Below, piece by piece: positions 1 through 64,000 of a stretch of DNA of 64,000 bases. The position numbers were made by a program, and so were the translations under genes. Where the stretch lies: positions 43,338,001-43,402,000 of the forward strand of contig OZ024743.1 of NCBI GenBank assembly GCA_964016885.1, given 5' to 3'. Within the stretch, counting starts at the first letter, position 1. Every line of letters begins with the position of its first letter. This DNA comes from Eledone cirrhosa. Lineage: Eukaryota. The notes under the pieces were generated by a model that worked only from the letters and a program-made list of their open reading frames with translations, was not told where the DNA came from and did not search any database.

Positions 1-2325
1 TATATATATATATATATATATATATATAACGTTATTATTCATTTCAACCGTGAAGCGTACTTCTTACTATATACATTCATCAATTGACTACTACCAGGAC
101 CGTTAATTAGATGTAAATTCATAGATCCATTTCGGGATACGACGCAGCGTGAATGGGTATTTGTGTCCATTAAATACGTGTTTACTTTAGCTTGTTTAGA
201 AGATAATGATTTCATTACAAATCCTTAAATCCCGGTTTTAAATATACTCGTCGTTCAATCTAGGAGCTGAATATTTTGAATACTACAGAAACCTTCTCTC
301 AATGGTTAGGAGTGCGGAAGATATACTGGACAGGTAAATTGTCGACCTTAAATTGATGAATGGCGAAATTGATTTCAGTTGGATTTGAACACCAGAACTA
401 TTTCCTTCCAATCCACTTCTTACGTCTTTGCCTATTTGCCGCTTATTTTGAAGCATAAGGCGGAGTCAATACAATATATACTAGTCACGTAATGGTATTG
501 ATATAATCTATCACACACATCAGAGATGAGTTTTGGCCCTGTGATATTTCAGAATTTTATCGATTATACCGACTCCTCAGAAAAAAAATCATTACATTGA
601 ATTTATTTCAACAGGTGCATTCAAAGGGAAAATATCTACAACAGATATTTCCAATATAACTTGTCACAATGTATGTTCCATGTGGTTAATGGTTACTGGG
701 AATGAGTTAAAATCTCATGTAAATTAAGGCAAGTAAAAAGAAAATAACAATTCAAATCTCATGCATTTAGCGACATATTTAGCACGTTAAAACTTGTTCA
801 TGTGTTGCAATGCATTTAAGTATAATAATTGATGGTGACTTATTGAAATTTATCAATTATTGATCGCAAAATGCATGTGCTCTTAGAACGTATGCTTCAA
901 TGATTACTGGATTTGTTGGATATTATGGCAGTTTCTCGATATAGATTATTAGAAAGTGGTCAATAAATGCATTTTCTTTCATCAAATTCTAACTACTAGC
1001 AGAAACCTCTATATATGCAAATCACATAATTTCATTGACAGTGCGTTGTGATATTCATACATACATCTTCCTCTAAATGTTAAAATATTTACATTATATT
1101 ACTAGAATATGTTATGTCATCTATGCCTCTTCATAATAAATATTATGATATGATATAGTAGTTATATATACACTTTCTTTTTGAATAAAGAATAAATCTC
1201 AAATTGTGTTCCCGACATCTCAAAGATATTCTGCAAAATATTACTCTATTTATGACAAAATATGTCTGATAGTCGCCAAATATGCGATGAACAGTTAAGA
1301 CATATATGTGTGTATATGCGCGCGACTTTGTATGTAAATATAGCCTAAATATTTCGAGAATCGTAGGCTGAAATGATCAGAATAGATTACAGATAACAAT
1401 GAATAGCAACAGAGTTATTCAAGTGAAATAAAACAAAGTTATGAACAATACAGTTCATGCAAATTCTATTTTAACTTTCTTGTGCTATAATTCATGTATT
1501 GAATATACTTAATGTATCACAATATTCAATCTGTTTATACGCTCGTATTACACTCGTTAAAATCACGTATTGTTCTTGTTTTCAATTAATATATGGCAGT
1601 ACTTCTGTTAACTTCTTTGTTTAGTTCCGATGGTATTATAGTAAGTCTTCTAGATGGATTTCATTATCAAATGCTGTTTGAATATAGAGTACAGTGTATT
1701 GGGTGTTGGTAGAAGTGAAAATATGCTAGTTTAGCTTTAATAGTTAAAATCTATTTTCCTCACTTTTGGAACCAGCTCGTCTATTATGGCTGCAGTATGC
1801 CAGCAGTTTTTAAACAGTGATTTACCGAATTGCATAATATATCCAACGATTCTTACGTTCATATTACGTCCGAAGGAAAAATATCATTGAATTATAATTG
1901 AATGCAATGTGGTTTGACAGGAAGTATACATTTTCATCGAGACCCCAGCGGTTGGTTGTTAATGTCATCCACGTCTAAATACTCAGACAATGAAAGATAA
2001 CAGAATTACATATTGCCAAATAAGAAGTGTTCATACGCTCAGCAGGTTGTGTGCCATCATCAAATCGTCGGAGAATTAGGGACAGACTGGATAATGACTT
2101 TTCCTCTTTCTCTCATTGAATAGAATTATTAAGGAAATATTATCGTTTCGAAGTTGTTAATTAAAATTGATGTACATTTATTATAGTTGGATACAATTAA
2201 ATTGTGTTTAAATATGATACAGCAATTTGTCCACGAAAGAGATGGGCTGGATACATATTCTGATATTGTTATGTATATTTATATATATGTATACTTTATT
2301 CACACACAGAAAATTATGTATATAT

Positions 2326-2506
2326 AATTGTTTCTACTTTTGGCACAAGGCCAGCAATTAACCAGTGTATTACTGGTACTTTATTTTATCGACCCAGTAA
2401 GGATGAAAGGCAAAGTTAACCTCGGCGGGATTGGAACTCAGATCATAAAGGGACCTAACTCTATGCTTCACAGCATGATGTCCGACTCTCTACCGATACT
2501 GCCAAC
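2326..2506 (-). mobile_element. tRNA-derived SINE (octopus-type), 5' end cut off by adjacent LINE
   Basis: Reverse strand reads ttggcagtatcggtagag (A box), gagttccaatcccgccgagg (B box), tttgcctttcatcc, gtcgataaaataaagtaccag and agtagaaacaatt; many copies in the window. Confidence 0.85.
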
Positions 2507-5500
2507 AATGAAGAACAGAAAGCACCGAGACACTGGGAGCAAGAAAACGTAGGTAATGTGTAAGTTTTTCAGGAACGAGACCTGCTGGCATGGAGAGACA
2601 AGGATGGGCTGCAGATTCGCCCACTCCAGGTCTCAAACGAACTAAGCCCATGCTACTCGCGCAACATGCCCCAGCCAAAGCCGAAACAAGACGCTCCAGA
2701 AGTATGCTGATGTCATGCGTGCCGCGCCAACAAGGAGAAGGCACGCACATGCAGACGAGATACAGATGGCAGTAGCAGAGCAGAAACATGTTTTAGTCAT
2801 GGCACAGAAGTTTGTGGGACAGCTGGCCTGGCTGCATCGTTTCCAGAGCCAGGGTAACCCACACCAGCACTCGAGACCACCACAGCTAAGGGACCCAGAG
2901 TGGCCGCCGCTGACACCAGGCCAGGTGTCATACCGACAGCTATTACTGGCCCCCCAAACGTCACACCAGTTCTGCTGCTGAATGTCAGAGGCCTGGTGAA
3001 ATTCAGTAACATGAATAAAATATCCTACCTGGGAGACTTAGCCATAAGCATTATGCATAGCACCAACCAAGCATTATGCATAGCACCAATCAAGCATTAT
3101 GCATAGCACCAACCGAAACGCACCTGACAAGCAGTATAGCAGACGCAGAAATACATATACCGAAATATACTGTATTTCGTTCGGACAGGAAGGAGAGAAC
3201 TCATGGTGGGGTTGCTCTGTATATCCGTGAAGATGTCACACCAATTGTACTGTTGACACATTCAAACTCAGTTTGTGACACACTGATAGTACATATGAAG
3301 CAACTACAGACAGTTATATGTGTCACATATCGGCCGCCCGATGCCCCCAGTAATGAGGGTCAAATTTGAGGATAGCCTCAGTAGGATTGAAGAGGTCCAT
3401 GACAAACTGAACCATGGTCTCAACATTCTACTGCTGGGAAACTCAAACCTGCCAAAGGTCAAATGGCCTGAGGGCCACTTCCTCTCTGGAATGACGTCAA
3501 TAGAACAGAGACAGACGGAATCCCTGCTGGCCCTCATACACAGGCTGTTCATGGAACAAGCAATACTCCTCCCAACAATATGCAAAAATGACCTGGACCT
3601 CTGTTTTACAAACAACGAAGTGCTCGTGTACAATGTAAAGGTGACACCAACAATACTCTCGGATCATAACTTAGTAAAACTAATGATATGTGGTCCGAGA
3701 GAACCAAGAGAGACAAAACCATCAAGAAGCACCGGGACGTTATCCAGCCTTATCTTCTACAAGGCTAACTGGCAAAAGAGCAAGAGAGAAATCCGGAAGC
3801 AAACATGGAGCGAAAACACCGCCACACAAGACACCAATACAATTTCAACACTTTATGACAACTATACACACTATAATCAAAAAGTTTGTCCCGGAGAAAA
3901 AGGCAAACAGACATAAAAATCTTATTCCCAGAGATAGGAAAATCCTTATGAGACGTAGAACCAAGCTCTCAATGCAATTGAATGCACAACAAGAAAATAA
4001 AAACAAGAAGGAATCCTATTTGAAACGTGCACTACTCGGCACCGAGATTGAACTCAAGCTTTCCCATGAAAATGAAAGGGCAAAGAAAGAAAGCAGGGCC
4101 ATAGAATATATTAAAACAAACCGTAAGACCTTCTTTAAATTTGCAAATGAAACTGCCTCGGTAAACTGCAAGATTGGACCACTCTTCCATACAGACGATT
4201 CATTAACAGAGAATCCCCAAGATATATGTGAAATACTGAACGAACAGTACAAAAGTGTGTTCACGTGTCCTCTGAGACAAATGCAAATAACAAAGCCCGA
4301 GTTCTTTATGCCACAACACTACATGAAGAAATGGCGACCATCAACCACATAGACATAACGGAGGAGGATGGGGTGTACGCCATAGTTGAAATTAGAACAG
4401 ACTCAGCTGCTGGACCTGATGGATTCCCAGCAGTATTCTTAAAAACATGTAAGCGGGCCTTAGCAACTCGATTGAAGATGGTCTTCAGAAGCTTCTTGGA
4501 TAGCGGTATACTACCCAGGGAACTGAAAGAAGGCACAATATGCTCTATCTATAAAGGAGGGAGCATAGCGGAGGCAAAAAACTATAGGCCAGTCTCTCTG
4601 ACGTCGCATATCAGTAACGTCATGGAGCGAATCGTCAGGAAGAAACTGAACACTTTCCTCGAGGAAAATGACTGCCTGACTAGCACGCAGCATGGCTTCC
4701 GCCCAGGAAGAAGCTGCCTTACGCTGCTGCTACATCACTACGACTGGGTACTGAAACAACGCTAGACAGCTCACATGTGGACGTGATATATCTTGACTTT
4801 GAGAAGGCCTTTAACAAGTTCGAACACGGATTAATATGTCACAATCTACAGGGACTCGGCATAACTGGAAAAGTAGGTGAGTGGCTGCATGACTTCTTAA
4901 AAGACAGAAGCCAGACAGTCGCAGCAAACGGGGCCCTCACAAAGGAAACACCATTAACAGGTGGGGTGCCCCAAGGCACCACTACTGTTTTTGTGGATCT
5001 CTGTTATACATACAACAACATCCCTCACTAGCTATGCTGATGACACACACGTAGCAAAGGCAATCAAAAACCCGGCTGACGCTGCACTTTTACAACAAGA
5101 TCTCGATGCCATATACAAATGGGCGGAAGAAAACAACATGCAGTTCAATGCTGGCAAATTCCAAGCCCTACAATACAAAGCTGCAAACACAAATACAGTA
5201 CAACACAGTTACGCAGGACCGGGAGGGACCGATATCCCCGTGTTAAAATCGATACGAGACCTGGGTATAGACATGAGCGATGATGCATCTTTTTCCTCAC
5301 ACATCATGAAAGTAGCGACAATGTGCAGACGACACGCTGGCTGGATCTTGGGGACTTTCCGGACAAGAGACCGAGACACCATGTTGACACTATGGAATAC
5401 ATTTGTCCTAAGCCACCTGGACTATTGCTCCCAGTTGTGGTCACCACATAGTGTCAAACTAACCACGGAGCTCGAGGCAATCCAGCGAAGCTACACCAAG

Positions 5501-6003
5501 AGGATTGCCACCATAAAGGAGATAAGTTACTGGCAGAGGATAAAAGAACTGAACCTCTTGGAACCAAGACGGGAGAGATACGCAGTGATCTACATGTGGA
5601 AAATCCTGGATAGACTATCATCAAACTTTGGCATTGGGAGCTGGACCAACCGTCGAACAGGACGTCACTGTGTGGTGCCAAAGATCCCATCTTCCACATC
5701 TAGAATAAGGAGCAGATATTGCAATATCCTGGGATTCAAGGCCCCTCAACTCTTCAACAAGCTGCCGAGGGATCTGAGAGATTTGCATGGTGTGAAGGTG
5801 GATGTCTTCAAGAAACATCTCGACACATTGCTATCCAGGATGCCGGATGAGCCCACAGCAAGGCACGAGAGAAACCTAAGGGCTGCAGCAAACTCTCTCT
5901 TAAACCAGTGGCCAACCAATACAGGCTGGAGATAAAATGTGTAGCAGCAAGGGCAGTGCCCCAGCATGGCCTCAACCGGATGGCTAGAATAGGTAAAAGA
6001 GAA
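2507..6003 (+). mobile_element. Degenerate CR1/L2-group non-LTR retrotransposon (APE + RT)
   Basis: Frameshifted ORFs with APE motifs (TETHL, FRSDR..GGVALYIR, SDHN), RT motifs (GPDGFP, NYRPVSLTS, QHGFRPGRSC, YLDFEKAF, GVPQG, YADD) and LDYCSQLWSP; ends in (TA)n. Confidence 0.9.
3046..3113 (+). repeat. 3x 23-nt tandem duplication inside LINE endonuclease region
   Basis: aagcattatgcatagcaccaa(c/t)c repeated three times, shifting the frame. Confidence 0.85.
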
Positions 6004-6077
6004 TATATATATATATATATTAAATACAGAACAGTAAATATTAGCGAAGGACCTATGGATTTGTGCATGAATCCATT

Positions 6078-6218
6078 CAGTACATTACTGGTACTTTATT
6101 TTATCGACCACGTAAGGATGAATGGCAAAGTCAACCTCGGCGGGATTTGAACTCAGATCGTAAAGGGACGTAACTATGCTGGAAAGCATGGCGTCCGACA
6201 CTCTACCGTTACTGCCAA
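6078..6218 (-). mobile_element. SINE copy (partial)
   Basis: Same B box and central domain as 2326-2506. Confidence 0.8.
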
Positions 6219-6392
6219 TACACATGCCTAATAATTAAATAATATAGACACTCTAATATACTCTCAATATTCAACACCAACTAAATAGCAGACAACAGTG
6301 TATATAACAACAATTACTCCAGTATAGATTATGCAACTCCCTATCCTGTCATAAAAAAATGTCAACTCTCTCTGCCAATCCACCGTTGTATA

Positions 6393-6512
6393 TAATAATA
6401 ATAATAAATGTGATTACTAAAATCAAAAGAGGGTTCGATAAGGATAAATATATAGCAAATATATAACAACGATAGAGCAAATATTTATTGCTTAAACTTT
6501 AATCTGTTATTC
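6393..6512. mobile_element. Fragment of PLE family B terminal tail (rearranged)
   Basis: actaaaatcaaaagagggttc...tagagcaaatatttat plus gcttaaactttaatctgttatt match 42330-42520 and 32820-32850. Confidence 0.6.
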
Positions 6513-6578
6513 TATATATATATATATACATAGAATAACAGATTATTATATATAACAGATATATATATATATATATAT

Positions 6579-6747
6579 ATAACGAAGGAAATGTGGTAAG
6601 GAATCAGGTGGACCATAACGCACCAAAGTACTCGATACTTGAGGTAGTAGAGTGGGTAATAGGAACCAGTAAGACCCCGACAGCTGAGCTCAAGCTGTTT
6701 CGACGGCGGCTAATTCTGGACAATATATATATATATATATAATTCTG

Positions 6748-6751
<4 letters not shown>
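6579..6751 (-). mobile_element. Solo terminal fragment of PLE family A in (TA)n
   Basis: Near-identical to 13746-13886 (aacgaaggaaatgtggtaagg...aattctggac); starts at the +100 end point. Confidence 0.9.
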
Positions 6752-6812
<61 letters not shown>

Positions 6813-6821
6813 ATATATATA

Positions 6822-8452
6822 TCTGCCACCCCAACGCCGTCGCCGTTTTTCTCAAGGTACGTGGACGATATCCTCATCCAGACAGGGCGAACAGAATATA
6901 TGAGACGTTCAACAACACGGACGAGAACATTGACTTCAGTGTTGAACACTCCAACGAAGACGGGTCACTTGCCCTCCTCGACTTCCGAATCAACATCACG
7001 GAACAAGGAAGGATCCACTGCAACTCTACTGAAAGGCAGCCTGCAGGGACCTGTTCGTTCACTACAACTCCGCCCTCCCTAACAGTGCCAAAAGAAGATT
7101 AATCACGAACGAGATCGCGCGAATCAAAAACAGATGCAGCGATCCCGCAAGTGGTGTCACTCATACCAAGCGATTCCTCGAGGTGCTGGAGACGAACGGG
7201 TACCCTACCTCGCTCACAGACAGAGTAGGAGACACCAGACACAAGAGACAAAGAGGCACCCAAGGCAAGTGCTTCCTTAAAATGCCACACCGGGCGAGAA
7301 TACCACCAACGCTATCCGCAAGGCTATACGGAGGGAGGGCCTCGACATCCACCTGGCCCACTCGGGCCCCTCCCTGCGAAGATGCCTCTCCAGGAAATCC
7401 GGGAAATCAACTGACGGGTGCTCCCTCAGAGAGTGCCCGATACGTTATGAGAACTGTTGCCTACGCACATACGTCGTGTATAAGATAGAATGTGACAGGT
7501 GCAACCAATATTATATAGGTAGCACAATCCGACCTTTGCACATCCGGATCAAGGAACACACTAAAACCAGTGCCTCGTCTTTCCGGAAACACATAGACAA
7601 ATGCGGAAACAAAGACGGAAGGGCCGTTGTCACAATTCTAGCGACTGAAAGAAACGTCGGCACGTTAAGTATCAAGCAATCACTTTTTATCAAACGCCTG
7701 GAACCGCAAATAAACAATCGATCCGAGAGAAGCCAAATGAGGTGGTTGGTTTAAGTTAACAAACGATGCAGCAACGCACGAACACACACACACAATCGAG
7801 ACAACTACACACGCACCCGCACACACACACACAGTAGCATTCCACCATAGGCAAGATACTACACTGCCAATACAGAGGAACAAGGCAACAACACACGCTC
7901 ACACACACACTCTCAAGCGAGACAACAACACACGCACACACACACTGTAACATTTAACAAACAGGCAGAGAATGGACTGACAGCTACCGCCACACCACTC
8001 CCACAATTGAAAGAACTACTTCGGCCGCTGACCTCTGCCCGACCGAACCCATTTCACGCGCAAGCGCGCGCTGCTGAATACCTCAGATATTCAAAACAAC
8101 AAACAGCGGAGGACGCGTTTCGCACCTTTCCGATAGACCTTTCCCCCACCTCGGAAAAAAACCCCAGTTGATGGAAGTGAATCCGAAATATATAGGGACA
8201 ATTAAATCTCTCCCAAGGTTGTTATAATCTCTCATGTTGTTATTTTAATTTTATCCTTAATACTCTTTCCTTCATTCCTTTACACGTCTTATACACGCAA
8301 CGCATCTCAACGTACACCCACTTACATCTCTCTCTCCACCACCAGATCTTATTACCCGGAGATTTAGCCATTGGCATTGTCGAGGCTTCCAAACGACTTA
8401 AAGATATTTACCTATTATTCCACAATGCTTCAAGCAAACTTCAATACTCTCT
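6822..8452 (+). mobile_element. 5'-truncated, frameshifted Penelope-like element (distinct lineage)
   Basis: FSRYVDDIL RT motif; GIY-YIG VVYKIECDRCNQYYIGSTIRPLHIRIKEH; CA-rich 3' UTR; degenerate HHR-like motif near 8163-8198; (TA)n on both sides. Confidence 0.85.
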
Positions 8453-9214
8453 TATATATATATATATATATATACAGTAGACATTTACTCATCCGTGTTA
8501 GCTGTATTGTCTATTTGGTAACAACCTGTGTAAGCAGGAGAAGACTCTCTGCATTCGTAGTGAGTAGTTTACGTTGGAGATTCAGTAAAAGAATAACATT
8601 AAGAAATATGCTGTGTTTCATAATGTTATTCTTATATATATATGGGCTTGTATGTGCGTGTGTTGGTACCATCTACATTCAACAAGTGATGGAAGGAATC
8701 TTTCCACATTTAGAATAATATTAAGTCTACAATTATCTTTCTTAGATCGAAATAATGTATTCCATTTCAACATTTTCTAAGGATTCCTATTGTGACTGAA
8801 ATTCTCATTCTCTCCTTGATTACAAACTGATTAATTATTCCATTACTTTCATGTTGTCATAATCATATATGAAACAATCGTAACTTAATAACATATATTT
8901 ACACAGGCTACACAAATAATTATATCATAGCAAATGACTCAATGAGGGACCTATATTTGGCCGACATAACTGGTAGATACATCAACGCAATTCGTCCTTC
9001 AAATTATACACCAATCACTATACTATACCTAACATTATAATGACAAAGAAAGAGCTGCGATGCACTACGCAATACCTATGTTCTAATAGAGTGGACCTCG
9101 TGTTAAAAGAAAACACTGTCTACATTCTGTTTGCAATGAGAAGTGCATGTACTAAATTATGGGCAAGGAATTGTTATAGCATTAGGAATATACAGATAAT
9201 TTCATTTACACAGA

Positions 9215-9485
9215 CGAGAAAACCATATATCCTCACGTGTTCCCAAGTGGAGCAGTCGCAAGCACGGAAGGAGTCGTCCTCGTGAGTAACAGTTAAGTTC
9301 AAAATGCATCGACGATTGTACCTCTTGCTTCTGCTGGACACCACCTGACGGCGTTAGTGCCGGAGTTTCGCATTGCTACGGCTTTCTAAATGTTTACCTA
9401 TAAACATACAGTATTCCTTTAGAAAAACGAAATACCAATACATATTTGTATACAGCTATGCATGAAGCTAAATTTTAATTCTATT
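9215..9485 (+). repeat. Unclassified dispersed repeat
   Basis: aaatgcatcgacgattgt...accac...ggcgtt...tacatatttgtatacagctatg recurs twice at about 54830-55320. Confidence 0.6.
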
Positions 9486-9727
9486 ATATATATATCGAAA
9501 GGTCGTCCGATATGCTTAGTATATCAGTTCGTCTAGGATTACAGACTCAGGATCGATCTTTTAAAATCTTGCCTCAAGCTGATTGATAGTGAAACATATG
9601 TAATAGGTTATTAAACATGATATGATGCAACACTGAATCCTTGTTCCTTACCCTTATAATACTATACTCTGATCTACGAGTGCTCAACGGCATACAACAC
9701 ACGCTCGCATTTTTCTTGCAACCATAC

Positions 9728-9770
<43 letters not shown>

Positions 9771-9774
<4 letters not shown>

Positions 9775-9971
9775 AGAAAAACCACAGACCCTCCAACTCA
9801 ACTCTACTTTTGAAAAGCAGAAGAACTGCGAAACCGGTAAAGGAACCAAATAAATGTTTTTTTTTTTTCAAAAATAAGACTCCAGTTGCATTTTCGATTT
9901 CATCTTTTTTCTTTATACTTTCACTCGTGTAGGACACCTCGGTTATTTTTCATTTTGTAAAAAAACCTCAC

Positions 9972-9978
<7 letters not shown>
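9771..9978 (+). mobile_element. Non-coding HHR-bearing mini-element (PLE terminus) in (TA)n
   Basis: Matches both arms of 38530-38885; carries HHR at 9806-9843. Confidence 0.75.
9806..9843 (+). ncRNA. Minimal type I hammerhead ribozyme, U3-A8 variant
   Basis: ctt-TTGAAAA-GCAG aagaa CTGC-GAA-ACCGGT-A-aagg; palindromic stem III, GUA triplet. Confidence 0.7.
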
Positions 9979-10051
<73 letters not shown>

Positions 10052-10093
10052 ATACATATACATACATATATATATATATTCATATACATAAAC

Positions 10094-10135
<42 letters not shown>

Positions 10136-10140
<5 letters not shown>

Positions 10141-10251
10141 AACCAGTAAGACCCCGGGGTCTTACTGGTTCCTATTACCCACTCTACTACCTCAAGTATT
10201 GAGTACTTTGGTGCGTTATGGTCCACCTGGTTCCTTACCACATTTCCTTCG

Positions 10252-10255
<4 letters not shown>
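10136..10255. mobile_element. Minimal head-to-head family A insertion (20-nt + 100-nt arms)
   Basis: ataggaaccagtaagacccc|ggggtcttactggttcctat...ttccttcgttat with axis 10155/10156, flanked by (TA)n. Confidence 0.9.
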
Positions 10256-10296
<41 letters not shown>

Positions 10297-10306
10297 AACC
10301 AGTAAG

Positions 10307-10400
10307 ACCCCGACAGCTGAGCTCAAGCCGTTTCGACGGCTAATTCTGGACTAAATGAACATTTATCCTGGTATTTAAATAGCCGATCTTCTCAAGGGGT
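10307..10400 (-). ncRNA. Type I hammerhead ribozyme (family A), U3-A8 variant
   Basis: ACCCC-TTGAGAA-GATCGGCTA..TAGCCGTC-GAA-ACGGCT tgagctc AGCTGT-C-GGGGT; predicted cut between 10312 and 10311. Confidence 0.85.
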
Positions 10401-11501
10401 AATTCCATATATGGTCAAAGTGATTGTCAAAAATCAGTAGTAATTCTGTGGTTGCAAATTAGTAGGGCAGATGGTGGCTAAACCTGCCAGTAGGAGAAAG
10501 AGGGGAGGGGGTGGAGTAGACCCAATCAAGCGTTGGTAGTGCCAGCTACAGCTGGGCATGAGGTCAAAGAAGATACAGGGGAGGGGGAGGGGGAGGAAGT
10601 CGGAACAGTAGGTAGAACAATGGGGGGTAAAAATAGGAAAGAAAAAATACTGAGAGTGAAGAAAAGCAAATAAGTGTAAAGAAAAAATTAAATTCTACGA
10701 CCTAGGTGTCAGGCTATTGTTAGGCGAGAATAAAATAAAGAAAGAAAGAAAGAAAGAAGTAAATAAATAAATAAATAAATAAATAAGGAAATAAGTAAAA
10801 GAACTAGGTGGGACGAATTAGGCAAGGACCCTTTTAAGAGGTATAAGTACGTAAATGATACGGTGACTGGTCAACAAAAGGGGCCAAAATACTAAAGAGA
10901 CTACCACGAAATAAACAATAAAGGTTTCCATCCCGGGCCAGCAACGACCCAGTGCAGCAAAGTGAACTTGTACGACATAATAATTCTGAGTCCCGGGAAA
11001 AATATATACTAATGCTAACTCTAAAAGATCTAAAACAAGCTACATGAAAGTTCGTACGAAATAAAGGTAGAATACGGAGAAATAAGTTCAGAATCCACCC
11101 CGCCCAGAAGAAAAGCGAAGCAAGAAATACTGAAACGAAAAAATAAGGCATAAGTGCCACTAAGAAATATAGAGGGCACAGAGAATAGTGGGAGCGGTCG
11201 GAAAAGGGGGGCAAGTATCCGGGGTCTAAGCCAACTGCTATAAAGGGCGGAGTCCGCCAAATCTATCAAAGACTAGGGGAGGGGGAGTGGGGGTACTAAG
11301 GCTACATGGGGCCAAAGGGCAGCCTCGGGTGGGCGAGAAAAGACGCCGACAAAGGAGAAGAGCTGGGGTAGAAGGACAAAGGAGAGAGGGGGGAAGGAAA
11401 TAAAGGATGCGATAAAAGAATACAAAGAAGATCTTACGTCTTCCTTGGCAAGCAGGGGTTACCCATTGCAAAATCGGCAACTGGGGTGTTATAGCCCTAG
11501 T

Positions 11502-13655
11502 CTACCCCCCCGGGTCATTATGGGGTTTGAGGGCGAGGTAAGTCCTACGCAATCTATGTTTACATGCAGTAACCAGTTCATCTTTCTTGTTTAGGAGTTG
11601 GTCCGTCGAAAACAGCATTTGTAAAGTTTCCTCCGAGCATAAATTGCACGGACGGCGTCCTCCCGTGTAAGAATTGGCTCTGGACAGTAATCTCCAAGTG
11701 AGATCATAGGTGATGTTGTTGTCCTTGAGGTCCCATATGTGGCCCGAAAGTGTAGTGGCGTGACGCCGGGCCGGGTTTCGGAAGGTATGTCTATGTTGGT
11801 ATAGCCGGGTCTTGAAGTCACATGCGGTAAGTCCTATATAGGCTTTGTTGGAGGTATCCGTCCTCACGTTGCACTGGTAGATCACATTACGGTCTCTGCA
11901 TCTATTGTCGAGTGGGCAAATAGATCTATCCGGGCAGTTACACCTCCTGGTCGGTTCTCCACTGCTATTTAGGTTATTTCTGCCATCGGGGTTGAGTTTT
12001 TTGTTGTTAGAGGAGACGATGTTTTGTGCGAAGTTTGGTGTAGTGCTGTAAGAGAGTTTGATGGTATTTTTGTTAATTATGTTGTGGTAGCGGTGTTGTA
12101 ATGGGAAGTGTTTTTCAATGAGCCTAAAGAATAGTTTCCCGATGGGAGTAGTCACCTCTGCGTTGTGGGGAGGATTGAACCATGTTACATTGCGTGAGCG
12201 GCGGTGTCTCCTGCTGGTTCCGCTAATGGGATCTGGACAGTAGGATATTTCCTCCCGGAAACCACTCCGCTTGAGGGCCTGGTTGTAATAAGGCGCATGT
12301 TCATCGAATATCCGCTCATTAGCTGACAAACGGGATATGCGGAGGGAGATGTTTTTGACCAGGTTGTTTGTGATGTTCCTAGGATGGTTTGATCGGCGGT
12401 GGATGTAGTGCAGATTGTCATTAGGTTTCCTGTATGGGTAGTACAGGTCGTTTTCGAGGTCGAGGGTTACGTCCAGGAAGTTTACTCGGGTCAGGGACGT
12501 TTGTAGGGTTATTTTAAATCCCCAGTCGCGGAAGAATCTGATTAATTGTTTCCGGACCCGATCTGTACTACTGGGGTTGTACCCTTTAAGGGTAAGGAGC
12601 CCATCATCACGGTACAATCCACCACCGAATGCAGGAAACATATCAGTGAGTTTGGCTATTAGGAATAATCCTATAAGATCAGTGACCTCCGCCGAATCCG
12701 TGGCGCCCATGCTGACGTCGAAGGGTGAGTCGGGAGCTCTTTTTATCCATTTAGAGTCGTCAAAGAGTAAGACTGTCTTCCTGGCGTGGGGGATGATTTT
12801 TCTTTCCTGGTCGGTGATGGGCACGAGTGTTTCGGCGAAGTCCAAGGCGGCAGTAAGTAGCGGTAAGGTGATTGAAGCATAGTAGCTCTCTATGTCGAAC
12901 TGTATGAATTTAGTTTCTCGTTTATCCTCCATATTGCTGAACCAGGAGATTACTTCCTGGGTGTTGATCCATAGGCTAAGTCGGGTGTGTTGCTTGACTT
13001 TTGGTATCACGCGGTCTAGGATTTTTTTGCTGATTCTCCCTATGTCGGACTTCGTTGGGTTAATAAGCCTGATGGAGGGTTTACGGTCAAAATCGGATTT
13101 ATGGTCCTTCAGTGTGAAGTATGGTGTCCGTGGGTCTAGAGGTTCCGTGCGGTCGGCGACCCCGAGGCTGGAGGTGATTTGTTGTCCATCTCGATTTATG
13201 TCCTCGATGCAAGAGTGGTTGGCCTTTTTATAGGTGGAGTTTAGGCTGCTCCTGATCAGTGTGTGGTATCTGTCAGGGTTGACAAAGTATAGGTTCCCAG
13301 TTTTATCCGAATGCACCATGATGTCATTTGTGTTATCATACTCTGTTAAGTTGCTACGGAGTTTTTGTAGGAATCGGTTGTGTCTGGGTTTAAATTTAAT
13401 ATTCTTGACCAGTTGGAAGAGGTCATTCTCGAAGGGTGCGAGCAAGGGGTTCAGGGGCGGAGATTTGTAGGTAATAAATCCGAATCTCTCCTTGGTGCCG
13501 AAGTCTTGGTTGTCGCAATATCTGTCATAGAAAAAAGTTCTCCATCTAAGTCTTTTCGCAAATAGATCAATTTTTTGCGTGAGCATCCGAAGGTAAAGTT
13601 TTTTCGGTGGGATTGGGATGTTCTTGGTAGAGAAGTCAATGTTGTGTTTTCGCAT
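11502..13655 (-). CDS. Intact PLE polyprotein, RT + GIY-YIG endonuclease (717 aa, Naiad-like)
   Basis: ATG at 13655 (MRKHNIDFSTKNIPIP); HSDKT, QFDIESYY, MGA..SAEV.DL.G, YRDDG, NFLDVTL, WFNPP, CNC..C..C, VIYQC..AYIGLT, CNLC, CKH; no stops. Confidence 0.93.
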   Translation of the reverse strand: MRKHNIDFSTKNIPIPPKKLYLRMLTQKIDLFAKRLRWRTFFYDRYCDNQDFGTKERFGFITYKSPPLNPLLAPFENDLFQLVKNIKFKPRHNRFLQKLRSNLTEYDNTNDIMVHSDKTGNLYFVNPDRYHTLIRSSLNSTYKKANHSCIEDINRDGQQITSSLGVADRTEPLDPRTPYFTLKDHKSDFDRKPSIRLINPTKSDIGRISKKILDRVIPKVKQHTRLSLWINTQEVISWFSNMEDKRETKFIQFDIESYYASITLPLLTAALDFAETLVPITDQERKIIPHARKTVLLFDDSKWIKRAPDSPFDVSMGATDSAEVTDLIGLFLIAKLTDMFPAFGGGLYRDDGLLTLKGYNPSSTDRVRKQLIRFFRDWGFKITLQTSLTRVNFLDVTLDLENDLYYPYRKPNDNLHYIHRRSNHPRNITNNLVKNISLRISRLSANERIFDEHAPYYNQALKRSGFREEISYCPDPISGTSRRHRRSRNVTWFNPPHNAEVTTPIGKLFFRLIEKHFPLQHRYHNIINKNTIKLSYSTTPNFAQNIVSSNNKKLNPDGRNNLNSSGEPTRRCNCPDRSICPLDNRCRDRNVIYQCNVRTDTSNKAYIGLTACDFKTRLYQHRHTFRNPARRHATTLSGHIWDLKDNNITYDLTWRLLSRANSYTGGRRPCNLCSEETLQMLFSTDQLLNKKDELVTACKHRLRRTYLALKPHNDPGG

Positions 13656-13840
13656 GGTGCGGGTGAAATGAATTGAGCTTAGCGGAAAAGTCTGGATACG
13701 GCGTGGTAGGGTCGGAAAGTGCTCTACTACGGGAGTAGGAGCTAGATAACGAAGGAAATGTGGTAAGGAACCAGGTGGACCATAACGCACCAAAGTACTC
13801 AATACTTGAGGTAGTAGAGTGGGTAATAGGAACCAGTAAG

Positions 13841-13934
13841 ACCCCGACAGCTGAGCTCAAGCCGTTTCGACGGCTAATTCTGGACTAAATGAACATTTAT
13901 CCTGGTATTTAAATAGCCGATCTTCTCAAGGGGT
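13841..13934 (-). ncRNA. Type I hammerhead ribozyme (family A, upstream pLTR)
   Basis: Identical to 10307-10400; predicted cleavage lies about 190 nt upstream of the ORF ATG. Confidence 0.85.
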
Positions 13935-15036
13935 AATTCCATATATGGTCAAAGTGATTGTCAAAAATCAGTAGTAATTCTGTGGTTGCAAATTAGTAGG
14001 GGAGATGGTGGCTAAACCTGCCAGTAGGAGAAAGAGGGGAGGGGGTGGAGTAGACCCAATCAAGCGTTGGTAGTGCCAGCTACAGCTGGGCATGAGGTCA
14101 AAGAAGATACAGGGGAGGGGGAGGGGGAGGAAGTCGGAACGGTAGGTAGAACAATGGGGGGTAAAAATAGGAAAGAAAAAATACTGAGAGTGAAGAAAAG
14201 CAAATAAGTGTAAAGAAAAAATTAAATTCTACGACCTAGGTGTCAGGCTATTGTTAGGCGAGAATAAAATAAAGAAAGAAAGAAAGAAAGAAGTAAATAA
14301 ATAAATAAATAAATAAATAAGGAAATAAGTAAAAGAACTAGGTGGGACGAATTAGGCAAGGACCCTTTTAAGAGGTATAAGTACGTAAATGATACGGTGA
14401 CTGGTCAACAAAAGGGGCCAAAATACTAAAGAGACTACCACGAAATAAACAATAAAGGTTTCCATCCCGGGCCAGCAACGACCCAGTGCAGCAAAGTGAA
14501 CTTGTACGACATAATAATTCTGAGTCCCGGGAAAAATATATACTAATGCTAACTCTAAAAGATCTAAAACAAGCTACATGAAAGTTCGTACGAAATAAAG
14601 GTAGAATACGGAGAAATAAGTTCAGAATCCACCCCGCCCAGAAGAAAAGCGAAGCAAGAAATACTGAAACGAAAAAATAAGGCATAAGTGCCACTAAGAA
14701 ATATAGAGGGCACAGAGAATAGTGGGAGCGGTCGGAAAAGGGGGGCAAGTATCCGGGGTCTAAGCCAACTGCTATAAAGGGCGGAGTCCGCCAAATCTAT
14801 CAAAGACTAGGGGAGGGGGGAGTGGGGGTACTAAGGCTACATGGGGCCAAAGGGCAGCCTCGGGTGGGCGAGAAAAGACGCCGACAAAGGAGAAGAGCTG
14901 GGGTAGAAGGACAAAGGAGAGAGGGGGGAAGGAAATAAAGGATGCGATAAAAGAATACAAAGAAGATCTTACGTCTTCCTTGGCAAGCAGGGGTTACCCA
15001 TTGCAAAATCGGCAACTGGGGTGTTATAGCCCTAGT

Positions 15037-15473
15037 CTACCCCCCCGGGTCATTATGGGGTTTGAGGGCGAGGTAAGTCCTACGCAATCTATGTTTACAT
15101 GCAGTAACCAGTTCATCTTTCTTGTTTAGGAGTTGGTCCGTCGAAAACAGCATTTGTAAAGTTTCCTCCGAGCATAAATTGCACGGACGGCGTCCTCCCG
15201 TGTAAGAATTGGCTCTGGACAGTAATCTCCAAGTGAGATCATAGGTGATGTTGTTGTCCTTGAGGTCCCATATGTGGCCCGAAAGTGTAGTGGCGTGACG
15301 CCGGGCCGGGTTTCGGAAGGTATGTCTATGTTGGTATAGCCGGGTCTTGAAGTCACATGCGGTAAGTCCTATATAGGCTTTGTTGGAGGTATCCGTCCTC
15401 ACGTTGCACTGGTAGATCACATTACGGTCTCTGCATCTATTGTCGAGTGGGCAAATAGATCTATCCGGGCAGT
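15037..15473 (-). pseudogene. GIY-YIG-only 3' fragment of family A ORF (partial second unit)
   Basis: Identical translation to the C-terminus of 11502-13655. Confidence 0.9.
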
Positions 15474-15488
15474 TTACGGTCAAAATCG

Positions 15489-17081
15489 GATTTTGACCGT
15501 AAACCCTCCATCAGGCTTATTAACCCAACGAAGTCCGACATAGGGAGAATCAGCAAAAAAATCCTAGACCGCGTGATACCAAAAGTCAAGCAACACACCC
15601 GACTTAGCCTATGGATCAACACCCAGGAAGTAATCTCCTGGTTCAGCAATATGGAGGATAAACGAGAAACTAAATTCATACAGTTCGACATAGAGAGCTA
15701 CTATGCTTCAATCACCTTACCGCTACTTACTGCCGCCTTGGACTTCGCCGAAACACTCGTGCCCATCACCGACCAGGAAAGAAAAATCATCCTCCACGCC
15801 AGGAAGACAGTCTTACTCTTTGACGACTCTAAATGGATAAAAAGAGCTCCCGACTCACCCTTCGACGTCAGCATGGGCGCCACGGATTCGGCGGAGGTCA
15901 CTGATCTTATAGGATTATTCCTAATAGCCAAACTCACTGATATGTTTCCTGCATTCGGTGGTGGATTGTACCGTGATGATGGGCTCCTTACCCTTAAAGG
16001 GTACAACCCCAGTAGTACAGATCGGGTCCGGAAACAATTAATCAGATTCTTCCGCGACTGGGGATTTAAAATAACCCTACAAACGTCCCTGACCCGAGTA
16101 AACTTCCTGGACGTAACCCTCGACCTCGAAAACGACCTGTACTACCCATACAGGAAACCTAATGACAATCTGCACTACATCCACCGCCGATCAAACCATC
16201 CTAGGAACATCACAAACAACCTGGTCAAAAACATCTCCCTCCGCATATCCCGTTTGTCAGCTAATGAGCGGATATTCGATGAACATGCGCCTTATTACAA
16301 CCAGGCCCTCAAGCGGAGTGGTTTCCGGGAGGAAATATCCTACTGTCCAGATCCCATTAGCGGAACCAGCAGGAGACACCGCCGCTCACGCAATGTAACA
16401 TGGTTCAATCCTCCCCACAACGCAGAGGTGACTACTCCCATCGGGAAACTATTCTTTAGGCTCATTGAAAAACACTTCCCATTACAACACCGCTACCACA
16501 ACATAATTAACAAAAATACCATCAAACTCTCTTACAGCACTACACCAAACTTCGCACAAAACATCGTCTCCTCTAACAACAAAAAACTCAACCCCGATGG
16601 CTGAAATAACCTAAATAGCAGTGGAGAACCGACCAGGAGGTGTAACTGCCCAGATAGATCTATTTGCCCACTCGACAATAGATGCAGAGACCGTAATGTG
16701 ATCTACCAGTGCAACGTGAGGACGGATACCTCCAACAAAGCCTATATAGGACTTACCGCATGTGACTTCAAGACCCGGCTATACCAACATAGACATACCT
16801 TCCGAAACCCGGCCCGGCGTCACGCCACTACACTTTCGGGCCACATATTGGACCTCAAGGACAACAACATCACCTATGATCTCACTTGGAGATTACTGTC
16901 CAGAGCCAATTCTTACACGGGAGGATGCCGTCCGTGCAATTTATGCTCGGAGGAAACTTTACAAATGCTGTTTTCGACGGACCAACTCCTAAACAAGAAA
17001 GATGAACTGGTCACTGCATGTAAACATAGATTGCGTAGGACTTACCTCGCCCTCAAACCCCATAATGACCCGGGGGGGTAG
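15489..17081 (+). pseudogene. 5'-truncated family A ORF with nonsense codon
   Basis: Same protein as 11502-13655; AGA>TGA at 16602-16604. Confidence 0.9.
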
Positions 17082-18183
17082 ACTAGGGCTATAACACCCC
17101 AGTTGCCGATTTTGCAATGGGTAACCCCTGCTTGCCAAGGAAGACGTAAGATCTTCTTTGTATTCTTTTATCGCATCCTTTATTTCCTTCCCCCCTCTCT
17201 CCTTTGTCCTTCTACCCCAGCTCTTCTCCTTTGTCGGCGTCTTTTCTCGCCCACCCGAGGCTGCCCTTTGGCCCCATGTAGCCTTAGTACCCCCACTCCC
17301 CCCTCCCCTAGTCTTTGATAGATTTGGCGGACTCCGCCCTTTATAGCAGTTGGCTTAGACCCCGGATACTTGCCCCCCTTTTCCGACCGCTCCCACTATT
17401 CTCTGTGCCCTCTATATTTCTTAGTGGCACTTATGCCTTATTTTTTCGTTTCAGTATTTCTTGCTTCGCTTTTCTTCTGGGCGGGGTGGATTCTGAACTT
17501 ATTTCTCCGTATTCTACCTTTATTTCGTACGAACTTTCATGTAGCTTGTTTTAGATCTTTTAGAGTTAGCATTAGTATATATTTTTCCCGGGACTCAGAA
17601 TTATTATGTCGTACAAGTTCACTTTGCTGCACTGGGTCGTTGCTGGCCCGGGATGGAAACCTTTATTGTTTATTTCGTGGTAGTCTCTTTAGTATTTTGG
17701 CCCCTTTTGTTGACCAGTCACCGTATCATTTACGTACTTATACCTCTTAAAAGGGTCCTTGCCTAATTCGTCCCACCTAGTTCTTTTACTTATTTCCTTA
17801 TTTATTTATTTATTTATTTATTTACTTCTTTCTTTCTTTCTTTCTTTATTTTATTCTTGCCTAACAATAGCCTGACACCTAGGTCGTAGAATTTAATTTT
17901 TTCTTTACACTTATTTGCTTTTCTTCACTCTCAGTATTTTTTCTTTCCTATTTTTACCCCCCATTGTTCTACCTACCGTTCCGACTTCCTCCCCCTCCCC
18001 CTCCCCTGTATCTTCTTTGACCTCATGCCCAGCTGTAGCTGGCACTACCAACGCTTGATTGGGTCTACTCCACCCCCTCCCCTCTTTCTCCTACTGGCAG
18101 GTTTAGCCACCATCTCCCCTACTAATTTGCAACCACAGAATTACTACTGATTTTTGACAATCACTTTGACCATATATGGAATT

Positions 18184-18277
18184 ACCCCTTGAGAAGATCG
18201 GCTATTTAAATACCAGGATAAATGTTCATTTAGTCCAGAATTAGCCGTCGAAACGGCTTGAGCTCAGCTGTCGGGGT
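18184..18277 (+). ncRNA. Type I hammerhead ribozyme (family A, inverted arm)
   Basis: Same fold; GUC cleavage predicted after 18272. Confidence 0.85.
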
Positions 18278-18369
18278 CTTACTGGTTCCTATTACCCACT
18301 CTACTACCTCAAGTATTGAGTACTTTGGTGCGTTATGGTCCACCTGGTTCCTTACCACATTTCCTTCGT

Positions 18370-18425
<56 letters not shown>

Positions 18426-18464
18426 TATACACACACACACACACACACACAAAGATATATATAT

Positions 18465-18931
18465 GTAAGTATGTATACGTACATATATATATATGTATTT
18501 CAGGCGTACAGTTGTATGTATATATATACATACATGCACGTATATATATATATACGTAGGTATGGGTTTACCGAACATTTATTATAATGTTCGGTTTGTT
18601 TGCAAACAAACAGCCCGGACAGTGTTCGGCAACCATCGTTGCCCGTTTGTTCAACAAAGGAACGATGAACTAGTTTCAAGCTTATTAGCTATCTTCACCA
18701 TCGTATACCTTCCTGTCAGATGATTGAACGCTTGAAAGTATATACGTTCCTTATGCATATTAACGGCTGAGCAGCCTAATTTGCATATCGAGTGAGTTAG
18801 TCGGCCGGGCGTATCGAAATCAATAAATGGAAAAGAATGAAATTAAATTTCATTTCTCACTCTTAATACGGCTGATACTTAAATGTAAGTATGTATACGT
18901 ACATACATATATGTATACACACGTACAGTAG

Positions 18932-18987
<56 letters not shown>

Positions 18988-19630
18988 CATGCACACATCT
19001 ATATATGTACGTATGGGTTGACCGGACATTTATTATAATGTTCGGTTTGTTTGTAAACAAACATCCCGAATTAAGCCGTACAGTGTTCGTCAACCATCGT
19101 TGCCCTTTTGTTCAACACTGACAAGGAACGATGAACTAGTTTCAAGCTTATTAACTATAGTCAACATCCTATACCTTCCAGTCAGAAGAGTGAACGTCGC
19201 CCGGCCGACTAACTAGCTCGATATGCAAATTAGGCTGCTCAACCGTTAATATGCCTAAGGAAAGTATATACTTTCAAACGTTCAATCATCTGACAGGAAG
19301 GTATACGATGCTGACGATAGCTAATAAGCTTGAAACTAGTTCATCGTTCCTTTGGCAGTGTTGAACAAAAGGGCAACGATAGTTGCTGAACACTGTATGG
19401 CTTAATTCGAGCTGTTTGTTTACATACAAACCGAACATTATAATAAATGTTCGGTAAACCCATACGTACATATATATATATATATATATATATGTGTGCA
19501 TGTATGTATATATATATACATACTACTGTACGTCTGTATACATATATGTATGTACGTATACATACTTATATTTAAGTAACAGCCGAACTAAGAGTAAGAA
19601 ATTAAGTTTCATTTAGTTCTTTTCGATATA
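18465..19630. repeat. Non-coding ~350-400 bp unit: two direct copies plus one inverted copy
   Basis: gggtttaccgaacatttattataatgttcgg...aggaacgatgaactagtttcaagcttatta at about 18565 and 19015 (+) and 19320-19465 (-). Confidence 0.8.
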
Positions 19631-19644
19631 AATATAAATATATG

Positions 19645-19923
<279 letters not shown>

Positions 19924-20639
19924 GTATATTTCAAGTACTCAACCTACAAAGAAACACATCAATGATTGGAGATTAAGACCAGAATACATCACAGCATGTA
20001 CGAACGTACGTATGCTATCAATCTCACAATATTCTATTTAACTCTCTCTCATTCGTTAATATGTTCACTGAATCCTACTTGTAAACAATTTTATTTCATA
20101 CAACCTTAAGACGTGCTGTCACTAATATAATAAATGTTAATCAATTTACCGTAACATTTGGCAAACTATAACACTTCTGCAACATTTCTCTATATTTGAA
20201 AAGGTTATGTACGCATATTGTAATATCTACATGACATTCGCCTTATAATAGCAACAAAGCCATTAGCGAAGTCAAGGCTACTTAATTGACAAGTATTTAA
20301 TTATGTTGTAATTTATGAGAGCAAAGCGATTTATACGCGAGAAATGCGTAGAGTCCCGAAAGTGATCCATAATCATTTTCAAGTACCGGTATTTGATTTC
20401 AATTAGAAAGATTTGGAGACAGAGGAGGTGCAAGTAGTAATGGGATTTAAATGTTGGGCAAAGACTCATGTTATTCACACGTGATCGACATGGCACTGAT
20501 ACAGTCGCGTTATGACGACGATATAGCACAGTGGTGTGTCCAGAGAAGTCTTTCACTTCAAGTCAACTAAATTGGCTAATATAGTGACTTGCAGGTACCA
20601 CCCGCTTGAAACAGAAAAGAAACTCTAAATTATAAAAGC

Positions 20640-21900
20640 TGCTCACCAATGCTGAGGTTAGTAGAAATACTAGGTCTGTGTGTGTGGCGTAGATCCACGA
20701 AGCGTTGTAGAGAACAGAGACCAACATCGTGAAGGATGTTAGTCTAGAAAAAAGTGGTGTCCCACACGAGTATGTAACTAGATGACCAAAGAGCGAATGT
20801 GAAATAGCCGAAATATCGAATGGTAATCTTTAAATCACGAATGTGGGAGAGGTTAGAGACTAGTTTTGAAAGAATGGAATCAAGATATTTTAATATAAGC
20901 TCAGCGATGCAATTGCAGATGGGGATGATAGAGCGGCCATAGTTGTGAGGTTTGCGTATCTTGCGGAGAAAGTAGATGGTAGGTGTGCAAGTTATTCGGA
21001 GAAAGCGGTTAGTGACAGTGCAGGGGTGAAGAGAGGATGAGATAAGTAGTAGAGAATGCGAGTTCTTGGTGAAACAAAAATGGAGTGGTGCAACGCATGG
21101 TGGCAGAATCTCACGAAGTAGCGGAGGCTGCTTAACTAACCAGGTCTCTCTATCCAATATGACAGTCAGCAATTGGGTCGCATGAAAAATACTATATAAG
21201 CCGATCTGGTAAGCCATAGAAGACATTGAATTTTGTTTAACGCAGCATCCATCAACGTCGGTAGTCTTTCAAAATTATCACAGTTTGCTTGTGATATACA
21301 TGAATTGCCAAGTTCTACCAAGACGGCAGCTCAGCTTCAGAGAAAAGTAGGTCCACTAGTAGTGATACCTCAATATGGATTGTGCATATGAAAGCTGGAG
21401 TAGGGCAGGTGCTGTAGAGGTGTGACGTATGAGGGGACATGTATGTTTAAGTGGCGTACAAAGTATGTGTAAGTGGCGCGTTAGTGGGTTCAGGGCTAGA
21501 AGAGATCTGGGTGGGTGCCCTGGTATCTGGAGAAGGAGAAAATGACTGGAGTTCGTGGGGTTTTTTGTGGACGTCAGTAATTTAACAAGAGGTTAGTGGT
21601 GATTGAGAAGGAAGTGTACGAGACACTGGACTAGGAATGGGAGACAACTAAAAGAGATTGTGGGCTTTGGGAAAGTTGTGGTCAAGGGAGTGGATCTGAG
21701 AGAGTGTAGACAGAAGAGTCTCTTGGAAATGATGGCGGGTAGAGTAGGAAACGCTTCGTTCGATGGAGAGTTGGTCTAGCAGATAACGTGGAAATGCAAG
21801 CCAAATCCTTGAGGAATGAGCTTGTGTTGGAAGTAGCGTGTTATAAGTGTGAGGTGACTCTAATAGCAAGTTTTTGATAAGGGGGTGCTGGAGAGACGCA
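20640..21900 (-). mobile_element. Highly degenerate Penelope-like element (Neptune-like RT N-terminal part)
   Basis: TPTIYFLRKIRKPHNYGRSII..C..ELILKYLDSIL..LVS.LSHIRD resembles PLE RT motifs 1-2. Confidence 0.6.
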
Positions 21901-22483
21901 ACAAAGATTGGATAAGCGACAAATGTGGCCTAAAAAGAGATTTTCCTTGATCTTCTATTTTGAGGCCAGCCTTTACCTTATCACCCCACATTTTCCTGTG
22001 ATTAATTCTTCAAATATTTCGATCAATTTTGATTACCCTACACTTCATTTTAGATAAGTATTGCATGTATAATTCCTTATTCACCAGATTTTCTTACCAC
22101 CTGACTCACACTCTAGCTACTGTGTATTCGGAACAACCTTCACTGCTATAATCCCATCTATGTAGCGGAAACTGTTAACAACATCTAAAAACATCTGACT
22201 GTCTGTTTTGTGTGGGAATTTGCTGCTTACTGCATCTGTACATTTGACATTCATACAAGCTACATCCATGCAAACCTGCCCGAGATTTCACTACTGCCCA
22301 TGTATATACATAATCTACATTGTTTGAAATGTCTAACCCTTAGAATGTTTGTTGTACAGTATGGCCATTTCCTCTGTAGAATCAGGACGCTCTCCTCTTT
22401 CCCTCACACAAACGGATGTAGATATGTACATGTACAATTCGATGGCAGTTGAGTCTCCTGGGTTCCTCTGCAATTTGACGGGT

Positions 22484-22543
22484 TTTGCTTTTCCTCCCAC
22501 GGAATGTCCAAATCGTTGGACATTCCGTGGGAGGAAAAGCAAA
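22484..22543. repeat. Perfect 28-bp inverted repeat with 4-nt loop
   Basis: tttgcttttcctcccacggaatgtccaa-atcg-ttggacattccgtgggaggaaaagcaaa. Confidence 0.95.
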
Positions 22544-24889
22544 CAATATTGGTGGACTTGCCAGTTTAGTCGCCGACGACCCGACCATGTATCATGTACT
22601 GGATATACATGTCACCAGTAGATCACAAAACTGACCTCACATATCAGACATGCATATATGTACATATTTTTGTAATTTAATATATATTTATGTGGGTATA
22701 TCTTTCATGTTTTAACTTCCATCTTTTCTTTTAAAATAAATGTTAAACAATTTACATTTTAACATTTCAAATCTTGTTATCTAGCTAAGAGAAGGAGAAC
22801 GCCAATATCACCCAATGTTGTTGAAAGGTTTTATAAATATTAATGTCGCTAACAAATATATGTCATATTATTTCATTCATTTATTTATTTATTTATTTTA
22901 TAGAAATTCCACATTAGGATTTAGAAATTCAAAGAAAATATGCATTACTTGACCAGCTACTTATAGTGAACCGATATCGGAAGATTTTAATTGTTGCAGA
23001 TGAAACGAGCAGACATTCCCACGTATTTTAAACACCCATATACGGTCTTCTATATTGAAGCACACTTTGGCTATACATTATAAAGAAAGCAGATCCTATT
23101 CAATATAAGCTTATTATTTTATATGAATCCATAAATAAAATCACAGTTTGAATATGTAATTACTTTGGTTCTAATACAAAATCATAATGAAATTGACATT
23201 TAATGTTACATTAATTATATTCAATACATATTCCTTTAGATTATAGTAAAACAAGGTTATAAAATACATATGCCGAGTCTTCTTCATGATATATATTTTA
23301 TTTTATGTTTATCGCCTTGTACTTAATCATTTTTCATCTCATGATCCCTAATCTATTACCACAAATTCTCTGACGTTTCATGTTATTTTGTAAGCTCCCT
23401 CTATTTTGTCTTATTTTTATAATGCCTCCCTAGTAATTGTTCGGTCTTATGTAAAATTGCCCATTGTCAAATATCATTTTCTAGCGAAACCACGAAATAT
23501 TTACAATTAAGGAATCCGCACGCATATATACTATGTTAACTGAAAGAGATACTCCTTTCAGAGCTTTACACACAGTAGCTGGACTTTGAACCAGATATGT
23601 TGTATTACTCTAAACAGGTTCTATTATTCTTTTTGTATCAGTATGACCTCCTAAGGATAACATGCAATCCAGAATAATTCACTCTCCAATTTAATGAATG
23701 TTTATATGCTTCCGTGTGCAAGAACGATGGAATTTTACTGAGAAATGTTAATATGTTAGTAACAGCATCTGGCTCGCTTGATCTTTTTTCCATGGTTGAG
23801 GATCACAATCCCGAATTCATGTCTATAAGCGTTTGGTTAAATTTAATAAAATAAAAATTATTATTCACTAAAATGAAATTATATGATATGATAATTTTAT
23901 TGGTCAACTGTATAATTGCAGAGAGAGTAATAACAAAATGCTAATACATATACATATCAACATTTTGTAAAGAATAACTTGTATGGACGGAGTTAAGATA
24001 TATTAAGAGTTCTTATAACTTTCAAAATGATAGGAAAAACGTATCTACAAAGAGTGTCAGTCTCATAAGAAGTGGGTTATATGTGTTGCTCTTTTTTCTC
24101 GACTTATCCATTAAATAAAAAATAAAAGGATATTACGAACAATCATATACACTTATTGCACTGTACACTTGGTTAACGTGTTATATATTTCGTTTTTAGG
24201 TTTTACATTGTGAGGATGTTACTGTGTGACTCTTTCTTTTTGCGTTAATCATAGACGTGATGTGATTTTCTATTTTTATAGACAAGTGACAAATTTCATG
24301 ACAGCTAATACATTAATGTTTAATGAAGTGGCATTTCTATTATACAAATTGTTTGATATACCATCTAATATTGCTTAGCATTGATCATATTAGAGTATTA
24401 ATCATTAATAACATATATATTAAGAATTATGCTGGGTCTGTAGATGTGCGGCTGATATATCTACTTACGTTGAACTTTGGTGAGTATAATATATCGTATT
24501 TTTTAATGTATTTGAACATGAAATGCATTAGTGCATAAAGTGTTTATATATGGATATTGCCTGATCCTCTTACTAGTGTATATAATATTAGTTTGAATTG
24601 AAATTATATGATATTTATACAAGATGGAGTTGGAAATGTCCTGCCTCATTAAATAGGAGACCAACGTTACATGTAGAGAAAATAACAGGACTCTTTGAAG
24701 TAAAATAGAAAAAAATGAAATTAGACTATCTGAATGATAAGGATTGCAGGAACTATAACTGCCTGGCCATTGACAATTGCTTCAATATATTCGTGATTTT
24801 AATTATAAATATTTTGTATAATAAAAATTATCATTATGATGATAATAATAATAATAATGAAATTATTGTGTACAGTGCTCAGGTGCACT

Positions 24890-25815
24890 ACAAGTTATCA
24901 AAGGTACATGTATAGTACATAGAATAATGTACAAATGTGAGGAAAATGAACAGTGTACGAGTCATGAAATACAGTGTGTGTGTGTATGGAGGGGGGATGT
25001 CAGGTGTAGTGATGGTGAATCTCAGGAAGCACGGAGGTTTTAAAGGATGCAGTGTGTCGACAGCTAACAGCTGATGCAGGTATATTGTTCCATGCTTCAG
25101 CAACTCTGAGCTTGAAATATGTTTTGGAAAGTCATGGGAGCTGTGCTGTTTTCTGACTTTGTAGGCATGTGTTAGACACATGGAAATCTAAAAGGTGCTC
25201 AGGGCCGTTGGCAAGATGGTTATTAATGTTGTGGTTGTTTACCAAGTCAGTTGCCAGACGTCGGTACTTCAATGTATCCATGCCAAGGGAAGCAAGGCGT
25301 TCAGAGTAGGGAAGATGCTTGATGGAAGGTATTCGCTTGGTTGCATGTCTCTGACCAGTTTCCAGGTGGTCAATGTGCTGAGCAAGATAGGGGTGGCCAT
25401 ACCATAGCTATATACAGCTTTAAATAGATAGCTGGAGAGCGGCTAACAAAGGTATTGCTGAGTGACACTAAGTCATCCTCAGCCTTCTTGACAATTTTAG
25501 AGACTTGCTTCGTCCAATGTAAGTCGCTGCTGACAGTAATGCCCAGGTCACGTTCACAAGAAGACTTCTTGATATTAGTGCTGCGGAGGGAGTATTAGGA
25601 CACTGGGTGTTTATTCCCAAAATGCATGATAGTACACATGTCCACAGCAAACTTGAGTTGCCAGTCCGTGATCCATTGTTGCATTGTGGCAGGTCAGATT
25701 GCAGGAAAGAACTATAGTGTTCAGAAACTATCATTTTCATCTCAAGGTACAGCTTGATGGCATCTGCATATTTCAGTACTCTGGCATTCTTTATGTTGGC
25801 ATCTATGTCATTAAT
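24890..25815 (-). mobile_element. Degenerate CR1/L2-group LINE 3' fragment
   Basis: INDID..IKNARVLKYADAIKLY...LQSDL (decayed YADD region) followed by decayed C-terminal sequence. Confidence 0.65.
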
Positions 25816-26293
25816 ATTTGCAGTTTTACGAAATATTTGGCATAATGATACGTATACACTGATACGCATGTAATTTCCCAATATCCAATTGTTACACATT
25901 TGATCCCAGGACGCTCTGGATTGTTTCTAAGTAATTGTCTTTCAATACGTACGCTGTTAACACAATTAACGTGAATTCATAAGGAAGGTATATTAATGAG
26001 ATGTACTAAAAACAGAAGAAATCTATATGTATGACAATCATCGTATCATAATATTCAAAACAGAGGTATATGTATAATACTCATACATATAACAGAAAGG
26101 GCGTATTGTCCATATAATATTGATGTGGGATATACTACCTCGAGGGAGAAACCGAGAACACACTAAAGGTAGATTCTAAAATTCTCTCAAAGACAATCGG
26201 GGGCAACAATTAATGTAATGACAACGAAACAAGTAACTGAAAAGAAGTGAATCTTTTTCTCTGTACACTTAGTGGAAATAAAGGATTCTGATA

Positions 26294-26680
26294 GAGGCAC
26301 AAGGCCAACAATTTTGGGCGAGAGTAAAGTCGATTAAATCGACTCCAGTACGTTACTGGTACTTTATTCTATCGACCCTATAATGATGAAAGTCAAAGCT
26401 AACCTCAGCGGGATTTGAACTCAGAACCTAAAGAGCCATTACTCTATGCTGAAAAGCATGGTGTATGACGCTCTACCGATTCTGCAAATCCACCGTCCTT
26501 AGTAGAAATAATTGTTACTACTTTTGGCACAAGGCCAGCAATTATTCAGTGTATTACTGGTTCTTTATTTTATCGACGCCGTAAAGATGAAAAGCAAAGT
26601 TAACCTCGGCGGGATTTGAACTCATAACATTAAGGGACGTAGCTATTTGATATAAATATGGCGTCAGACCCTCTACCGAT
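26294..26680 (-). mobile_element. Two tandem SINE copies
   Basis: aggcacaaggcc...ttactggtactttat...ggatttgaactca twice. Confidence 0.8.
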
Positions 26681-26827
26681 ACCTGAAATATCTTTGAACA
26701 AGAAACTGTAAAATGTAAAATAACCTGTTGATACAAATGATAGAATAAAGCTCTGATTGTGATAATATACGGAGGATCATTCTGTTTATTTACCTTATTC
26801 TATCTAAATTATATTATTAAAAAAATC

Positions 26828-27012
26828 TGTGGATTGGCAGTATCAGTAGAGGGTCGGACGCCATGCTTTCCAGCATAGTTACGTCCCTTTACGATCTGAG
26901 TTCAAATCCCGCCGAGGTTGACTTTGCCTTTCATCCTTACGGGGTTGATAAAATAAAGTACCAGTAATGCACTGCGTAATTGCTGGCCTTGTGCCTAAAG
27001 TAGAAACAATTA
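26828..27012 (+). mobile_element. Near full-length SINE
   Basis: ttggcagtatcagtagag (A box), gagttcaaatcc (B box), central domain, agtagaaacaatt end. Confidence 0.85.
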
Positions 27013-27146
27013 TCGAAACAATTTATCCCTTTTATGGGAAACGAAAGCATCATGAATATTTTAGCGCGTATTGAATAATTCCTACAATTTAGTCTATGAT
27101 TGAGCATATTAAGTCACAAACACACCATAATATATATATGTACATA

Positions 27147-27192
<46 letters not shown>

Positions 27193-29868
27193 GCTAAGTG
27201 TGTATGCGCACATGTATGGGTGTTTGCGTGTGAGTGTGTATGGAAGAGGGAAACACATTGAAACATTACTTGATATAAAACCGAGTAATAATACATTAAA
27301 TAAAAGCTGAAATTTAATAGATTTTGCAGCTTCTCTCATCTGCTTGTCATTCATAAAAAACAGATACATAGCATAACAAACAATAGACTTATAAAATGCA
27401 GAAACATAAAATAATTGTTTCTACTTTTGGCACAAGGCCATCAATTATCCCAGTGCATTACTGGTAAAATAATACTTTGAATTATGTCTTACTATAAATC
27501 TCAAACATAAATCTAGTAATACTCTTCAAAATTCCTATTCACACATCACAGCTGCTATATATATATATAAATTAAATATTCATAATATAAGTTTTAGAAA
27601 TCACAAAATCACACCTAATTAAAATGTTCAAGCTTTATTGCAGCTAATGTTGTTGGTAGCCTAAAACATAATCTTGAAAATTATAAAACAGATTTAGACC
27701 CTTAACTATGAATGTATATTAATATTGAAGAAGTCTCTTTCAACACATGCTGCAGTATTGTTATAGACAAATATAAGCTGTATGTAAATATATTTACGTC
27801 AATAAAATATCTGAAGTAGATCTAAATTTAGTTGTCTATAGAATTTTTTATGAGAACAGCTGTCCATTTTCCTAAAACAAACATTCGTTCCGATATTTAA
27901 TCATCGAGTCTACGTTCATTATGAAAGAATTATATATAACGGTAAAGTTGATTCCAACATTTCTCTGCCAAACTATTCGACTAGCTATATATTTAGCACA
28001 GAGTCAATTTAAATATTTAATAACATTCTATCTATTCATCCCCCAATAATTTCATCTACTTCAATTCTCGTTGTCTGGAATCTCGAAAAAATAAAATACA
28101 TGGTATATTATTTCCCGAAAGGAATGTATCCTATATTGTTACGTTTGAAGTGTCTTTTATAATTTACGTTGTTTAATATGGAACTAAATTAACATAACAT
28201 CGTTGTAGTTGAGGGAAAAATAGTTATGTTAGCTTCCCTTCATAGCGAATGAATTTAAAATGAGGTGACGCTTTTTCGAGCCTATTGATGGCTATAGTGG
28301 AAGCTAATGTATAATTCATTAAGCATACATACAAATCATAACACACTGTTATATGCATTTAGTTTCAACATATTAGTATATCTTACAGATTTACAAATTA
28401 ATAATATCCTTATATTAGCGATAAGTGGTGGTGCTTAGCAGCGAGTCAAATACTTTACAACAAACAGAAGTACAGGTCATAGAATATTGACGTAAGTAAA
28501 CCTTTATATTTATATATTTTACAAAACTTTATCGTTTACAGTGTTTCGTCCCAATCTTCTATTATTTTATTGCGACAACAATCTATTGGACAGGTATTAC
28601 TAGCAAGTGCATTCTAATCGATAGTTAACATTTCCTAATAGATTGTTTTTTTGGAACTGGAGAGATAAGATATAGTTGTGTAGAAATGTTTTTAATGTTA
28701 TATTAATTTCTCGGATCAAAGTATATTTCATGATAATTTCTCCACAAATCTCTCTGAGAATTTCAGTATATCAAAATCTAAATATTGTCCTTCTTCATAT
28801 ATATTGCAATGCTTTCATTAATACAGTGCATTTACATTAAATATAGGAAAATTGTTCGTTATTTGGACGCAGCAATATGGCTATACGAACCTGCTGATAT
28901 AATATAGCCTGATAAGTATGCAACAACGTTGGAATGTTTGGGGGGACTGTCATTTACTATCATCTATTTGTAAACACTAATCTAAACATTCCAGGTAAAT
29001 TGATAATAAATGTGCACGGATTCTATCAATGGTTCCGTGTATTTCAATGGGGAAATAAAATAGAGCCTTTTGAGGATGTTCCGTGGGAGCTTGAATTGTT
29101 TCACTCAAAGGCCAAAACGCAATACAAATCAATTAGAGACTGAATAATCGTATCTTCTGAATTGTACTCAGCAGATAGATTGCTCGATGTAGTAGATTGC
29201 TCTATGTAGTAGATTGCTCTATGTAGTAGATTGTTCCATTAAAATAAGGCTGGCGTCAATTTCAATGATATGTCTCCTTAGACTAGCAATTTACGTAAAT
29301 ATTTCTATAACATAGTCATGAATTTAACGAAAGGTCTGTATAACAGAGAGTAATTTCACGAAATAACTAAATGATACTGAATGTATTTTAAATACAAGGT
29401 TACGTAAGAAACACATTATTGGTTTTCACATCATATACTACTGGCTATGTGTTTTGGAAATACGGATCATCGGGGATTCTTAAGAGATCGTAACACAACA
29501 TGAATTCTAAGAGTTTTGTATTGAAGGAAATGAAACCCATATTATTTTATCCAAATACTGCACACTGAAATCTATGATGCTAAACTAATGATTTTTCTAA
29601 TGCGTTGCGAACATTATGTTTGACACATTTCGTAATGGACGGTGGCTCTGTGCAATTGTATCATAGGGACTTACTCTAAGTGAGACAACTATCTGATTAT
29701 GATGTTACAGTGGTTTAGACATACTATTAATAATATATGAAAAAGGCTTTCTCAGGAAAACCCACCATTTGACGTAAAACGTAATAATGCTCACGCACAC
29801 GAACAAACACTTAAACACACACAGTCACACACACACAGTCACACACACACACACACGCACACACACAT

Positions 29869-29943
<75 letters not shown>

Positions 29944-29944
29944 T

Positions 29945-32369
29945 ATTTCTTTATTAGCCACAGGGGCACAAAAGAAGGGGACAAATACAAAGGGGGAAGT
30001 TTACATACAATAAAAACGTGTAAAATGTTATCACAGATGGAATTTAAAAGTTAGTCGATTTTCCCCAATAGAGGGAGACAGTTTATATGGGTAACACAGA
30101 CCCCCGAAAAAAATGTGCAACCCTCATCTCCAGGAGTACGAAGAGCTTGTACTCCTTTCCTCTCCTCCTCCTTTTCCTCAACCTACAGGCTGATATAGAG
30201 AGAAGGCCCATTCACTCGGGCCATTCTCGCCACTTTCACCCACCTTTCATAAAACTTGCTGGGGTACAGCACCTCTCTCTCCATCCTGATTCTTCTTCCA
30301 AAGTGGTATTTGAAAAAAAGAATCAGTTGTTGGCCGGAGAGAAAGGTGTCTGACCTCAGCCCTTTCAACCTTGTCCACCATACAACCTCTTTCGCCATAG
30401 CTATCACACAAAGGAAAACCGCCTCTCCTTCGTTTTTGAAGGAGGGTGGCGGTTTGATCATGACAATGGACTCGGTGGTCAACTGGATTGGTCCCACCCG
30501 CGACAATAGTCGTTCCACATAGCCCCACAGGTCAGTGACGCCCGGGCAGTGTATGAATGCGTGCGCGACGGTTTCTTCGTCTCGCACGCACCTCGGACAG
30601 ATCTTTTTTGCAGGGTCCCTGCCCGGGCGCCCATGTCTGTAGAGCTTGTCTCGAGCTGGTAGAGCTCCTCGGTAGCACTGCCAGGCCAGGGACTTTTGGA
30701 AGTTGTCCATCGGTCCCGGGCGGAAGGTCCTACCGAACAGACTGGCCAGTTCATCTTCCTCCACGCCTAGAGTTTCACCGAGCGCGTCGTCGCACTTGCT
30801 GCGGACCAACCCTCTATAGAATGACGAAGTGGAGTCTCCACTGATCGCCGGGTCCGCCTGCCAGAGGGCTGTGAGCGCCTGAGCACATTCGATGTGCCAG
30901 TCGCCCATTTTCCTCGGTCTCTGCTTGACCCAGGACTGCAGCTCGGTCAGCGAGACGAGTCGTGGGAAGGCTCGCCTCACGAACGGGGCCCACACCGGTT
31001 GTCCGGTGAGGAATACGTAGAGATGCCGCAGCCTGAGCGCGTGTTTGCGCATCGTCAACCACGGCATCCCCAGCCCTCCGTTAGAAGGGTGTTGGCAGCA
31101 GATGGATCTTCTTACCAAAGGAGCCCGCCTCTTCCAAAGGAATCGGAAGAGGGCGCGCTCCATTTTGGCGAGCGTTTTGGCTGGACAAGGCACGACGGTC
31201 AAGCGGTAGTAGATGGCGGACGCTATAAAAGTGTTCGCCACCTCCGCTCGACCTTTCAAGGATAGTTTGCACTCGGCCCACTTCTGGGTGAGTGCAAACA
31301 CCTTGGCCGTCACTTCGTTCCAGTTCTTCTCCACCTGGAGGTCCGGACCAAACCAGACCCCGAGCAGCTTTACCGGTCCTTCCGTCCAGCGTCCGACGAC
31401 GCCATCGGAAGGCATCGGTCTGCCTCTCCACGATCCGAGTTGCAAACCGATGGACTTGTCCCGGTTCAGCTTCGCTCCTGTGAGACTTTCGTATTCCTTT
31501 AGTAAGGTGCCGACTTCCTCGATTTGCGAGGCGCTCGACACCATTACTGTCACGTCGTCGGCGTAGGCCGACGCCGCTTTCCGCAGTCCCGGTTCCAGAG
31601 GGATGCCCTGCAATAGCTCCAGCTTCCGCAGTAGTGGCTCGAGAGTCAGTACGTACAGAAGGGAGGAGAGAGGGCATCCCTGTCGAATGGATCGCGTAAT
31701 ATGGAACGGCTCCGAGAGGTAACCGTTCACCTTGACCCTTGAGCAGATGTTGCTGTTGTGCATTGCAGCAATCCAGCCCCTGAACACGGGTCCGAAGCCT
31801 GCCGCCTCGAGCACCGCATCCAGGTAACGATGGTCAACCCTATCGAAAGCCTTAGACTGATCCAAGTTGATCAGGGCCCCACCGAAGCCGGGTTTACACC
31901 CTACCCTCTCTATGATGTATCGCATGAGGTGGAGGTTGTCGTGTATGGACCTGGTCGGGATCGCGCATGTCTGCGCTTCTCCCACCAGGTTCTCGACGAC
32001 AAGCGCCAGCCTCTTTGCCAACACCTTGGCCAAAATCTGTAACTCTGTGTTTAGCAGAGTTATGGGCCGGAAGTTGCCTATGTCATCCCCCTTATTCTCG
32101 TCCTTCCTGATTAGTGTGACCACGCCCCCGGTTACAGAATTGGGAATTCTCCCGTTCTGTTGCCAGTTGCAGTAGACCGCTTCCAGGAGACCGGAGAATA
32201 AGTCCGGCATTGCTACGTAAAATTCGTAGGGTAGACCGTCGAGACCTGGAGATTTGCGTTTGCCGCATTGGCTCAGCGCGTCCCCTATCTCAGTGGCTGA
32301 AATCGGCTTTTCGCAGAACTTCGCCTCGCTGTCCGAGAGTCGCGGTAGGCCGTCGAGGTATGGACCGAA
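29945..32369 (-). mobile_element. 5'-truncated Tx1 (L1-group) LINE inserted in (GATA)n
   Basis: Uninterrupted ORF2, short 3' UTR ending aataaagaaat; (tagа)n-type repeats at 29869-29941 and 32370-32407. Confidence 0.9.
30183..32369 (-). CDS. Tx1-like ORF2 fragment: RT + C-terminal CCHC knuckle (5'-truncated, open)
   Basis: KSPGLDGLPYEFY, NFRPITLLN, LDQSKAFDRVDH, RQGCPLS, YADD, CPRC..EETVAHAFIHC; frame stays open upstream of the ORF-track start to the junction. Confidence 0.88.
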   Translation of the reverse strand, partial: FGPYLDGLPRLSDSEAKFCEKPISATEIGDALSQCGKRKSPGLDGLPYEFYVAMPDLFSGLLEAVYCNWQQNGRIPNSVTGGVVTLIRKDENKGDDIGNFRPITLLNTELQILAKVLAKRLALVVENLVGEAQTCAIPTRSIHDNLHLMRYIIERVGCKPGFGGALINLDQSKAFDRVDHRYLDAVLEAAGFGPVFRGWIAAMHNSNICSRVKVNGYLSEPFHITRSIRQGCPLSSLLYVLTLEPLLRKLELLQGIPLEPGLRKAASAYADDVTVMVSSASQIEEVGTLLKEYESLTGAKLNRDKSIGLQLGSWRGRPMPSDGVVGRWTEGPVKLLGVWFGPDLQVEKNWNEVTAKVFALTQKWAECKLSLKGRAEVANTFIASAIYYRLTVVPCPAKTLAKMERALFRFLWKRRAPLVRRSICCQHPSNGGLGMPWLTMRKHALRLRHLYVFLTGQPVWAPFVRRAFPRLVSLTELQSWVKQRPRKMGDWHIECAQALTALWQADPAISGDSTSSFYRGLVRSKCDDALGETLGVEEDELASLFGRTFRPGPMDNFQKSLAWQCYRGALPARDKLYRHGRPGRDPAKKICPRCVRDEETVAHAFIHCPGVTDLWGYVERLLSRVGPIQLTTESIVMIKPPPSFKNEGEAVFLCVIAMAKEVVWWTRLKGLRSDTFLSGQQLILFFKYHFGRRIRMEREVLYPSKFYERWVKVARMARVNGPSLYISL

Positions 32370-32612
32370 TAGATAGATAGATAGATAGATAGATAGACAG
32401 ATAGATACATTAATGAGACATTAGACCAATGATGGAAAACTGAAATATAAATTTATTCAATATATTTCTGTTATATATATATATTTCTACAGCAAAGCAA
32501 AGGAATAAAACACAAGAATGTGTTTGCTGTCCTCAATTTTATATTGAGATATTTAGAAATATATTCAAATATACGTTCAGTCATATAGGTGCTGGGAAAC
32601 TATCAGACACAT

Positions 32613-32801
<189 letters not shown>

Positions 32802-32838
32802 CATATATATATATATATTTATTAAAATAACAGATTAA

Positions 32839-32889
32839 AGTTTAAGCAAAGAATCGCTGCTTTCACCCTTAACGGGATCTTCTGAAACT
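32839..32889 (-). ncRNA. Type I hammerhead-like ribozyme (family B), CAGAAGA core
   Basis: AGTTT-CAGAAGA-tCCC gttaa GGGt-GAA-AGCAG cgattct TTGCT-T-AAACT. Confidence 0.65.
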
Positions 32890-33809
32890 AACAAAGTCAA
32901 TCTGTAAACGCAGAACTGGATATTTCAAAAAACGTTGCAACCGGAGGAAGACAGGAAGACGATACTTTGGTTCGTGGTAACGTTCGCTGGCAAAGAACGG
33001 GAAAAAACGAATAATACGTCATTAATAGGAGCGGTGAAAACAATTACGCGCAAAGATAGAACCACGTTTATGGTATAAAAGAGGTCGTAGACTAATGTTC
33101 TCTTAGGTGGTGCATAGAGACGTTCTCTGGCAATGAATGATAAAAAAGAAAATAATAAGTCATATGTGGAGCGTGGAGAACAATAGCACGCAAAGACAAA
33201 ACCACGTAAATGGTATAGCAGAAGTCGTAGACTAAAATTCTAACTAGGAGACCAAATGAATCTCCGCTACAGAGTTAAGAACAAAGTAAATAAATACAAT
33301 ACAGAAGTAATAGAAACAAATAAATACATACACGCAAACAGATACGTACATACACAAGCATACGCAAAACCTTACCATAGGTATACAAAACCACGCACAT
33401 ATAAATATGTGTGTGTGTATGCTTGTGTACAAATAAATAAATAATTATATAAACGTATATAAGTAAATAAATACGTATATAACAAGCGCACACGCATACC
33501 TACATATAAATACACGAATGTTCGGAGACGTAAGTCAACTAAAACAAGAGGTACACATATACACACAGCCACCATACGTACGAACCTGCATAGTCACGCA
33601 GACGCAAAACACCCGTATACACATAGCCAAACCCTAAATACCAGGATATGTAAAAATTATACGCCATGACAGTCAAATATACGTACGAGAAGGTACCTTC
33701 ACAAAACATACGGGTAATATATACTTACCTATGCAAATAAGTAAAGGAATAAACAAAACATATACTTAGCTCCCACATCAAGACGTAAAATATCCACGTA
33801 TCGATCGTG

Positions 33810-35798
33810 TTATCCGTTAGGGTATAACGTGGGGCTGTAATACAGGAAAGTTTTGTGCAATTTATGTTTACAAGCCGAAATTGCCTCAGATTTTTTGTTT
33901 AAGATGTGGTCTTTGGCGTAGAGTATTTCCAGGGCCTCAGCGGCGCAGAGGTCACATGGTCTTTTATTTCCGCTATACGATCTAGCCCTAGCTATGATCT
34001 CCCAGTGTAACTTATATTGGGTGTGGTTGTCTTTTAGACTCCAGATATAAGCTGAAAGTGACGTCACATTCCTTCTTAGAGGGTAACGAAAAGAATGGGT
34101 ATGCATGTAAAGACGCTGCTTGAAACTATTGGCGGTTAACCCTATGTAGTCCCTACGGGACGTGGGTGTTACAACCTTACAATTGTAGACAATGTTACTA
34201 GAGAGGCATTTCCCGGATAGGCAATCAGCCTGATTCCTACAATTACAGTTAGTACTAACTACAGGGTTGCACGTGTTCCTACGGCTAGGTAGTTTAGCTA
34301 AATTTGAAGCTGTGATGTTATGTGCAAGGTTAGGAGTCGTAGAGTAAGGAATTGTAATAGTATTTCTATTAAAAATGTTACTATATTTATGTGTAGGGGG
34401 AAAATGCTTCGAAATAAGGGAAAGAAAGATCTTAGCTAATGGTGTGGCCACCTCCATATTATATGGTGGGTTAAACCAACAAATGCGACGGGATCTATTT
34501 CTTATAGGTCTATTTTCGTACTCTGTATATGCTACCTTATCGACAAATCCACTTCGAGCAACAGCTTCATTGTAATAAGTGGAATGGTTGTTGAAAATGC
34601 GCTCGTTGGTGGAAAGACGGGAAAGCCTCAACGAAACGTTTCTTACCAGGTTCCTGGTTATGCTGGCAGGATGGTTGGAATGCTTACTTATGTAATTAAG
34701 CGTATCATTCGGCTTTCTATACGGGTAATACAACCCATTCAATAAATTGAGGGTAACGTCGAGGTAATTAACGACCGAGAGATTGGCCTCAACCTGTATA
34801 GAGAGGTTGAAGCCTTTAAAGAAGGCTGTGAGTTCTTTTCTGAACCTGTCGCAAGCACGAGGTCCGCACTTAGTCATGGTCAAATGACCATCGTCACGGT
34901 ACAAACCACTGCCCGCGTTGGGGAATTCGTCCTTGATAGAGAAAAGAAGGAAAAGCCCAATAAGATCAGTAACCTCCGCAGAGTCACTGGCGCCCATACT
35001 CTCGTCGAATGGGGTACTATTGGATTTTTTAATCCAAATAGAGTCGTCGAAATTAATCACCGACTTTCGGGCATTAAGGATGACATCAACTTCAAAATCC
35101 TTAACCACTGTGAGTGTTTTAGCGAAATTGATAGCTCTAAGGAGAAGTGGTAAAGTGATGGAGGAGTAGTAATTGTTGATGTCGAATTGGATAAAACGGC
35201 AATGTTCCTTGTTACATATGCCGTTGAACCAATCAATCACCGCGAAAGAATTGTTCCACAGTGCGAGAGGGGCCAAACTTCTAATTTCAGGTATAATTCT
35301 ATCAAGAATCGTTTTACTAAGTCTACCTAAATCGGACTTCGTAGGGTTAATAAGCTGAATAGAGGGGTTGTTCGGAAAATTGGATTTGTGATCCTTCAGG
35401 GTAAAGTGGGGAGAGATAGGGTCCAGAGGTTCGGTCCGGTCCAGGATGTTGAGATCAGATGTGATTTTAAACCCAGCATCGTTGATTTCATTGATGACGC
35501 ACCGATTAGTTTTACGGTAATCCTTAGTTACAGCATTATGTAGTAGTTGATGGTAAGTACTGCGCTCCACTTGATATAGGTTGCCAGTTTTGTCGGAATG
35601 GACGTGCACGGCGTTAGAATCCTTAATAGAACGAATTCTATTCTTCAAGTCTTGCTGGAAGGAATTGCTCCTATTCCGAAATTTGATATTCCGAATGAGT
35701 TCCAAGACATAATTTTCGAAGGGTAGCAATGCTGGGTTCCACGGAGGGTTATTATAGGTTTTAAATCCAAATTTATCCTGTTTGTTGTCTGCTTTTCG
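33810..35798 (-). pseudogene. Family B RT-GIY-YIG ORF, duplicated 5'-truncated copy
   Basis: Same translation as 36244-38265 from RKADNKQ on; upstream part of the ORF-track call is 3' UTR sequence. Confidence 0.85.
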
Positions 35799-36243
35799 CA
35801 AAACCTTACCATAGGTATACAAAACCACGCACATATAAATATGTGTGTGTGTATGCTTGTGTACAAATAAATAAATAATTATATAAACGTATATAAGTAA
35901 ATAAATACGTATATAACAAGCGCACACGCATACCTACATATAAATACACGAATGTTCGGAGACGTAAGTCAACTAAAACAAGAGGTACACATATACACAC
36001 AGCCACCATACGTACGAACCTGCATAGTCACGCAGACGCAAAACACCCGTATACACATAGCCAAACCCTAAATACCAGGATATGTAAAAATTATACGCCA
36101 TGACAGTCAAATATACGTACGAGAAGGTACCTTCACAAAACATACGGGTAATATATACTTACCTATGCAAATAAGTAAAGGAATAAACAAAACATATACT
36201 TAGCTCCCACATCAAGACGTAAAATATCCACGTATCGATCGTG

Positions 36244-38268
36244 TTATCCGTTAGGGTATAACGTGGGGCTGTAATACAGGAAAGTTTTGTGCAATTTATG
36301 TTTACAAGCCGAAATTGCCTCAGATTTTTTGTTTAAGATGTGGTCTTTGGCGTAGAGTATTTCCAGGGCCTCAGCGGCGCAGAGGTCACATGGTCTTTTA
36401 TTTCCGCTATACGATCTAGCCCTAGCTATGATCTCCCAGTGTAACTTATATTGGGTGTGGTTGTCTTTTAGACTCCAGATATAAGCTGAAAGTGACGTCA
36501 CATTCCTTCTTAGAGGGTAACGAAAAGAATGGGTATGCATGTAAAGACGCTGCTTGAAACTATTGGCGGTTAACCCTATGTAGTCCCTACGGGACGTGGG
36601 TGTTACAACCTTACAATTGTAGACAATGTTACTAGAGAGGCATTTCCCGGATAGGCAATCAGCCTGATTCCTACAATTACAGTTAGTACTAACTACAGGG
36701 TTGCACGTGTTCCTACGGCTAGGTAGTTTAGCTAAATTTGAAGCTGTGATGTTATGTGCAAGGTTAGGAGTCGTAGAGTAAGGAATTGTAATAGTATTTC
36801 TATTAAAAATGTTACTATATTTATGTGTAGGGGGAAAATGCTTCGAAATAAGGGAAAGAAAGATCTTAGCTAATGGTGTGGCCACCTCCATATTATATGG
36901 TGGGTTAAACCAACAAATGCGACGGGATCTATTTCTTATAGGTCTATTTTCGTACTCTGTATATGCTACCTTATCGACAAATCCACTTCGAGCAACAGCT
37001 TCATTGTAATAAGTGGAATGGTTGTTGAAAATGCGCTCGTTGGTGGAAAGACGGGAAAGCCTCAACGAAACGTTTCTTACCAGGTTCCTGGTTATGCTGG
37101 CAGGATGGTTGGAATGCTTACTTATGTAATTAAGCGTATCATTCGGCTTTCTATACGGGTAATACAACCCATTCAATAAATTGAGGGTAACGTCGAGGTA
37201 ATTAACGACCGAGAGATTGGCCTCAACCTGTATAGAGAGGTTGAAGCCTTTAAAGAAGGCTGTGAGTTCTTTTCTGAACCTGTCGCAAGCACGAGGTCCG
37301 CACTTAGTCATGGTCAAATGACCATCGTCACGGTACAAACCACTGCCCGCGTTGGGGAATTCGTCCTTGATAGAGAAAAGAAGGAAAAGCCCAATAAGAT
37401 CAGTAACCTCCGCAGAGTCACTGGCGCCCATACTCTCGTCGAATGGGGTACTATTGGATTTTTTAATCCAAATAGAGTCGTCGAAATTAATCACCGACTT
37501 TCGGGCATTAAGGATGACATCAACTTCAAAATCCTTAACCACTGTGAGTGTTTTAGCGAAATTGATAGCTCTAAGGAGAAGTGGTAAAGTGATGGAGGAG
37601 TAGTAATTGTTGATGTCGAATTGGATAAAACGGCAATGTTCCTTGTTACATATGCCGTTGAACCAATCAATCACCGCGAAAGAATTGTTCCACAGTGCGA
37701 GAGGGGCCAAACTTCTAATTTCAGGTATAATTCTATCAAGAATCGTTTTACTAAGTCTACCTAAATCGGACTTCGTAGGGTTAATAAGCTGAATAGAGGG
37801 GTTGTTCGGAAAATTGGATTTGTGATCCTTCAGGGTAAAGTGGGGAGAGATAGGGTCCAGAGGTTCGGTCCGGTCCAGGATGTTGAGATCAGATGTGATT
37901 TTAAACCCAGCATCGTTGATTTCATTGATGACGCACCGATTAGTTTTACGGTAATCCTTAGTTACAGCATTATGTAGTAGTTGATGGTAAGTACTGCGCT
38001 CCACTTGATATAGGTTGCCAGTTTTGTCGGAATGGACGTGCACGGCGTTAGAATCCTTAATAGAACGAATTCTATTCTTCAAGTCTTGCTGGAAGGAATT
38101 GCTCCTATTCCGAAATTTGATATTCCGAATGAGTTCCAAGACATAATTTTCGAAGGGTAGCAATGCTGGGTTCCACGGAGGGTTATTATAGGTTTTAAAT
38201 CCAAATTTATCCTGTTTGTTGTCTGCTTTTCGCGGATTATCGAAATAAAAGGCACGCCAACGCAACCT
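36244..38268 (-). CDS. Family B PLE RT + GIY-YIG ORF (open, lacks roughly the first 35 aa)
   Basis: [59 protein letters not shown]; collinear with family A. Confidence 0.88.
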
Positions 38269-38309
38269 TCGAGCCCTCTTTGGATTTTAGTCTTGAATTT
38301 TATTATTAT

Positions 38310-38401
<92 letters not shown>

Positions 38402-38417
38402 CATATATATATGTATA

Positions 38418-38476
<59 letters not shown>

Positions 38477-38529
38477 GTATATATATATATACATATATAT
38501 ACATATATATATATATATGTATATATATA

Positions 38530-38997
<468 letters not shown>

Positions 38998-38998
38998 G

Positions 38999-39104
<106 letters not shown>

Positions 39105-39125
39105 TGTATATATATATAAGTATAT

Positions 39126-40200
39126 ATAGGAGAAAGTATGACCCCGACGGCAGAGCTCTGGACTAAAGTAAGAGTTTTTTGTCTGGTAAATAAATAGCTG
39201 AACTTTTCAAGGGGTACTTCCTTATATGGGAAGATTGTAGTTGTCAAGAGGATTGGTCAAAATTTGTAGCAGACACAGAAAAGTCTATCATGGCAGTGGG
39301 TGCGGGTGGGGATGGCTGAACTTGCCTCTAGAACGATACGGATGTGCGTAGAGCCGGTGAAGCGTTTAAATTGAAATCTACACGGCAAATTCTAAAAAAG
39401 TAGGCTAGTGGAGGTTGGCGAAAAAAGGTTTCTTTAGAAAGTGGAGGAGGGACGTTATAGAAATTCTAAATCAAATGTGATTAGTGGACAATGAAAAATA
39501 TAATAAAAGAGAATATAATAAAAAAAATGAGAGAAAGATGCATCAGAATGTAAGATTGGGAAGTGAGACGTGAAATAAAACAAAAACTAAGGAGTCTAAC
39601 ACAGCTGCTATATTTAGTGGGTGCTGCTTAATCGGCCAAAGCTAGAGAATGACTTGCTAGATGAGAATTATTGAAAATTTAGAATTAAAAATTGATACCA
39701 GAATTCTGGGGTCTACCACAGCTGCTATGAATAGTTAGTATAGCGTAATCGGCGAATGCTATCTGTAAGTTACAGGGGTGGCGGTAATGAGGCTAACAGG
39801 CCCGATGGGCTGCCTCGGGGTAGGCGAAAGGGGGAAAAAAACAAAGAAACGAACGAGGAAGAAATTTGATGGTAGAAAGAAGTGATAGGAGGAGACAAAG
39901 GGAACGAGAAAACTTAAAGGAAAAAGAAAGAGGTACATATACCTACATAAGTAGGGATTTTCCCAATCTTATTCGGCAAGTGGGGTGTTTCAGCCCTAGT
40001 CTACCCACTGGGATTGTTAGGGGTTTGGCGGCGAGGTAAGTCTTCCCCAATCTGTGTTTGCATGCGGTTACCAGTCCAGAAACGGCTTGAGCTCTGCCGT
40101 CGGGTTCATACTTTCTCCTATTACCCATTCTTCTACCCTAAGTATTGAGTACTCTGGTGCGTTATGGTCCATCTGGTCCCTTACCACAAATCATTAGTTA
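39126..40200 (-). mobile_element. Subfamily A2 PLE: ORF end, 3' UTR and inverted tail
   Basis: LVTACKHRLGKTYLAAKP; partly deleted HHR with core TTGAAAA; inverted arm 40073-40200 homologous to family A tail. Confidence 0.85.
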
Positions 40201-40221
40201 TGTATATATATATATATATAT

Positions 40222-40671
40222 GCAAAAGTTTTATTTAAAATTGTTGGGTTACAACGAGTAAATATTTTATAACTGATATAAAGCACTCAACAAGTTTTGG
40301 AGTAGATATACGATATTAAACAAATGGAAACTATATTTATAAAACCATATTTATTTCATTATACATATTTCAGGGATACCATATTAAAAATATGGCATGC
40401 CTTCTTCAGATAAAATACAATATATAAGCAGTTTTATAAATAAATTTGACGTACCATAAACTATTGATCAACTTCCATTTAAAAAACCAAACCAACTTTT
40501 TTAAATGGAAGTTGATCAATATTTTATGGTACGTCAAATTTATTTATAAAACTGCTTATATATTGTATTTTATCTGAAGAAGGCATGCCATATTTTTAAT
40601 ATGTTATCCCTGAAATATATATAATGAAATAAATATGGTTTTATAAATATAGTTTCCATTTGTTTAATATC

Positions 40672-40675
<4 letters not shown>
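40222..40675. mobile_element. Fold-back PLE terminus pair with HHR motifs (40359-40413 minus, 40570-40624 plus)
   Basis: About 180-bp inverted arms around ccaaaccaac; CTGAAGA-agg..ccatatt ttt aatatg..cct-GAAA; left arm about 85 nt longer. Confidence 0.75.
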
Positions 40676-40714
<39 letters not shown>

Positions 40715-40755
40715 CGAAACATAAGTCAATTGCATGAACTCATAATCCTTTATTT

Positions 40756-40811
40756 ACTGCTACATTTATTTCGATGATAGCCATTGAATGGCTATGATCT
40801 CATCAGGCAGT
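40756..40811 (-). ncRNA. Type I hammerhead ribozyme in a ~190-bp element (40691-40880)
   Basis: ACTGC-CTGATGA-gatcatagccatt c aatggctatcatc-GAA-ataaatgt-A-GCAGT then aataaa. Confidence 0.8.
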
Positions 40812-40876
40812 TAGTCAGTTCTTAGATATGCCCGTTCTGTGTGTATGGTGTTGGTGGTAGCAGAGCCTTGGGACAT

Positions 40877-40931
<55 letters not shown>

Positions 40932-40935
<4 letters not shown>

Positions 40936-41980
40936 AAAAATTGAACAGGGACAGAACAGAGAGGCAGTACGACAAATGTTTATTAGATTCACGCTCAGGA
41001 GAGTGGGGGGTAGGTGGAGGACGACGTTTCGGGCATAAGCCCTTCTTCAGGTAAGAGTTCAAAAGGTGTGTAGGGGAGTGGTGGAGAGACATATAGCGAA
41101 AGGAAACGGTGCGAATGAAAAATTAACAAATAAAGACAAAAATATAATAAATAATAAATAAAAATAAAGCAGGATCAAAATACAAGGAATGAGAACATTT
41201 AAAAATAAAGGCATGATCAAAATAAACTGAAATTAAAAGGGGGGTAAACAGGTGGTGGAAGGGTGTGGGGTGAGTAGAGGTGGAGGCGGGTGGAGTGGGG
41301 AGAGGGAGACGGGGTGTCCGAGCGAGGAGGGCTGAAGGTGGTGTGTGTGGTTAGGTGTGCGTGTGTGTATGTGAAAGTGAGGGTTGGGGGAAGAACGGGG
41401 TTGCATGTTCAGGAAGGTGTGTGTGGGGGGTGTGTTTGTGTGTCGGAGGGTATGTGCGTGTGTGGATAGGGGGTGGGGGGAGAGGGATCAGGGGGCTGAG
41501 GGTGTAAATATGTGGTGGGAAGCACGTGTGTGTGGTTTAAGCGTGTTGTGGGTGTGGGTGGCGTGTGGATAAAAAAATTTGTTTTGGGATGTGTGTGTGG
41601 GTGAGTTATATAGGTGATGGTGTTAGAGGATGGTTGAAAAGTGGTAAGTTACACGGATGTATGGAGATTTTGGTTGGAAGTCAAAACGCGTGTGGGTAAT
41701 CCAAGAAGCGGTGGTCGGAAGAGGAGAGATGTGGGGTGCGCGCGCAACAGGAAGTGGTCAGCAGTGGGAGTGCTGTGGTCAGTGGGTGCTGAGACAGTGG
41801 TCGGAAGGGCATAGCAGCAGTCAGCGGAATGGTAGGGAGGCGAGGATGGGTAGGTGTGAGAGTTGGAGTGAGGAGGGTGTGTGTGTGTGTGTGTGTGTGT
41901 GGGATGAGTGAGTGTGGAGTGGGGAGAGAAGGGTGTGTGTGGTTCTATGGAGGGAGTGTGGTGTACTGGTGTGTGTATAT
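40932..41980 (-). mobile_element. Non-coding CA-rich PLE 3' region with minimal HHR (41021-41052)
   Basis: ac-CTGAAGA-aGGGC ttat GCCC-GAA-ACGT-C-gt; (TA)n flanks. Confidence 0.7.
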
Positions 41981-42029
41981 GCATATATATGCACATATAT
42001 TTATATGCATATATATATATATATATATG

Positions 42030-42197
42030 AATAAATACAATATTGGAGAAAGCTTTTTAGCGATACTCCGGCCAAATTCCAACTCACTCAACAAACATTA
42101 GGAAATACGTGATTATATTCCAAATTATGCGCTCGGGGTGGTAACTGAAAGTATTGCGTGGAAAATTGGCTGTATTATTTCATATGAGACATATCTA

Positions 42198-42200
<3 letters not shown>
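42030..42200 (+). repeat. ~170-bp dispersed repeat embedded in (TA)n
   Basis: Near-identical copy at 58645-58815 and diverged copy at 50480-50650. Confidence 0.8.
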
Positions 42201-42229
<29 letters not shown>

Positions 42230-42244
42230 ATCTATATATATACG

Positions 42245-42324
<80 letters not shown>

Positions 42325-42331
<7 letters not shown>

Positions 42332-42520
42332 TAAAATAAAAGATTAAAGTTTAAGCGAAGAATCGCTGCTTCCACCCTTAACGGGATCTTCTGAAACATG
42401 ATTTTGGTATTCTGCGATAAATATTCTGCGATAAATATTTGCTCTACGGTTCTTATATATTTGATATCTATTTATGCTTAATGAGCCCTCTTTGGATTTT
42501 AGTCTTCAAATTTATTATTA
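42325..42520. mobile_element. Family B mini-insertion: HHR arm (minus) plus inverted tail (plus)
   Basis: 42325-42397 matches 32815-32888; 42430-42520 continues the tail in the opposite orientation. Confidence 0.8.
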
Positions 42521-42545
42521 TATATATATATATATACATATATAC

Positions 42546-42680
<135 letters not shown>

Positions 42681-42756
42681 TAATTCTTTTTTATTCCTAA
42701 TTAAACCATTTTTCAACTGTGAACAATTTGTCAGCATTTTCTACTCCGTTTACCAA

Positions 42757-42789
<33 letters not shown>

Positions 42790-42792
<3 letters not shown>

Positions 42793-44630
42793 ACGAAGGA
42801 AATGTGGTAAGGAACCAGGTGGACCATAACGCACCAAAGTACTCAATACTTGAGGTAGTAGAGTGGTAATAGGAACCAGTAAGACCCCGACAGCTGAGCT
42901 CAAGCCGTTTCGACGGCTAATTCTGGAATAAATAGCAGTGGAGAACCGACCAGGAGGTGTAACTGCCCGGATAGATCTATTTGCCCACTCGACAATAGAT
43001 GCAGAGACCGTAATGTGATCTACCAGTGCAACGTGAGGACGGATACCTCCAACAAAGCTTATATAGGACTTACCGCATGTGACTTCAAGACCCGGCTATA
43101 CCAACATAGACATACCTTCCGAAACCCGGCCCGGCGTCACGCCACTACCCGTTCGGGCCACTTATGGGACCTCAAGGACAACAACATCACCTATGATCTC
43201 ACTTGGAGATTACTGTCCAGAGCCAATTCTTACACGGGAGGACGCCGTCCGTGCAATTTATGCTCGGAGGAAACTTTACAAATGCTGTTTTCGACGGACC
43301 AACTCCTAAACAAGAAAGATGAACTGGTTACTGCATGTAAACATAGATTGCGTAGGACTTACCTCGCCCTCAAACCCCATAATGACCCGGGGGGGGGGGG
43401 GGGGTAGACTAGGGCTATAACACCCCACTTGCCGATTTTGCAATGGGTAACCCCTGCTTGCCAAGGAAGACGTAAGATCTTCTTTGTATTCTTTTATCAC
43501 TACCTTTATTTCCTTCCCCCCTCTCTCCTTAGTCCTTCTACCCCAGCTCTTCTCCTTTGTCGGCGTCTTTTCTCGCCCACCCGAGGCTGCCCTTTGGCCC
43601 CATGTAGCCTTAGTACCCCCACCACCCCCTCCCCTAGTCTATGATAGATTTGGCGGACTCCGCCCTTTATAGCAGTTGGCTTAGACCCCGGATACTTGCC
43701 CCCTTTTTCCGACCGCTCCCACTATTCTCTGTGCCCTCTATATTACTTAGTGGCACTTATGCCTTATTTTTTCGTTTCAGTATTTCTTGCTTCGCTTTTC
43801 TTCTGGGCGGGGTGGATTCTGAATTTATTTCTCCGTATTCTACCTTTATTTCGTACGAACTTTCATGTAGCTTGTTTTAGATCTTTTAGAGTTAGCATTA
43901 GTATATATTTTTCTCGGGACTCAGAATTATTATCTCGTACAAGTTCACTTTGCTGCACTGGGTCGTTGCTGGCCCGGGATGGAAACCTTTATTGTTTATT
44001 TCGTGGTAGTCTCTTTAGTATTTTGGCCCCTTTTGTTGACCCGTCACCGTATCATTTACGTACTTATACCTCTTAAAAGGGTTCTTGCCTAATTCGTCCC
44101 ACCTAGTTCTTTTACTTATTTCGATATTTCTTTATTTATTTTTTTCTTTACTTCTTTCTTTCTTTCTTTATTTTATTCTAGCCTAACAATAGCCTGAGAC
44201 CTAGGTCGTAGAATTTAATTTACTTTACTTTTTTCTTTACACTTATTTGCTTTTCTTCACTCTCAGTATTTTTTCTTTCCTATATATTTCTACCCCCCAT
44301 TGTTCTACCTACCGTTCCGACTTCCTCCCCCTCCCCATCCCCTGTATCTTCTTTGACCTCATGCCCAGCTGTAGCTGGCACTACCAACGCTTGATTGGGT
44401 CTACTCCACCCCCTCCCCTCTTTCTCCTACTGGCAGGTTTAGCCACCATCTCCCCTAGTAATTTGCAACCACAGAATTACTACTGATTTTTGACAATCAC
44501 TTTGACCATATATGGAATTACCCCTTGAGAAGATCGGCTATTTAAATACCAGGATAAATTTTCATTTAGTCCAGAATTCGCCGTCGAAACGGCTTGAGCT
44601 CAGCTGTCGGGGTCTTACTGGTTCCTATTA
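42790..44630 (+). mobile_element. 5'-truncated family A copy with inverted 5' tail (42790-42927)
   Basis: GIY-YIG fragment, full 3' UTR, HHR 44520-44613, ends ttactggttcctatta. Confidence 0.93.
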
Positions 44631-44631
44631 A

Positions 44632-44711
<80 letters not shown>

Positions 44712-44727
44712 GTGTATATATATATAT

Positions 44728-46904
44728 GTTAAGCTACATTTCGACTTTGTTTCGAATATCTAAATAGATAGGAAAGTCAATTTTGAAAAGTGAAACAAAA
44801 GTTTCATTGTCTTTTTAATTGTTTTAAAGAAATAATTTTATGTAAAGACCAAACATTTATTTGTATAGTTTCGAATTATTACTATGTCAAGCTTGCGACC
44901 GTGGCAAATAAATAAGTATAGCGGCTGCGTCAAGTCGGAAAGTAGTGGTGGTGTCGGGGACTGAAAGCAGCACACAACAGCGACCACAGCGCAACAAAAG
45001 CAAGATGGCTTTGGACTTGTTTCACATAATCTTTCTTTTCCATTATTTTCAACACTATTAAACCCATGTAGCGGAAGTAGAGAGCCACAGTCAAGCTTTT
45101 ATTCAAACGGACAAACATCTTACATGTATAGTTGGAGACTTACACGGGATACCATTAGAAATAAAACCAGGTGAAAGTTATTCAGAATTAACCTTTCATG
45201 AAGAAAATATTTTACCAAATGGGGTTCGACTTCATCCAGCAATGGCAGATTTTGGTGAACACCTTATGGGTATGACTCTTCTACAACAGGTCTCTCTGTA
45301 CATAATGCTGATACAAAAACAGTTTACACCTGTTGTACATATCGGGCAGTACAGCACATTTTCACTGTTTACTTTTTCAAGATAAAATGGTTCCTCCTGG
45401 AGGGAACACAACATTCGATGTTGTATTTCTAGCACGTCAGGTTGGCCCAGTTGAAAATACATTATATATTCACACAACCAAGGGTCCTTTAAATATCAGG
45501 TGTTTGGAGTTTGAATTCCAAATCCTTATAGACTTCGACCTTACTTGGGTGCCAAATTCCCCTTGAACAGTAGCTTTTCTTCTTTAATTGACATGCATAA
45601 TCCACACAGTATAACTCTTCAGCTTGTGGAAATGTTTTCAAGTGCAGGGGATCTGCACTTAGAACTCCCAACAGGAGACAGAAAGCCTATAACAACATTG
45701 TGGGAAATTCCACCGTATGAAACAAAACCTGTATGCGGGAAGAGTAGAAACCAACCATACAGCCTTTATACGTATCAAAACAAATCATGAGCATATTCAA
45801 GGTGTATTAATACTTCCTGCCGAAGTGAAGGTTACCTCAGTTCCTGGTATATATCCTCCAGTAGAGATGATCGATTTTGGTATTCTGCGAAATTTAGATG
45901 AACCTCAAACTGTACAGTTGTATCTGGTATACACGGGCTCGAGACCTGTTCATGTTACAGGCGTTTCTTTATCACCTCCAAATGATGCTATCTCTGTAGA
46001 ATTCCGACCTATGAAACTACAGCCAGATGTATTACGTCCTGTAGCAGTAGCCCAGATTACATTTAGAGCCACTAAAGCTTTAAATCCTAGACAGTAGTTT
46101 GGGAAAATTGTTGTAAAACCCAAACACAATTTGAATAAATATTCTATCCCATACATGTAAATGTACTTCATGGGTCATTAGTCTACAATGCAAACAACAC
46201 TCACTTTTACAGTGGCTCATTTATGAGTAAACATACCAGATCGCTGGCCTTTACTAATAATTTTAACTTGTCTATAGTCATATATAATGTTAGCCTTCCA
46301 CAAGGTGTACACAAATATTTTTCAATCAGAAATTTCTCTAAGCCTGTGATAATTCGTCCCCAGGAAACTCTAGTACCATTTTTGTTGCATTTCCATCCAA
46401 ACACCACATCACTTCATTTCACCTCTCAAATCATCATTCAGACAAATGCATCTAGCTTCAGTATTCCCATCATCGTATGCAGTGGTCTTCTTAAGATCAT
46501 ACATCATCGACCAGAACAGTCCAAATGTCAACTTGATTTTGGCACAGCAAGTGTTGGCGAACACCGCAGTATAACATTTACTATGCAGAATAATAATCCA
46601 ATAAATATTGTAATATTGTAATCGCAGAGTTTAGTAGCATTATGAACCAGAGCAGTTTACATTTGGCATAGAAAAAGGCAATGGCACAACACTTGCTACA
46701 TTTCACAACATTTCCGATATTGATACAGATCGATTAATATTAAAACGTTACCACATTGCTATGTTCATTGTGAATGTCACTGCTGCTTATATGAAGGCAT
46801 GTTCTCTGGACAAGTCCTTATTGTTACTCAGCTTCAGACCCTATTTATACCAGTATCACTTAGAACTGCAAAAGGAAGTTTAAATGCTATTCCAGAAAAA
46901 CAAA
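44728..46904 (+). pseudogene. TMEM131: Processed pseudogene of transmembrane protein 131 (5' part of mRNA)
   Basis: Intronless 2.2 kb with QAFIQT, VPPGGNTTFDVVFLARQVGPVENTLYIHT, NPYRLRP, NSSFSSLIDMHNPHS, SSAGDLHLELPTG, LWEIPPYETK, IDFGILR, LDFG; many stops and frameshifts. Confidence 0.88.
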
Positions 46905-46951
46905 TATATATATAGAGATTGATAGATATATCGATAGATACATAGATAGAC

Positions 46952-46988
<37 letters not shown>

Positions 46989-47202
46989 TACATATGTATA
47001 TTTATATATATATTGTTAAAATTGGCTTGTCTAACGAACGAATGCGGACGTTTCTTGTATTCGTCTTATTCGGGAAACCTCTGGTAATGAGGTAATTATA
47101 TTGTATTGTTTACTATACATTAAATATTAAGCTATGTAACTTACATAGAGCACTCTTCATTCCTCTGAATTTTTCAACGGAAACTTCAATACTTATATAT
47201 AT

Positions 47203-49243
47203 TTGTCAGCTAATGAGCGGATATTCGATGAACATGCGCCTTATTACAACCAGGCCCTTAAGCGGAGTGGTTTCCGGGAGGAAATATCCTACTGTCCAGC
47301 TCCCATTAGCGGAACCAGCAGGAGACACCGCCGCTCACGCAATGTAACATGGTTCAATCCTCCCCACAACGCAGAGGTGACTACTCCCATCGGGAAACTA
47401 TTCTTTAGGCTCATTGAAAAACACTTCCCATTACAACACCGCTACCACAACATAATTAACAAAAATACCATCAAACTCTCTTACAGCACTACACCAAACT
47501 TCGCACAAAACATCGTCTCCTCTAACAACAAAAAACTCAACCCCGATGGCAGAAATAACCTAAATAGCGGTGGAGAACCGACCAGGAGGTGTAACTGCCC
47601 GGATAGATCTATTTGCCCACTCGACAATAGATGCAGAGACCGTAATGTGATCTACCAGTGCAACGTGAGGACGGATACCTCCAACAAAGCCTATATAGGA
47701 CTTACCGCATGTGACTTCAAGACCCGGCTATACCAACATAGACATACCTTCCGAAACCCGGCCCGGCGTCACGCCACTACACTTTCGGGCCACATATGGG
47801 ACCTCAAGGACAACAACATCACCTATGATCTCACTTGGAGATTACTGTCCAGAGCCAATTCTTACACGGGAGGACGCCGTCCGTGCAATCTATGCTCGGA
47901 GGAAACTTTACAAATGCTGTTTTCGACGGACCAACTCCTAAACAAGAAAGATGAACTGGTTACTGCATGTAAACATAGATTGCGTAGGACTTACCTCGCC
48001 CTCAAACCCCATAATGACCCGGGGGGGTAGACTAGGGCTATAACACCCCAGTTGCCGATTTTGCAATGGGTAACCCCTGCTTGCCAAGGAAGACGTAAGA
48101 TCTTCTTTGTATTCTTTTATCACTTCCTTTATTTCCTTCCCCCCCTCTCTCCTTTGTCCTTCTACCCCAGCTCTTCTCCTTTGTCGGCGTCTTTTCTCGC
48201 CCACCCGAGGCTGCTCTTTGGCCCCATGTAGCCTTAGTACCCCCACCCCCCCCCTCCCCTAGTCTATGATAGATTTGGCGGACTCCGCCCTTTATAGCAG
48301 TTGGCTTAGACCCCGGATACTTGCCCCCTTTTTCCGACCGCTCCCACTATTCTCTGTGCCCTCTATATTTCTTAGTGGCACTTATGCCTTATTTTTTCGT
48401 TTCAGTATTTCTTGCTTCGCTTTTCTTCTGGGCGGGGTGGATTCTGAATGTATTTCTCCGTATTCTACCTTTATTTCGTACGAACTTTCATGTAGCTTGT
48501 TTTAGATCTTTTAGAGTTAGCATTAGTATATATTTTTCTCGGGACTCAGAATTATTATCTCGTACAAGTTCACTTTGCTGCACTGGGTCGTTGCTGGCCC
48601 GGGATGGAAACCTTTATTGTTTATTTCGTGGTAGTCTCTTTAGTATTTTGGCCCCTTTTGTTGACCCGTCACCGTATCATTTACGTACTTATACCTCTTA
48701 AAAGGGTCCTTGCCTAATTCGTCCCACCTAGTTCTTTTACTTATTTCGTTATTTCTTTATTTATTTATTTCTTTACTTCTTTCTTTCTTTATTTTATTCT
48801 AGCCTAACAATAGCCTGAGACCTAGGTCGTAGAATTTAATTTACTTTACTTTTTTCTTTACACTTATTTGCTTTTCTTCACTTCAGTATTTTTTCTTTCC
48901 TATATATTTCTACCCCCCATTGTTCTACCTACCGTTCCGACTTCCTCCCCCTCCCCCTCCCCTGTATCTTCTTTGATTTCATGCCCAGCTGTAGCTGGCA
49001 CTACCAACGCTTGATTGGGTCTACTCCACCCCCTCCCCTCTTTCTCCAACTGGCAGGTTTAGCCACCATCTCCCCTACTAATTTGCAACCACAGAATTAC
49101 TACCGATTTTTGACAATCACTCTGACCATATATGGAATTACCCCTTAAGAAGATCGGCTATTTAAATACCAGGATAGATTTTCATTTAGTCCAGAATTAG
49201 CCGTCGAAACGGCTTGAGCTCAGCTGTCGGGGTCTTACTGGTT

Positions 49244-49248
<5 letters not shown>
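47203..49248 (+). mobile_element. 5'-truncated family A copy
   Basis: ORF fragment 47203-48030, 3' UTR, HHR 49140-49233 with G5>A (TTAAGAA), ends at +20 into (TA)n. Confidence 0.93.
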
Positions 49249-49282
<34 letters not shown>

Positions 49283-49527
49283 CGTTACAATTGTTTGATT
49301 TTCTTCATCGTTAATGAACGGAGAAAAATGTAAATACAATTTCAGGCAGACTGCTCAAGGTATTAATGCGGAATGGTTTTATTTTATTTCTAAAAATGAG
49401 TTTTCGCAAACGGGTTTTGGAAGTCTTTTTTTAGAAAAATAAATGTATATGATCATACATAACTTTAAACACAAATACATATATGTATCATTTTTACTAA
49501 GCGTATATGTATATATGTGTGTGTGTA

Positions 49528-49601
<74 letters not shown>

Positions 49602-49748
49602 TGTGTGTGTGTGTGTATGTGTGTATGTGTGTATGTGTGTGTGTGTGTGTATGTGTGTGTGTATGGGTATGAATTCATAATATATATATATACATATGCA
49701 CTCACGAATACAAAAACACAATACACACATACACACACACCACACACA

Positions 49749-49827
<79 letters not shown>

Positions 49828-50177
49828 ATACGTACACACCGAAACACACGACGCAGACAAAACTCTTTCACACACATATATGTGAATGTGAGTGTAAGTA
49901 TGTTAATAAGTATACATGCAATATACATATGCATATTTCCAATATATTCATTTGTAATGTCCTTTTGAAATGTCCTTAGGCGTACAATTCGTATTTTTAT
50001 AATGTGCCACTATGGCTGCTCGATGTACTCATATTCAACAACTAGAAAATGTTTCAATGTTGTGTGGATGAATATATTTTTTAAGCATTTTATATCTATA
50101 AAGACTACATATTTATGCATATAATTCTATATCTATTATATATACATACATACATACATACATAGATATATATATAT

Positions 50178-50355
50178 ATAGGAAAAAGTATAACCCAGAC
50201 GGCAGAGCTCAAGCCGTTTCGACGGCTATTAGCCGTCGAAATGGCTTGAGCTCTGCCGTCGAGGTCATACTTTTTCCTATTCCCACTCTACTACCCTAAG
50301 TATTGAGTAATCTGGTGCGTTATGGTCCATATGGTTCCTTACCACAATTTCTTTG

Positions 50356-50359
<4 letters not shown>
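50178..50359. mobile_element. A2-like head-to-head mini-insertion
   Basis: aggaaaaag...gccgtttcgacggcta-t-tagccgtcgaaatggc...atttctttgtta; arms end at the +20 and +100 equivalents. Confidence 0.85.
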
Positions 50360-50426
<67 letters not shown>

Positions 50427-50679
50427 CGTGTGTGTGTGTGTATATATATATACATATAAATATATATATATATATATATACAATACATTAACAGAGAAAG
50501 CTTTAAGCTATACTCTGACTGGCTTCCATCTCACTCAACACACATTAGGATATACCTTAGTATAATCCCAATTTTACGTTTGGGGTGCTAACTATATGTA
50601 TTTTGCGGAAAGCCAGTTGTATTATTTTATATGAGACATAATTAAAATATATCTATATATGCATATATATATATATATA

Positions 50680-50771
<92 letters not shown>

Positions 50772-51607
50772 AATATATATATATATATAAATATATGTAT
50801 GTGTGTGAATGTTTGTGCGTGTGAGTGCGGTTGAGTATGTTCACTTGTGTGTGTTTGCAGTATATCAGAAATGTCTATAAGAGGCTTAAGTAAGGTTAAT
50901 ACTCAATATTTCGGTACGTTTCAAGAGATTTCACTAATATTGGAAATTCACGATCCGATCCGAGCAACAGTTTCGCCCTGCATTTTCATGTATCTTTATG
51001 AAATATTTTAGTTTAGCGATTTGTTAGATATCATTCAAGGCATAAAGCGCATTATTAGAATATTATATATTTTTCTTTCAAACAGATAAATATCTTTCTG
51101 AAAATGCGATGATATAGTAATTTGTTTGTTAATCACACACACACATACACACACACACACAAACACACACAAGCGCACACGCGCACAACCCTACACACAC
51201 ACACACACACACACACACAGGCACACAAACACACACAAACACACACACTCTCTGAGTGGTGAGTGCTACTGGTAACATGGAACCCAGTACAACATGGCAC
51301 ATGTTCGGGTCATCTGCGACTACACCGCCAGCTCCACCCGACTTGCGGGGTAAGGAGCGTGAATGTGTTCTCTGCAGGATGAAAAGCAAGACCTGACAAG
51401 TGCAGCAACTCATGAGGTTCAACAGCCATCCACAAGTGTGTATATGTGTATATATTGTGTGGGTGTGTAAATGTGTATAAGTGGGTGTATGTATGTGTAT
51501 GTGACGGGGGGGTATTTTTATTTATTATTTTTTTTTACTTTTTAAACTTTAAAACTTTTAATGTTTTATTTCATTCCGTTTATTTGTTGTAACTAGTTTA
51601 ACTGCTT

Positions 51608-51888
51608 AGGTAGAGGGTCAGACACGCTTTCCAGCGTAGTTACGTCCCTTTACGATCTGAGTTCAAATCCCGCTGAGGTTAACTTTGCCTCTCATCCGTA
51701 CGGGGTCGATAAAATAAAGTACCATTAATGTACTGGATAATTGCTGGCCTTGTGCCAAAAGTAGAAACAATTATTTATCTGGGAAAGGCGGATTGGCATA
51801 TCGGTAGAGCGTCAGACACTATGCTTTCGGCAAAGAGTTATGGCCCTTTGCGTTCTGAGTGCAAATCCCGCCGAATTTAGCTTTGCTA
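51608..51888 (+). mobile_element. Two SINE copies (second partial)
   Basis: gagttcaaatccc and central domain; second head ggcggattggcatatcggtagag. Confidence 0.8.
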
Positions 51889-52019
51889 AAGATACTTATT
51901 TAAATTAAAACCTTCCAATGTAATTTTTATTTATCACCTTTTTGTTACAAATACCATATAAATAAGGAAGCATAATTCTCCTCCCACCCCACTTCATTTT
52001 AAAAAAAATAAATTAATTA

Positions 52020-52213
52020 CTGTATATACTTCAATATAAGCCGACCCCACTATTTTATGTCTGAGGAATGAGCAAAAATCCAAACCATATTTATGTTAAA
52101 TTTGAAATTGGTAACAATCATCAAAATATTGACCCCGAATATATGCCAACCGCTTTCTACCATCTATTTTTTTTTTGTTACATATTCCTCAGCTTATATT
52201 CAAGTATATACAG
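52020..52213. mobile_element. Tc1/mariner-type MITE
   Basis: 25-bp TIRs ctgtatatacttcaatataagccga / tcagcttatattcaagtatatacag (2 mismatches), TA on both sides. Confidence 0.8.
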
Positions 52214-52929
52214 TAATTAGAATAAAGTGTATTTTATTAGCAACTCAGTTATAAAAAGTTTATGAAATGGTATATAGCTACAAAAATTATTTCAGTGACA
52301 TAAAACACAGGAGAAAATAAAGAAAAAAACATTCTTGTATTTTTAAATGTAGTGACAGAAGGAAAAGATATAGAAGTCTTATTAAAAAAGAATAGTAATA
52401 ACAGCAGTTAGGTAAGTTACTATATAGAATCTCATTTTCAATCTATGGAGAGAGCCCCTTAGAAAATATCACATTTGATAGAAAAGACTTTGATCAATGT
52501 AGAAGGGTGAAAAGAACATATTTGAATAATTATACACTTATTTACACACACACGTGAACATATACATACATAAACGTATGCATAATAGCTTTAAAAACAA
52601 AAAAGGAACAAAAATGATGGTGATGACTTCTGAGAAGGCAGAAAGTGAAAACTTGAAAAGAGATATAGTAGATAGAATGTACAGTAGTAGATTATTGATA
52701 TTTGGCCTGTCTTCTACAGGAGAGGAGGAAACTATGATCAACTATAATAATAGTGAATGTGTGTATATTTATTTATATATTTGTCTGTCACTTACTGAAA
52801 GAGAGATGACTGAGGAAAGAAGAGGTGGTGACAAGCTATAGATAACAGCAACCAGTGTTCTAAGATTCTCTACACTTGTGTGTGTATATGTAGTGAATTG
52901 GCTACACACATTGGCTATTATTATTGCCG

Positions 52930-53222
52930 AGGGCGGTGAATTGGCAGTATCAGTAGAGTGTCGGACGCCATGCTTTCCAGCATAGTTACGTCCCTTTACG
53001 ATCTGAGTTCAAATCCCGCCGAGGTTGACTTTGCCTTTCATCCTTACGTGGTCGATAAAATAAAGTACCAGTAATGCACTGGGTAATTGCTGGCCTTGTG
53101 CCTAAAGTAGAGACAATTATTGCCGAGGTTAACTTTGCCTTTCATCCTTACGGGGTCGATAAAATAAAGTACCAGTAATGTACTGAGTAATTGCTGGCCT
53201 TGTGCCAAAAGTAGAAACCATT
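52930..53222 (+). mobile_element. Full-length SINE plus tandem 3' half
   Basis: A box, B box and central domain, followed by a repeat of gccgaggtt...agtagaaac. Confidence 0.85.
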
Positions 53223-53854
53223 TTTGTGTTGGTCTTTGTGTGTTTACATCACCCATAAAATACTAAATTACTATAAATATAAAATACTACAATTAGCTGT
53301 CATTTTTGATGGCACAGGGCCAACTAGTACTATAAGTGCCATGTATGTCTGAGGGAAATACTACTCCACCTCCCCTCTCTCTAACTAACTAAAGCATAAC
53401 GTACAAACAAATGAAAAGAATACACATCCATATCAGTGTTACAGATTGTAAAGCTAAAGGTAGCAGTTTCTTTCAACAAATGTGTATTGATGTTGACAGC
53501 TTTGCACTTAGAATTCCCACCTTTTTTATGAAAACTCGGTTATGAAAATCCTGTCTCGCTCCACCCAACTCTATTTAACTAACTAAAATATAATCCTAAC
53601 TTTAGCCTGTGTCATTTAATATGTAGAAATATATATATAAACTGAGTGTAATTATTGTTTAAGGTTTATTTGGCTGTATAGATATGTTGCTATAACTCTA
53701 ATGCACCTTTATGTTCTGTTTCAAGACGGTACTTCTTCTGATGACATTACGTTTGGAGGTGTAGGTGGGCACTATCAGAACAGTTCTGTAATATTTAATT
53801 TACCATATTGCATTTTGTTCACTCCTACTTTATGCCCACACATTATTATTTAAT

Positions 53855-54012
53855 TGTTACGGTCCTTTCCATCCTGAGTTCAAATTCCGCCGAGGTTAAC
53901 TTTGCCTTTCATCCGTACGGGGTCGATAAAATAAAGTACCAGTAATGCAGGATAAAATAAAGTATCAGTAATACACTGAGATAATTGCTGGCCTTGCGCC
54001 AAAAGTAGGAAC
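53855..54012 (+). mobile_element. SINE 3' part
   Basis: gagttcaaattccgccgaggttaactttgcctttcatcc. Confidence 0.8.
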
Positions 54013-54479
54013 AGCTATTTATCTGGGGAAACCTATGGCTGAATCAGCTACTTCCTTTTTCTTTTTTTTTTTGACAAAAAATCTACGCTTGATACATCTG
54101 CTTACCATCTTCCCTCTGTTTGTCATTGGATTCTGGCAGTTGATACTTAGTGAGCTGCTTGTTTTATATTCTTGTATAGACATCTCTTCAAAGTATTGTG
54201 GCGATGGTGAAGCAGCGACATATACAAACATAAAAAGTTGGAGTTATGCAGTTGCTAATCTACAGACAAGCATCTTAAGGCTTTTCTAACGTCGTTGCGA
54301 GTTTGCGGATTAGGAACTAGCTTGGGCAGAGTTTATTGTGACTGAGAGAAAACTGCTGACACAAATCTTGGGAGAGGTCTAGAAAAGGTGACCCAATCAT
54401 TGTTTCTGTGTTTGTTCCATCATCATTTGGTCAACAAACTTTGGCTGACGGCTGTACATATCGGCTAGAAAGAAAAATG

Positions 54480-56428
54480 AGGAATACTAATATTCAAAAG
54501 AATAGAATTCCATTGAATGTCGCCACATGAATTATAAGAAAATTTCTTGGCAGCGAACCATCCACAAATCCAGAACTCAGGACTGCCGTTGTTGAGCAGG
54601 TATAACATTGATATAGCTTAACTTTCTGAAAATCCGTTTTAGTGTGGAAGGTCATCTATTAATGAGAAGCGCTGGCTATACGGTCTTCGGGAAAGGGACA
54701 TCAAATGAAGGAGTAGGTATTGCTGTCCGGACAGAGATCTCAAAACGACTGGAGGAACCACAAAGTATTCGTGATCAAATTGGATCGACCCGAGATCAGA
54801 ACATGGACACAGCTTCGAACATAGCTGCATACAAATACGCATCGACGACTGCCCCCCTTGCTTCTGCTAAACACCACTTGGTGGCGTTGGCTGCCAGTGT
54901 TATTCATAGCTATGGCTTTCTTAATGTTTATCTATACACATACCTTATTTCTTTAGAAATATGAAATTCAAATACATATTTGTATACAGCTATGTTCGAA
55001 GATGAATTCTAATTCTATTCGATTTTAAGTTAAGCCAACTTATACGGCTTCATATGCAAATGAGATGAATCACCTCATTTACAAAGACGAAAAAACTATA
55101 TATTCTCTCCTGTTTCCAAAGTGCGGCAGTTGCAAGAACGGGAGGGTCGTCGTTACTAGAACCCGTAGAGCCCGAAATGCATCGACGATTGTCCATCTTT
55201 CTTCTGCCGAATACCACTATGTGGCGTTGACTACCAACGTTATTTTTAGATATGACTTTTTAAATGTTTATTTATAAACATACCGTATTTCTTTAGAAAT
55301 ACGAAATTCGAATGCATCTTGGATTATATCATCACCAGGAAGAGAGACTTCAAGGATATCTGCTGTGTAAGAGTAATCCGTGGTGCAGAATGTGGTACAG
55401 ATCACCCATTTCTATGTGGCAAGTTGAAGGTGTAGATCAGTAGAAAACTAAGGGAAGTAGAGTTACAAGTGACAAAACGTTTAGAAATACGAAATGGTCA
55501 TTAAAATGCACTTGACAATATCGTTTTTAATGGGACTCTCGAACATTTTAAAACAGAGGTTTACAGAAGACAAAGCACAGACACTGGTTTGATGATAATG
55601 ACATTGCAATCACTATGATCCTTGAAGAGAAAAACAAGCTGTAAGAGAAGGACAAAACATAAAGAATAACTGGTGGTCTAAAGTCTCACCACAGATTTAG
55701 AGAGCGTATAACTGCAGAGACCTGAAGGCATTACACAGCAAAATATGGCAAGTGTTTTTGGTCTACAACCCTCAGAAATGTCACTATTAAAGTCGAAATT
55801 TGGGAACCTCTCATCAACGATTCGGCAGTTAACATGATCCGAGGGAATGAACAATTTCAATACTTGTATATGTTTGACAACCCATCTCTAGTTGACGAGA
55901 AAATTATTAATGGGTGCCGCAAAGGAAGAATTACACAGAAATTATGAAGGATCCAAACATTGATGAAATAAGGTCTACTACCAAAGAGATAAGCATAGGG
56001 AAATCTCTAGATTTGGATGGAATACCTGTTGAGCTGATTTACTTTGGATGAGACAAGGTTGCTATGCACGTTCATGGGCTAGTCTCAACAGATGGCATGG
56101 GGAGCTTGTCCCGCATGACTAGGATAATGTGAGTTTGCTCTCGATTGAAGAGGAAAGGGCTCCAGCTCGGAATGCAGTGATTATCGTGGTATACATCTGC
56201 TTGAATCGGTAGGTAAGCCTTATCCAAGGATTTTATGAATCATCTAATGAAACGGATCTGCGCTGGTTCCATCTCTGAAACCCAGTGTGGATTCAGACAC
56301 GGGCGAGATACTATGAACATGATTGTCTCAATCCGTCAGCTTATAAACATGCTTGTTGTGTAATAAGTGCCGCTTTACGAAGTATTTGTGGACCTTACCA
56401 AAACTTTCGATACTGTTAATCGATCTGG
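54480..56428 (+). mobile_element. Degenerate RTE-clade LINE fragment, interrupted by repeat at 54830-55320
   Basis: LNVAT, GYTVFGKG..GVGIAV, GAECGTDH, DYRGI.LL, SETQCGFR, FVDLTKTFDTVNR. Confidence 0.75.
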
Positions 56429-56429
56429 C

Positions 56430-56890
56430 TGTGTACTTAATGTGTTCCCTTTGCTACCACGTTGCTTAATTTTCTGCGTGTCAATGGCAATATACATCTA
56501 TAATCAAGCAAGAATTATTCCTTATTAATATCCACCAGGTCAGGCCCATTTCATGTTAATTCATCATCTGTTGGTATCCTGAAATCCCACAGCCCCATCA
56601 CCTAATCGTTTTCTATCACTTGACTCTGGTATATGCACATATCACTTCTCAGTGTGGAGTAAATAATTCAATTTTCATAGATTCCTCCATCATTTATAAT
56701 GTCGCTTGGCTACGTGTCTACACTCGGATACACTGTGAGCCATTGGTGCCCCTCTCTCTCCACAAATCATTAAGTGTGAGCTAGCTTCTTCCTTGTTAAT
56801 AGGATGATTAATTCATTTCGTTCTACGGGTTACTCCTGTGAAAGCAATAGATTACTTAACGTCCCCTTTCCTTAACTAGTCCCATATCTG
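56430..56890 (-). mobile_element. Decayed R4/Dong-like RLE LINE C-terminal fragment
   Basis: ICGERGAPMAHSVSEC..VAKRHY and LWDFRIPTD....GPDLV on minus strand. Confidence 0.5.
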
Positions 56891-57287
56891 TGGATATATT
56901 TATGTCAGGAAATCTTCTCGATCTGAACTAAGTTCTCCCCGCTGACAAACATTTCTTGCACGCACAGTAGCATACACGTACATGTTTTATATGCTTCTTG
57001 ACAAAAATACATACTATTTTTAGTTGTAGTGTATGCGTATATATACTGTGGCGGAATGGATCTAAACATATTGGTTGCTACATATATAATGCTATCATTT
57101 AATATTAATAATGAATCCATAACATTTTCAAAAAAATACATACAAGTGGAAACAAAACAGTGCAATCGAATTTATGCTGAAAAATATCTTATGTTCTCCA
57201 AGAAAAAACATTTTGTACTTTACGAAATCCAGAGTTTTCAATAATGACCTTTGGTCTTTCGCGCTCGTTCAATATATATATATATAT

Positions 57288-58585
57288 AAGTGGTTACACA
57301 ACAGTTAGTTCACCATACCGAGAACAATTGTTTCACCTCCGCGGATCTTCAGCTTGGGATGTTTATGGTTATAGGAACAGGAAGGACAACAGTACGAACG
57401 CGCATGCGCATAAACTCGATCACTTCACACAGGCAATACTAGATTGCGTGCGGGAGGTGTTAGGGAGATAACTGCGAATGTCCGGAAAGCTTTTAGGTTG
57501 AAAATAAAATTTAAAAAAATTAAAAATAACATTACAAAGAATCAGTCCGGAGCCTTGTAGTTTCTCTCCCACTAGCAACAACACCATTAATAAATGTAAG
57601 CGCATCAATAGACAAACTATCTGGTTCTCTCCTCCCTTCTCACTCAACGTTAAAACCAATGTAGGAAACAAATTTCTAGCCCTTTTACATAGATACTTCC
57701 CCATATGTCATAAATATCGCTCCATCTTTAACCGACACAAAGTTAAACTACGATAATGCTGCACTAAGAACATGAAGGCCCATATCACCAGCAGCCCTAG
57801 GAGCAACACCCCACCAGGGTACTCTGGCCGTAAGCCTGAAGCTTGCCCCCTTCAATAGCAATGCAACACACCAGCTGTATTCTATGAAGCTGTGGTCACT
57901 TTCAACCGACCAAACGAACCACAGGAGGTCAAATCCTATGTGGACATGGCGGAGGGCTGATTCAAGGAGCGTTTCCTGAACCACCAGTCTACATTCAGAT
58001 ACCCGGACAGACGTTCATCCACGAAACTTACGAGCCACGTATGGTCCCTCAAGGACTCAAGTATAGGTTACTCTATTCAATGAAATGCCATAACTAAGTC
58101 CAAGTCATACGCAATGGGAAATCAGACGTGTGGCTTATGTATTGACGAACGAATATTTATCCTAAAGAGATTATGCAATAGTGATTGCCTAAACACGAGT
58201 AGTGAATTTTTCACACGTTGTCCACACATGACCAAACATCTATTGCATAACTACAAGGCTCCGGACCGATTCTTGTAATTTTATTTTTAATTTTTTAAAT
58301 ATTATTTTCAACCTAAAAGCTTGCCGAACTCTCGCAGTTATCTCCCTTACACCTCCCGCACGCAGTCTAGTATTGCTTGTGTGAAGTGATCGATTTTCTG
58401 CGCATGCGCGTTCGTACGATTGTCCTTCCTGTTCCTATAGCCATACACATCCCAAGCTGAAGATCTGCGAAGGTGAAACATTGGATCTCGGTATGGTGAA
58501 GAAACTGTTGTGTAACCACTTCTACCTAACTCGTCCCTTGGACTGAGTGCTCTACCACTACGGATATTACCTTGCAGTGTTCGAC

Positions 58586-58591
<6 letters not shown>
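57288..58591 (+). mobile_element. Naiad-like PLE family C, 5'-truncated with inverted pLTR; HHRs 57318-57357 (minus) and 58452-58491 (plus)
   Basis: IWFSPPFSLNVKTNVG, FKERFLNH, HVWSLKD, CGLC, CPH with stops; about 280-bp inverted arms; CTGAAGA..GAAACAATTGT. Confidence 0.85.
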
Positions 58592-58647
<56 letters not shown>

Positions 58648-58899
58648 AATACAATATCGGAGAAAGCTTTTTAGCGATACTCCGGCCAAATTCCAACTCA
58701 CTCAACAAACATTAGGAAATAAGTGATTTTATTCCAAATTATGCGTTCGGGGTGCTAACTAAAAGTATTGCGTGGAAAATTGGCTGTGTTATTTCATATG
58801 AGATATATCGAATATATCTCTTCCCAGAAGGACGTTTCGTTTCATTATAGGATTCCTACAATTTGGGTTAAATTATACCAATTTATGTAGGAGCTTGTA

Positions 58900-58988
<89 letters not shown>

Positions 58989-58992
58989 TATA

Positions 58993-59080
<88 letters not shown>

Positions 59081-59083
<3 letters not shown>

Positions 59084-62000
59084 TTTCTGAATTTGTGTAG
59101 CAAGATTCTTTATCTGAAAACGTGTGTTGAAACCGATATTGTTATACTTTGGGAGGGTCATGTTGCCAATAAGAAACACACGCACGAGTTGTTTCACTTC
59201 AATTTATTATAAATTAAATTTATAAATTTAAGAATTTATAAATTTCCGGTTGGATCGTTGGTTCCACAACCAGACGATTGTTCATATATTGTCAAAGTCC
59301 TTTCGTCATAGATTCTCTGACCTCTTCAGTGAAGGGGGATTCTTTTCTTTGTTTTTGTGCCTCTTCTTTGTTCTGTCCTACGCCATCTTGTTTTTGTGTG
59401 TGTTGCGTGCTTAGTTTGCGCATGTGTTACATCCGGGTGTCTGTGTGTGTTTATATTTGTTTATTTATTTGTTTATTTACATGTTACTGGTTGGTTGTTT
59501 TTTTTATGCGCGTGTGTGTTTTCATTTTGTCCTTAATTGTAAGTTGTGATGTTGCTGTTCCATTCATGTTTTCTATTTAATTTTGGTTGAAGTTGATTTA
59601 TGTTTATTGCTCTGTGATTTGCATCTTTTCTGTGTGTAGATTCTATTTTTATTTCTATGTTCTCTAATTTACCCGTATATTCTATTTTAGCATGTTGGTG
59701 GAGTACAGATGATTCTTTACTATCTTAGAGCTCTCGCCAGTGTTCATTTATCCGTTCCCTATAATACGAGCTGTCTGATCTATGTACATTATATTCTTAT
59801 CTCTACATTGTTCTTCAATACATCATATGCTATATACTACATTTCTAGTTTTACAGTTAATATGGGGGCTGAATTTATAGGTTATACATTTCTTATCTAT
59901 ACAGGGAGGTCTATGAAAAGGGTATATATTGCTAATAAGTGTTTTTATGAAGGGATCTGGTCTTTCTACTATCTTAATATTGAGTTTATGTGTATCTAGG
60001 GCCCTTCTAAACCCTCTAGGGGTTGTATCGATGAACATTACACTCTGATATGTATTACTATCATACCATGAGTTTATTCTATTAACCTTATTCCTAGTTC
60101 TTTCTATTATATTCCAAAATGTGCTCCTATACAAGGGGCAGCTCCCATTTGTATCATTATTTACCATTTTTTCCCATTTGGTTCTGGATGCTCTATATAC
60201 TCTGATTTTATCTCTCTGATTGTAACTAGAGAACTGCATACGGTGGATGAAGTGTTGTATGTGTCTCTCTAGTTCTTTGGGGTTGCACATGCGGGACACC
60301 TTTCTCATCACCCGTACCAAATCCGCAATCAGTATGTTGATTTTGGTATTGTCCGAAACAGCTGAGTTTCGGTGGATCAGATATTTGGAAGTCATGGGTT
60401 TGGCATAATGGGAATGGAGGATTTGTTTTTTTGTTATTAATGGTATCTAACCAGAGCTCTGTGTCTAGTACAGGTAATCGATGGTTGGGGTGTTTGCTTG
60501 GGTAGTCTATAGTAACTCTAATACTCTGGTGGATGGAGTTAGCTATTTGCTGGATGCTTTCCATTGTGTTTTTCTCTAATTCCTGACTGTTCTCTAGTGG
60601 AGGTGTCTTTACTACAATGTTTATATCATCAATATAGCGGGAGTACATTATCAGGGTTAAGAGGTTGCTGTCTTCTAATTGTTCTTTAAGTTTAAGTTTA
60701 AGTTAATTGTCCCACCATACCATGAATAGGTTAACTATGTCACCTGCAATACTAACACCAATGGCTGCTCCCTTCTCTTGGGCATATGATTATCCATTAA
60801 ATTTGAACATATGTTCCTTAAGGGTTAATTTTATACTAAAGAAAATGATTGCACATGCGGTGGGGGCCAGTATAAAAGTAACCCTTAAGGAACATATGTT
60901 CAAATTTAATGGAAAAACATATACCCAAGAGGAGGGGGCAGCCATTGGTGTTAGCATTGCAGGTGACATAGTTAACCTATTCATGGTATGGTGGGACAAT
61001 AGACTTAAACTTCAAACTTAAAGAACAATTAGAAGACAGCAACCTCTTAACCCTGATAATGTACTCCCGCTACGTTGATGATATAAACATCGTAGTAAAG
61101 ACACCCACACTAGAGAACAGTCAGGAATTAGAGAAATACACCATGGAAAGCATCCAGCAAATAGCTTACTCCTTCCACCAGAGTATTAGAGTTACTATAG
61201 ACTACTCAAGTAACACCCCAACCATCGATTACCTGTACTAGATACCATTAATAACAAAAAACAAATCCTCCATTCCCATTATGCCAAACCAATGACTTCC
61301 AAATATCTGATCCACCGAAATTCAGCTGTTTCGGACCATACCTAAATCAACATACTGATTGCAGATTTGGTACGGGTGATGACAAACGTTTCCTGCTTGT
61401 GCAACCCCAAAGAACTAGAGAGACACATACAACATTTGATCCACCGTATGTAGTTCTCTGGTTACAATCAGAGAGATAAAATCAGAGTATATAGAGGAGC
61501 CAGAACCAAATGGGAAAAAAATGGTAAATAATGATACAAATGGGACCTGCCCCTTGTACAGGAGCAAATTTTGGAATAGAATAGAAATAACTAGGAATAA
61601 GGTTAATAGAATAAACTCATGGTATGATAGCAATAAATACCAGAGTGTAATGTTCATCGATACAACCCCTAGAGGTGAATTAGCTTACACATTTAGAAGG
61701 GCCCTAGATAAACATAAACTCATTATTAGCAATAAATACCCTTTTCATAGACCTCCCTGTATAGATAAGAAATGTATAATCTGTAAATTAAGCCCCCATA
61801 TTAACTGTAAAACTAGAAATGTAGTATATAGCATATGATGTACTGAAGGACAATGTAGAGATAAGAATATAGTGTACATAGGTGGGACAGCTCGTAGTAT
61901 AGGGGAACGGATAAATGAATACTGGCGAGAGCTTCAAGATAGTAAAGAATCATCTGTACTCCACCAACATGCTAAAATAGAACATAAGGGTATATTAGAG

Positions 62001-62516
62001 AATATATAAATAGAAATAGAATCTACACACAGAAAAGACGCAATGTTTAGACAAATCACAGAGGCATTTATGTTTATAAATTATCTCCAACCAAAATTAA
62101 ATAGAAAACATGAATGGGACAGCAACATGACAACTCACAATTAAGGACAAAATGAAAACGCACACACACACAGAACAAACAACCAACCAGTAACATGGAA
62201 ATAAACAAATAAATAAACAAATAGAAACACACACAGACACCTGGATGTAACACATGCGCAAACTAAGCACACAACAAACACAAAAACAAGATGGCGTAGG
62301 ACAGAACAAAGGAGAGGCACACAAACAAAAAAATAATCCCCCTTCACTGAAGAGGTCACAGAATGTGTGACGAAAGAACTTTGCAATATATGAACAATCG
62401 TATGGTTGTGGAACCAACCAACCAACCGGAAATTTATAAATTCAATTTATAATAAATTGAAGTGAAAGCAGATGGTGCGAGTGTTTCTTATTGGCAACAT
62501 GACCGTACCAAAGTTT

Positions 62517-62521
<5 letters not shown>
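59081..62521. mobile_element. Head-to-head inverted pair of a degenerate GIY-YIG PLE (family D); HHR motifs 59281-59333 (minus) and 62343-62394 (plus)
   Basis: YTQEEGAAIG, YSRYVDD, LPVLD, NVVYSI*C..VYIG; about 1.7-kb arms around spacer 60838-60868; CTGAAGA-gGTCAC..GTGAC-GAAA. Confidence 0.88.
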
Positions 62522-62572
<51 letters not shown>

Positions 62573-62682
62573 CTGTAGCGCCTCATTTCCGTAGGGCCTC
62601 ATTTCCCCCTCCATCTCTATTTCTCTTTCTCTCTGTAATACTTGAATATATTATGATTCGGACTTACTTTATTCATGATTGG

Positions 62683-62743
<61 letters not shown>

Positions 62744-62744
<1 letters not shown>

Positions 62745-64000
62745 TACGAAATGGATTTCAAAAATGAACAACATACAGGTACGCCATTTTTAAAACAAAC
62801 TAAATCTGACACACCACATGCACAACAAATAACAAAAAAAGTAACAAAACGTCCAACATACCCCCCGCAAAACTATAACGATGATCCCAACCCACACAAA
62901 GGAACAAAATATACAACCCGGACTATCAACAAACTAAACCTCAATACGTCCGAAACTTCTATACCAGACCACACAACAACAGGGGAAATGCCATTAGATA
63001 TAATACCATTGAAAAAACATTCCAGAAATATCATTTTTTAGACCAACGTTACAGGACCCAAACACCCGGGGGCACAAACCGATTTTGAAAAACTGAAAAT
63101 AATCAACCTTTCAAATACAAACCTCTCAGCCCAACAAGTAAAAATTCTCTCCAAAGGACTGAAATTCACACAAACACCACAATACTCTAACCTCAATGAG
63201 ATAAATGACGATATCTCACACTTCTGTAGAAAATTACGTCTCACAGAGGATTTCTTTGACAAGGAGAATAACGACCAATCAATTGTACGGAATAAAAACA
63301 GCTACAAACCAACAAAAGGCAGAAACAGAGCTCTGGACAAATGTTGTGATCACATAGCTACTTTCCCAGACCGCAACCTAAACCCAATCCCAACACAAGT
63401 CGAAGGGAATGGGAGATTATCCCATGAACTAAAAAACAATACGGACATTATAATTAAGGAAGCGGACAACGCAAGTACTGTTGCATTATGGATGCTGAAA
63501 AATATGAAAATTCTATGCTGTCTCTCTCTTACAAAATACTAATTACTATGAAAGAGTAAAAGACTACCAGCAATCAAAAACAATGACCAGATTATAAACA
63601 CTGATTTGTCGATACCAGGAAGACTTAACTAAAAACGAAGGCGATTATTTAATACATTTTGAATACAAAACCATCAACCATTCCGGACTTCCGAAGTTCC
63701 ACAAGTGTAAAATAATTAACGATGCCTGTAAACAATCCACATCAGCCTGCGTGAACGCATAATACCCCACAGACCTTAAATTAAGACAAATTGTAGCGGG
63801 CCGACAATGTGAAACACACAGACTGAGCAACGTTATAGACATACTACTAACACCAATTCTCAAACACATACCAAGCCTTGTAAGAGACGATCTGGACCTC
63901 TTAAACCATCTCCCCAAATATGTCAACAACAACACTATCACTGTGTCATTCGATGTAGTGAATCTCTACACAACGATCCCACACGAATAAGGACTAGAAG
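62744..64000 (+). mobile_element. Degenerate Neptune-like PLE, N-terminal and RT part (runs off window)
   Basis: IINLS...LSKGLKF, FCRKLRL, IKEAD, GLPKFHK, LRQIVAG, SFDVVNLYTTIPH. Confidence 0.8.

Follow-up and report, generated by a model that had tools for sequence, protein, structure and literature searches.

Short two-armed insertions of a Hydra-clade Penelope-like element as a probable genomic record of hammerhead cleavage

Introduction

Hammerhead ribozymes (HHRs) lie in the pLTRs of Cercyon and other Penelope-like elements (PLEs), where the available part of PMC4209133 (Cervera and de la Pena 2014) describes them as minimal, dimer-type motifs, with a covariant U3-A8 core in the Cercyon elements. 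The same authors propose cleavage followed by ligation to circles as the source of more-than-unit copies, and they state in vivo evidence to be absent. In the Hydra clade of PLEs, a C-terminal GIY-YIG endonuclease (EN) is found together with RW(K/R) and DKT motifs, a CxCX5C linker, CxxC and CxH, as well as a (TA)n target, a pLTR hammerhead, partial tandems, an inverted 5'-truncated copy and a tail (PMC8557442). That source calls HHR function in PLEs unclear, and a breakpoint map was not found in the part of it available to us.

The mechanistic side is best described for Poseidon_Ac, in which both strands of an AT-rich target are nicked and extended, each target strand of the PAc in vitro products carrying its own antisense cDNA, and in which the tail is set by a pair of internal start sites located downstream of the hammerhead (PMC11167929). 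Cut RNA is dispensable in vitro for the Poseidon element (PMC11167929). Palindromic PLE junctions with head-to-head inverted pLTRs, a tail and an Inr-like motif in the pLTR have been explained by self-priming on an antisense template (PMC3846280; Arkhipova et al. 2013). Outside the PLEs, the R2 element with an HDV-like 5' ribozyme records its ribozyme-made RNA 5' end, with untemplated bases, in genomic 5' junctions (PMC3414825). A preprint on retrozyme origin (bioRxiv 10.64898/2026.07.22.740005) yielded no breakpoint analysis in its available part.

The window analysed here, 64,000 nucleotides of contig OZ024743.1 from Eledone cirrhosa, holds a PLE that shares with the Hydra clade all the traits listed above, although its unit of 3.5 kb exceeds the generally <3 kb of that clade, its tail is 80 nt against 30-40, and its hammerhead has a U3/A8 core, unlike the Hydra clade as described in the available part of PMC8557442. 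We number its sequence from the predicted cut, +1 being 18273, the first base past the GTC at 18270-18272. Poseidon_Ac uses the same start sites for both strands, whereas nearly every insertion here pairs one arm starting at +20 with one starting at +100; and where uncut RNA is dominant in Poseidon_Ac, without reads at the cut site in the part of the report available, about 4% of arms end there in the present element. The hammerhead lies in the pLTR, as in Cercyon, but with a long stem II and a stem III of 6-7 bp. Inverted pLTRs, tail and Inr-like motif recur as well; on our data, two sense-templated cDNAs, each with its own primer, are a better fit than self-priming. R2 primes at the RNA 3' end and has the cut end as its regular productive end (PMC3414825), whereas here the cut end is minor and apparently abortive, and the fixed primers lie 20 and 100 nt behind it.

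The focal insertion

The insertion at 10136-10255 is the reverse complement of +1..+20 fused to +1..+100, 120 bases in total. By comparison within the window, 10136-10155 (ATAGGAACCAGTAAGACCCC) and 10156-10175 are perfect reverse complements of each other, and 100/100 bases of 10156-10255 agree with 18273-18372, the 100 bases just 3' of the GTC in the element copy at 15483-18372. A previous sequence-only reading had described this composition, had placed +1 directly after the GUC of the hammerhead and had reported nothing upstream of the cut on either arm; the exact 20-base inverse match together with the full identity of the long arm, the GTC at 18270-18272 and the sequence of both arms bear it out on all three points. 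Both outer ends merge with (TA)n via a shared TAT, and both cDNA 3' ends read ...GACCCC, for which mutual pairing is impossible.

The short arm is likely a cDNA for which the top target strand served as primer at +20, and the long arm likely one for which the bottom strand did so at +100. The long arm exceeds the short one by 80 nt, the equivalent of the PLE 'tail'.

Table 1. Features of the focal insertion and of the neighbouring element copy (positions in the window)
Feature	Position	Strand	Basis
(TA)n target, left part	10098..10135	.	sequence
Short arm, element +1..+20 inverted	10136..10155	-	sequence match
Blunt +1/+1 junction CCCC/GGGG, no spacer	10155..10156	.	sequence
Long arm, element +1..+100	10156..10255	+	sequence match
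(TA)n target, right part, common to next insertion	10256..10291	.	sequence
Arm of the adjacent insertion, with its end at +20: full 3534-nt unit + 5'-truncated tandem copy, ~1.5 units	10292..15474	-	sequence comparison
Intact 718-aa ORF, RT (YRDD) + C-terminal GIY-YIG	11502..13655	-	motifs
Inverted partner arm of 10292-15474, ending at +100	15483..18372	+	sequence comparison
Predicted type I hammerhead	18184..18277	+	MFE fold + core motifs
Inr-like TTAGTC, A at 18232 = -41	18230..18235	+	run-off pile-up

The parent element and its predicted hammerhead

Within the arm at 10292-15474, position 13845 is +1 and the full unit occupies 10292-13845 on the minus strand. Its 718-aa ORF carries an RWK-like RWR at 37, DKT at 117, CNCPDRSIC at 572 (the CxCx5C linker), CNLC at 670 (CxxC) and CKH at 698 (CxH), in addition to YRDD and VIY..YIG, so that by motif RT shares a single ORF with a C-terminal GIY-YIG endonuclease, as in EN+ PLEs. 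A motif search of this ORF for CX2-5CxxC found none, and a Pfam scan of it returned 0 matches. Partial tandem pLTRs, an inverted 5'-truncated copy and a tail are seen in 10292-18372 and in other fetched loci, and the (TA)n target, also a Hydra-clade trait, is present at 15/15 fetched loci. Since the ORF motifs agree with those listed in the available part of PMC8557442, the element is, as assigned by motifs, a Hydra-clade Penelope-like retrotransposon. The Naiad clade, suggested by an N-terminal motif, was rejected, as the EN is C-terminal and the Hydra motifs fit.

The whole stretch 10292-18372 appears as a single long two-armed insertion, with a 1.5-unit arm ending at +20 and an inverted 2.9-kb arm ending at +100; it holds the intact young ORF, and its copies are 99.6-99.8% alike.

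In the predicted hammerhead, stem I is formed by ACCCC (18184-88) and GGGGU (18273-77), the core U3-U4-G5-A6-G7-A8-A9 lies at 18189-95 and GAAA at 18250-53 around a long stem II, and stem III, with a GAGCUC loop, leads to the GUC at 18270-72 and a predicted cut after 18272. The MFE fold of 18183-18278 gives type I topology, with UUGAGAA, GAA and, between stems III and I, C 18272 left unpaired, and with stem III closing at -2, adjoining +1. Three stems thus surround a core with G5, A6, A9, G12-A13-A14 and an NUH triplet, in the U3/A8 form, and this core is intact in most of the read-through copies listed. The fold is no more stable than shuffled sequences (z 0.05 and -1.0), and an Rfam scan at gathering thresholds gave 0 matches. 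The earlier description of a variant HHR holds in so far as the fold yields a type I topology with U3/A8, but this core is already a known PLE variant in the available part of PMC4209133.

The second landmark, at -41, sits inside the hammerhead in the region of stem II, and its TTAGTC is replaced by TCAGTC in a subfamily with 354 copies or more. We take both forms to match the initiator (Inr) consensus. Judging from the junctions, -41 is the main run-off point and likely a capped transcription start; the 5'-end pile-up and the C bias behind this assignment are both read from DNA, part of the C/G signal being ambiguous.

Where the arms end

Genome-wide, 5836 arms begin with a TA-repeat followed by +20..+1, a search pattern that loses about a quarter of arms by its last letter. 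Breakpoints were parsed for 99 of the first 100 of these in position order: 6 end at +1, 1 at -3, 12 at -20..-31, 63 at -34..-46 (mode -41) and 17 further upstream. After removal of 2 duplicates, 5/97 stop at +1 as against 1/97 over the whole of -1..-19 (p=1.8e-6). A non-G follows +1 in 244 arms, the first 100 rows of which comprise 66 true breaks and 34 mutated read-throughs, 2 rows being duplicates. Another 123 arms continue with G and then non-A; a hand tally of their first 100 rows gives 43 exact junctions, 6 joins at +2, 4 G-led spacers, 2 downstream partners, 32 mutated copies, 4 deletions and 2 others, while in 7 CCG microhomology connects a +1/-1 arm with an upstream partner. The genome-wide estimate is that ~229 of the 5836 arms (~4%) stop at +1, whereas stops at -1 account for at most 13 of the same 100 hand-tallied rows of the 123. 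The main stop is -41 (18232), where 4298 arms end with non-A next. The spike at +1 is real and one base wide, but it is a minor class: the breakpoint excess expected by the sequence-only reading is there, in the shadow of the 63/99 arms that stop at -34..-46. Most arms run on beyond the cut site to a stop at -41, so the dominant template is one that is uncut at its 5' end.

As anticipated, the junction itself recurs: a 26-base exact match is found at 60 loci genome-wide, against 0 for a reversed-pattern control, and in 15/15 of those fetched the arms are exactly 20 + 100 within (TA)n. A further 33 loci have the +1/+1 junction with a one-base spacer. The flanks are unrelated among the fetched exact-junction loci and four alleles at +35..38 are present among 23 +1/+1 loci, which together argue against one amplified master. 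In an older subfamily, 18 loci have spacers of 0-4 bases at the junction; 12 of the 15 fetched are plain 20+100 stubs, and in 7 of the 18 one of the two arms extends to -2 or -3. Short junctions of a second class were also noticed, in which both arms are joined at the palindromic TGAGCTCA of loop III by microhomology (for example G000:C1:93348206-93348266).

Coupling of the two arms

Of 48 partnered loci whose +20 arm ends at +1, 28 have the partner's inner end at +1 as well, 18 have it downstream and 2 have it upstream, whereas a +20 arm that passes +1 has its partner upstream of +1 in 72/80 (against 2/48, p=6.5e-24). No adjacent partner was found by script for 18 of the 66 arms stopping at +1, one of which (L227) has a +1 partner by eye. 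Long arms have long partners in 12/13 cases and short arms in 0/67 (p=2e-13), the partners of the 17 long arms coming from a separate listing with one (L087) set by eye. A +1 arm is paired with a -46..-1 arm in 1/67 cases. The allele at -4 is the same in both arms in 45/47, an agreement that subfamily timing could also produce. We infer that both target strands were served by one RNA, or by two RNAs of one kind.

No +20/+20 pair was seen among the fetched loci, and both arms reach past +24 in 3/97 loci. Inner ends can differ greatly between the arms of one insertion (-2624 against -177 in L198), and either arm may be the longer. In L1 twin priming, two target strands prime on one RNA to give an inversion, with priming at the RNA 3' end. 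The insertions described here likewise show two antisense cDNAs on opposite target strands with independent inner ends, the target-site duplication being unreadable inside (TA)n. The earlier proposals of two separately primed cDNAs and of priming near the RNA 5' end are both supported, with +20 and +100 as the fixed sites. The idea of internal rather than 3'-tail priming also stands for this element, but it is not new, two-site internal priming and two-strand extension having been published for Poseidon (PMC11167929).

End chemistry and re-priming

From RT biochemistry, addition of C is expected when a cap is copied, and addition of A upon run-off at an uncapped end. One-base spacers at +1/+1 junctions are A/T in 28 and C/G in 5 of all 33 loci, while those at -41/-41, in a hand tally of the first 50 of 659 loci, are C/G in 19/21 and A/T in 2/21, a contrast of 28:5 against 2:19 (p=6e-8); single C/G spacers at -41 are ambiguous, given that the TCAGTC subfamily could supply a templated G. 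The remaining -41/-41 junctions in those first 50 comprise 9 without spacer, 14 of the form C..G (C added to each cDNA), 0 of the form G..C and 6 others. The first base past -41 is C in 57, G in 37 and T in 6 of 100 rows (hand tally), and past +1 it is A in 33, T in 23 and C in 10 of 66 true breaks, G being excluded by the search pattern. The A/T spacers at +1 fit the expectation for a cut end without a cap and the C/G spacers at -41 that for a capped start, and run-off at the RNA 5' end, which the sequence-only reading had put forward, gains support from the untemplated A in the +1 spacers.

Some arms record more than one round of copying. L067 runs from +20 to +1, is re-primed at +208 and stops again at +1; L208 has three segments all ending at +1, one of them beginning at +368; and L206 and L207 show repeated stops near -41. 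Re-priming at +208 and +368 with stops at +1 suggests that the cut RNA extended into the ORF. At these loci (L206 at 170-827, L207, L208 and L067) the RNA 5' region is repeated head to tail in small arrays (-44..+213 twice; +1..+368), as would be expected if each run-off were followed by re-priming some hundreds of bases further in, and such arrays could seed retrozyme-like tandem units.

Alternative explanations

It is conceivable, but in our judgement unlikely, that the RNA is uncut and RT is held up on it, either by the folded hammerhead core or at the stem III base, just past the G run, a common fold or bound protein stalling both arms alike. Stem III does close at -2, adjoining +1, and other junctions gather at hairpin tips such as GAGCTC and TTCGAA; nevertheless, ~95% of arms get past the stem III hairpin, and the -1/-2 ends that stalling predicts are more than tenfold rarer than +1. 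RNA from -41 contains the same stem III, so that stalling would predict weaker coupling than the single pairing of a +1 arm with a -46..-1 arm in 67, and exact +1 stops are repeated after re-priming in L067 and L208. This last observation, together with the A-rich spacers at +1, also weighs against a second possibility that we regard as very improbable, namely that insertions or intermediates were at first longer (-41/-41), were cut back through resection or palindrome-centre collapse, and came to rest at +1 because of a sequence preference. Within the family, both trimming and joining by microhomology are frequent (gaps of -1 to -6; CCG joins in 7/100), and the CCG joins of a +1/-1 arm to an upstream partner look like trimmed longer arms. 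Yet the CCCC/CCCC ends lack microhomology, trimming from -41 should populate -1..-19, where 1/97 is observed, and 18/66 of the +1 arms are without an adjacent partner found by script.

A similarly slim chance attaches to one cDNA folding back and self-priming its own copy, with the turn at the cut or at a stalled end. This is the published reading of PLE junction palindromes (PMC3846280), and the focal bottom strand does read antisense +100..+1 followed by sense +1..+20. Spacers of 0-1 base at 93 loci, however, leave no snap-back loop, the inner ends often differ by hundreds to thousands of bases (as in L198) with either arm being potentially the long one, and CG/CWG spacers show C added on both ends. 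Least credible of all is that the 120-bp unit is an amplified non-autonomous element, a segmental duplicate or an assembly fold-back artefact; the arm lengths are identical in 15/15 and the palindrome at the focal locus is unspanned by the short-read (Logan) contigs examined, but the spacers vary, four subfamily alleles occur, flanks are unrelated and unmirrored, arms can be unequal, and a second subfamily has the same stubs.

A possible mechanism

Judging from the junctions, we consider it quite probable that both target strands prime on one RNA, which would be hammerhead-cut in a minority of events, and the focal 120-base insertion is likely a DNA record of such a cut in living cells. In the mechanism that we propose, the endonuclease would nick both (TA)n strands, and the two 3' ends would prime at +20 and +100. 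RT would copy to the RNA 5' end, running off an uncapped end at +1 with 0-3 untemplated bases, mostly A, and the two cDNA ends would be joined by end-joining or an RT jump. Each arm would be a separate cDNA, both being copied off a single RNA molecule or off two RNAs of the same kind. Three template classes might be used: capped RNA from -41, inside the hammerhead (~75/97 arms); hammerhead-cut RNA from +1 (~4-5% of arms), which would yield the 120-bp stub; and an uncut downstream pLTR, a multimer or a religated circle, which would give the long arms (17/97). As the -41 transcript lacks the 5' half of the ribozyme, it should be unable to cut its own 5' end in cis, and a read-through or tandem transcript holding the whole ribozyme may be the source of the cut RNA. 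Linear cut RNA would then be mostly a dead end yielding 120-bp stubs. That +1 is minor here agrees with the dispensability of cut RNA and the lack of cut-site reads in the available Poseidon data (PMC11167929).

All 3 of 3 more-than-unit arms pass -41 on their second lap, which fits circles or multimers without separating these. A template jump bridging the cut from the +1 end to the -1 end is unsupported, since W-led inserts in read-through arms number 7 at the cut site and 16 at a control site. A cap scar at -42 was likewise missing (97 G and 3 C in 100 rows), and an LTR-like strong-stop transfer via the -41..-1 redundancy was rejected as the main route on this ground and on the pairing of long arms with long partners (12/13 against 0/67). 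With untemplated bases showing no excess at the cut site and no cap scar at -42, nothing ties the cut RNA to productive long copies.

Significance

Inverted pLTRs, tail and (TA)n targeting (PMC8557442), as well as internal two-site priming and both-strand extension (PMC11167929), are already published. A literature search covering titles and abstract openings of openly accessible papers turned up no genomic trace of PLE hammerhead cleavage such as a junction spike at the cut, and no PLE cap signature, coupled arms or twin priming. What we offer is a new reading of a known PLE architecture: ~4% of events likely preserve hammerhead cleavage in genomic form, and a larger set likely preserves the capped start. 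This matters because the role of PLE hammerheads and the origin of inverted pLTRs are open questions in the literature as available to us (PMC4209133; PMC8557442; PMC11167929).

With modest confidence, we lean towards a broader interpretation in which the short insertions, thousands in number, would be a natural 5'-end map of the PLE RNP, two cDNAs being made at strand-assigned +20 and +100 on one RNA and the junction reporting whether that RNA was capped at -41, at a promoter lying within the ribozyme, cut by the ribozyme at +1 or continuous (uncut or circularised). If so, they would provide genomic evidence of PLE hammerhead cutting in the germline, twin priming would explain inverted pLTRs and tails in general, and cut-then-ligated circles would be the source of more-than-unit copies. 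In this family independent events number in the thousands and their end chemistry can be read base by base; the cut and start sites are both named, and the window contributes a young, intact ORF, which together make cleavage, cap copying and one-RNA twin priming each directly testable. It also offers a method, as the 5' ends of element RNA become readable from genomic junctions.

Other copies in the window

A +100 arm at 6579-6750 stops at -40 and is partnerless; it is followed by TA and a 12-base repeat of its -30..-41 end, resembling a templated repair insert. Copies of the older subfamily, ~85% identical and with the same +20/+100 ends, lie at 39128-39229, 39973-40204 and 50178-50362. Duplicated pieces of a more distant Hydra-like RT, with 75% DNA identity to the element unit, are found at 34948-35441 and 37382-37875 on the minus strand, within a tandem duplication. 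On the plus strand, 7033-7754 holds a frameshifted GIY-YIG end from another Penelope-type element, and 3299-5935 decayed LINE-like ORFs that are endonuclease- and RT-like by eye.

What the first reader, a model, noticed from the sequence alone, without database searches (positions are those of the whole stretch)
10292..18372. Two fixed, opposite-strand end points (+20 and +100 from HHR cut) define PLE insertions: programmed twin priming into (TA)n
Seen: family A/A2 ends fall at ...ttcctat (+20 to +22: 10136, 10292, 39126, 44630, 49248, 50178) or ...gtta(t) (about +100: 6579, 10255, 18372, 40200, 42790, 50359). Five insertions have one of each, facing outward, each with a TA(T) microhomology to the flank. 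Other families show the same asymmetry, with one arm about 55-85 nt longer (B 32815/38310 and 42325/42520; C 57288/58591; D 62521/59081; 38530-38885; 40222-40675). Known: PLEs often have inverted pLTRs with a tail extension. Inference: two defined priming sites on the RNA, one for each nicked DNA strand.
Basis: partly seen in the sequence, partly recalled or inferred. Interest (0 to 1): 0.8.

Follow-up and report, generated by a model that had tools for sequence, protein, structure and literature searches.

The report
Twin RNA hairpins set retrotransposon ends
These jumping genes always end at one of two fixed points, each marked by its own small conserved RNA hairpin, and two-armed insertions usually use one point on each side, which suggests how both ends of a cut chromosome are copied into from one RNA.

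Summary
The window is animal DNA with Hydra-clade Penelope-like elements (PLEs) in (TA)n. All 12 listed family A ends lie at +20/+22 or +99/+100. All 12 clear two-armed insertions pair a short with a long end. Public reads show the same two junctions genome-wide. Two start sites and a one-sided 'tail' are already known (Frangieh 2024; Craig 2021).

New here: the ruler is not the ribozyme cut but a bulged hairpin (GCTC...YY-GAGCACT) present twice between ribozyme and ORF. It occurs in pairs in 36 of 55 related loci, and its inner pair covaries (61 of 62 paired). Of 26 3' junctions in other organisms, 20 lie -4 to +8 nt from it (1.8 expected). A TA-rich priming patch lies just upstream. In held-out contigs, 6 of 8 two-armed units were short/long.

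Most likely, each end of the cut target primes at a different hairpin on one RNA (about 0.55). This is inferred, not shown; fold-back with nuclease trimming remains open. I found no description of the hairpin in 7 literature searches or Rfam.

The parts
10292..18372 (.). Two-armed family A insertion in (TA)n: left arm 10292-15474 (element on -, short +20 end, 1.46 units of 3534 bp), right arm 15483-18372 (element on +, long +100 end)
   Evidence: self-BLAST, arms 99.6% identical; sequence
11502..13658 (-). Intact 718-aa RT + GIY-YIG ORF of a Hydra-clade PLE (frame open from 13856, first ATG 13655)
   Evidence: 278 relatives among 6689 candidates
13841..13934 (-). Type I hammerhead with U3-A8 core; cut between 13846 and 13845 (approximate outer limits; copy on + cuts at 18272/18273)
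   Evidence: motif search; minimum-energy fold gives the three stems; cleavage not tested
13794..13820 (-). Hairpin 1 of family A (ACTC...GAGT form), +26 to +52, 5 nt 3' of the short end; copies at 10181, 18298 (+) and 42864, 6653 (-)
13718..13742 (-). Hairpin 2 of family A (GCTC...GAGC form), +104 to +128, 3 nt 3' of the long end; seen only in the tandem junction
   Evidence: top hit of model R1 built without window sequences, E 2.4e-5
15472..15504 (.). Head-to-head junction: residual 33-bp palindrome with a 3-nt tip, next to a 1145-bp microhomology deletion in the left arm; the junction was probably symmetric at first
   Evidence: sequence, BLAST; order of events inferred
10136..10255 (.). 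Mini family A insertion: +20 arm and +100 arm joined exactly at the ribozyme cut (perfect 40-bp palindrome 10136-10175)
39126..40200 (.). A2 insertion, short end left (arm about 950 nt), long end right (arm about 120 nt)
42790..44630 (.). A insertion, long end left (arm about 145 nt), short end right (+22, arm about 1700 nt)
50178..50359 (.). A2 mini insertion, short left and long right, near-symmetric junction at about -33
6579..6721 (-). Single-armed A copy with long end
47202..49248 (+). Single-armed A copy with short end
32815..38310 (.). Family B (Hydra clade, 52% identical protein): short end left, 40-nt long-end arm right
42325..42520 (.). Family B mini insertion; the long arm begins at the short site, so the arms do not overlap; hairpin 1 at 42441-42489
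   Evidence: weak model hit, E 1.3
6389..6512 (.).
57288..58591 (.). Family C (Hydra-like, 31% to the A protein): short left, long right; hairpin 1 at 58529-58551
59081..62521 (.). Family D (PLE-like, no tblastn match to the Hydra proteins tried, no GCTC/GAGC hairpin): long left, short right
38530..38885 (.). Family E palindrome, long left and short right; single-armed copy 9770-9978 has the same long end and the same 5' end; no hairpin hit
40222..40675 (.). Family F palindrome, long left and short right; hairpin 1 at 40303-40282 (-)
18460..19630 (.). Family G, three arms (short, long, long); ambiguous pairing, left out of the count
9495..9731 (+). Single-armed family K copy: hairpin at 9666, end 65 nt further on (long end by spacing)
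47013..47193 (+). Single-armed family L copy: hairpin 47119-47158, end 62 nt further on (long end by spacing)
58645..58906 (-). Family I copy with hammerhead remnant; copies 42029-42197 and 50481-50662 are tail-only pieces running from a TA patch at about +17 to the long end

Best explanation
The Hydra-clade PLE RNA carries two copies of a small cis-acting module between ribozyme and ORF: a UA-rich patch, then 0-8 nt later a hairpin (4-bp GCUC/GAGC stem, 2-nt 3' bulge, covarying inner stem, ACU). Shown by comparison: the module is conserved, structured, and sits just 3' of both fixed insertion ends. Inferred: the RT-endonuclease binds each hairpin, probably as two copies on one RNA. It cuts both strands of a (TA)n target, and each 3' end pairs with a UA patch and primes cDNA. 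The two cDNAs run towards the RNA 5' end and their 3' ends are joined head to head by microhomology repair. This gives the inverted layout with a one-sided tail equal to the hairpin spacing. The distal cDNA may stop at the proximal site (non-overlapping arms, tail-only inserts), stall in the ribozyme, or run to the same RNA 5' end (symmetric junctions). If only one end primes, a single arm results, usually from the distal site.
For: Motif twice in 36 of 55 loci, once in 13, absent in 6; 85 hits in 9421 nt against 26 in 114562 nt of ORF. Inner pair, not used for selection, paired in 61 of 62 (C-G 42, U-A 19), shuffles at most 54; next pairs 37 of 57 (max 34) and 23 of 33 (max 21). Outer pair G-C in the marine loci but A-U in window families A, C, F, K. 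Loop length 8-19 nt. 20 of 26 3' junctions lie -4 to +8 nt from a hairpin (expected 1.8, or 3.5 at TA sites only), by eye about half at each hairpin. TAT in the 10 nt upstream of 46 of 62 hairpins against 9 of 62 downstream. Motif spacing 54-74 nt (n=29) matches tails of 55-86 nt. Model R1, built without window sequences, hits only PLE pLTR regions at E<0.05 (8 of 8). Short/long pairing: 12 of 12 in the window, 6 of 8 held-out units, and L030. Non-overlapping arms meeting at site 1: B 6389/6512, B 42325/42520, L088 9253-9355. In 4 window insertions the short-end arm is much the longer, so it cannot be a copy of the long-end arm as it stands. PAc nicks and extends both strands in vitro and is modelled as a dimer (Frangieh 2024).
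Against: No binding, nicking or priming was measured. The -4 to +8 window was set after seeing the data (17 of 26 at 0 to 6). Long ends exceed short ends 2.6-6 fold in reads, although ascertainment favours the conserved tail. Frangieh saw no difference in start site between strands and no target homology. Counter-cases: L082 4181-8026 is short/short (its host flank is inverted-duplicated too); L085 is long/long (collapsed short-read contig); the L084 end lies 33 nt from the hairpin; L059 and L084 have inversions that start inside the ORF; G may be long/long. In 10292-18372 the short-end arm holds an extra whole unit, which one pass on one RNA does not explain. Six of 12 junctions are near-symmetric, as fold-back also predicts. 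D, E, G and I are asymmetric without this hairpin. All six held-out short/long units come from one assembly. The naked RNA model gives the hairpins only 0.05 and 0.31 pairing probability.
Confidence: 0.55

Rival explanations
1. One priming event, then fold-back: the first cDNA snaps back and copies itself. The second end is made when the endonuclease cuts, or synthesis stops, at the TA patch beside a hairpin in single-stranded sense DNA. The hairpin would then be a DNA cleavage guide as well as, or instead of, an RNA signal.
For: 6 of 12 window junctions are near-symmetric. The 15472-15504 tip keeps natural cDNA sequence through a 3-nt loop. Fold-back explains the extra unit in 10292-18372. 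Self-priming was proposed by Arkhipova 2013 (passages) and nuclease resolution of the tail by Craig 2021.
Against: Non-overlapping arms meeting at site 1 (three cases) and short-end arms far longer than long-end arms need central deletions, three of them ending at site 1 by coincidence. The zero-loop palindrome at 10155/10156 suits two cDNAs joined end to end. Arms of 50178/50359 differ at about 4 of 51 nt, though age could explain that.
Confidence: 0.22
2. Both sites are RNA start sites set by the hairpins, but each target end chooses independently, often on different RNA molecules. The short/long excess arises later because fully symmetric units are lost from genomes or assemblies.
For: No strand preference in vitro for PAc. 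Short/short and long/long cases exist. Extra units in one arm fit two RNAs.
Against: Short/long units are as palindromic at the centre, and survive (D has about 1.7-kb arms). Symmetric junctions and stops at site 1 imply a shared template.
Confidence: 0.15
3. The hairpins serve another role (translation, packaging, or a promoter word in DNA), and the ends simply fall at TA-rich patches that match the (TA)n target.
For: Hairpin 2 sits about 20-45 nt before the ORF start in most loci. GAGCACTC is near-palindromic, like a DNA site. TA patches are real.
Against: Junctions favour hairpin-adjacent TA sites far beyond other TA sites (20 observed, 3.5 expected). Covariation and variable loop length argue for a single-stranded structure.
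Confidence: 0.08

Closest known systems
Hydra clade of PLEs (Craig et al. 2021, PMC8557442)
   Same: RWK-type, DKT, CxCX5C, CxxC and CxH motifs, no CCHH, C-terminal GIY-YIG, hammerhead, (TA)n targets, tandem and inverted arms with a tail often at one end. Their consensus sequences carry the same motif (twice at the start of Hydra-1_Ajap).
   Different: The paper gives tails of 30-40 bp for PLEs in general; here they are 55-86 nt. The passages and supplement text I saw do not mention the hairpin or a short/long pairing rule.
Poseidon element PAc of Anolis (Frangieh et al. 2024, PMC11167929)
   Same: Two internal start sites downstream of the ribozyme that bound the genomic tail; both strands nicked and extended; modelled dimer; AT-rich targets.
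   Different: PAc starts in an AC-rich stem-loop without homology to the target, with no strand difference and no duplicated signal described. Here each site has a TA microhomology and its own 3' hairpin. I saw no GCUC/GAGC twin in the printed PAc template (by eye).
L1 twin priming (Ostertag and Kazazian 2001; recalled, not read)
   Same: Both target ends prime on one RNA, giving a head-to-head inversion joined by microhomology.
   Different: In L1 the second site is opportunistic and the arms do not overlap. Here both sites are fixed by RNA structure, lie near the pLTR, and the arms often overlap.
Penelope insertions of Adineta vaga (Arkhipova et al. 2013, PMC3846280)
   Same: Inverted pLTR with an optional tail on one of the two; palindromic junctions.
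   Different: Explained there by self-priming, possibly on an antisense template; no cis signal named in the passages seen.
RT-anchoring 3' stem-loops of LINEs such as eel UnaL2, and hairpin-guided ends of IS200/IS605 (both recalled, not tested)
   Same: A small hairpin fixes an element end at a set distance.
   Different: Here the hairpin lies 3' of the start point, outside the copied part, and is doubled.

Membership tests
Hydra clade PLE | Single ORF with RT and C-terminal GIY-YIG | tested here: met
   718 aa, YRDD core at 349, YIG at 607. Pfam gave no hit, so the call rests on motifs and relatives.
Hydra clade PLE | RWK motif and DKT in place of DKG | tested here: met
   RWR at 38, SDKT at 117 (definition)
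Hydra clade PLE | CxCX5C linker; CxxC and CxH; no CCHH | tested here: met
   CxCX5C at 573, CxxC at 671, CxH at 699; absence of CCHH read by eye
Hydra clade PLE | Hammerhead in the pLTR | tested here: met
   Type I fold with U3-A8 core (variant described). No Rfam hit; activity not tested.
Hydra clade PLE | Insertion into (TA)n | tested here: met
Hydra clade PLE | Length generally under 3 kb | tested here: not met
   Unit is 3534 bp, owing to a long 3' UTR; a tendency, not a defining trait
Hydra clade PLE | Placement in the Hydra clade of an RT tree | not tested
   No tree with named references was built
PLE tail as two RT start sites (PAc type) | Genomic 3' ends fall at two points downstream of the ribozyme | tested here: met
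PLE tail as two RT start sites (PAc type) | No homology between start site and target | tested here: not met
   TAT or similar shared at A, B, D, E, F ends; 1 nt only at C
PLE tail as two RT start sites (PAc type) | Ends are sites of reverse-transcription initiation | not testable with these tools
   needs an in vitro assay
Twin priming (L1 type) | Head-to-head arms, each 3' end at a target flank | tested here: met
   12 window insertions
Twin priming (L1 type) | Arms cover adjacent, non-overlapping parts of one RNA | tested here: inconclusive
   met in 3 of 12 window units (all B; in two the arms meet at site 1) and in L088 9253-9355; the rest overlap
Twin priming (L1 type) | Target-site duplication | not testable with these tools
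   hidden by (TA)n; no genome or empty alleles held
Known Rfam RNA family (for the hairpin) | Match to an Rfam model | tested here: not met
   no match at E<=1 for L005 60-330; none at gathering score in the window

The most novel reading that the evidence does not exclude
Hydra-clade PLEs integrate by programmed twin priming: a doubled bulged RNA hairpin docks two RT-endonuclease molecules on one RNA, and each hands a UA patch to one end of the cut (TA)n target. Both new junctions are then made by reverse transcription, and the long-unexplained PLE tail is just the spacing of the two hairpins.
Probability: 0.45. Interest if true: 0.85.

Novelty: new variant of a known kind. Interest (0 to 1): 0.7.

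Why it matters
How PLEs make inverted arms with a one-sided tail, and how they target microsatellites, is named as an open problem in Craig 2021. Frangieh 2024 found the two start sites but not what specifies them, nor how the second end is made. A 25-nt conserved, covarying, doubled RNA element at both sites gives exact things to mutate, move and duplicate. It would be a defined cis signal for start-site choice in the sister group of telomerase, and it would show a route that attaches both insertion ends by priming. It also gives curators a rule for setting Hydra element boundaries.

Tried and rejected
No genome is held for this window, so no in-assembly census or empty-allele comparison was possible. 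Rfam found neither the hammerheads nor the hairpin; the miRNA hits are palindromes and TA runs. Pfam missed the A and B ORFs. Viral contigs held no relative (0 of 124 candidates). No RNA holder was listed. A two-copy fold of residues 1-490 gave no verdict. The ribozyme cut as ruler was rejected, since short ends lie +20 to +131 from it. Ribozyme-cut RNA as the usual template is not supported: there is one exact case (10136-10255), about 20-25% likely by chance among the A junctions (rough estimate), and no such joint was listed. SNPs among the three copies in 10292-18372 are private changes and do not order the events. The one-per-cluster count of 20 of 22 drops four rows that are all misses (L027 twice, L031, L070), so 20 of 26 is the figure used. 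The long:short read ratio is not a clean test, because diverged subfamilies align only through the tail and the RAD reads pile at one cut site (13879).
Full report
SETTING. The window is animal DNA (a TMEM131L exon near 46200) rich in (TA)n. No whole genome is held. Family A has a 3534-bp unit and an intact 718-aa ORF. Its motifs match the Hydra clade of Penelope-like elements as defined in Craig 2021. B (52% protein identity) and C (31%) are relatives; D is not matched by the Hydra proteins tried. A type I hammerhead with a U3-A8 core precedes the ends.

OBSERVATION. All 12 A/A2 ends lie at +20/+22 or +99/+100. The tandem junction at 13743-13846 shows that the element runs on past both points and shares TAT with the flank at each. 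A census of inverted repeats gave 12 clear two-armed insertions (5 A, 3 B, C, D, E, F), all short/long. The chance is 2e-4 for independent ends or 1.5e-3 by permutation; A alone gives only 0.03 or 0.13. G has three arms, can be read either way, and was left out. Single-armed copies mostly have the long end: 7 of 8 that could be classed (A 6579, E, K, L and three I, against A 49248; K and L classed by spacing; H not classed).

GENOME-WIDE. Four of 22 listed runs were laid on 13026-14225. Depth falls at the +100 point from 3.03 million to 10.8 thousand in X1, from about 11100 to 34 in X20, from 855 to 0 in X4 and from 66 to 0 in X6. The (TA)n loose ends on the 3' side sit at +100 and +20: 257 and 41 contigs (X1), 4 and 3 (X4), 3 and 1 (X6), 8198 and 3181 reads (X20, RAD reads, not independent events). 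445 rows were not shown. So the ends are not dispersed, in three organism labels. The ratio is not 1:1; single long arms and alignment bias both push that way. Most copies appear to be short pLTR pieces.

WHAT WAS KNOWN. A 30-40-bp tail, often on one arm only, and (TA)n targeting by Hydra are in Craig 2021 (passages, sections 11 and 15) and Arkhipova 2013 (passages). Frangieh 2024 (parts 1-3 of 4 read; figures not seen) showed two internal start sites equal to the tail, nicking and extension of both strands, no target homology and no strand difference.

WHAT IS NEW. An alignment of A, B and 26 of the 120 listed relatives fetched 77 loci from metagenomes (best 80 of 442), in 58 clusters. In the 200 nt before the ORF of the 55 loci with an unpermuted full match, the word GAG[CT][AG]C[TC] occurs twice in 36, once in 13 and not in 6. 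Its density is 40 times that in the ORFs. It is the 3' side of a hairpin: [AG]CTC lies upstream in 60 of 63 cases, against 12% in shuffles. In 62 hairpins the four outer pairs never vary, which says nothing on structure. The next pair, across a 2-nt bulge and not used in selection, is C-G in 42, U-A in 19 and unpaired in 1; 0 of 500 shuffles reach this. Both types occur within hairpin 1 (14 and 10), so this is not only a difference between the two hairpins; other bulge sizes give no signal. Window families A, C, F and K have A-U in place of the outer G-C; these may be one event. Related sequences can beat such shuffles, so the counts are not probabilities.

ENDS FOLLOW THE HAIRPINS. All 26 3' junctions found by self-comparison of the loci were scored. 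Twenty lie -4 to +8 nt from a hairpin, against 1.8 expected at random and 3.5 at TA sites. That window was chosen after looking; 17 lie at 0 to 6. The misses are L017, L027 (two), L030, L031 and L070. By eye about half use each hairpin. TAT lies within 10 nt upstream of 46 of 62 hairpins and downstream of 9. In the window the gaps are 5 and 3 nt for A and about 2, 7 and 2 for B, C and F. Distances from the ribozyme cut vary from +20 to +131. A covariance model built only from the marine loci found 8 window sites at E<0.05, all in PLE pLTR regions, including A hairpin 2 and an unnoticed family. Hydra consensus sequences in the Craig supplement carry the motif.

HELD-OUT TEST. Thirteen further loci from animal-derived contigs in prokaryote bins were read by eye after the rule was set. 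Of 8 two-armed units with both ends readable, 6 are short/long, with gaps of about 3-7 nt where the continuation is held (two long ends, in L086 and L088, were classed by spacing). All six come from one assembly. L082 4181-8026 is short/short, but its host flank is inverted-duplicated too. L085 is long/long on a collapsed contig. L084 ends 33 nt from the hairpin and has ORF-internal inversions. L078 and L089 could not be read. L030 in the first set is short/long. L088 2022-2119 and L090 5888-8445 run from site 1 to site 2 in direct orientation.

MECHANISM. Shown: fixed ends, the doubled structured motif, its position, the TA patch, the pairing bias. Inferred: protein binding, double nicking, priming of each target end at a different hairpin on one RNA, and joining of the cDNA ends. 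This accounts for non-overlapping arms that meet at site 1, tail-only inserts, long arms that stall in the ribozyme (-24 to -48) and symmetric junctions. It does not easily account for the extra unit in 10292-18372, which fold-back or later recombination explains better. I put it at 0.55, fold-back with nuclease trimming at 0.22, independent choice at 0.15 and another role for the hairpin at 0.08.

NOVELTY. Seven full-text searches (judged from listings except for the papers named), Rfam and three look-ups of earlier scan notes gave no description of the doubled hairpin or of twin priming in PLEs. Also seen: Cervera 2014 and 2020 (passages) and the 2026 retrozyme preprint (part 1 of 5; supplements closed). 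[quoted passage not shown] L1 twin priming, UnaL2 and IS200/IS605 are recalled. Family letters G-L and the names 'hairpin 1' and 'hairpin 2' are mine. Verdict: real; a new variant of a known kind; interest 0.7.

Noticed in passing
window 10136-10175: Perfect palindrome centred on the ribozyme cut: both arms stop at -1/+1, as if both cDNAs ran off a ribozyme-cleaved RNA. One case; no such joint listed genome-wide.
   Followed up: partly
window 13746-13880: This stretch is about 300 times deeper than the ORF, so most genomic copies look like short pLTR-only pieces (partly inflated by other subfamilies).
   Followed up: partly
window +10 to +27 and +72 to +87 of family A (e.g. 18282-18299 and 18344-18359): The tail repeats an approximately 17-nt stretch, a possible trace of the duplication that made the two modules.
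   Followed up: no
window 13655-13856: The A reading frame is open through the whole tail and both hairpins, 67 codons upstream of the first ATG.
   Followed up: no
window 33363-38233: A 2434-bp duplication inside family B is 100% identical and joins 3' UTR to ORF; a recent template jump or an assembly artefact.
   Followed up: no
window 32843 and 42352 (-): The family B hammerhead has an unusual core (A in place of U4, and GAAG in one copy); activity doubtful.
   Followed up: no
window 38738 and 9770; 18823 and 19197: Separate arms of family E, and of family G, share the same 5' end, suggesting fixed RNA 5' ends; in G one arm's 5' end is joined directly to another arm's long end.
   Followed up: partly
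window 6823-8452: A separate 5'-truncated, broken PLE with a GIY-YIG hit, flanked by (TA)n.
   Followed up: no
window 2318-2505, 6075-6224, 26344-27466, 51609-54030: A short dispersed repeat with a B-box-like word, probably a tRNA-derived SINE (by eye), often in inverted clusters.
   Followed up: no
window 30183-32420 and 3299-5935: Non-LTR retrotransposons: an intact 745-aa RT with zf-RVT, and a broken RT element.
   Followed up: no
window 40710-40880: Single-armed piece with a canonical hammerhead (cut at 40760, - strand) ending at about +51; family H, not classed.
   Followed up: no
L078-L090: Animal PLE-bearing contigs sit inside prokaryote genome bins: host contamination of those assemblies.
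   Followed up: no
L036 2350-2410; L011 2600-2620; window 10255/10292: New copies insert into the TA flank of older ones, tail to tail; L036 holds a tail-only piece of another family.
   Followed up: partly

What the first reader, a model, noticed from the sequence alone, without database searches (positions are those of the whole stretch)
44728..46904. TMEM131 retrocopy with PLE-like rather than LINE-like hallmarks
Seen: the copy is intronless, retains the apparent 5' UTR and N-terminal coding region, stops mid-CDS at ...gaaaaacaaatat, has no poly(A), and is bounded by (TA)n on both sides among PLEs. Known: LINE-made processed pseudogenes usually keep the 3' end and poly(A) and lose the 5' end, and TMEM131 is a long multi-exon gene. 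Inference: a host mRNA internally primed at an AUAU microhomology by TA-targeting PLE machinery, i.e. PLE-mediated retrogene formation in trans.
Basis: partly seen in the sequence, partly recalled or inferred. Interest (0 to 1): 0.72.

Follow-up and report, generated by a model that had tools for sequence, protein, structure and literature searches.

The report
Tailless dead TMEM131 gene copy
This is a broken, intron-free copy of the first third of an octopus-like animal's TMEM131 message, pasted without a poly(A) tail into a TA-rich repeat; the copy is real, but which mobile element made it is not settled.

Summary
The copy is real: 44741-46901 matches the 5' UTR and codons 1-666 of about 1,870 of octopod TMEM131. 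Parent-type DNA contigs carry introns that it lacks (857 nt and about 1.5 kb shown directly). It is dead: start codon lost, 3 stops, 8 frameshifts, 4.0% from the spliced parent, neutral-level amino-acid decay. No coding remainder lies in the window. The claimed AUAU priming at the break is wrong: the parent continues differently. But parent bases +7 to +21 reappear 14/15 inside the right-hand TA/GATA array (p about 0.003-0.014), which favours internal priming by RNA-target pairing. The neighbouring PLEs are (TA)n-targeting Hydra-clade elements, but they are about half as diverged as the copy. All 10 Hydra 3' ends stop at a fixed TAT; the copy's end does not, and it has no pLTR sequence. An L1-Tx1-like LINE in the same window is also tailless in a microsatellite, and tailless mRNA copies are known L1 and break-repair products. 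Verdict: a tailless processed pseudogene, with the enzyme unassigned (PLE about 0.3). It is a lead for a genome-wide survey, not evidence of PLE retrogene formation.

The parts
44633..44727 (.). Left (TA)n array. It is also the 3' target of the Hydra-A copy at 42929-44632
   Evidence: TRF period 2, 47.5 copies; junction table
44728..44740 (+). 13 bases at the 5' junction, origin not shown (parental or junction-added)
   Evidence: parent contig X9 record 25 aligns only from 44741; no match elsewhere in the window
44741..44917 (+). Copy of the TMEM131 5' UTR (177 nt before the former ATG)
   Evidence: X9 record 25 aligns 44741-45095; X5 record 17 starts 92 letters before 44866; X1 record 2 parent-type 44788-44984
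44918..46901 (+). Spliced TMEM131 coding copy, aa 1-666. ATG read as ATA, 3 in-frame stops, 8 frameshifting indels
   Evidence: tblastn; frameshift-aware alignment; introns and differences against the parent; Pfam
46902..46918 (+). 17-base non-parental linker (AAA, then TA repeats, then GAGA) in place of 6 parental bases
   Evidence: window sequence against the parent continuation (table 7)
46919..46932 (+). 14/15 match to parent bases +7 to +21 behind the break: likely priming homology, or the true 3' end
   Evidence: score 12; reached by 7 of 2101 overlapping 30-mers (1 locus), 0 of 71 non-overlapping, 0 of 390 microsatellite-edge windows
46933..47013 (.). Rest of the right compound (GATA)n/(TA)n array
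   Evidence: TRF 46904-47013, 79% matches
42929..44632 (+). Neighbour, not part of the copy: 5'-truncated Hydra-clade PLE, with an inverted 5' piece at 42787-42933
   Evidence: 32 mismatches in 1704 against the intact unit; motifs
47202..49248 (+). Neighbour, not part of the copy: 5'-truncated Hydra-clade PLE in a separate TA run, 190 bases past the right array
   Evidence: 31 mismatches in 2056 against the intact unit; junctions

Best explanation
A dead-on-arrival, tailless processed pseudogene. Shown: a spliced TMEM131 mRNA was reverse-transcribed and has decayed at a neutral rate since. Inferred: reverse transcription began about 2.2 kb into the 6-7 kb message, not at the poly(A). A free 3' end in a pre-existing TA/GATA microsatellite paired with the one GATAGAGTATAT-like stretch just behind codon 666. 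The start was slippery, leaving a 17-base TA-rich linker, and synthesis then ran to the mRNA's 5' end, which was joined to the left half of the array. Hydra PLEs later inserted into the same and a neighbouring TA run. The enzyme is not identified. I put 0.35 on a LINE RT (L1-Tx1, RTE or similar) or cDNA capture at a break in the array, and 0.30 on a PLE (listed separately as a rival).
For: Introns lost. Parent continues in frame past 46901, with no poly(A) in the copy. 14/15 match of the parent's next bases inside the right array, against nulls of 7 of 2101 and 0 of 390. No coding remainder in 64 kb. 59 of 628 conserved residues changed (9.4%), close to the roughly 9% that my arithmetic gives for neutral change at 4.0% DNA divergence. 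Target-RNA complementarity of 2-18 nt and 3'-truncated mRNA copies are described for L1 (PMC5322556 passages). Poly(A)-less spliced inserts with microhomology are described at breaks (PMC4516963 passages). Recently active L1-Tx1, RTE, CR1 and Dong-R4 insertions outnumber PLE insertions 2533 to 336 in O. vulgaris (PMC13282606 Table 1; another species).
Against: No TSD can be read in a TA array and no empty site was seen, so insertion into a pre-existing array is inferred. The homology is separated from the body by 17 non-parental bases, which a clean priming event would not give. The match was found after the fact, rests on a 30-letter view of the parent, and both sequences are low-complexity. 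The Tx1-like element here sits in (TCTA)n on its sense strand, the opposite polarity to this copy's (GATA)n. The tailless L1 class is described for therian L1 and is defined with TSDs.
Confidence: 0.65

Rival explanations
1. Sub-case of the best explanation, and the first reader's claim: a (TA)n-targeting PLE protein (Hydra or Naiad clade) nicked the array and started reverse transcription inside a spliced host mRNA that has no pLTR.
For: Two Hydra-clade families lie in the window (motifs RWR, DKT, CxCx5C, CxxC..E, N..CxH; against section 11 of PMC8557442). Hydra-1_Obim and 5 cephalopod Naiads are listed with a (TA)n preference (supplement rows). All 10 Hydra-A 3' ends are internal, tailless and at TA. 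A purified PLE starts RT inside its RNA (PMC11167929). TA arrays are only 3.7-4.4% of the window. More diverged Hydra-A relatives (about 85-87% identity) show the clade is not only recent here. TAT occurs at parent +2 to +4 and TATAT at +16 to +20.
Against: 10 of 10 Hydra-A ends stop at TAT at one of two fixed pLTR sites, and 8 of 10 go straight into (AT)n; the copy's end does neither. The copy's first 200 and last 300 bases resemble neither Hydra family more than shuffles do (0 of 8 comparisons above the shuffle maximum). The adjacent Hydra copies are about half as diverged. The described PLE trans-mobilised gene is framed by pLTRs and keeps its introns (PMC3846280 passages). The purified PLE needed the first 172 nt of its own ORF in the RNA. 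TAT occurs 64 times in 2161 nt, so one near the break means little.
Confidence: 0.3
2. An ordinary, longer LINE-made retrocopy lost its 3' part later. The mRNA's own GATAGAGTATAT stretch seeded or received a microsatellite, and a deletion or rearrangement between TA arrays removed the rest.
For: The parental fragment inside the array (46919-46932) can be read as a remnant of a copy that once ran further. The window has 31 TA-type arrays and many inversions and tandems. Only 17 kb downstream could be searched, and no genome was held.
Against: It needs a rare 6-7 kb full-length copy plus a later deletion. No coding remainder in the window at E up to 10 (best E 3.9). The 190 bases past the array match nothing parental that I could test.
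Confidence: 0.25
3. The template was a short transcript, cleaved and polyadenylated inside the coding region. It was retroposed normally by a LINE, with AAA left of the tail.
For: TTTAAA lies at 46879, 17 bases before the break. The parent is U-rich right behind the break. The break follows an A5C run, one of 2 in the copy. The Tx1-like element here also ends in AAA then TATAT.
Against: TTTAAA is a weak variant (recalled), and 17 such hexamers occur in the copy. It leaves the 14/15 match to downstream parent bases as chance. Both spliced contigs (X4, X5) run on past the site.
Confidence: 0.08
4. Assembly artefact, or DNA duplication of a single large exon.
For: X1 may be the sample the window was built from, so it is not fully independent (caveat).
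Against: The parent has introns in this region. Copy-type contigs with 0 differences cross the splice points at depth 7.7-11.9, like parent-type contigs at 7.3-11.2. The copy has private stops and frameshifts.
Confidence: 0.02

Closest known systems
Tailless retropseudogenes (Noll et al. 2015, PMC5322556; passages seen)
   Same: 3'-truncated, no oligo(A), 5' end kept, insertion site complementary to the RNA at the end point, mRNAs among the templates.
   Different: Described for therian L1 and selected by TSDs. Here the host is an octopod, no TSD is readable, the target is a TA/GATA array, and the homology is offset by a 17-base linker.
Hydra-clade PLE insertions (Craig et al. 2021, PMC8557442; section 11, passages and supplement rows seen)
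   Same: (TA)n on both sides, no poly(A), 3' end inside the template RNA; present next door.
   Different: Hydra ends here are at fixed pLTR sites ending TAT, with clean (AT)n and often a 5' inversion. The copy has no PLE sequence, no inversion and a ragged GATA/TA end.
PLE-mobilised host genes in Adineta vaga (Arkhipova et al. 2013, PMC3846280; passages seen)
   Same: A host gene copied to a new site in a PLE-bearing genome.
   Different: That gene keeps its introns and is framed by pLTRs and an 8-bp TSD. This copy is spliced and has no pLTR of its own.
RT-product-mediated break repair (Ono et al. 2015, PMC4516963; passages seen)
   Same: Partial spliced mRNA, no poly(A), microhomology at a junction.
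   Different: Those inserts are short internal pieces (about 0.3-0.8 kb) at induced breaks in mouse zygotes. This one is 2.2 kb and reaches the 5' UTR.
LTR-mediated retrocopies (Tan et al. 2016, PMC5131818; passages seen)
   Same: Partial, often 3'-truncated, tailless, with microsimilarity.
   Different: These are flanked by pieces of an LTR element. Both flanks here are microsatellite.

Membership tests
Processed pseudogene | Introns of the parent precisely absent | tested here: met
   857-letter and about 1.5-kb introns in parent-type contigs, plus two further joints; spliced parent contigs are colinear with the copy
Processed pseudogene | Disabled and drifting | tested here: met
   ATG lost, 3 stops, 8 frameshifts, 59 of 628 conserved residues changed
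Classical LINE-made retrocopy | mRNA 3' end and poly(A) tail | tested here: not met
   ends at aa 666 of 1877; AAA only
Classical LINE-made retrocopy | Target site duplication | tested here: inconclusive
   both flanks are TA repeats, so a TSD cannot be told
Tailless retropseudogene | 3' truncation without oligo(A), 5' end kept | tested here: met
Tailless retropseudogene | Target complementary to the RNA at the end point | tested here: inconclusive
   14/15 match, but offset by a 17-base linker; empty site not seen
Tailless retropseudogene | Made by L1-clade machinery | not testable with these tools
   an RVT_1 + zf-RVT element is in the window (L1-Tx1 label is my reading of its motifs), but nothing links it to the copy
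PLE-mobilised sequence | pLTR or other PLE cis sequence on the mobilised unit | tested here: not met
   no likeness of either end to Hydra A or B above shuffles; flanking PLEs are separate, less diverged insertions
PLE-mobilised sequence | Insertion in (TA)n (Hydra, Naiad) | tested here: met
   TA arrays abut both ends; background 3.7-4.4%; right array is compound
PLE-mobilised sequence | Local Hydra 3' signature: TAT then (AT)n | tested here: not met
   10 of 10 Hydra-A ends have TAT; the copy has a pure run of 0 at both candidate ends
PLE-mobilised sequence | Intron retention, as in the described trans case | tested here: not met
   introns lost; PMC3846280
Hydra-clade PLE (neighbours A and B) | RWK-like and DKT motifs, CxCx5C linker, C-terminal GIY-YIG with CxxC and CxH around E and N | tested here: met
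   all found in both ORFs; no tree was built
LTR-mediated retrocopy | Flanked by a discontinuous LTR element | tested here: not met
   flanks are microsatellite, Hydra PLE and 190 unassigned bases

The most novel reading that the evidence does not exclude
In cephalopods, (TA)n-targeting PLE proteins reverse-transcribe spliced host mRNAs that carry no pLTR. They start internally, with slippery, telomerase-like re-copying of a short GATA/TA-like stretch, and so make a class of 5'-intact, tailless retrocopies in microsatellites. This would be a third route to retrocopies beside L1 and LTR elements. I saw no such report in the listings.
Probability: 0.3. Interest if true: 0.72.

Novelty: new member of a known kind. 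Interest (0 to 1): 0.36.

Why it matters
As it stands it is one dead pseudogene. It matters as a pointer. Which elements make retrocopies outside mammals is largely open (PMC5131818 abstract). If PLEs can take spliced, pLTR-free mRNAs, genomes rich in Hydra or Naiad elements would gain N-terminal gene fragments that keep their 5' UTR, and tail-and-TSD screens would miss them. The local data give a sharp test, because Hydra ends here follow a very regular TAT rule against which all retrocopy ends can be scored.

Tried and rejected
No whole genome was held, so no survey of retrocopies, no search for the 3' remainder beyond the window and no empty site. Earlier-findings look-ups returned nothing. 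Rfam at gathering score: 0 matches in the window. Pfam gave 0 families for the three Hydra ORF stretches scanned, so the clade call rests on motifs. Run X9 (another organism) showed only parent-type pieces among those listed; contigs show presence, not absence, so this is not used to date the copy. Folding the copy's last 100 bases (z 0.22) and the Hydra-A pLTR (z 0.86) gave nothing; the parent's sequence across the break could not be folded, which leaves the question of a single-stranded start site open. The 190 bases at 47014-47201 matched nothing convincingly: alignment to two short look-alikes shared only the last 20 or so bases, and the score against Hydra-B equalled the shuffle maximum, 23. 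A PLE-mRNA chimera made in one event with the right-hand PLE was rejected: unassigned DNA and a separate TA run intervene, and the divergences differ. The 39125 end was cut about two bases off and is left out of the count of 10.

Full report
What is there. The stretch 44918-46901 encodes, in broken frames, residues 1-666 of TMEM131. Pfam finds TMEM131_like_N, Ig_TMEM131_2 and Ig_TMEM131L_3 in 3 of the 9 pieces scanned. The longest open piece hits 16 proteins among 154 candidates, nearly all with mollusc names, led by proteins labelled Octopus sinensis (89%, 1877 aa) and Argonauta hians (87%, 1858 aa). At the 24 aligned sites where those two differ, the copy sides with each 11 times and with neither twice, so the host is an octopod about equally far from both (inference). 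tblastn of three full-length proteins finds nothing else in the 64 kb at E 1e-3. Residues 661 onward give a best E of 3.9. No whole genome was held.

Intron loss and the parent. I laid 4 of the 23 listed runs on 44722-46945 at 80% likeness. All are contigs, the kind of X1 and X4 is not on record, and the output showed 40 of 138 difference rows, 21 of 106 loose ends and 30 of 568 records. X4 record 9 (6174 letters) and X5 record 17 (7022) align as single pieces over 44894-46901 and 44866-46901, with 81 and 111 other letters, restore the ATG and the frames, and run on past 46901. They behave as the spliced parent mRNA. X1 and X9 hold parent-type pieces with introns: 857 letters between 46324 and 46325, about 1.5 kb at 45838-45840 (X9 record 26), and joints of unknown length at 45386/45387 and 45261-45267. 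Piece ends at 45095, 45703, 45960, 46044, 46173, 46494 and 46606 suggest more. X1 also holds copy-type contigs with 0 differences that cross several of these points, at depths like the parent's. X9 record 25 aligns from 44741, and X5's record begins 92 letters before 44866, so the 177 bases before the former ATG are very probably 5' UTR. The 13 bases 44728-44740 remain unassigned.

It is dead. The start codon reads ATA, there are stops at residues 49, 200 and 399, and there are 8 frameshifting indels. Of 628 residues shared by the two living proteins, 59 (9.4%) are changed. By my arithmetic 4.0% neutral DNA change gives about 9%. 'Retrogene' is the wrong word.

The 3' junction. However, parent bases +7 to +21 match 46919-46932 at 14 of 15 with one gap (score 12). 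Using the copy as a stand-in for the mRNA, 7 of 2101 overlapping 30-mers (one locus) and 0 of 71 non-overlapping ones reach that score on the same flank. The motif reaches it on 0 of 390 other microsatellite-edge windows (best 9), and on one other locus among 4264 windows of both strands. The match was found after the fact and in low-complexity DNA, so I take p as roughly 0.003-0.014, suggestive and not decisive. Six parental bases are replaced by 17 TA-rich ones between the body and this match. That fits priming on a target that paired with the RNA, a slippery start, or later microsatellite growth in a copy that once ran further. The break also follows an A5C run (2 in 2161 nt), and TTTAAA lies 17 bases upstream (17 such hexamers in the copy).

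The neighbours. The two main PLE families have RWR, DKT, CxCx5C, CxxC..E and N..CxH, the marks of the Hydra clade in section 11 of PMC8557442. That section says almost all Hydra families insert in (TA)n, and the supplement lists Hydra-1_Obim and five cephalopod Naiads with that preference. So TA-targeting PLE machinery does exist in this lineage. Their junctions are very regular: 10 of 10 Hydra-A-type 3' ends stop at TAT at one of two pLTR sites about 80 bases apart, and 8 go straight into (AT)n, with one adding TAAG and one adding G. The TMEM131 end follows neither rule at either candidate end point. Neither end of the copy resembles Hydra A or B above shuffles. The two flanking copies differ from the intact unit by 32 of 1704 and 31 of 2056 substitutions, against 81 of about 2008 for the retrocopy, so they probably arrived later. 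The left TA array is the target of one of them. TA arrays cover 3.7-4.4% of the window, so a TA site is an enrichment of roughly 25-fold over chance, for a single case picked because it looked this way.

Are the hallmarks PLE-specific? No. In this window an RVT_1 + zf-RVT element (L1-Tx1-like by my reading) lies in (ATAG)n at both ends and ends AATAAAGAAA then TATATCTATC, with no poly(A). A CR1-like element ends a few bases before (TA)9. Tx1-clade families target microsatellites elsewhere (PMC4494074 passages). L1 makes 3'-truncated tailless copies, mRNAs included, with 2-18 nt of target complementarity (PMC5322556 passages). Breaks capture poly(A)-less spliced cDNA with microhomology (PMC4516963 passages). 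LTR elements give 3'-truncated tailless copies but leave LTR flanks (PMC5131818 passages), which are absent here. For PLEs, a purified Poseidon starts RT inside its RNA at sites not homologous to the cut DNA, and needs the first 172 nt of its own ORF (PMC11167929, parts 1-2 of 4). The described trans-mobilised host gene is framed by pLTRs and keeps its introns (PMC3846280 passages). Retrozymes are argued to be non-autonomous PLE derivatives related to pLTRs (bioRxiv 10.64898/2026.07.22.740005, part 1 of 5). In O. vulgaris, recently active LINE insertions number 2533 (421 L1-Tx1) against 336 PLE (PMC13282606 passages). Against the LINE reading, the Tx1-like element's array has the opposite polarity to this copy's. 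I saw no report of PLE-made spliced retrocopies, or of octopod retrocopy surveys, in the listings (25 of 93 papers; 20 of 146; 10 of 11). The library lacks most subscription papers, and preprint supplements were closed.

Mechanism and odds. Shown: RNA origin, truncation, no tail, neutral decay, microsatellite flanks. Inferred: internal priming on a TA/GATA array that paired with the message just behind codon 666 (0.65 in all, of which LINE or break repair 0.35 and PLE 0.30); later loss of the 3' part (0.25); a prematurely polyadenylated template (0.08); artefact (0.02). The odds are judgement, not computed. One locus without an empty site cannot name the enzyme.

Verdict. A new member of a known kind, a tailless processed pseudogene. 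The PLE claim is not excluded and would be a new route to retrocopies if a genome-wide census showed the Hydra end rule on host mRNAs. The local evidence for it is adjacency and a TA site, and the local signature test was not met. Interest 0.36.

Noticed in passing
window 10292-18375: Intact-looking Hydra-clade PLE (ORF 11502-13856, minus strand, about 760 aa from the first Met) in a tandem and inverted cluster of 99.6-99.9% identical copies: a candidate active element. Its 3' ends use two fixed pLTR sites about 80 bases apart, recalling the two RT start sites of the Anolis PLE.
   Followed up: partly
window 32823-38312: Second Hydra family (minus strand), 5'-truncated, with a 2437-base 100% identical tandem and TA arrays at both ends; short related pieces at 42332-42521 and 6389-6512.
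   Followed up: partly
window 29944-32368: 5'-truncated L1-Tx1-like LINE with an open 725-aa RT and zinc-finger frame, inserted in an (ATAG)n array and without poly(A); possibly a GATA-targeting family.
   Followed up: partly
window 9771-9977 and 38531-38882: 207-base unclassified element flanked by TA on both sides, with an inverted partial copy at 38740: PLE-like layout, possibly a third family or a non-autonomous PLE.
   Followed up: no
window 6712-6750: At the 5' end of a 146-base Hydra-A fragment, an 11-base piece of the element is repeated with a TA run between the two copies: a patchwork junction somewhat like the one at the TMEM131 3' end.
   Followed up: no
window 3061-6002: Decayed CR1-like LINE (RVT_1 pieces; clade label from recalled motifs) ending a few bases before (TA)9.
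   Followed up: no
window 6822-8450 and 59823-62000: Decayed C-terminal GIY-YIG PLEs of other clades; the second has a CX4CxxC linker, Neptune-like by motif.
   Followed up: no
window 2320-2505, 6075-6223, 26344-27013, 51609-54030: Dispersed repeat of about 185 bases at 75-97% identity, SINE-like in size.
   Followed up: no
window 47014-47201: 190 unassigned bases between the right array and the next Hydra copy; not TMEM131 coding; the parent's 3' UTR could not be tested.
   Followed up: partly
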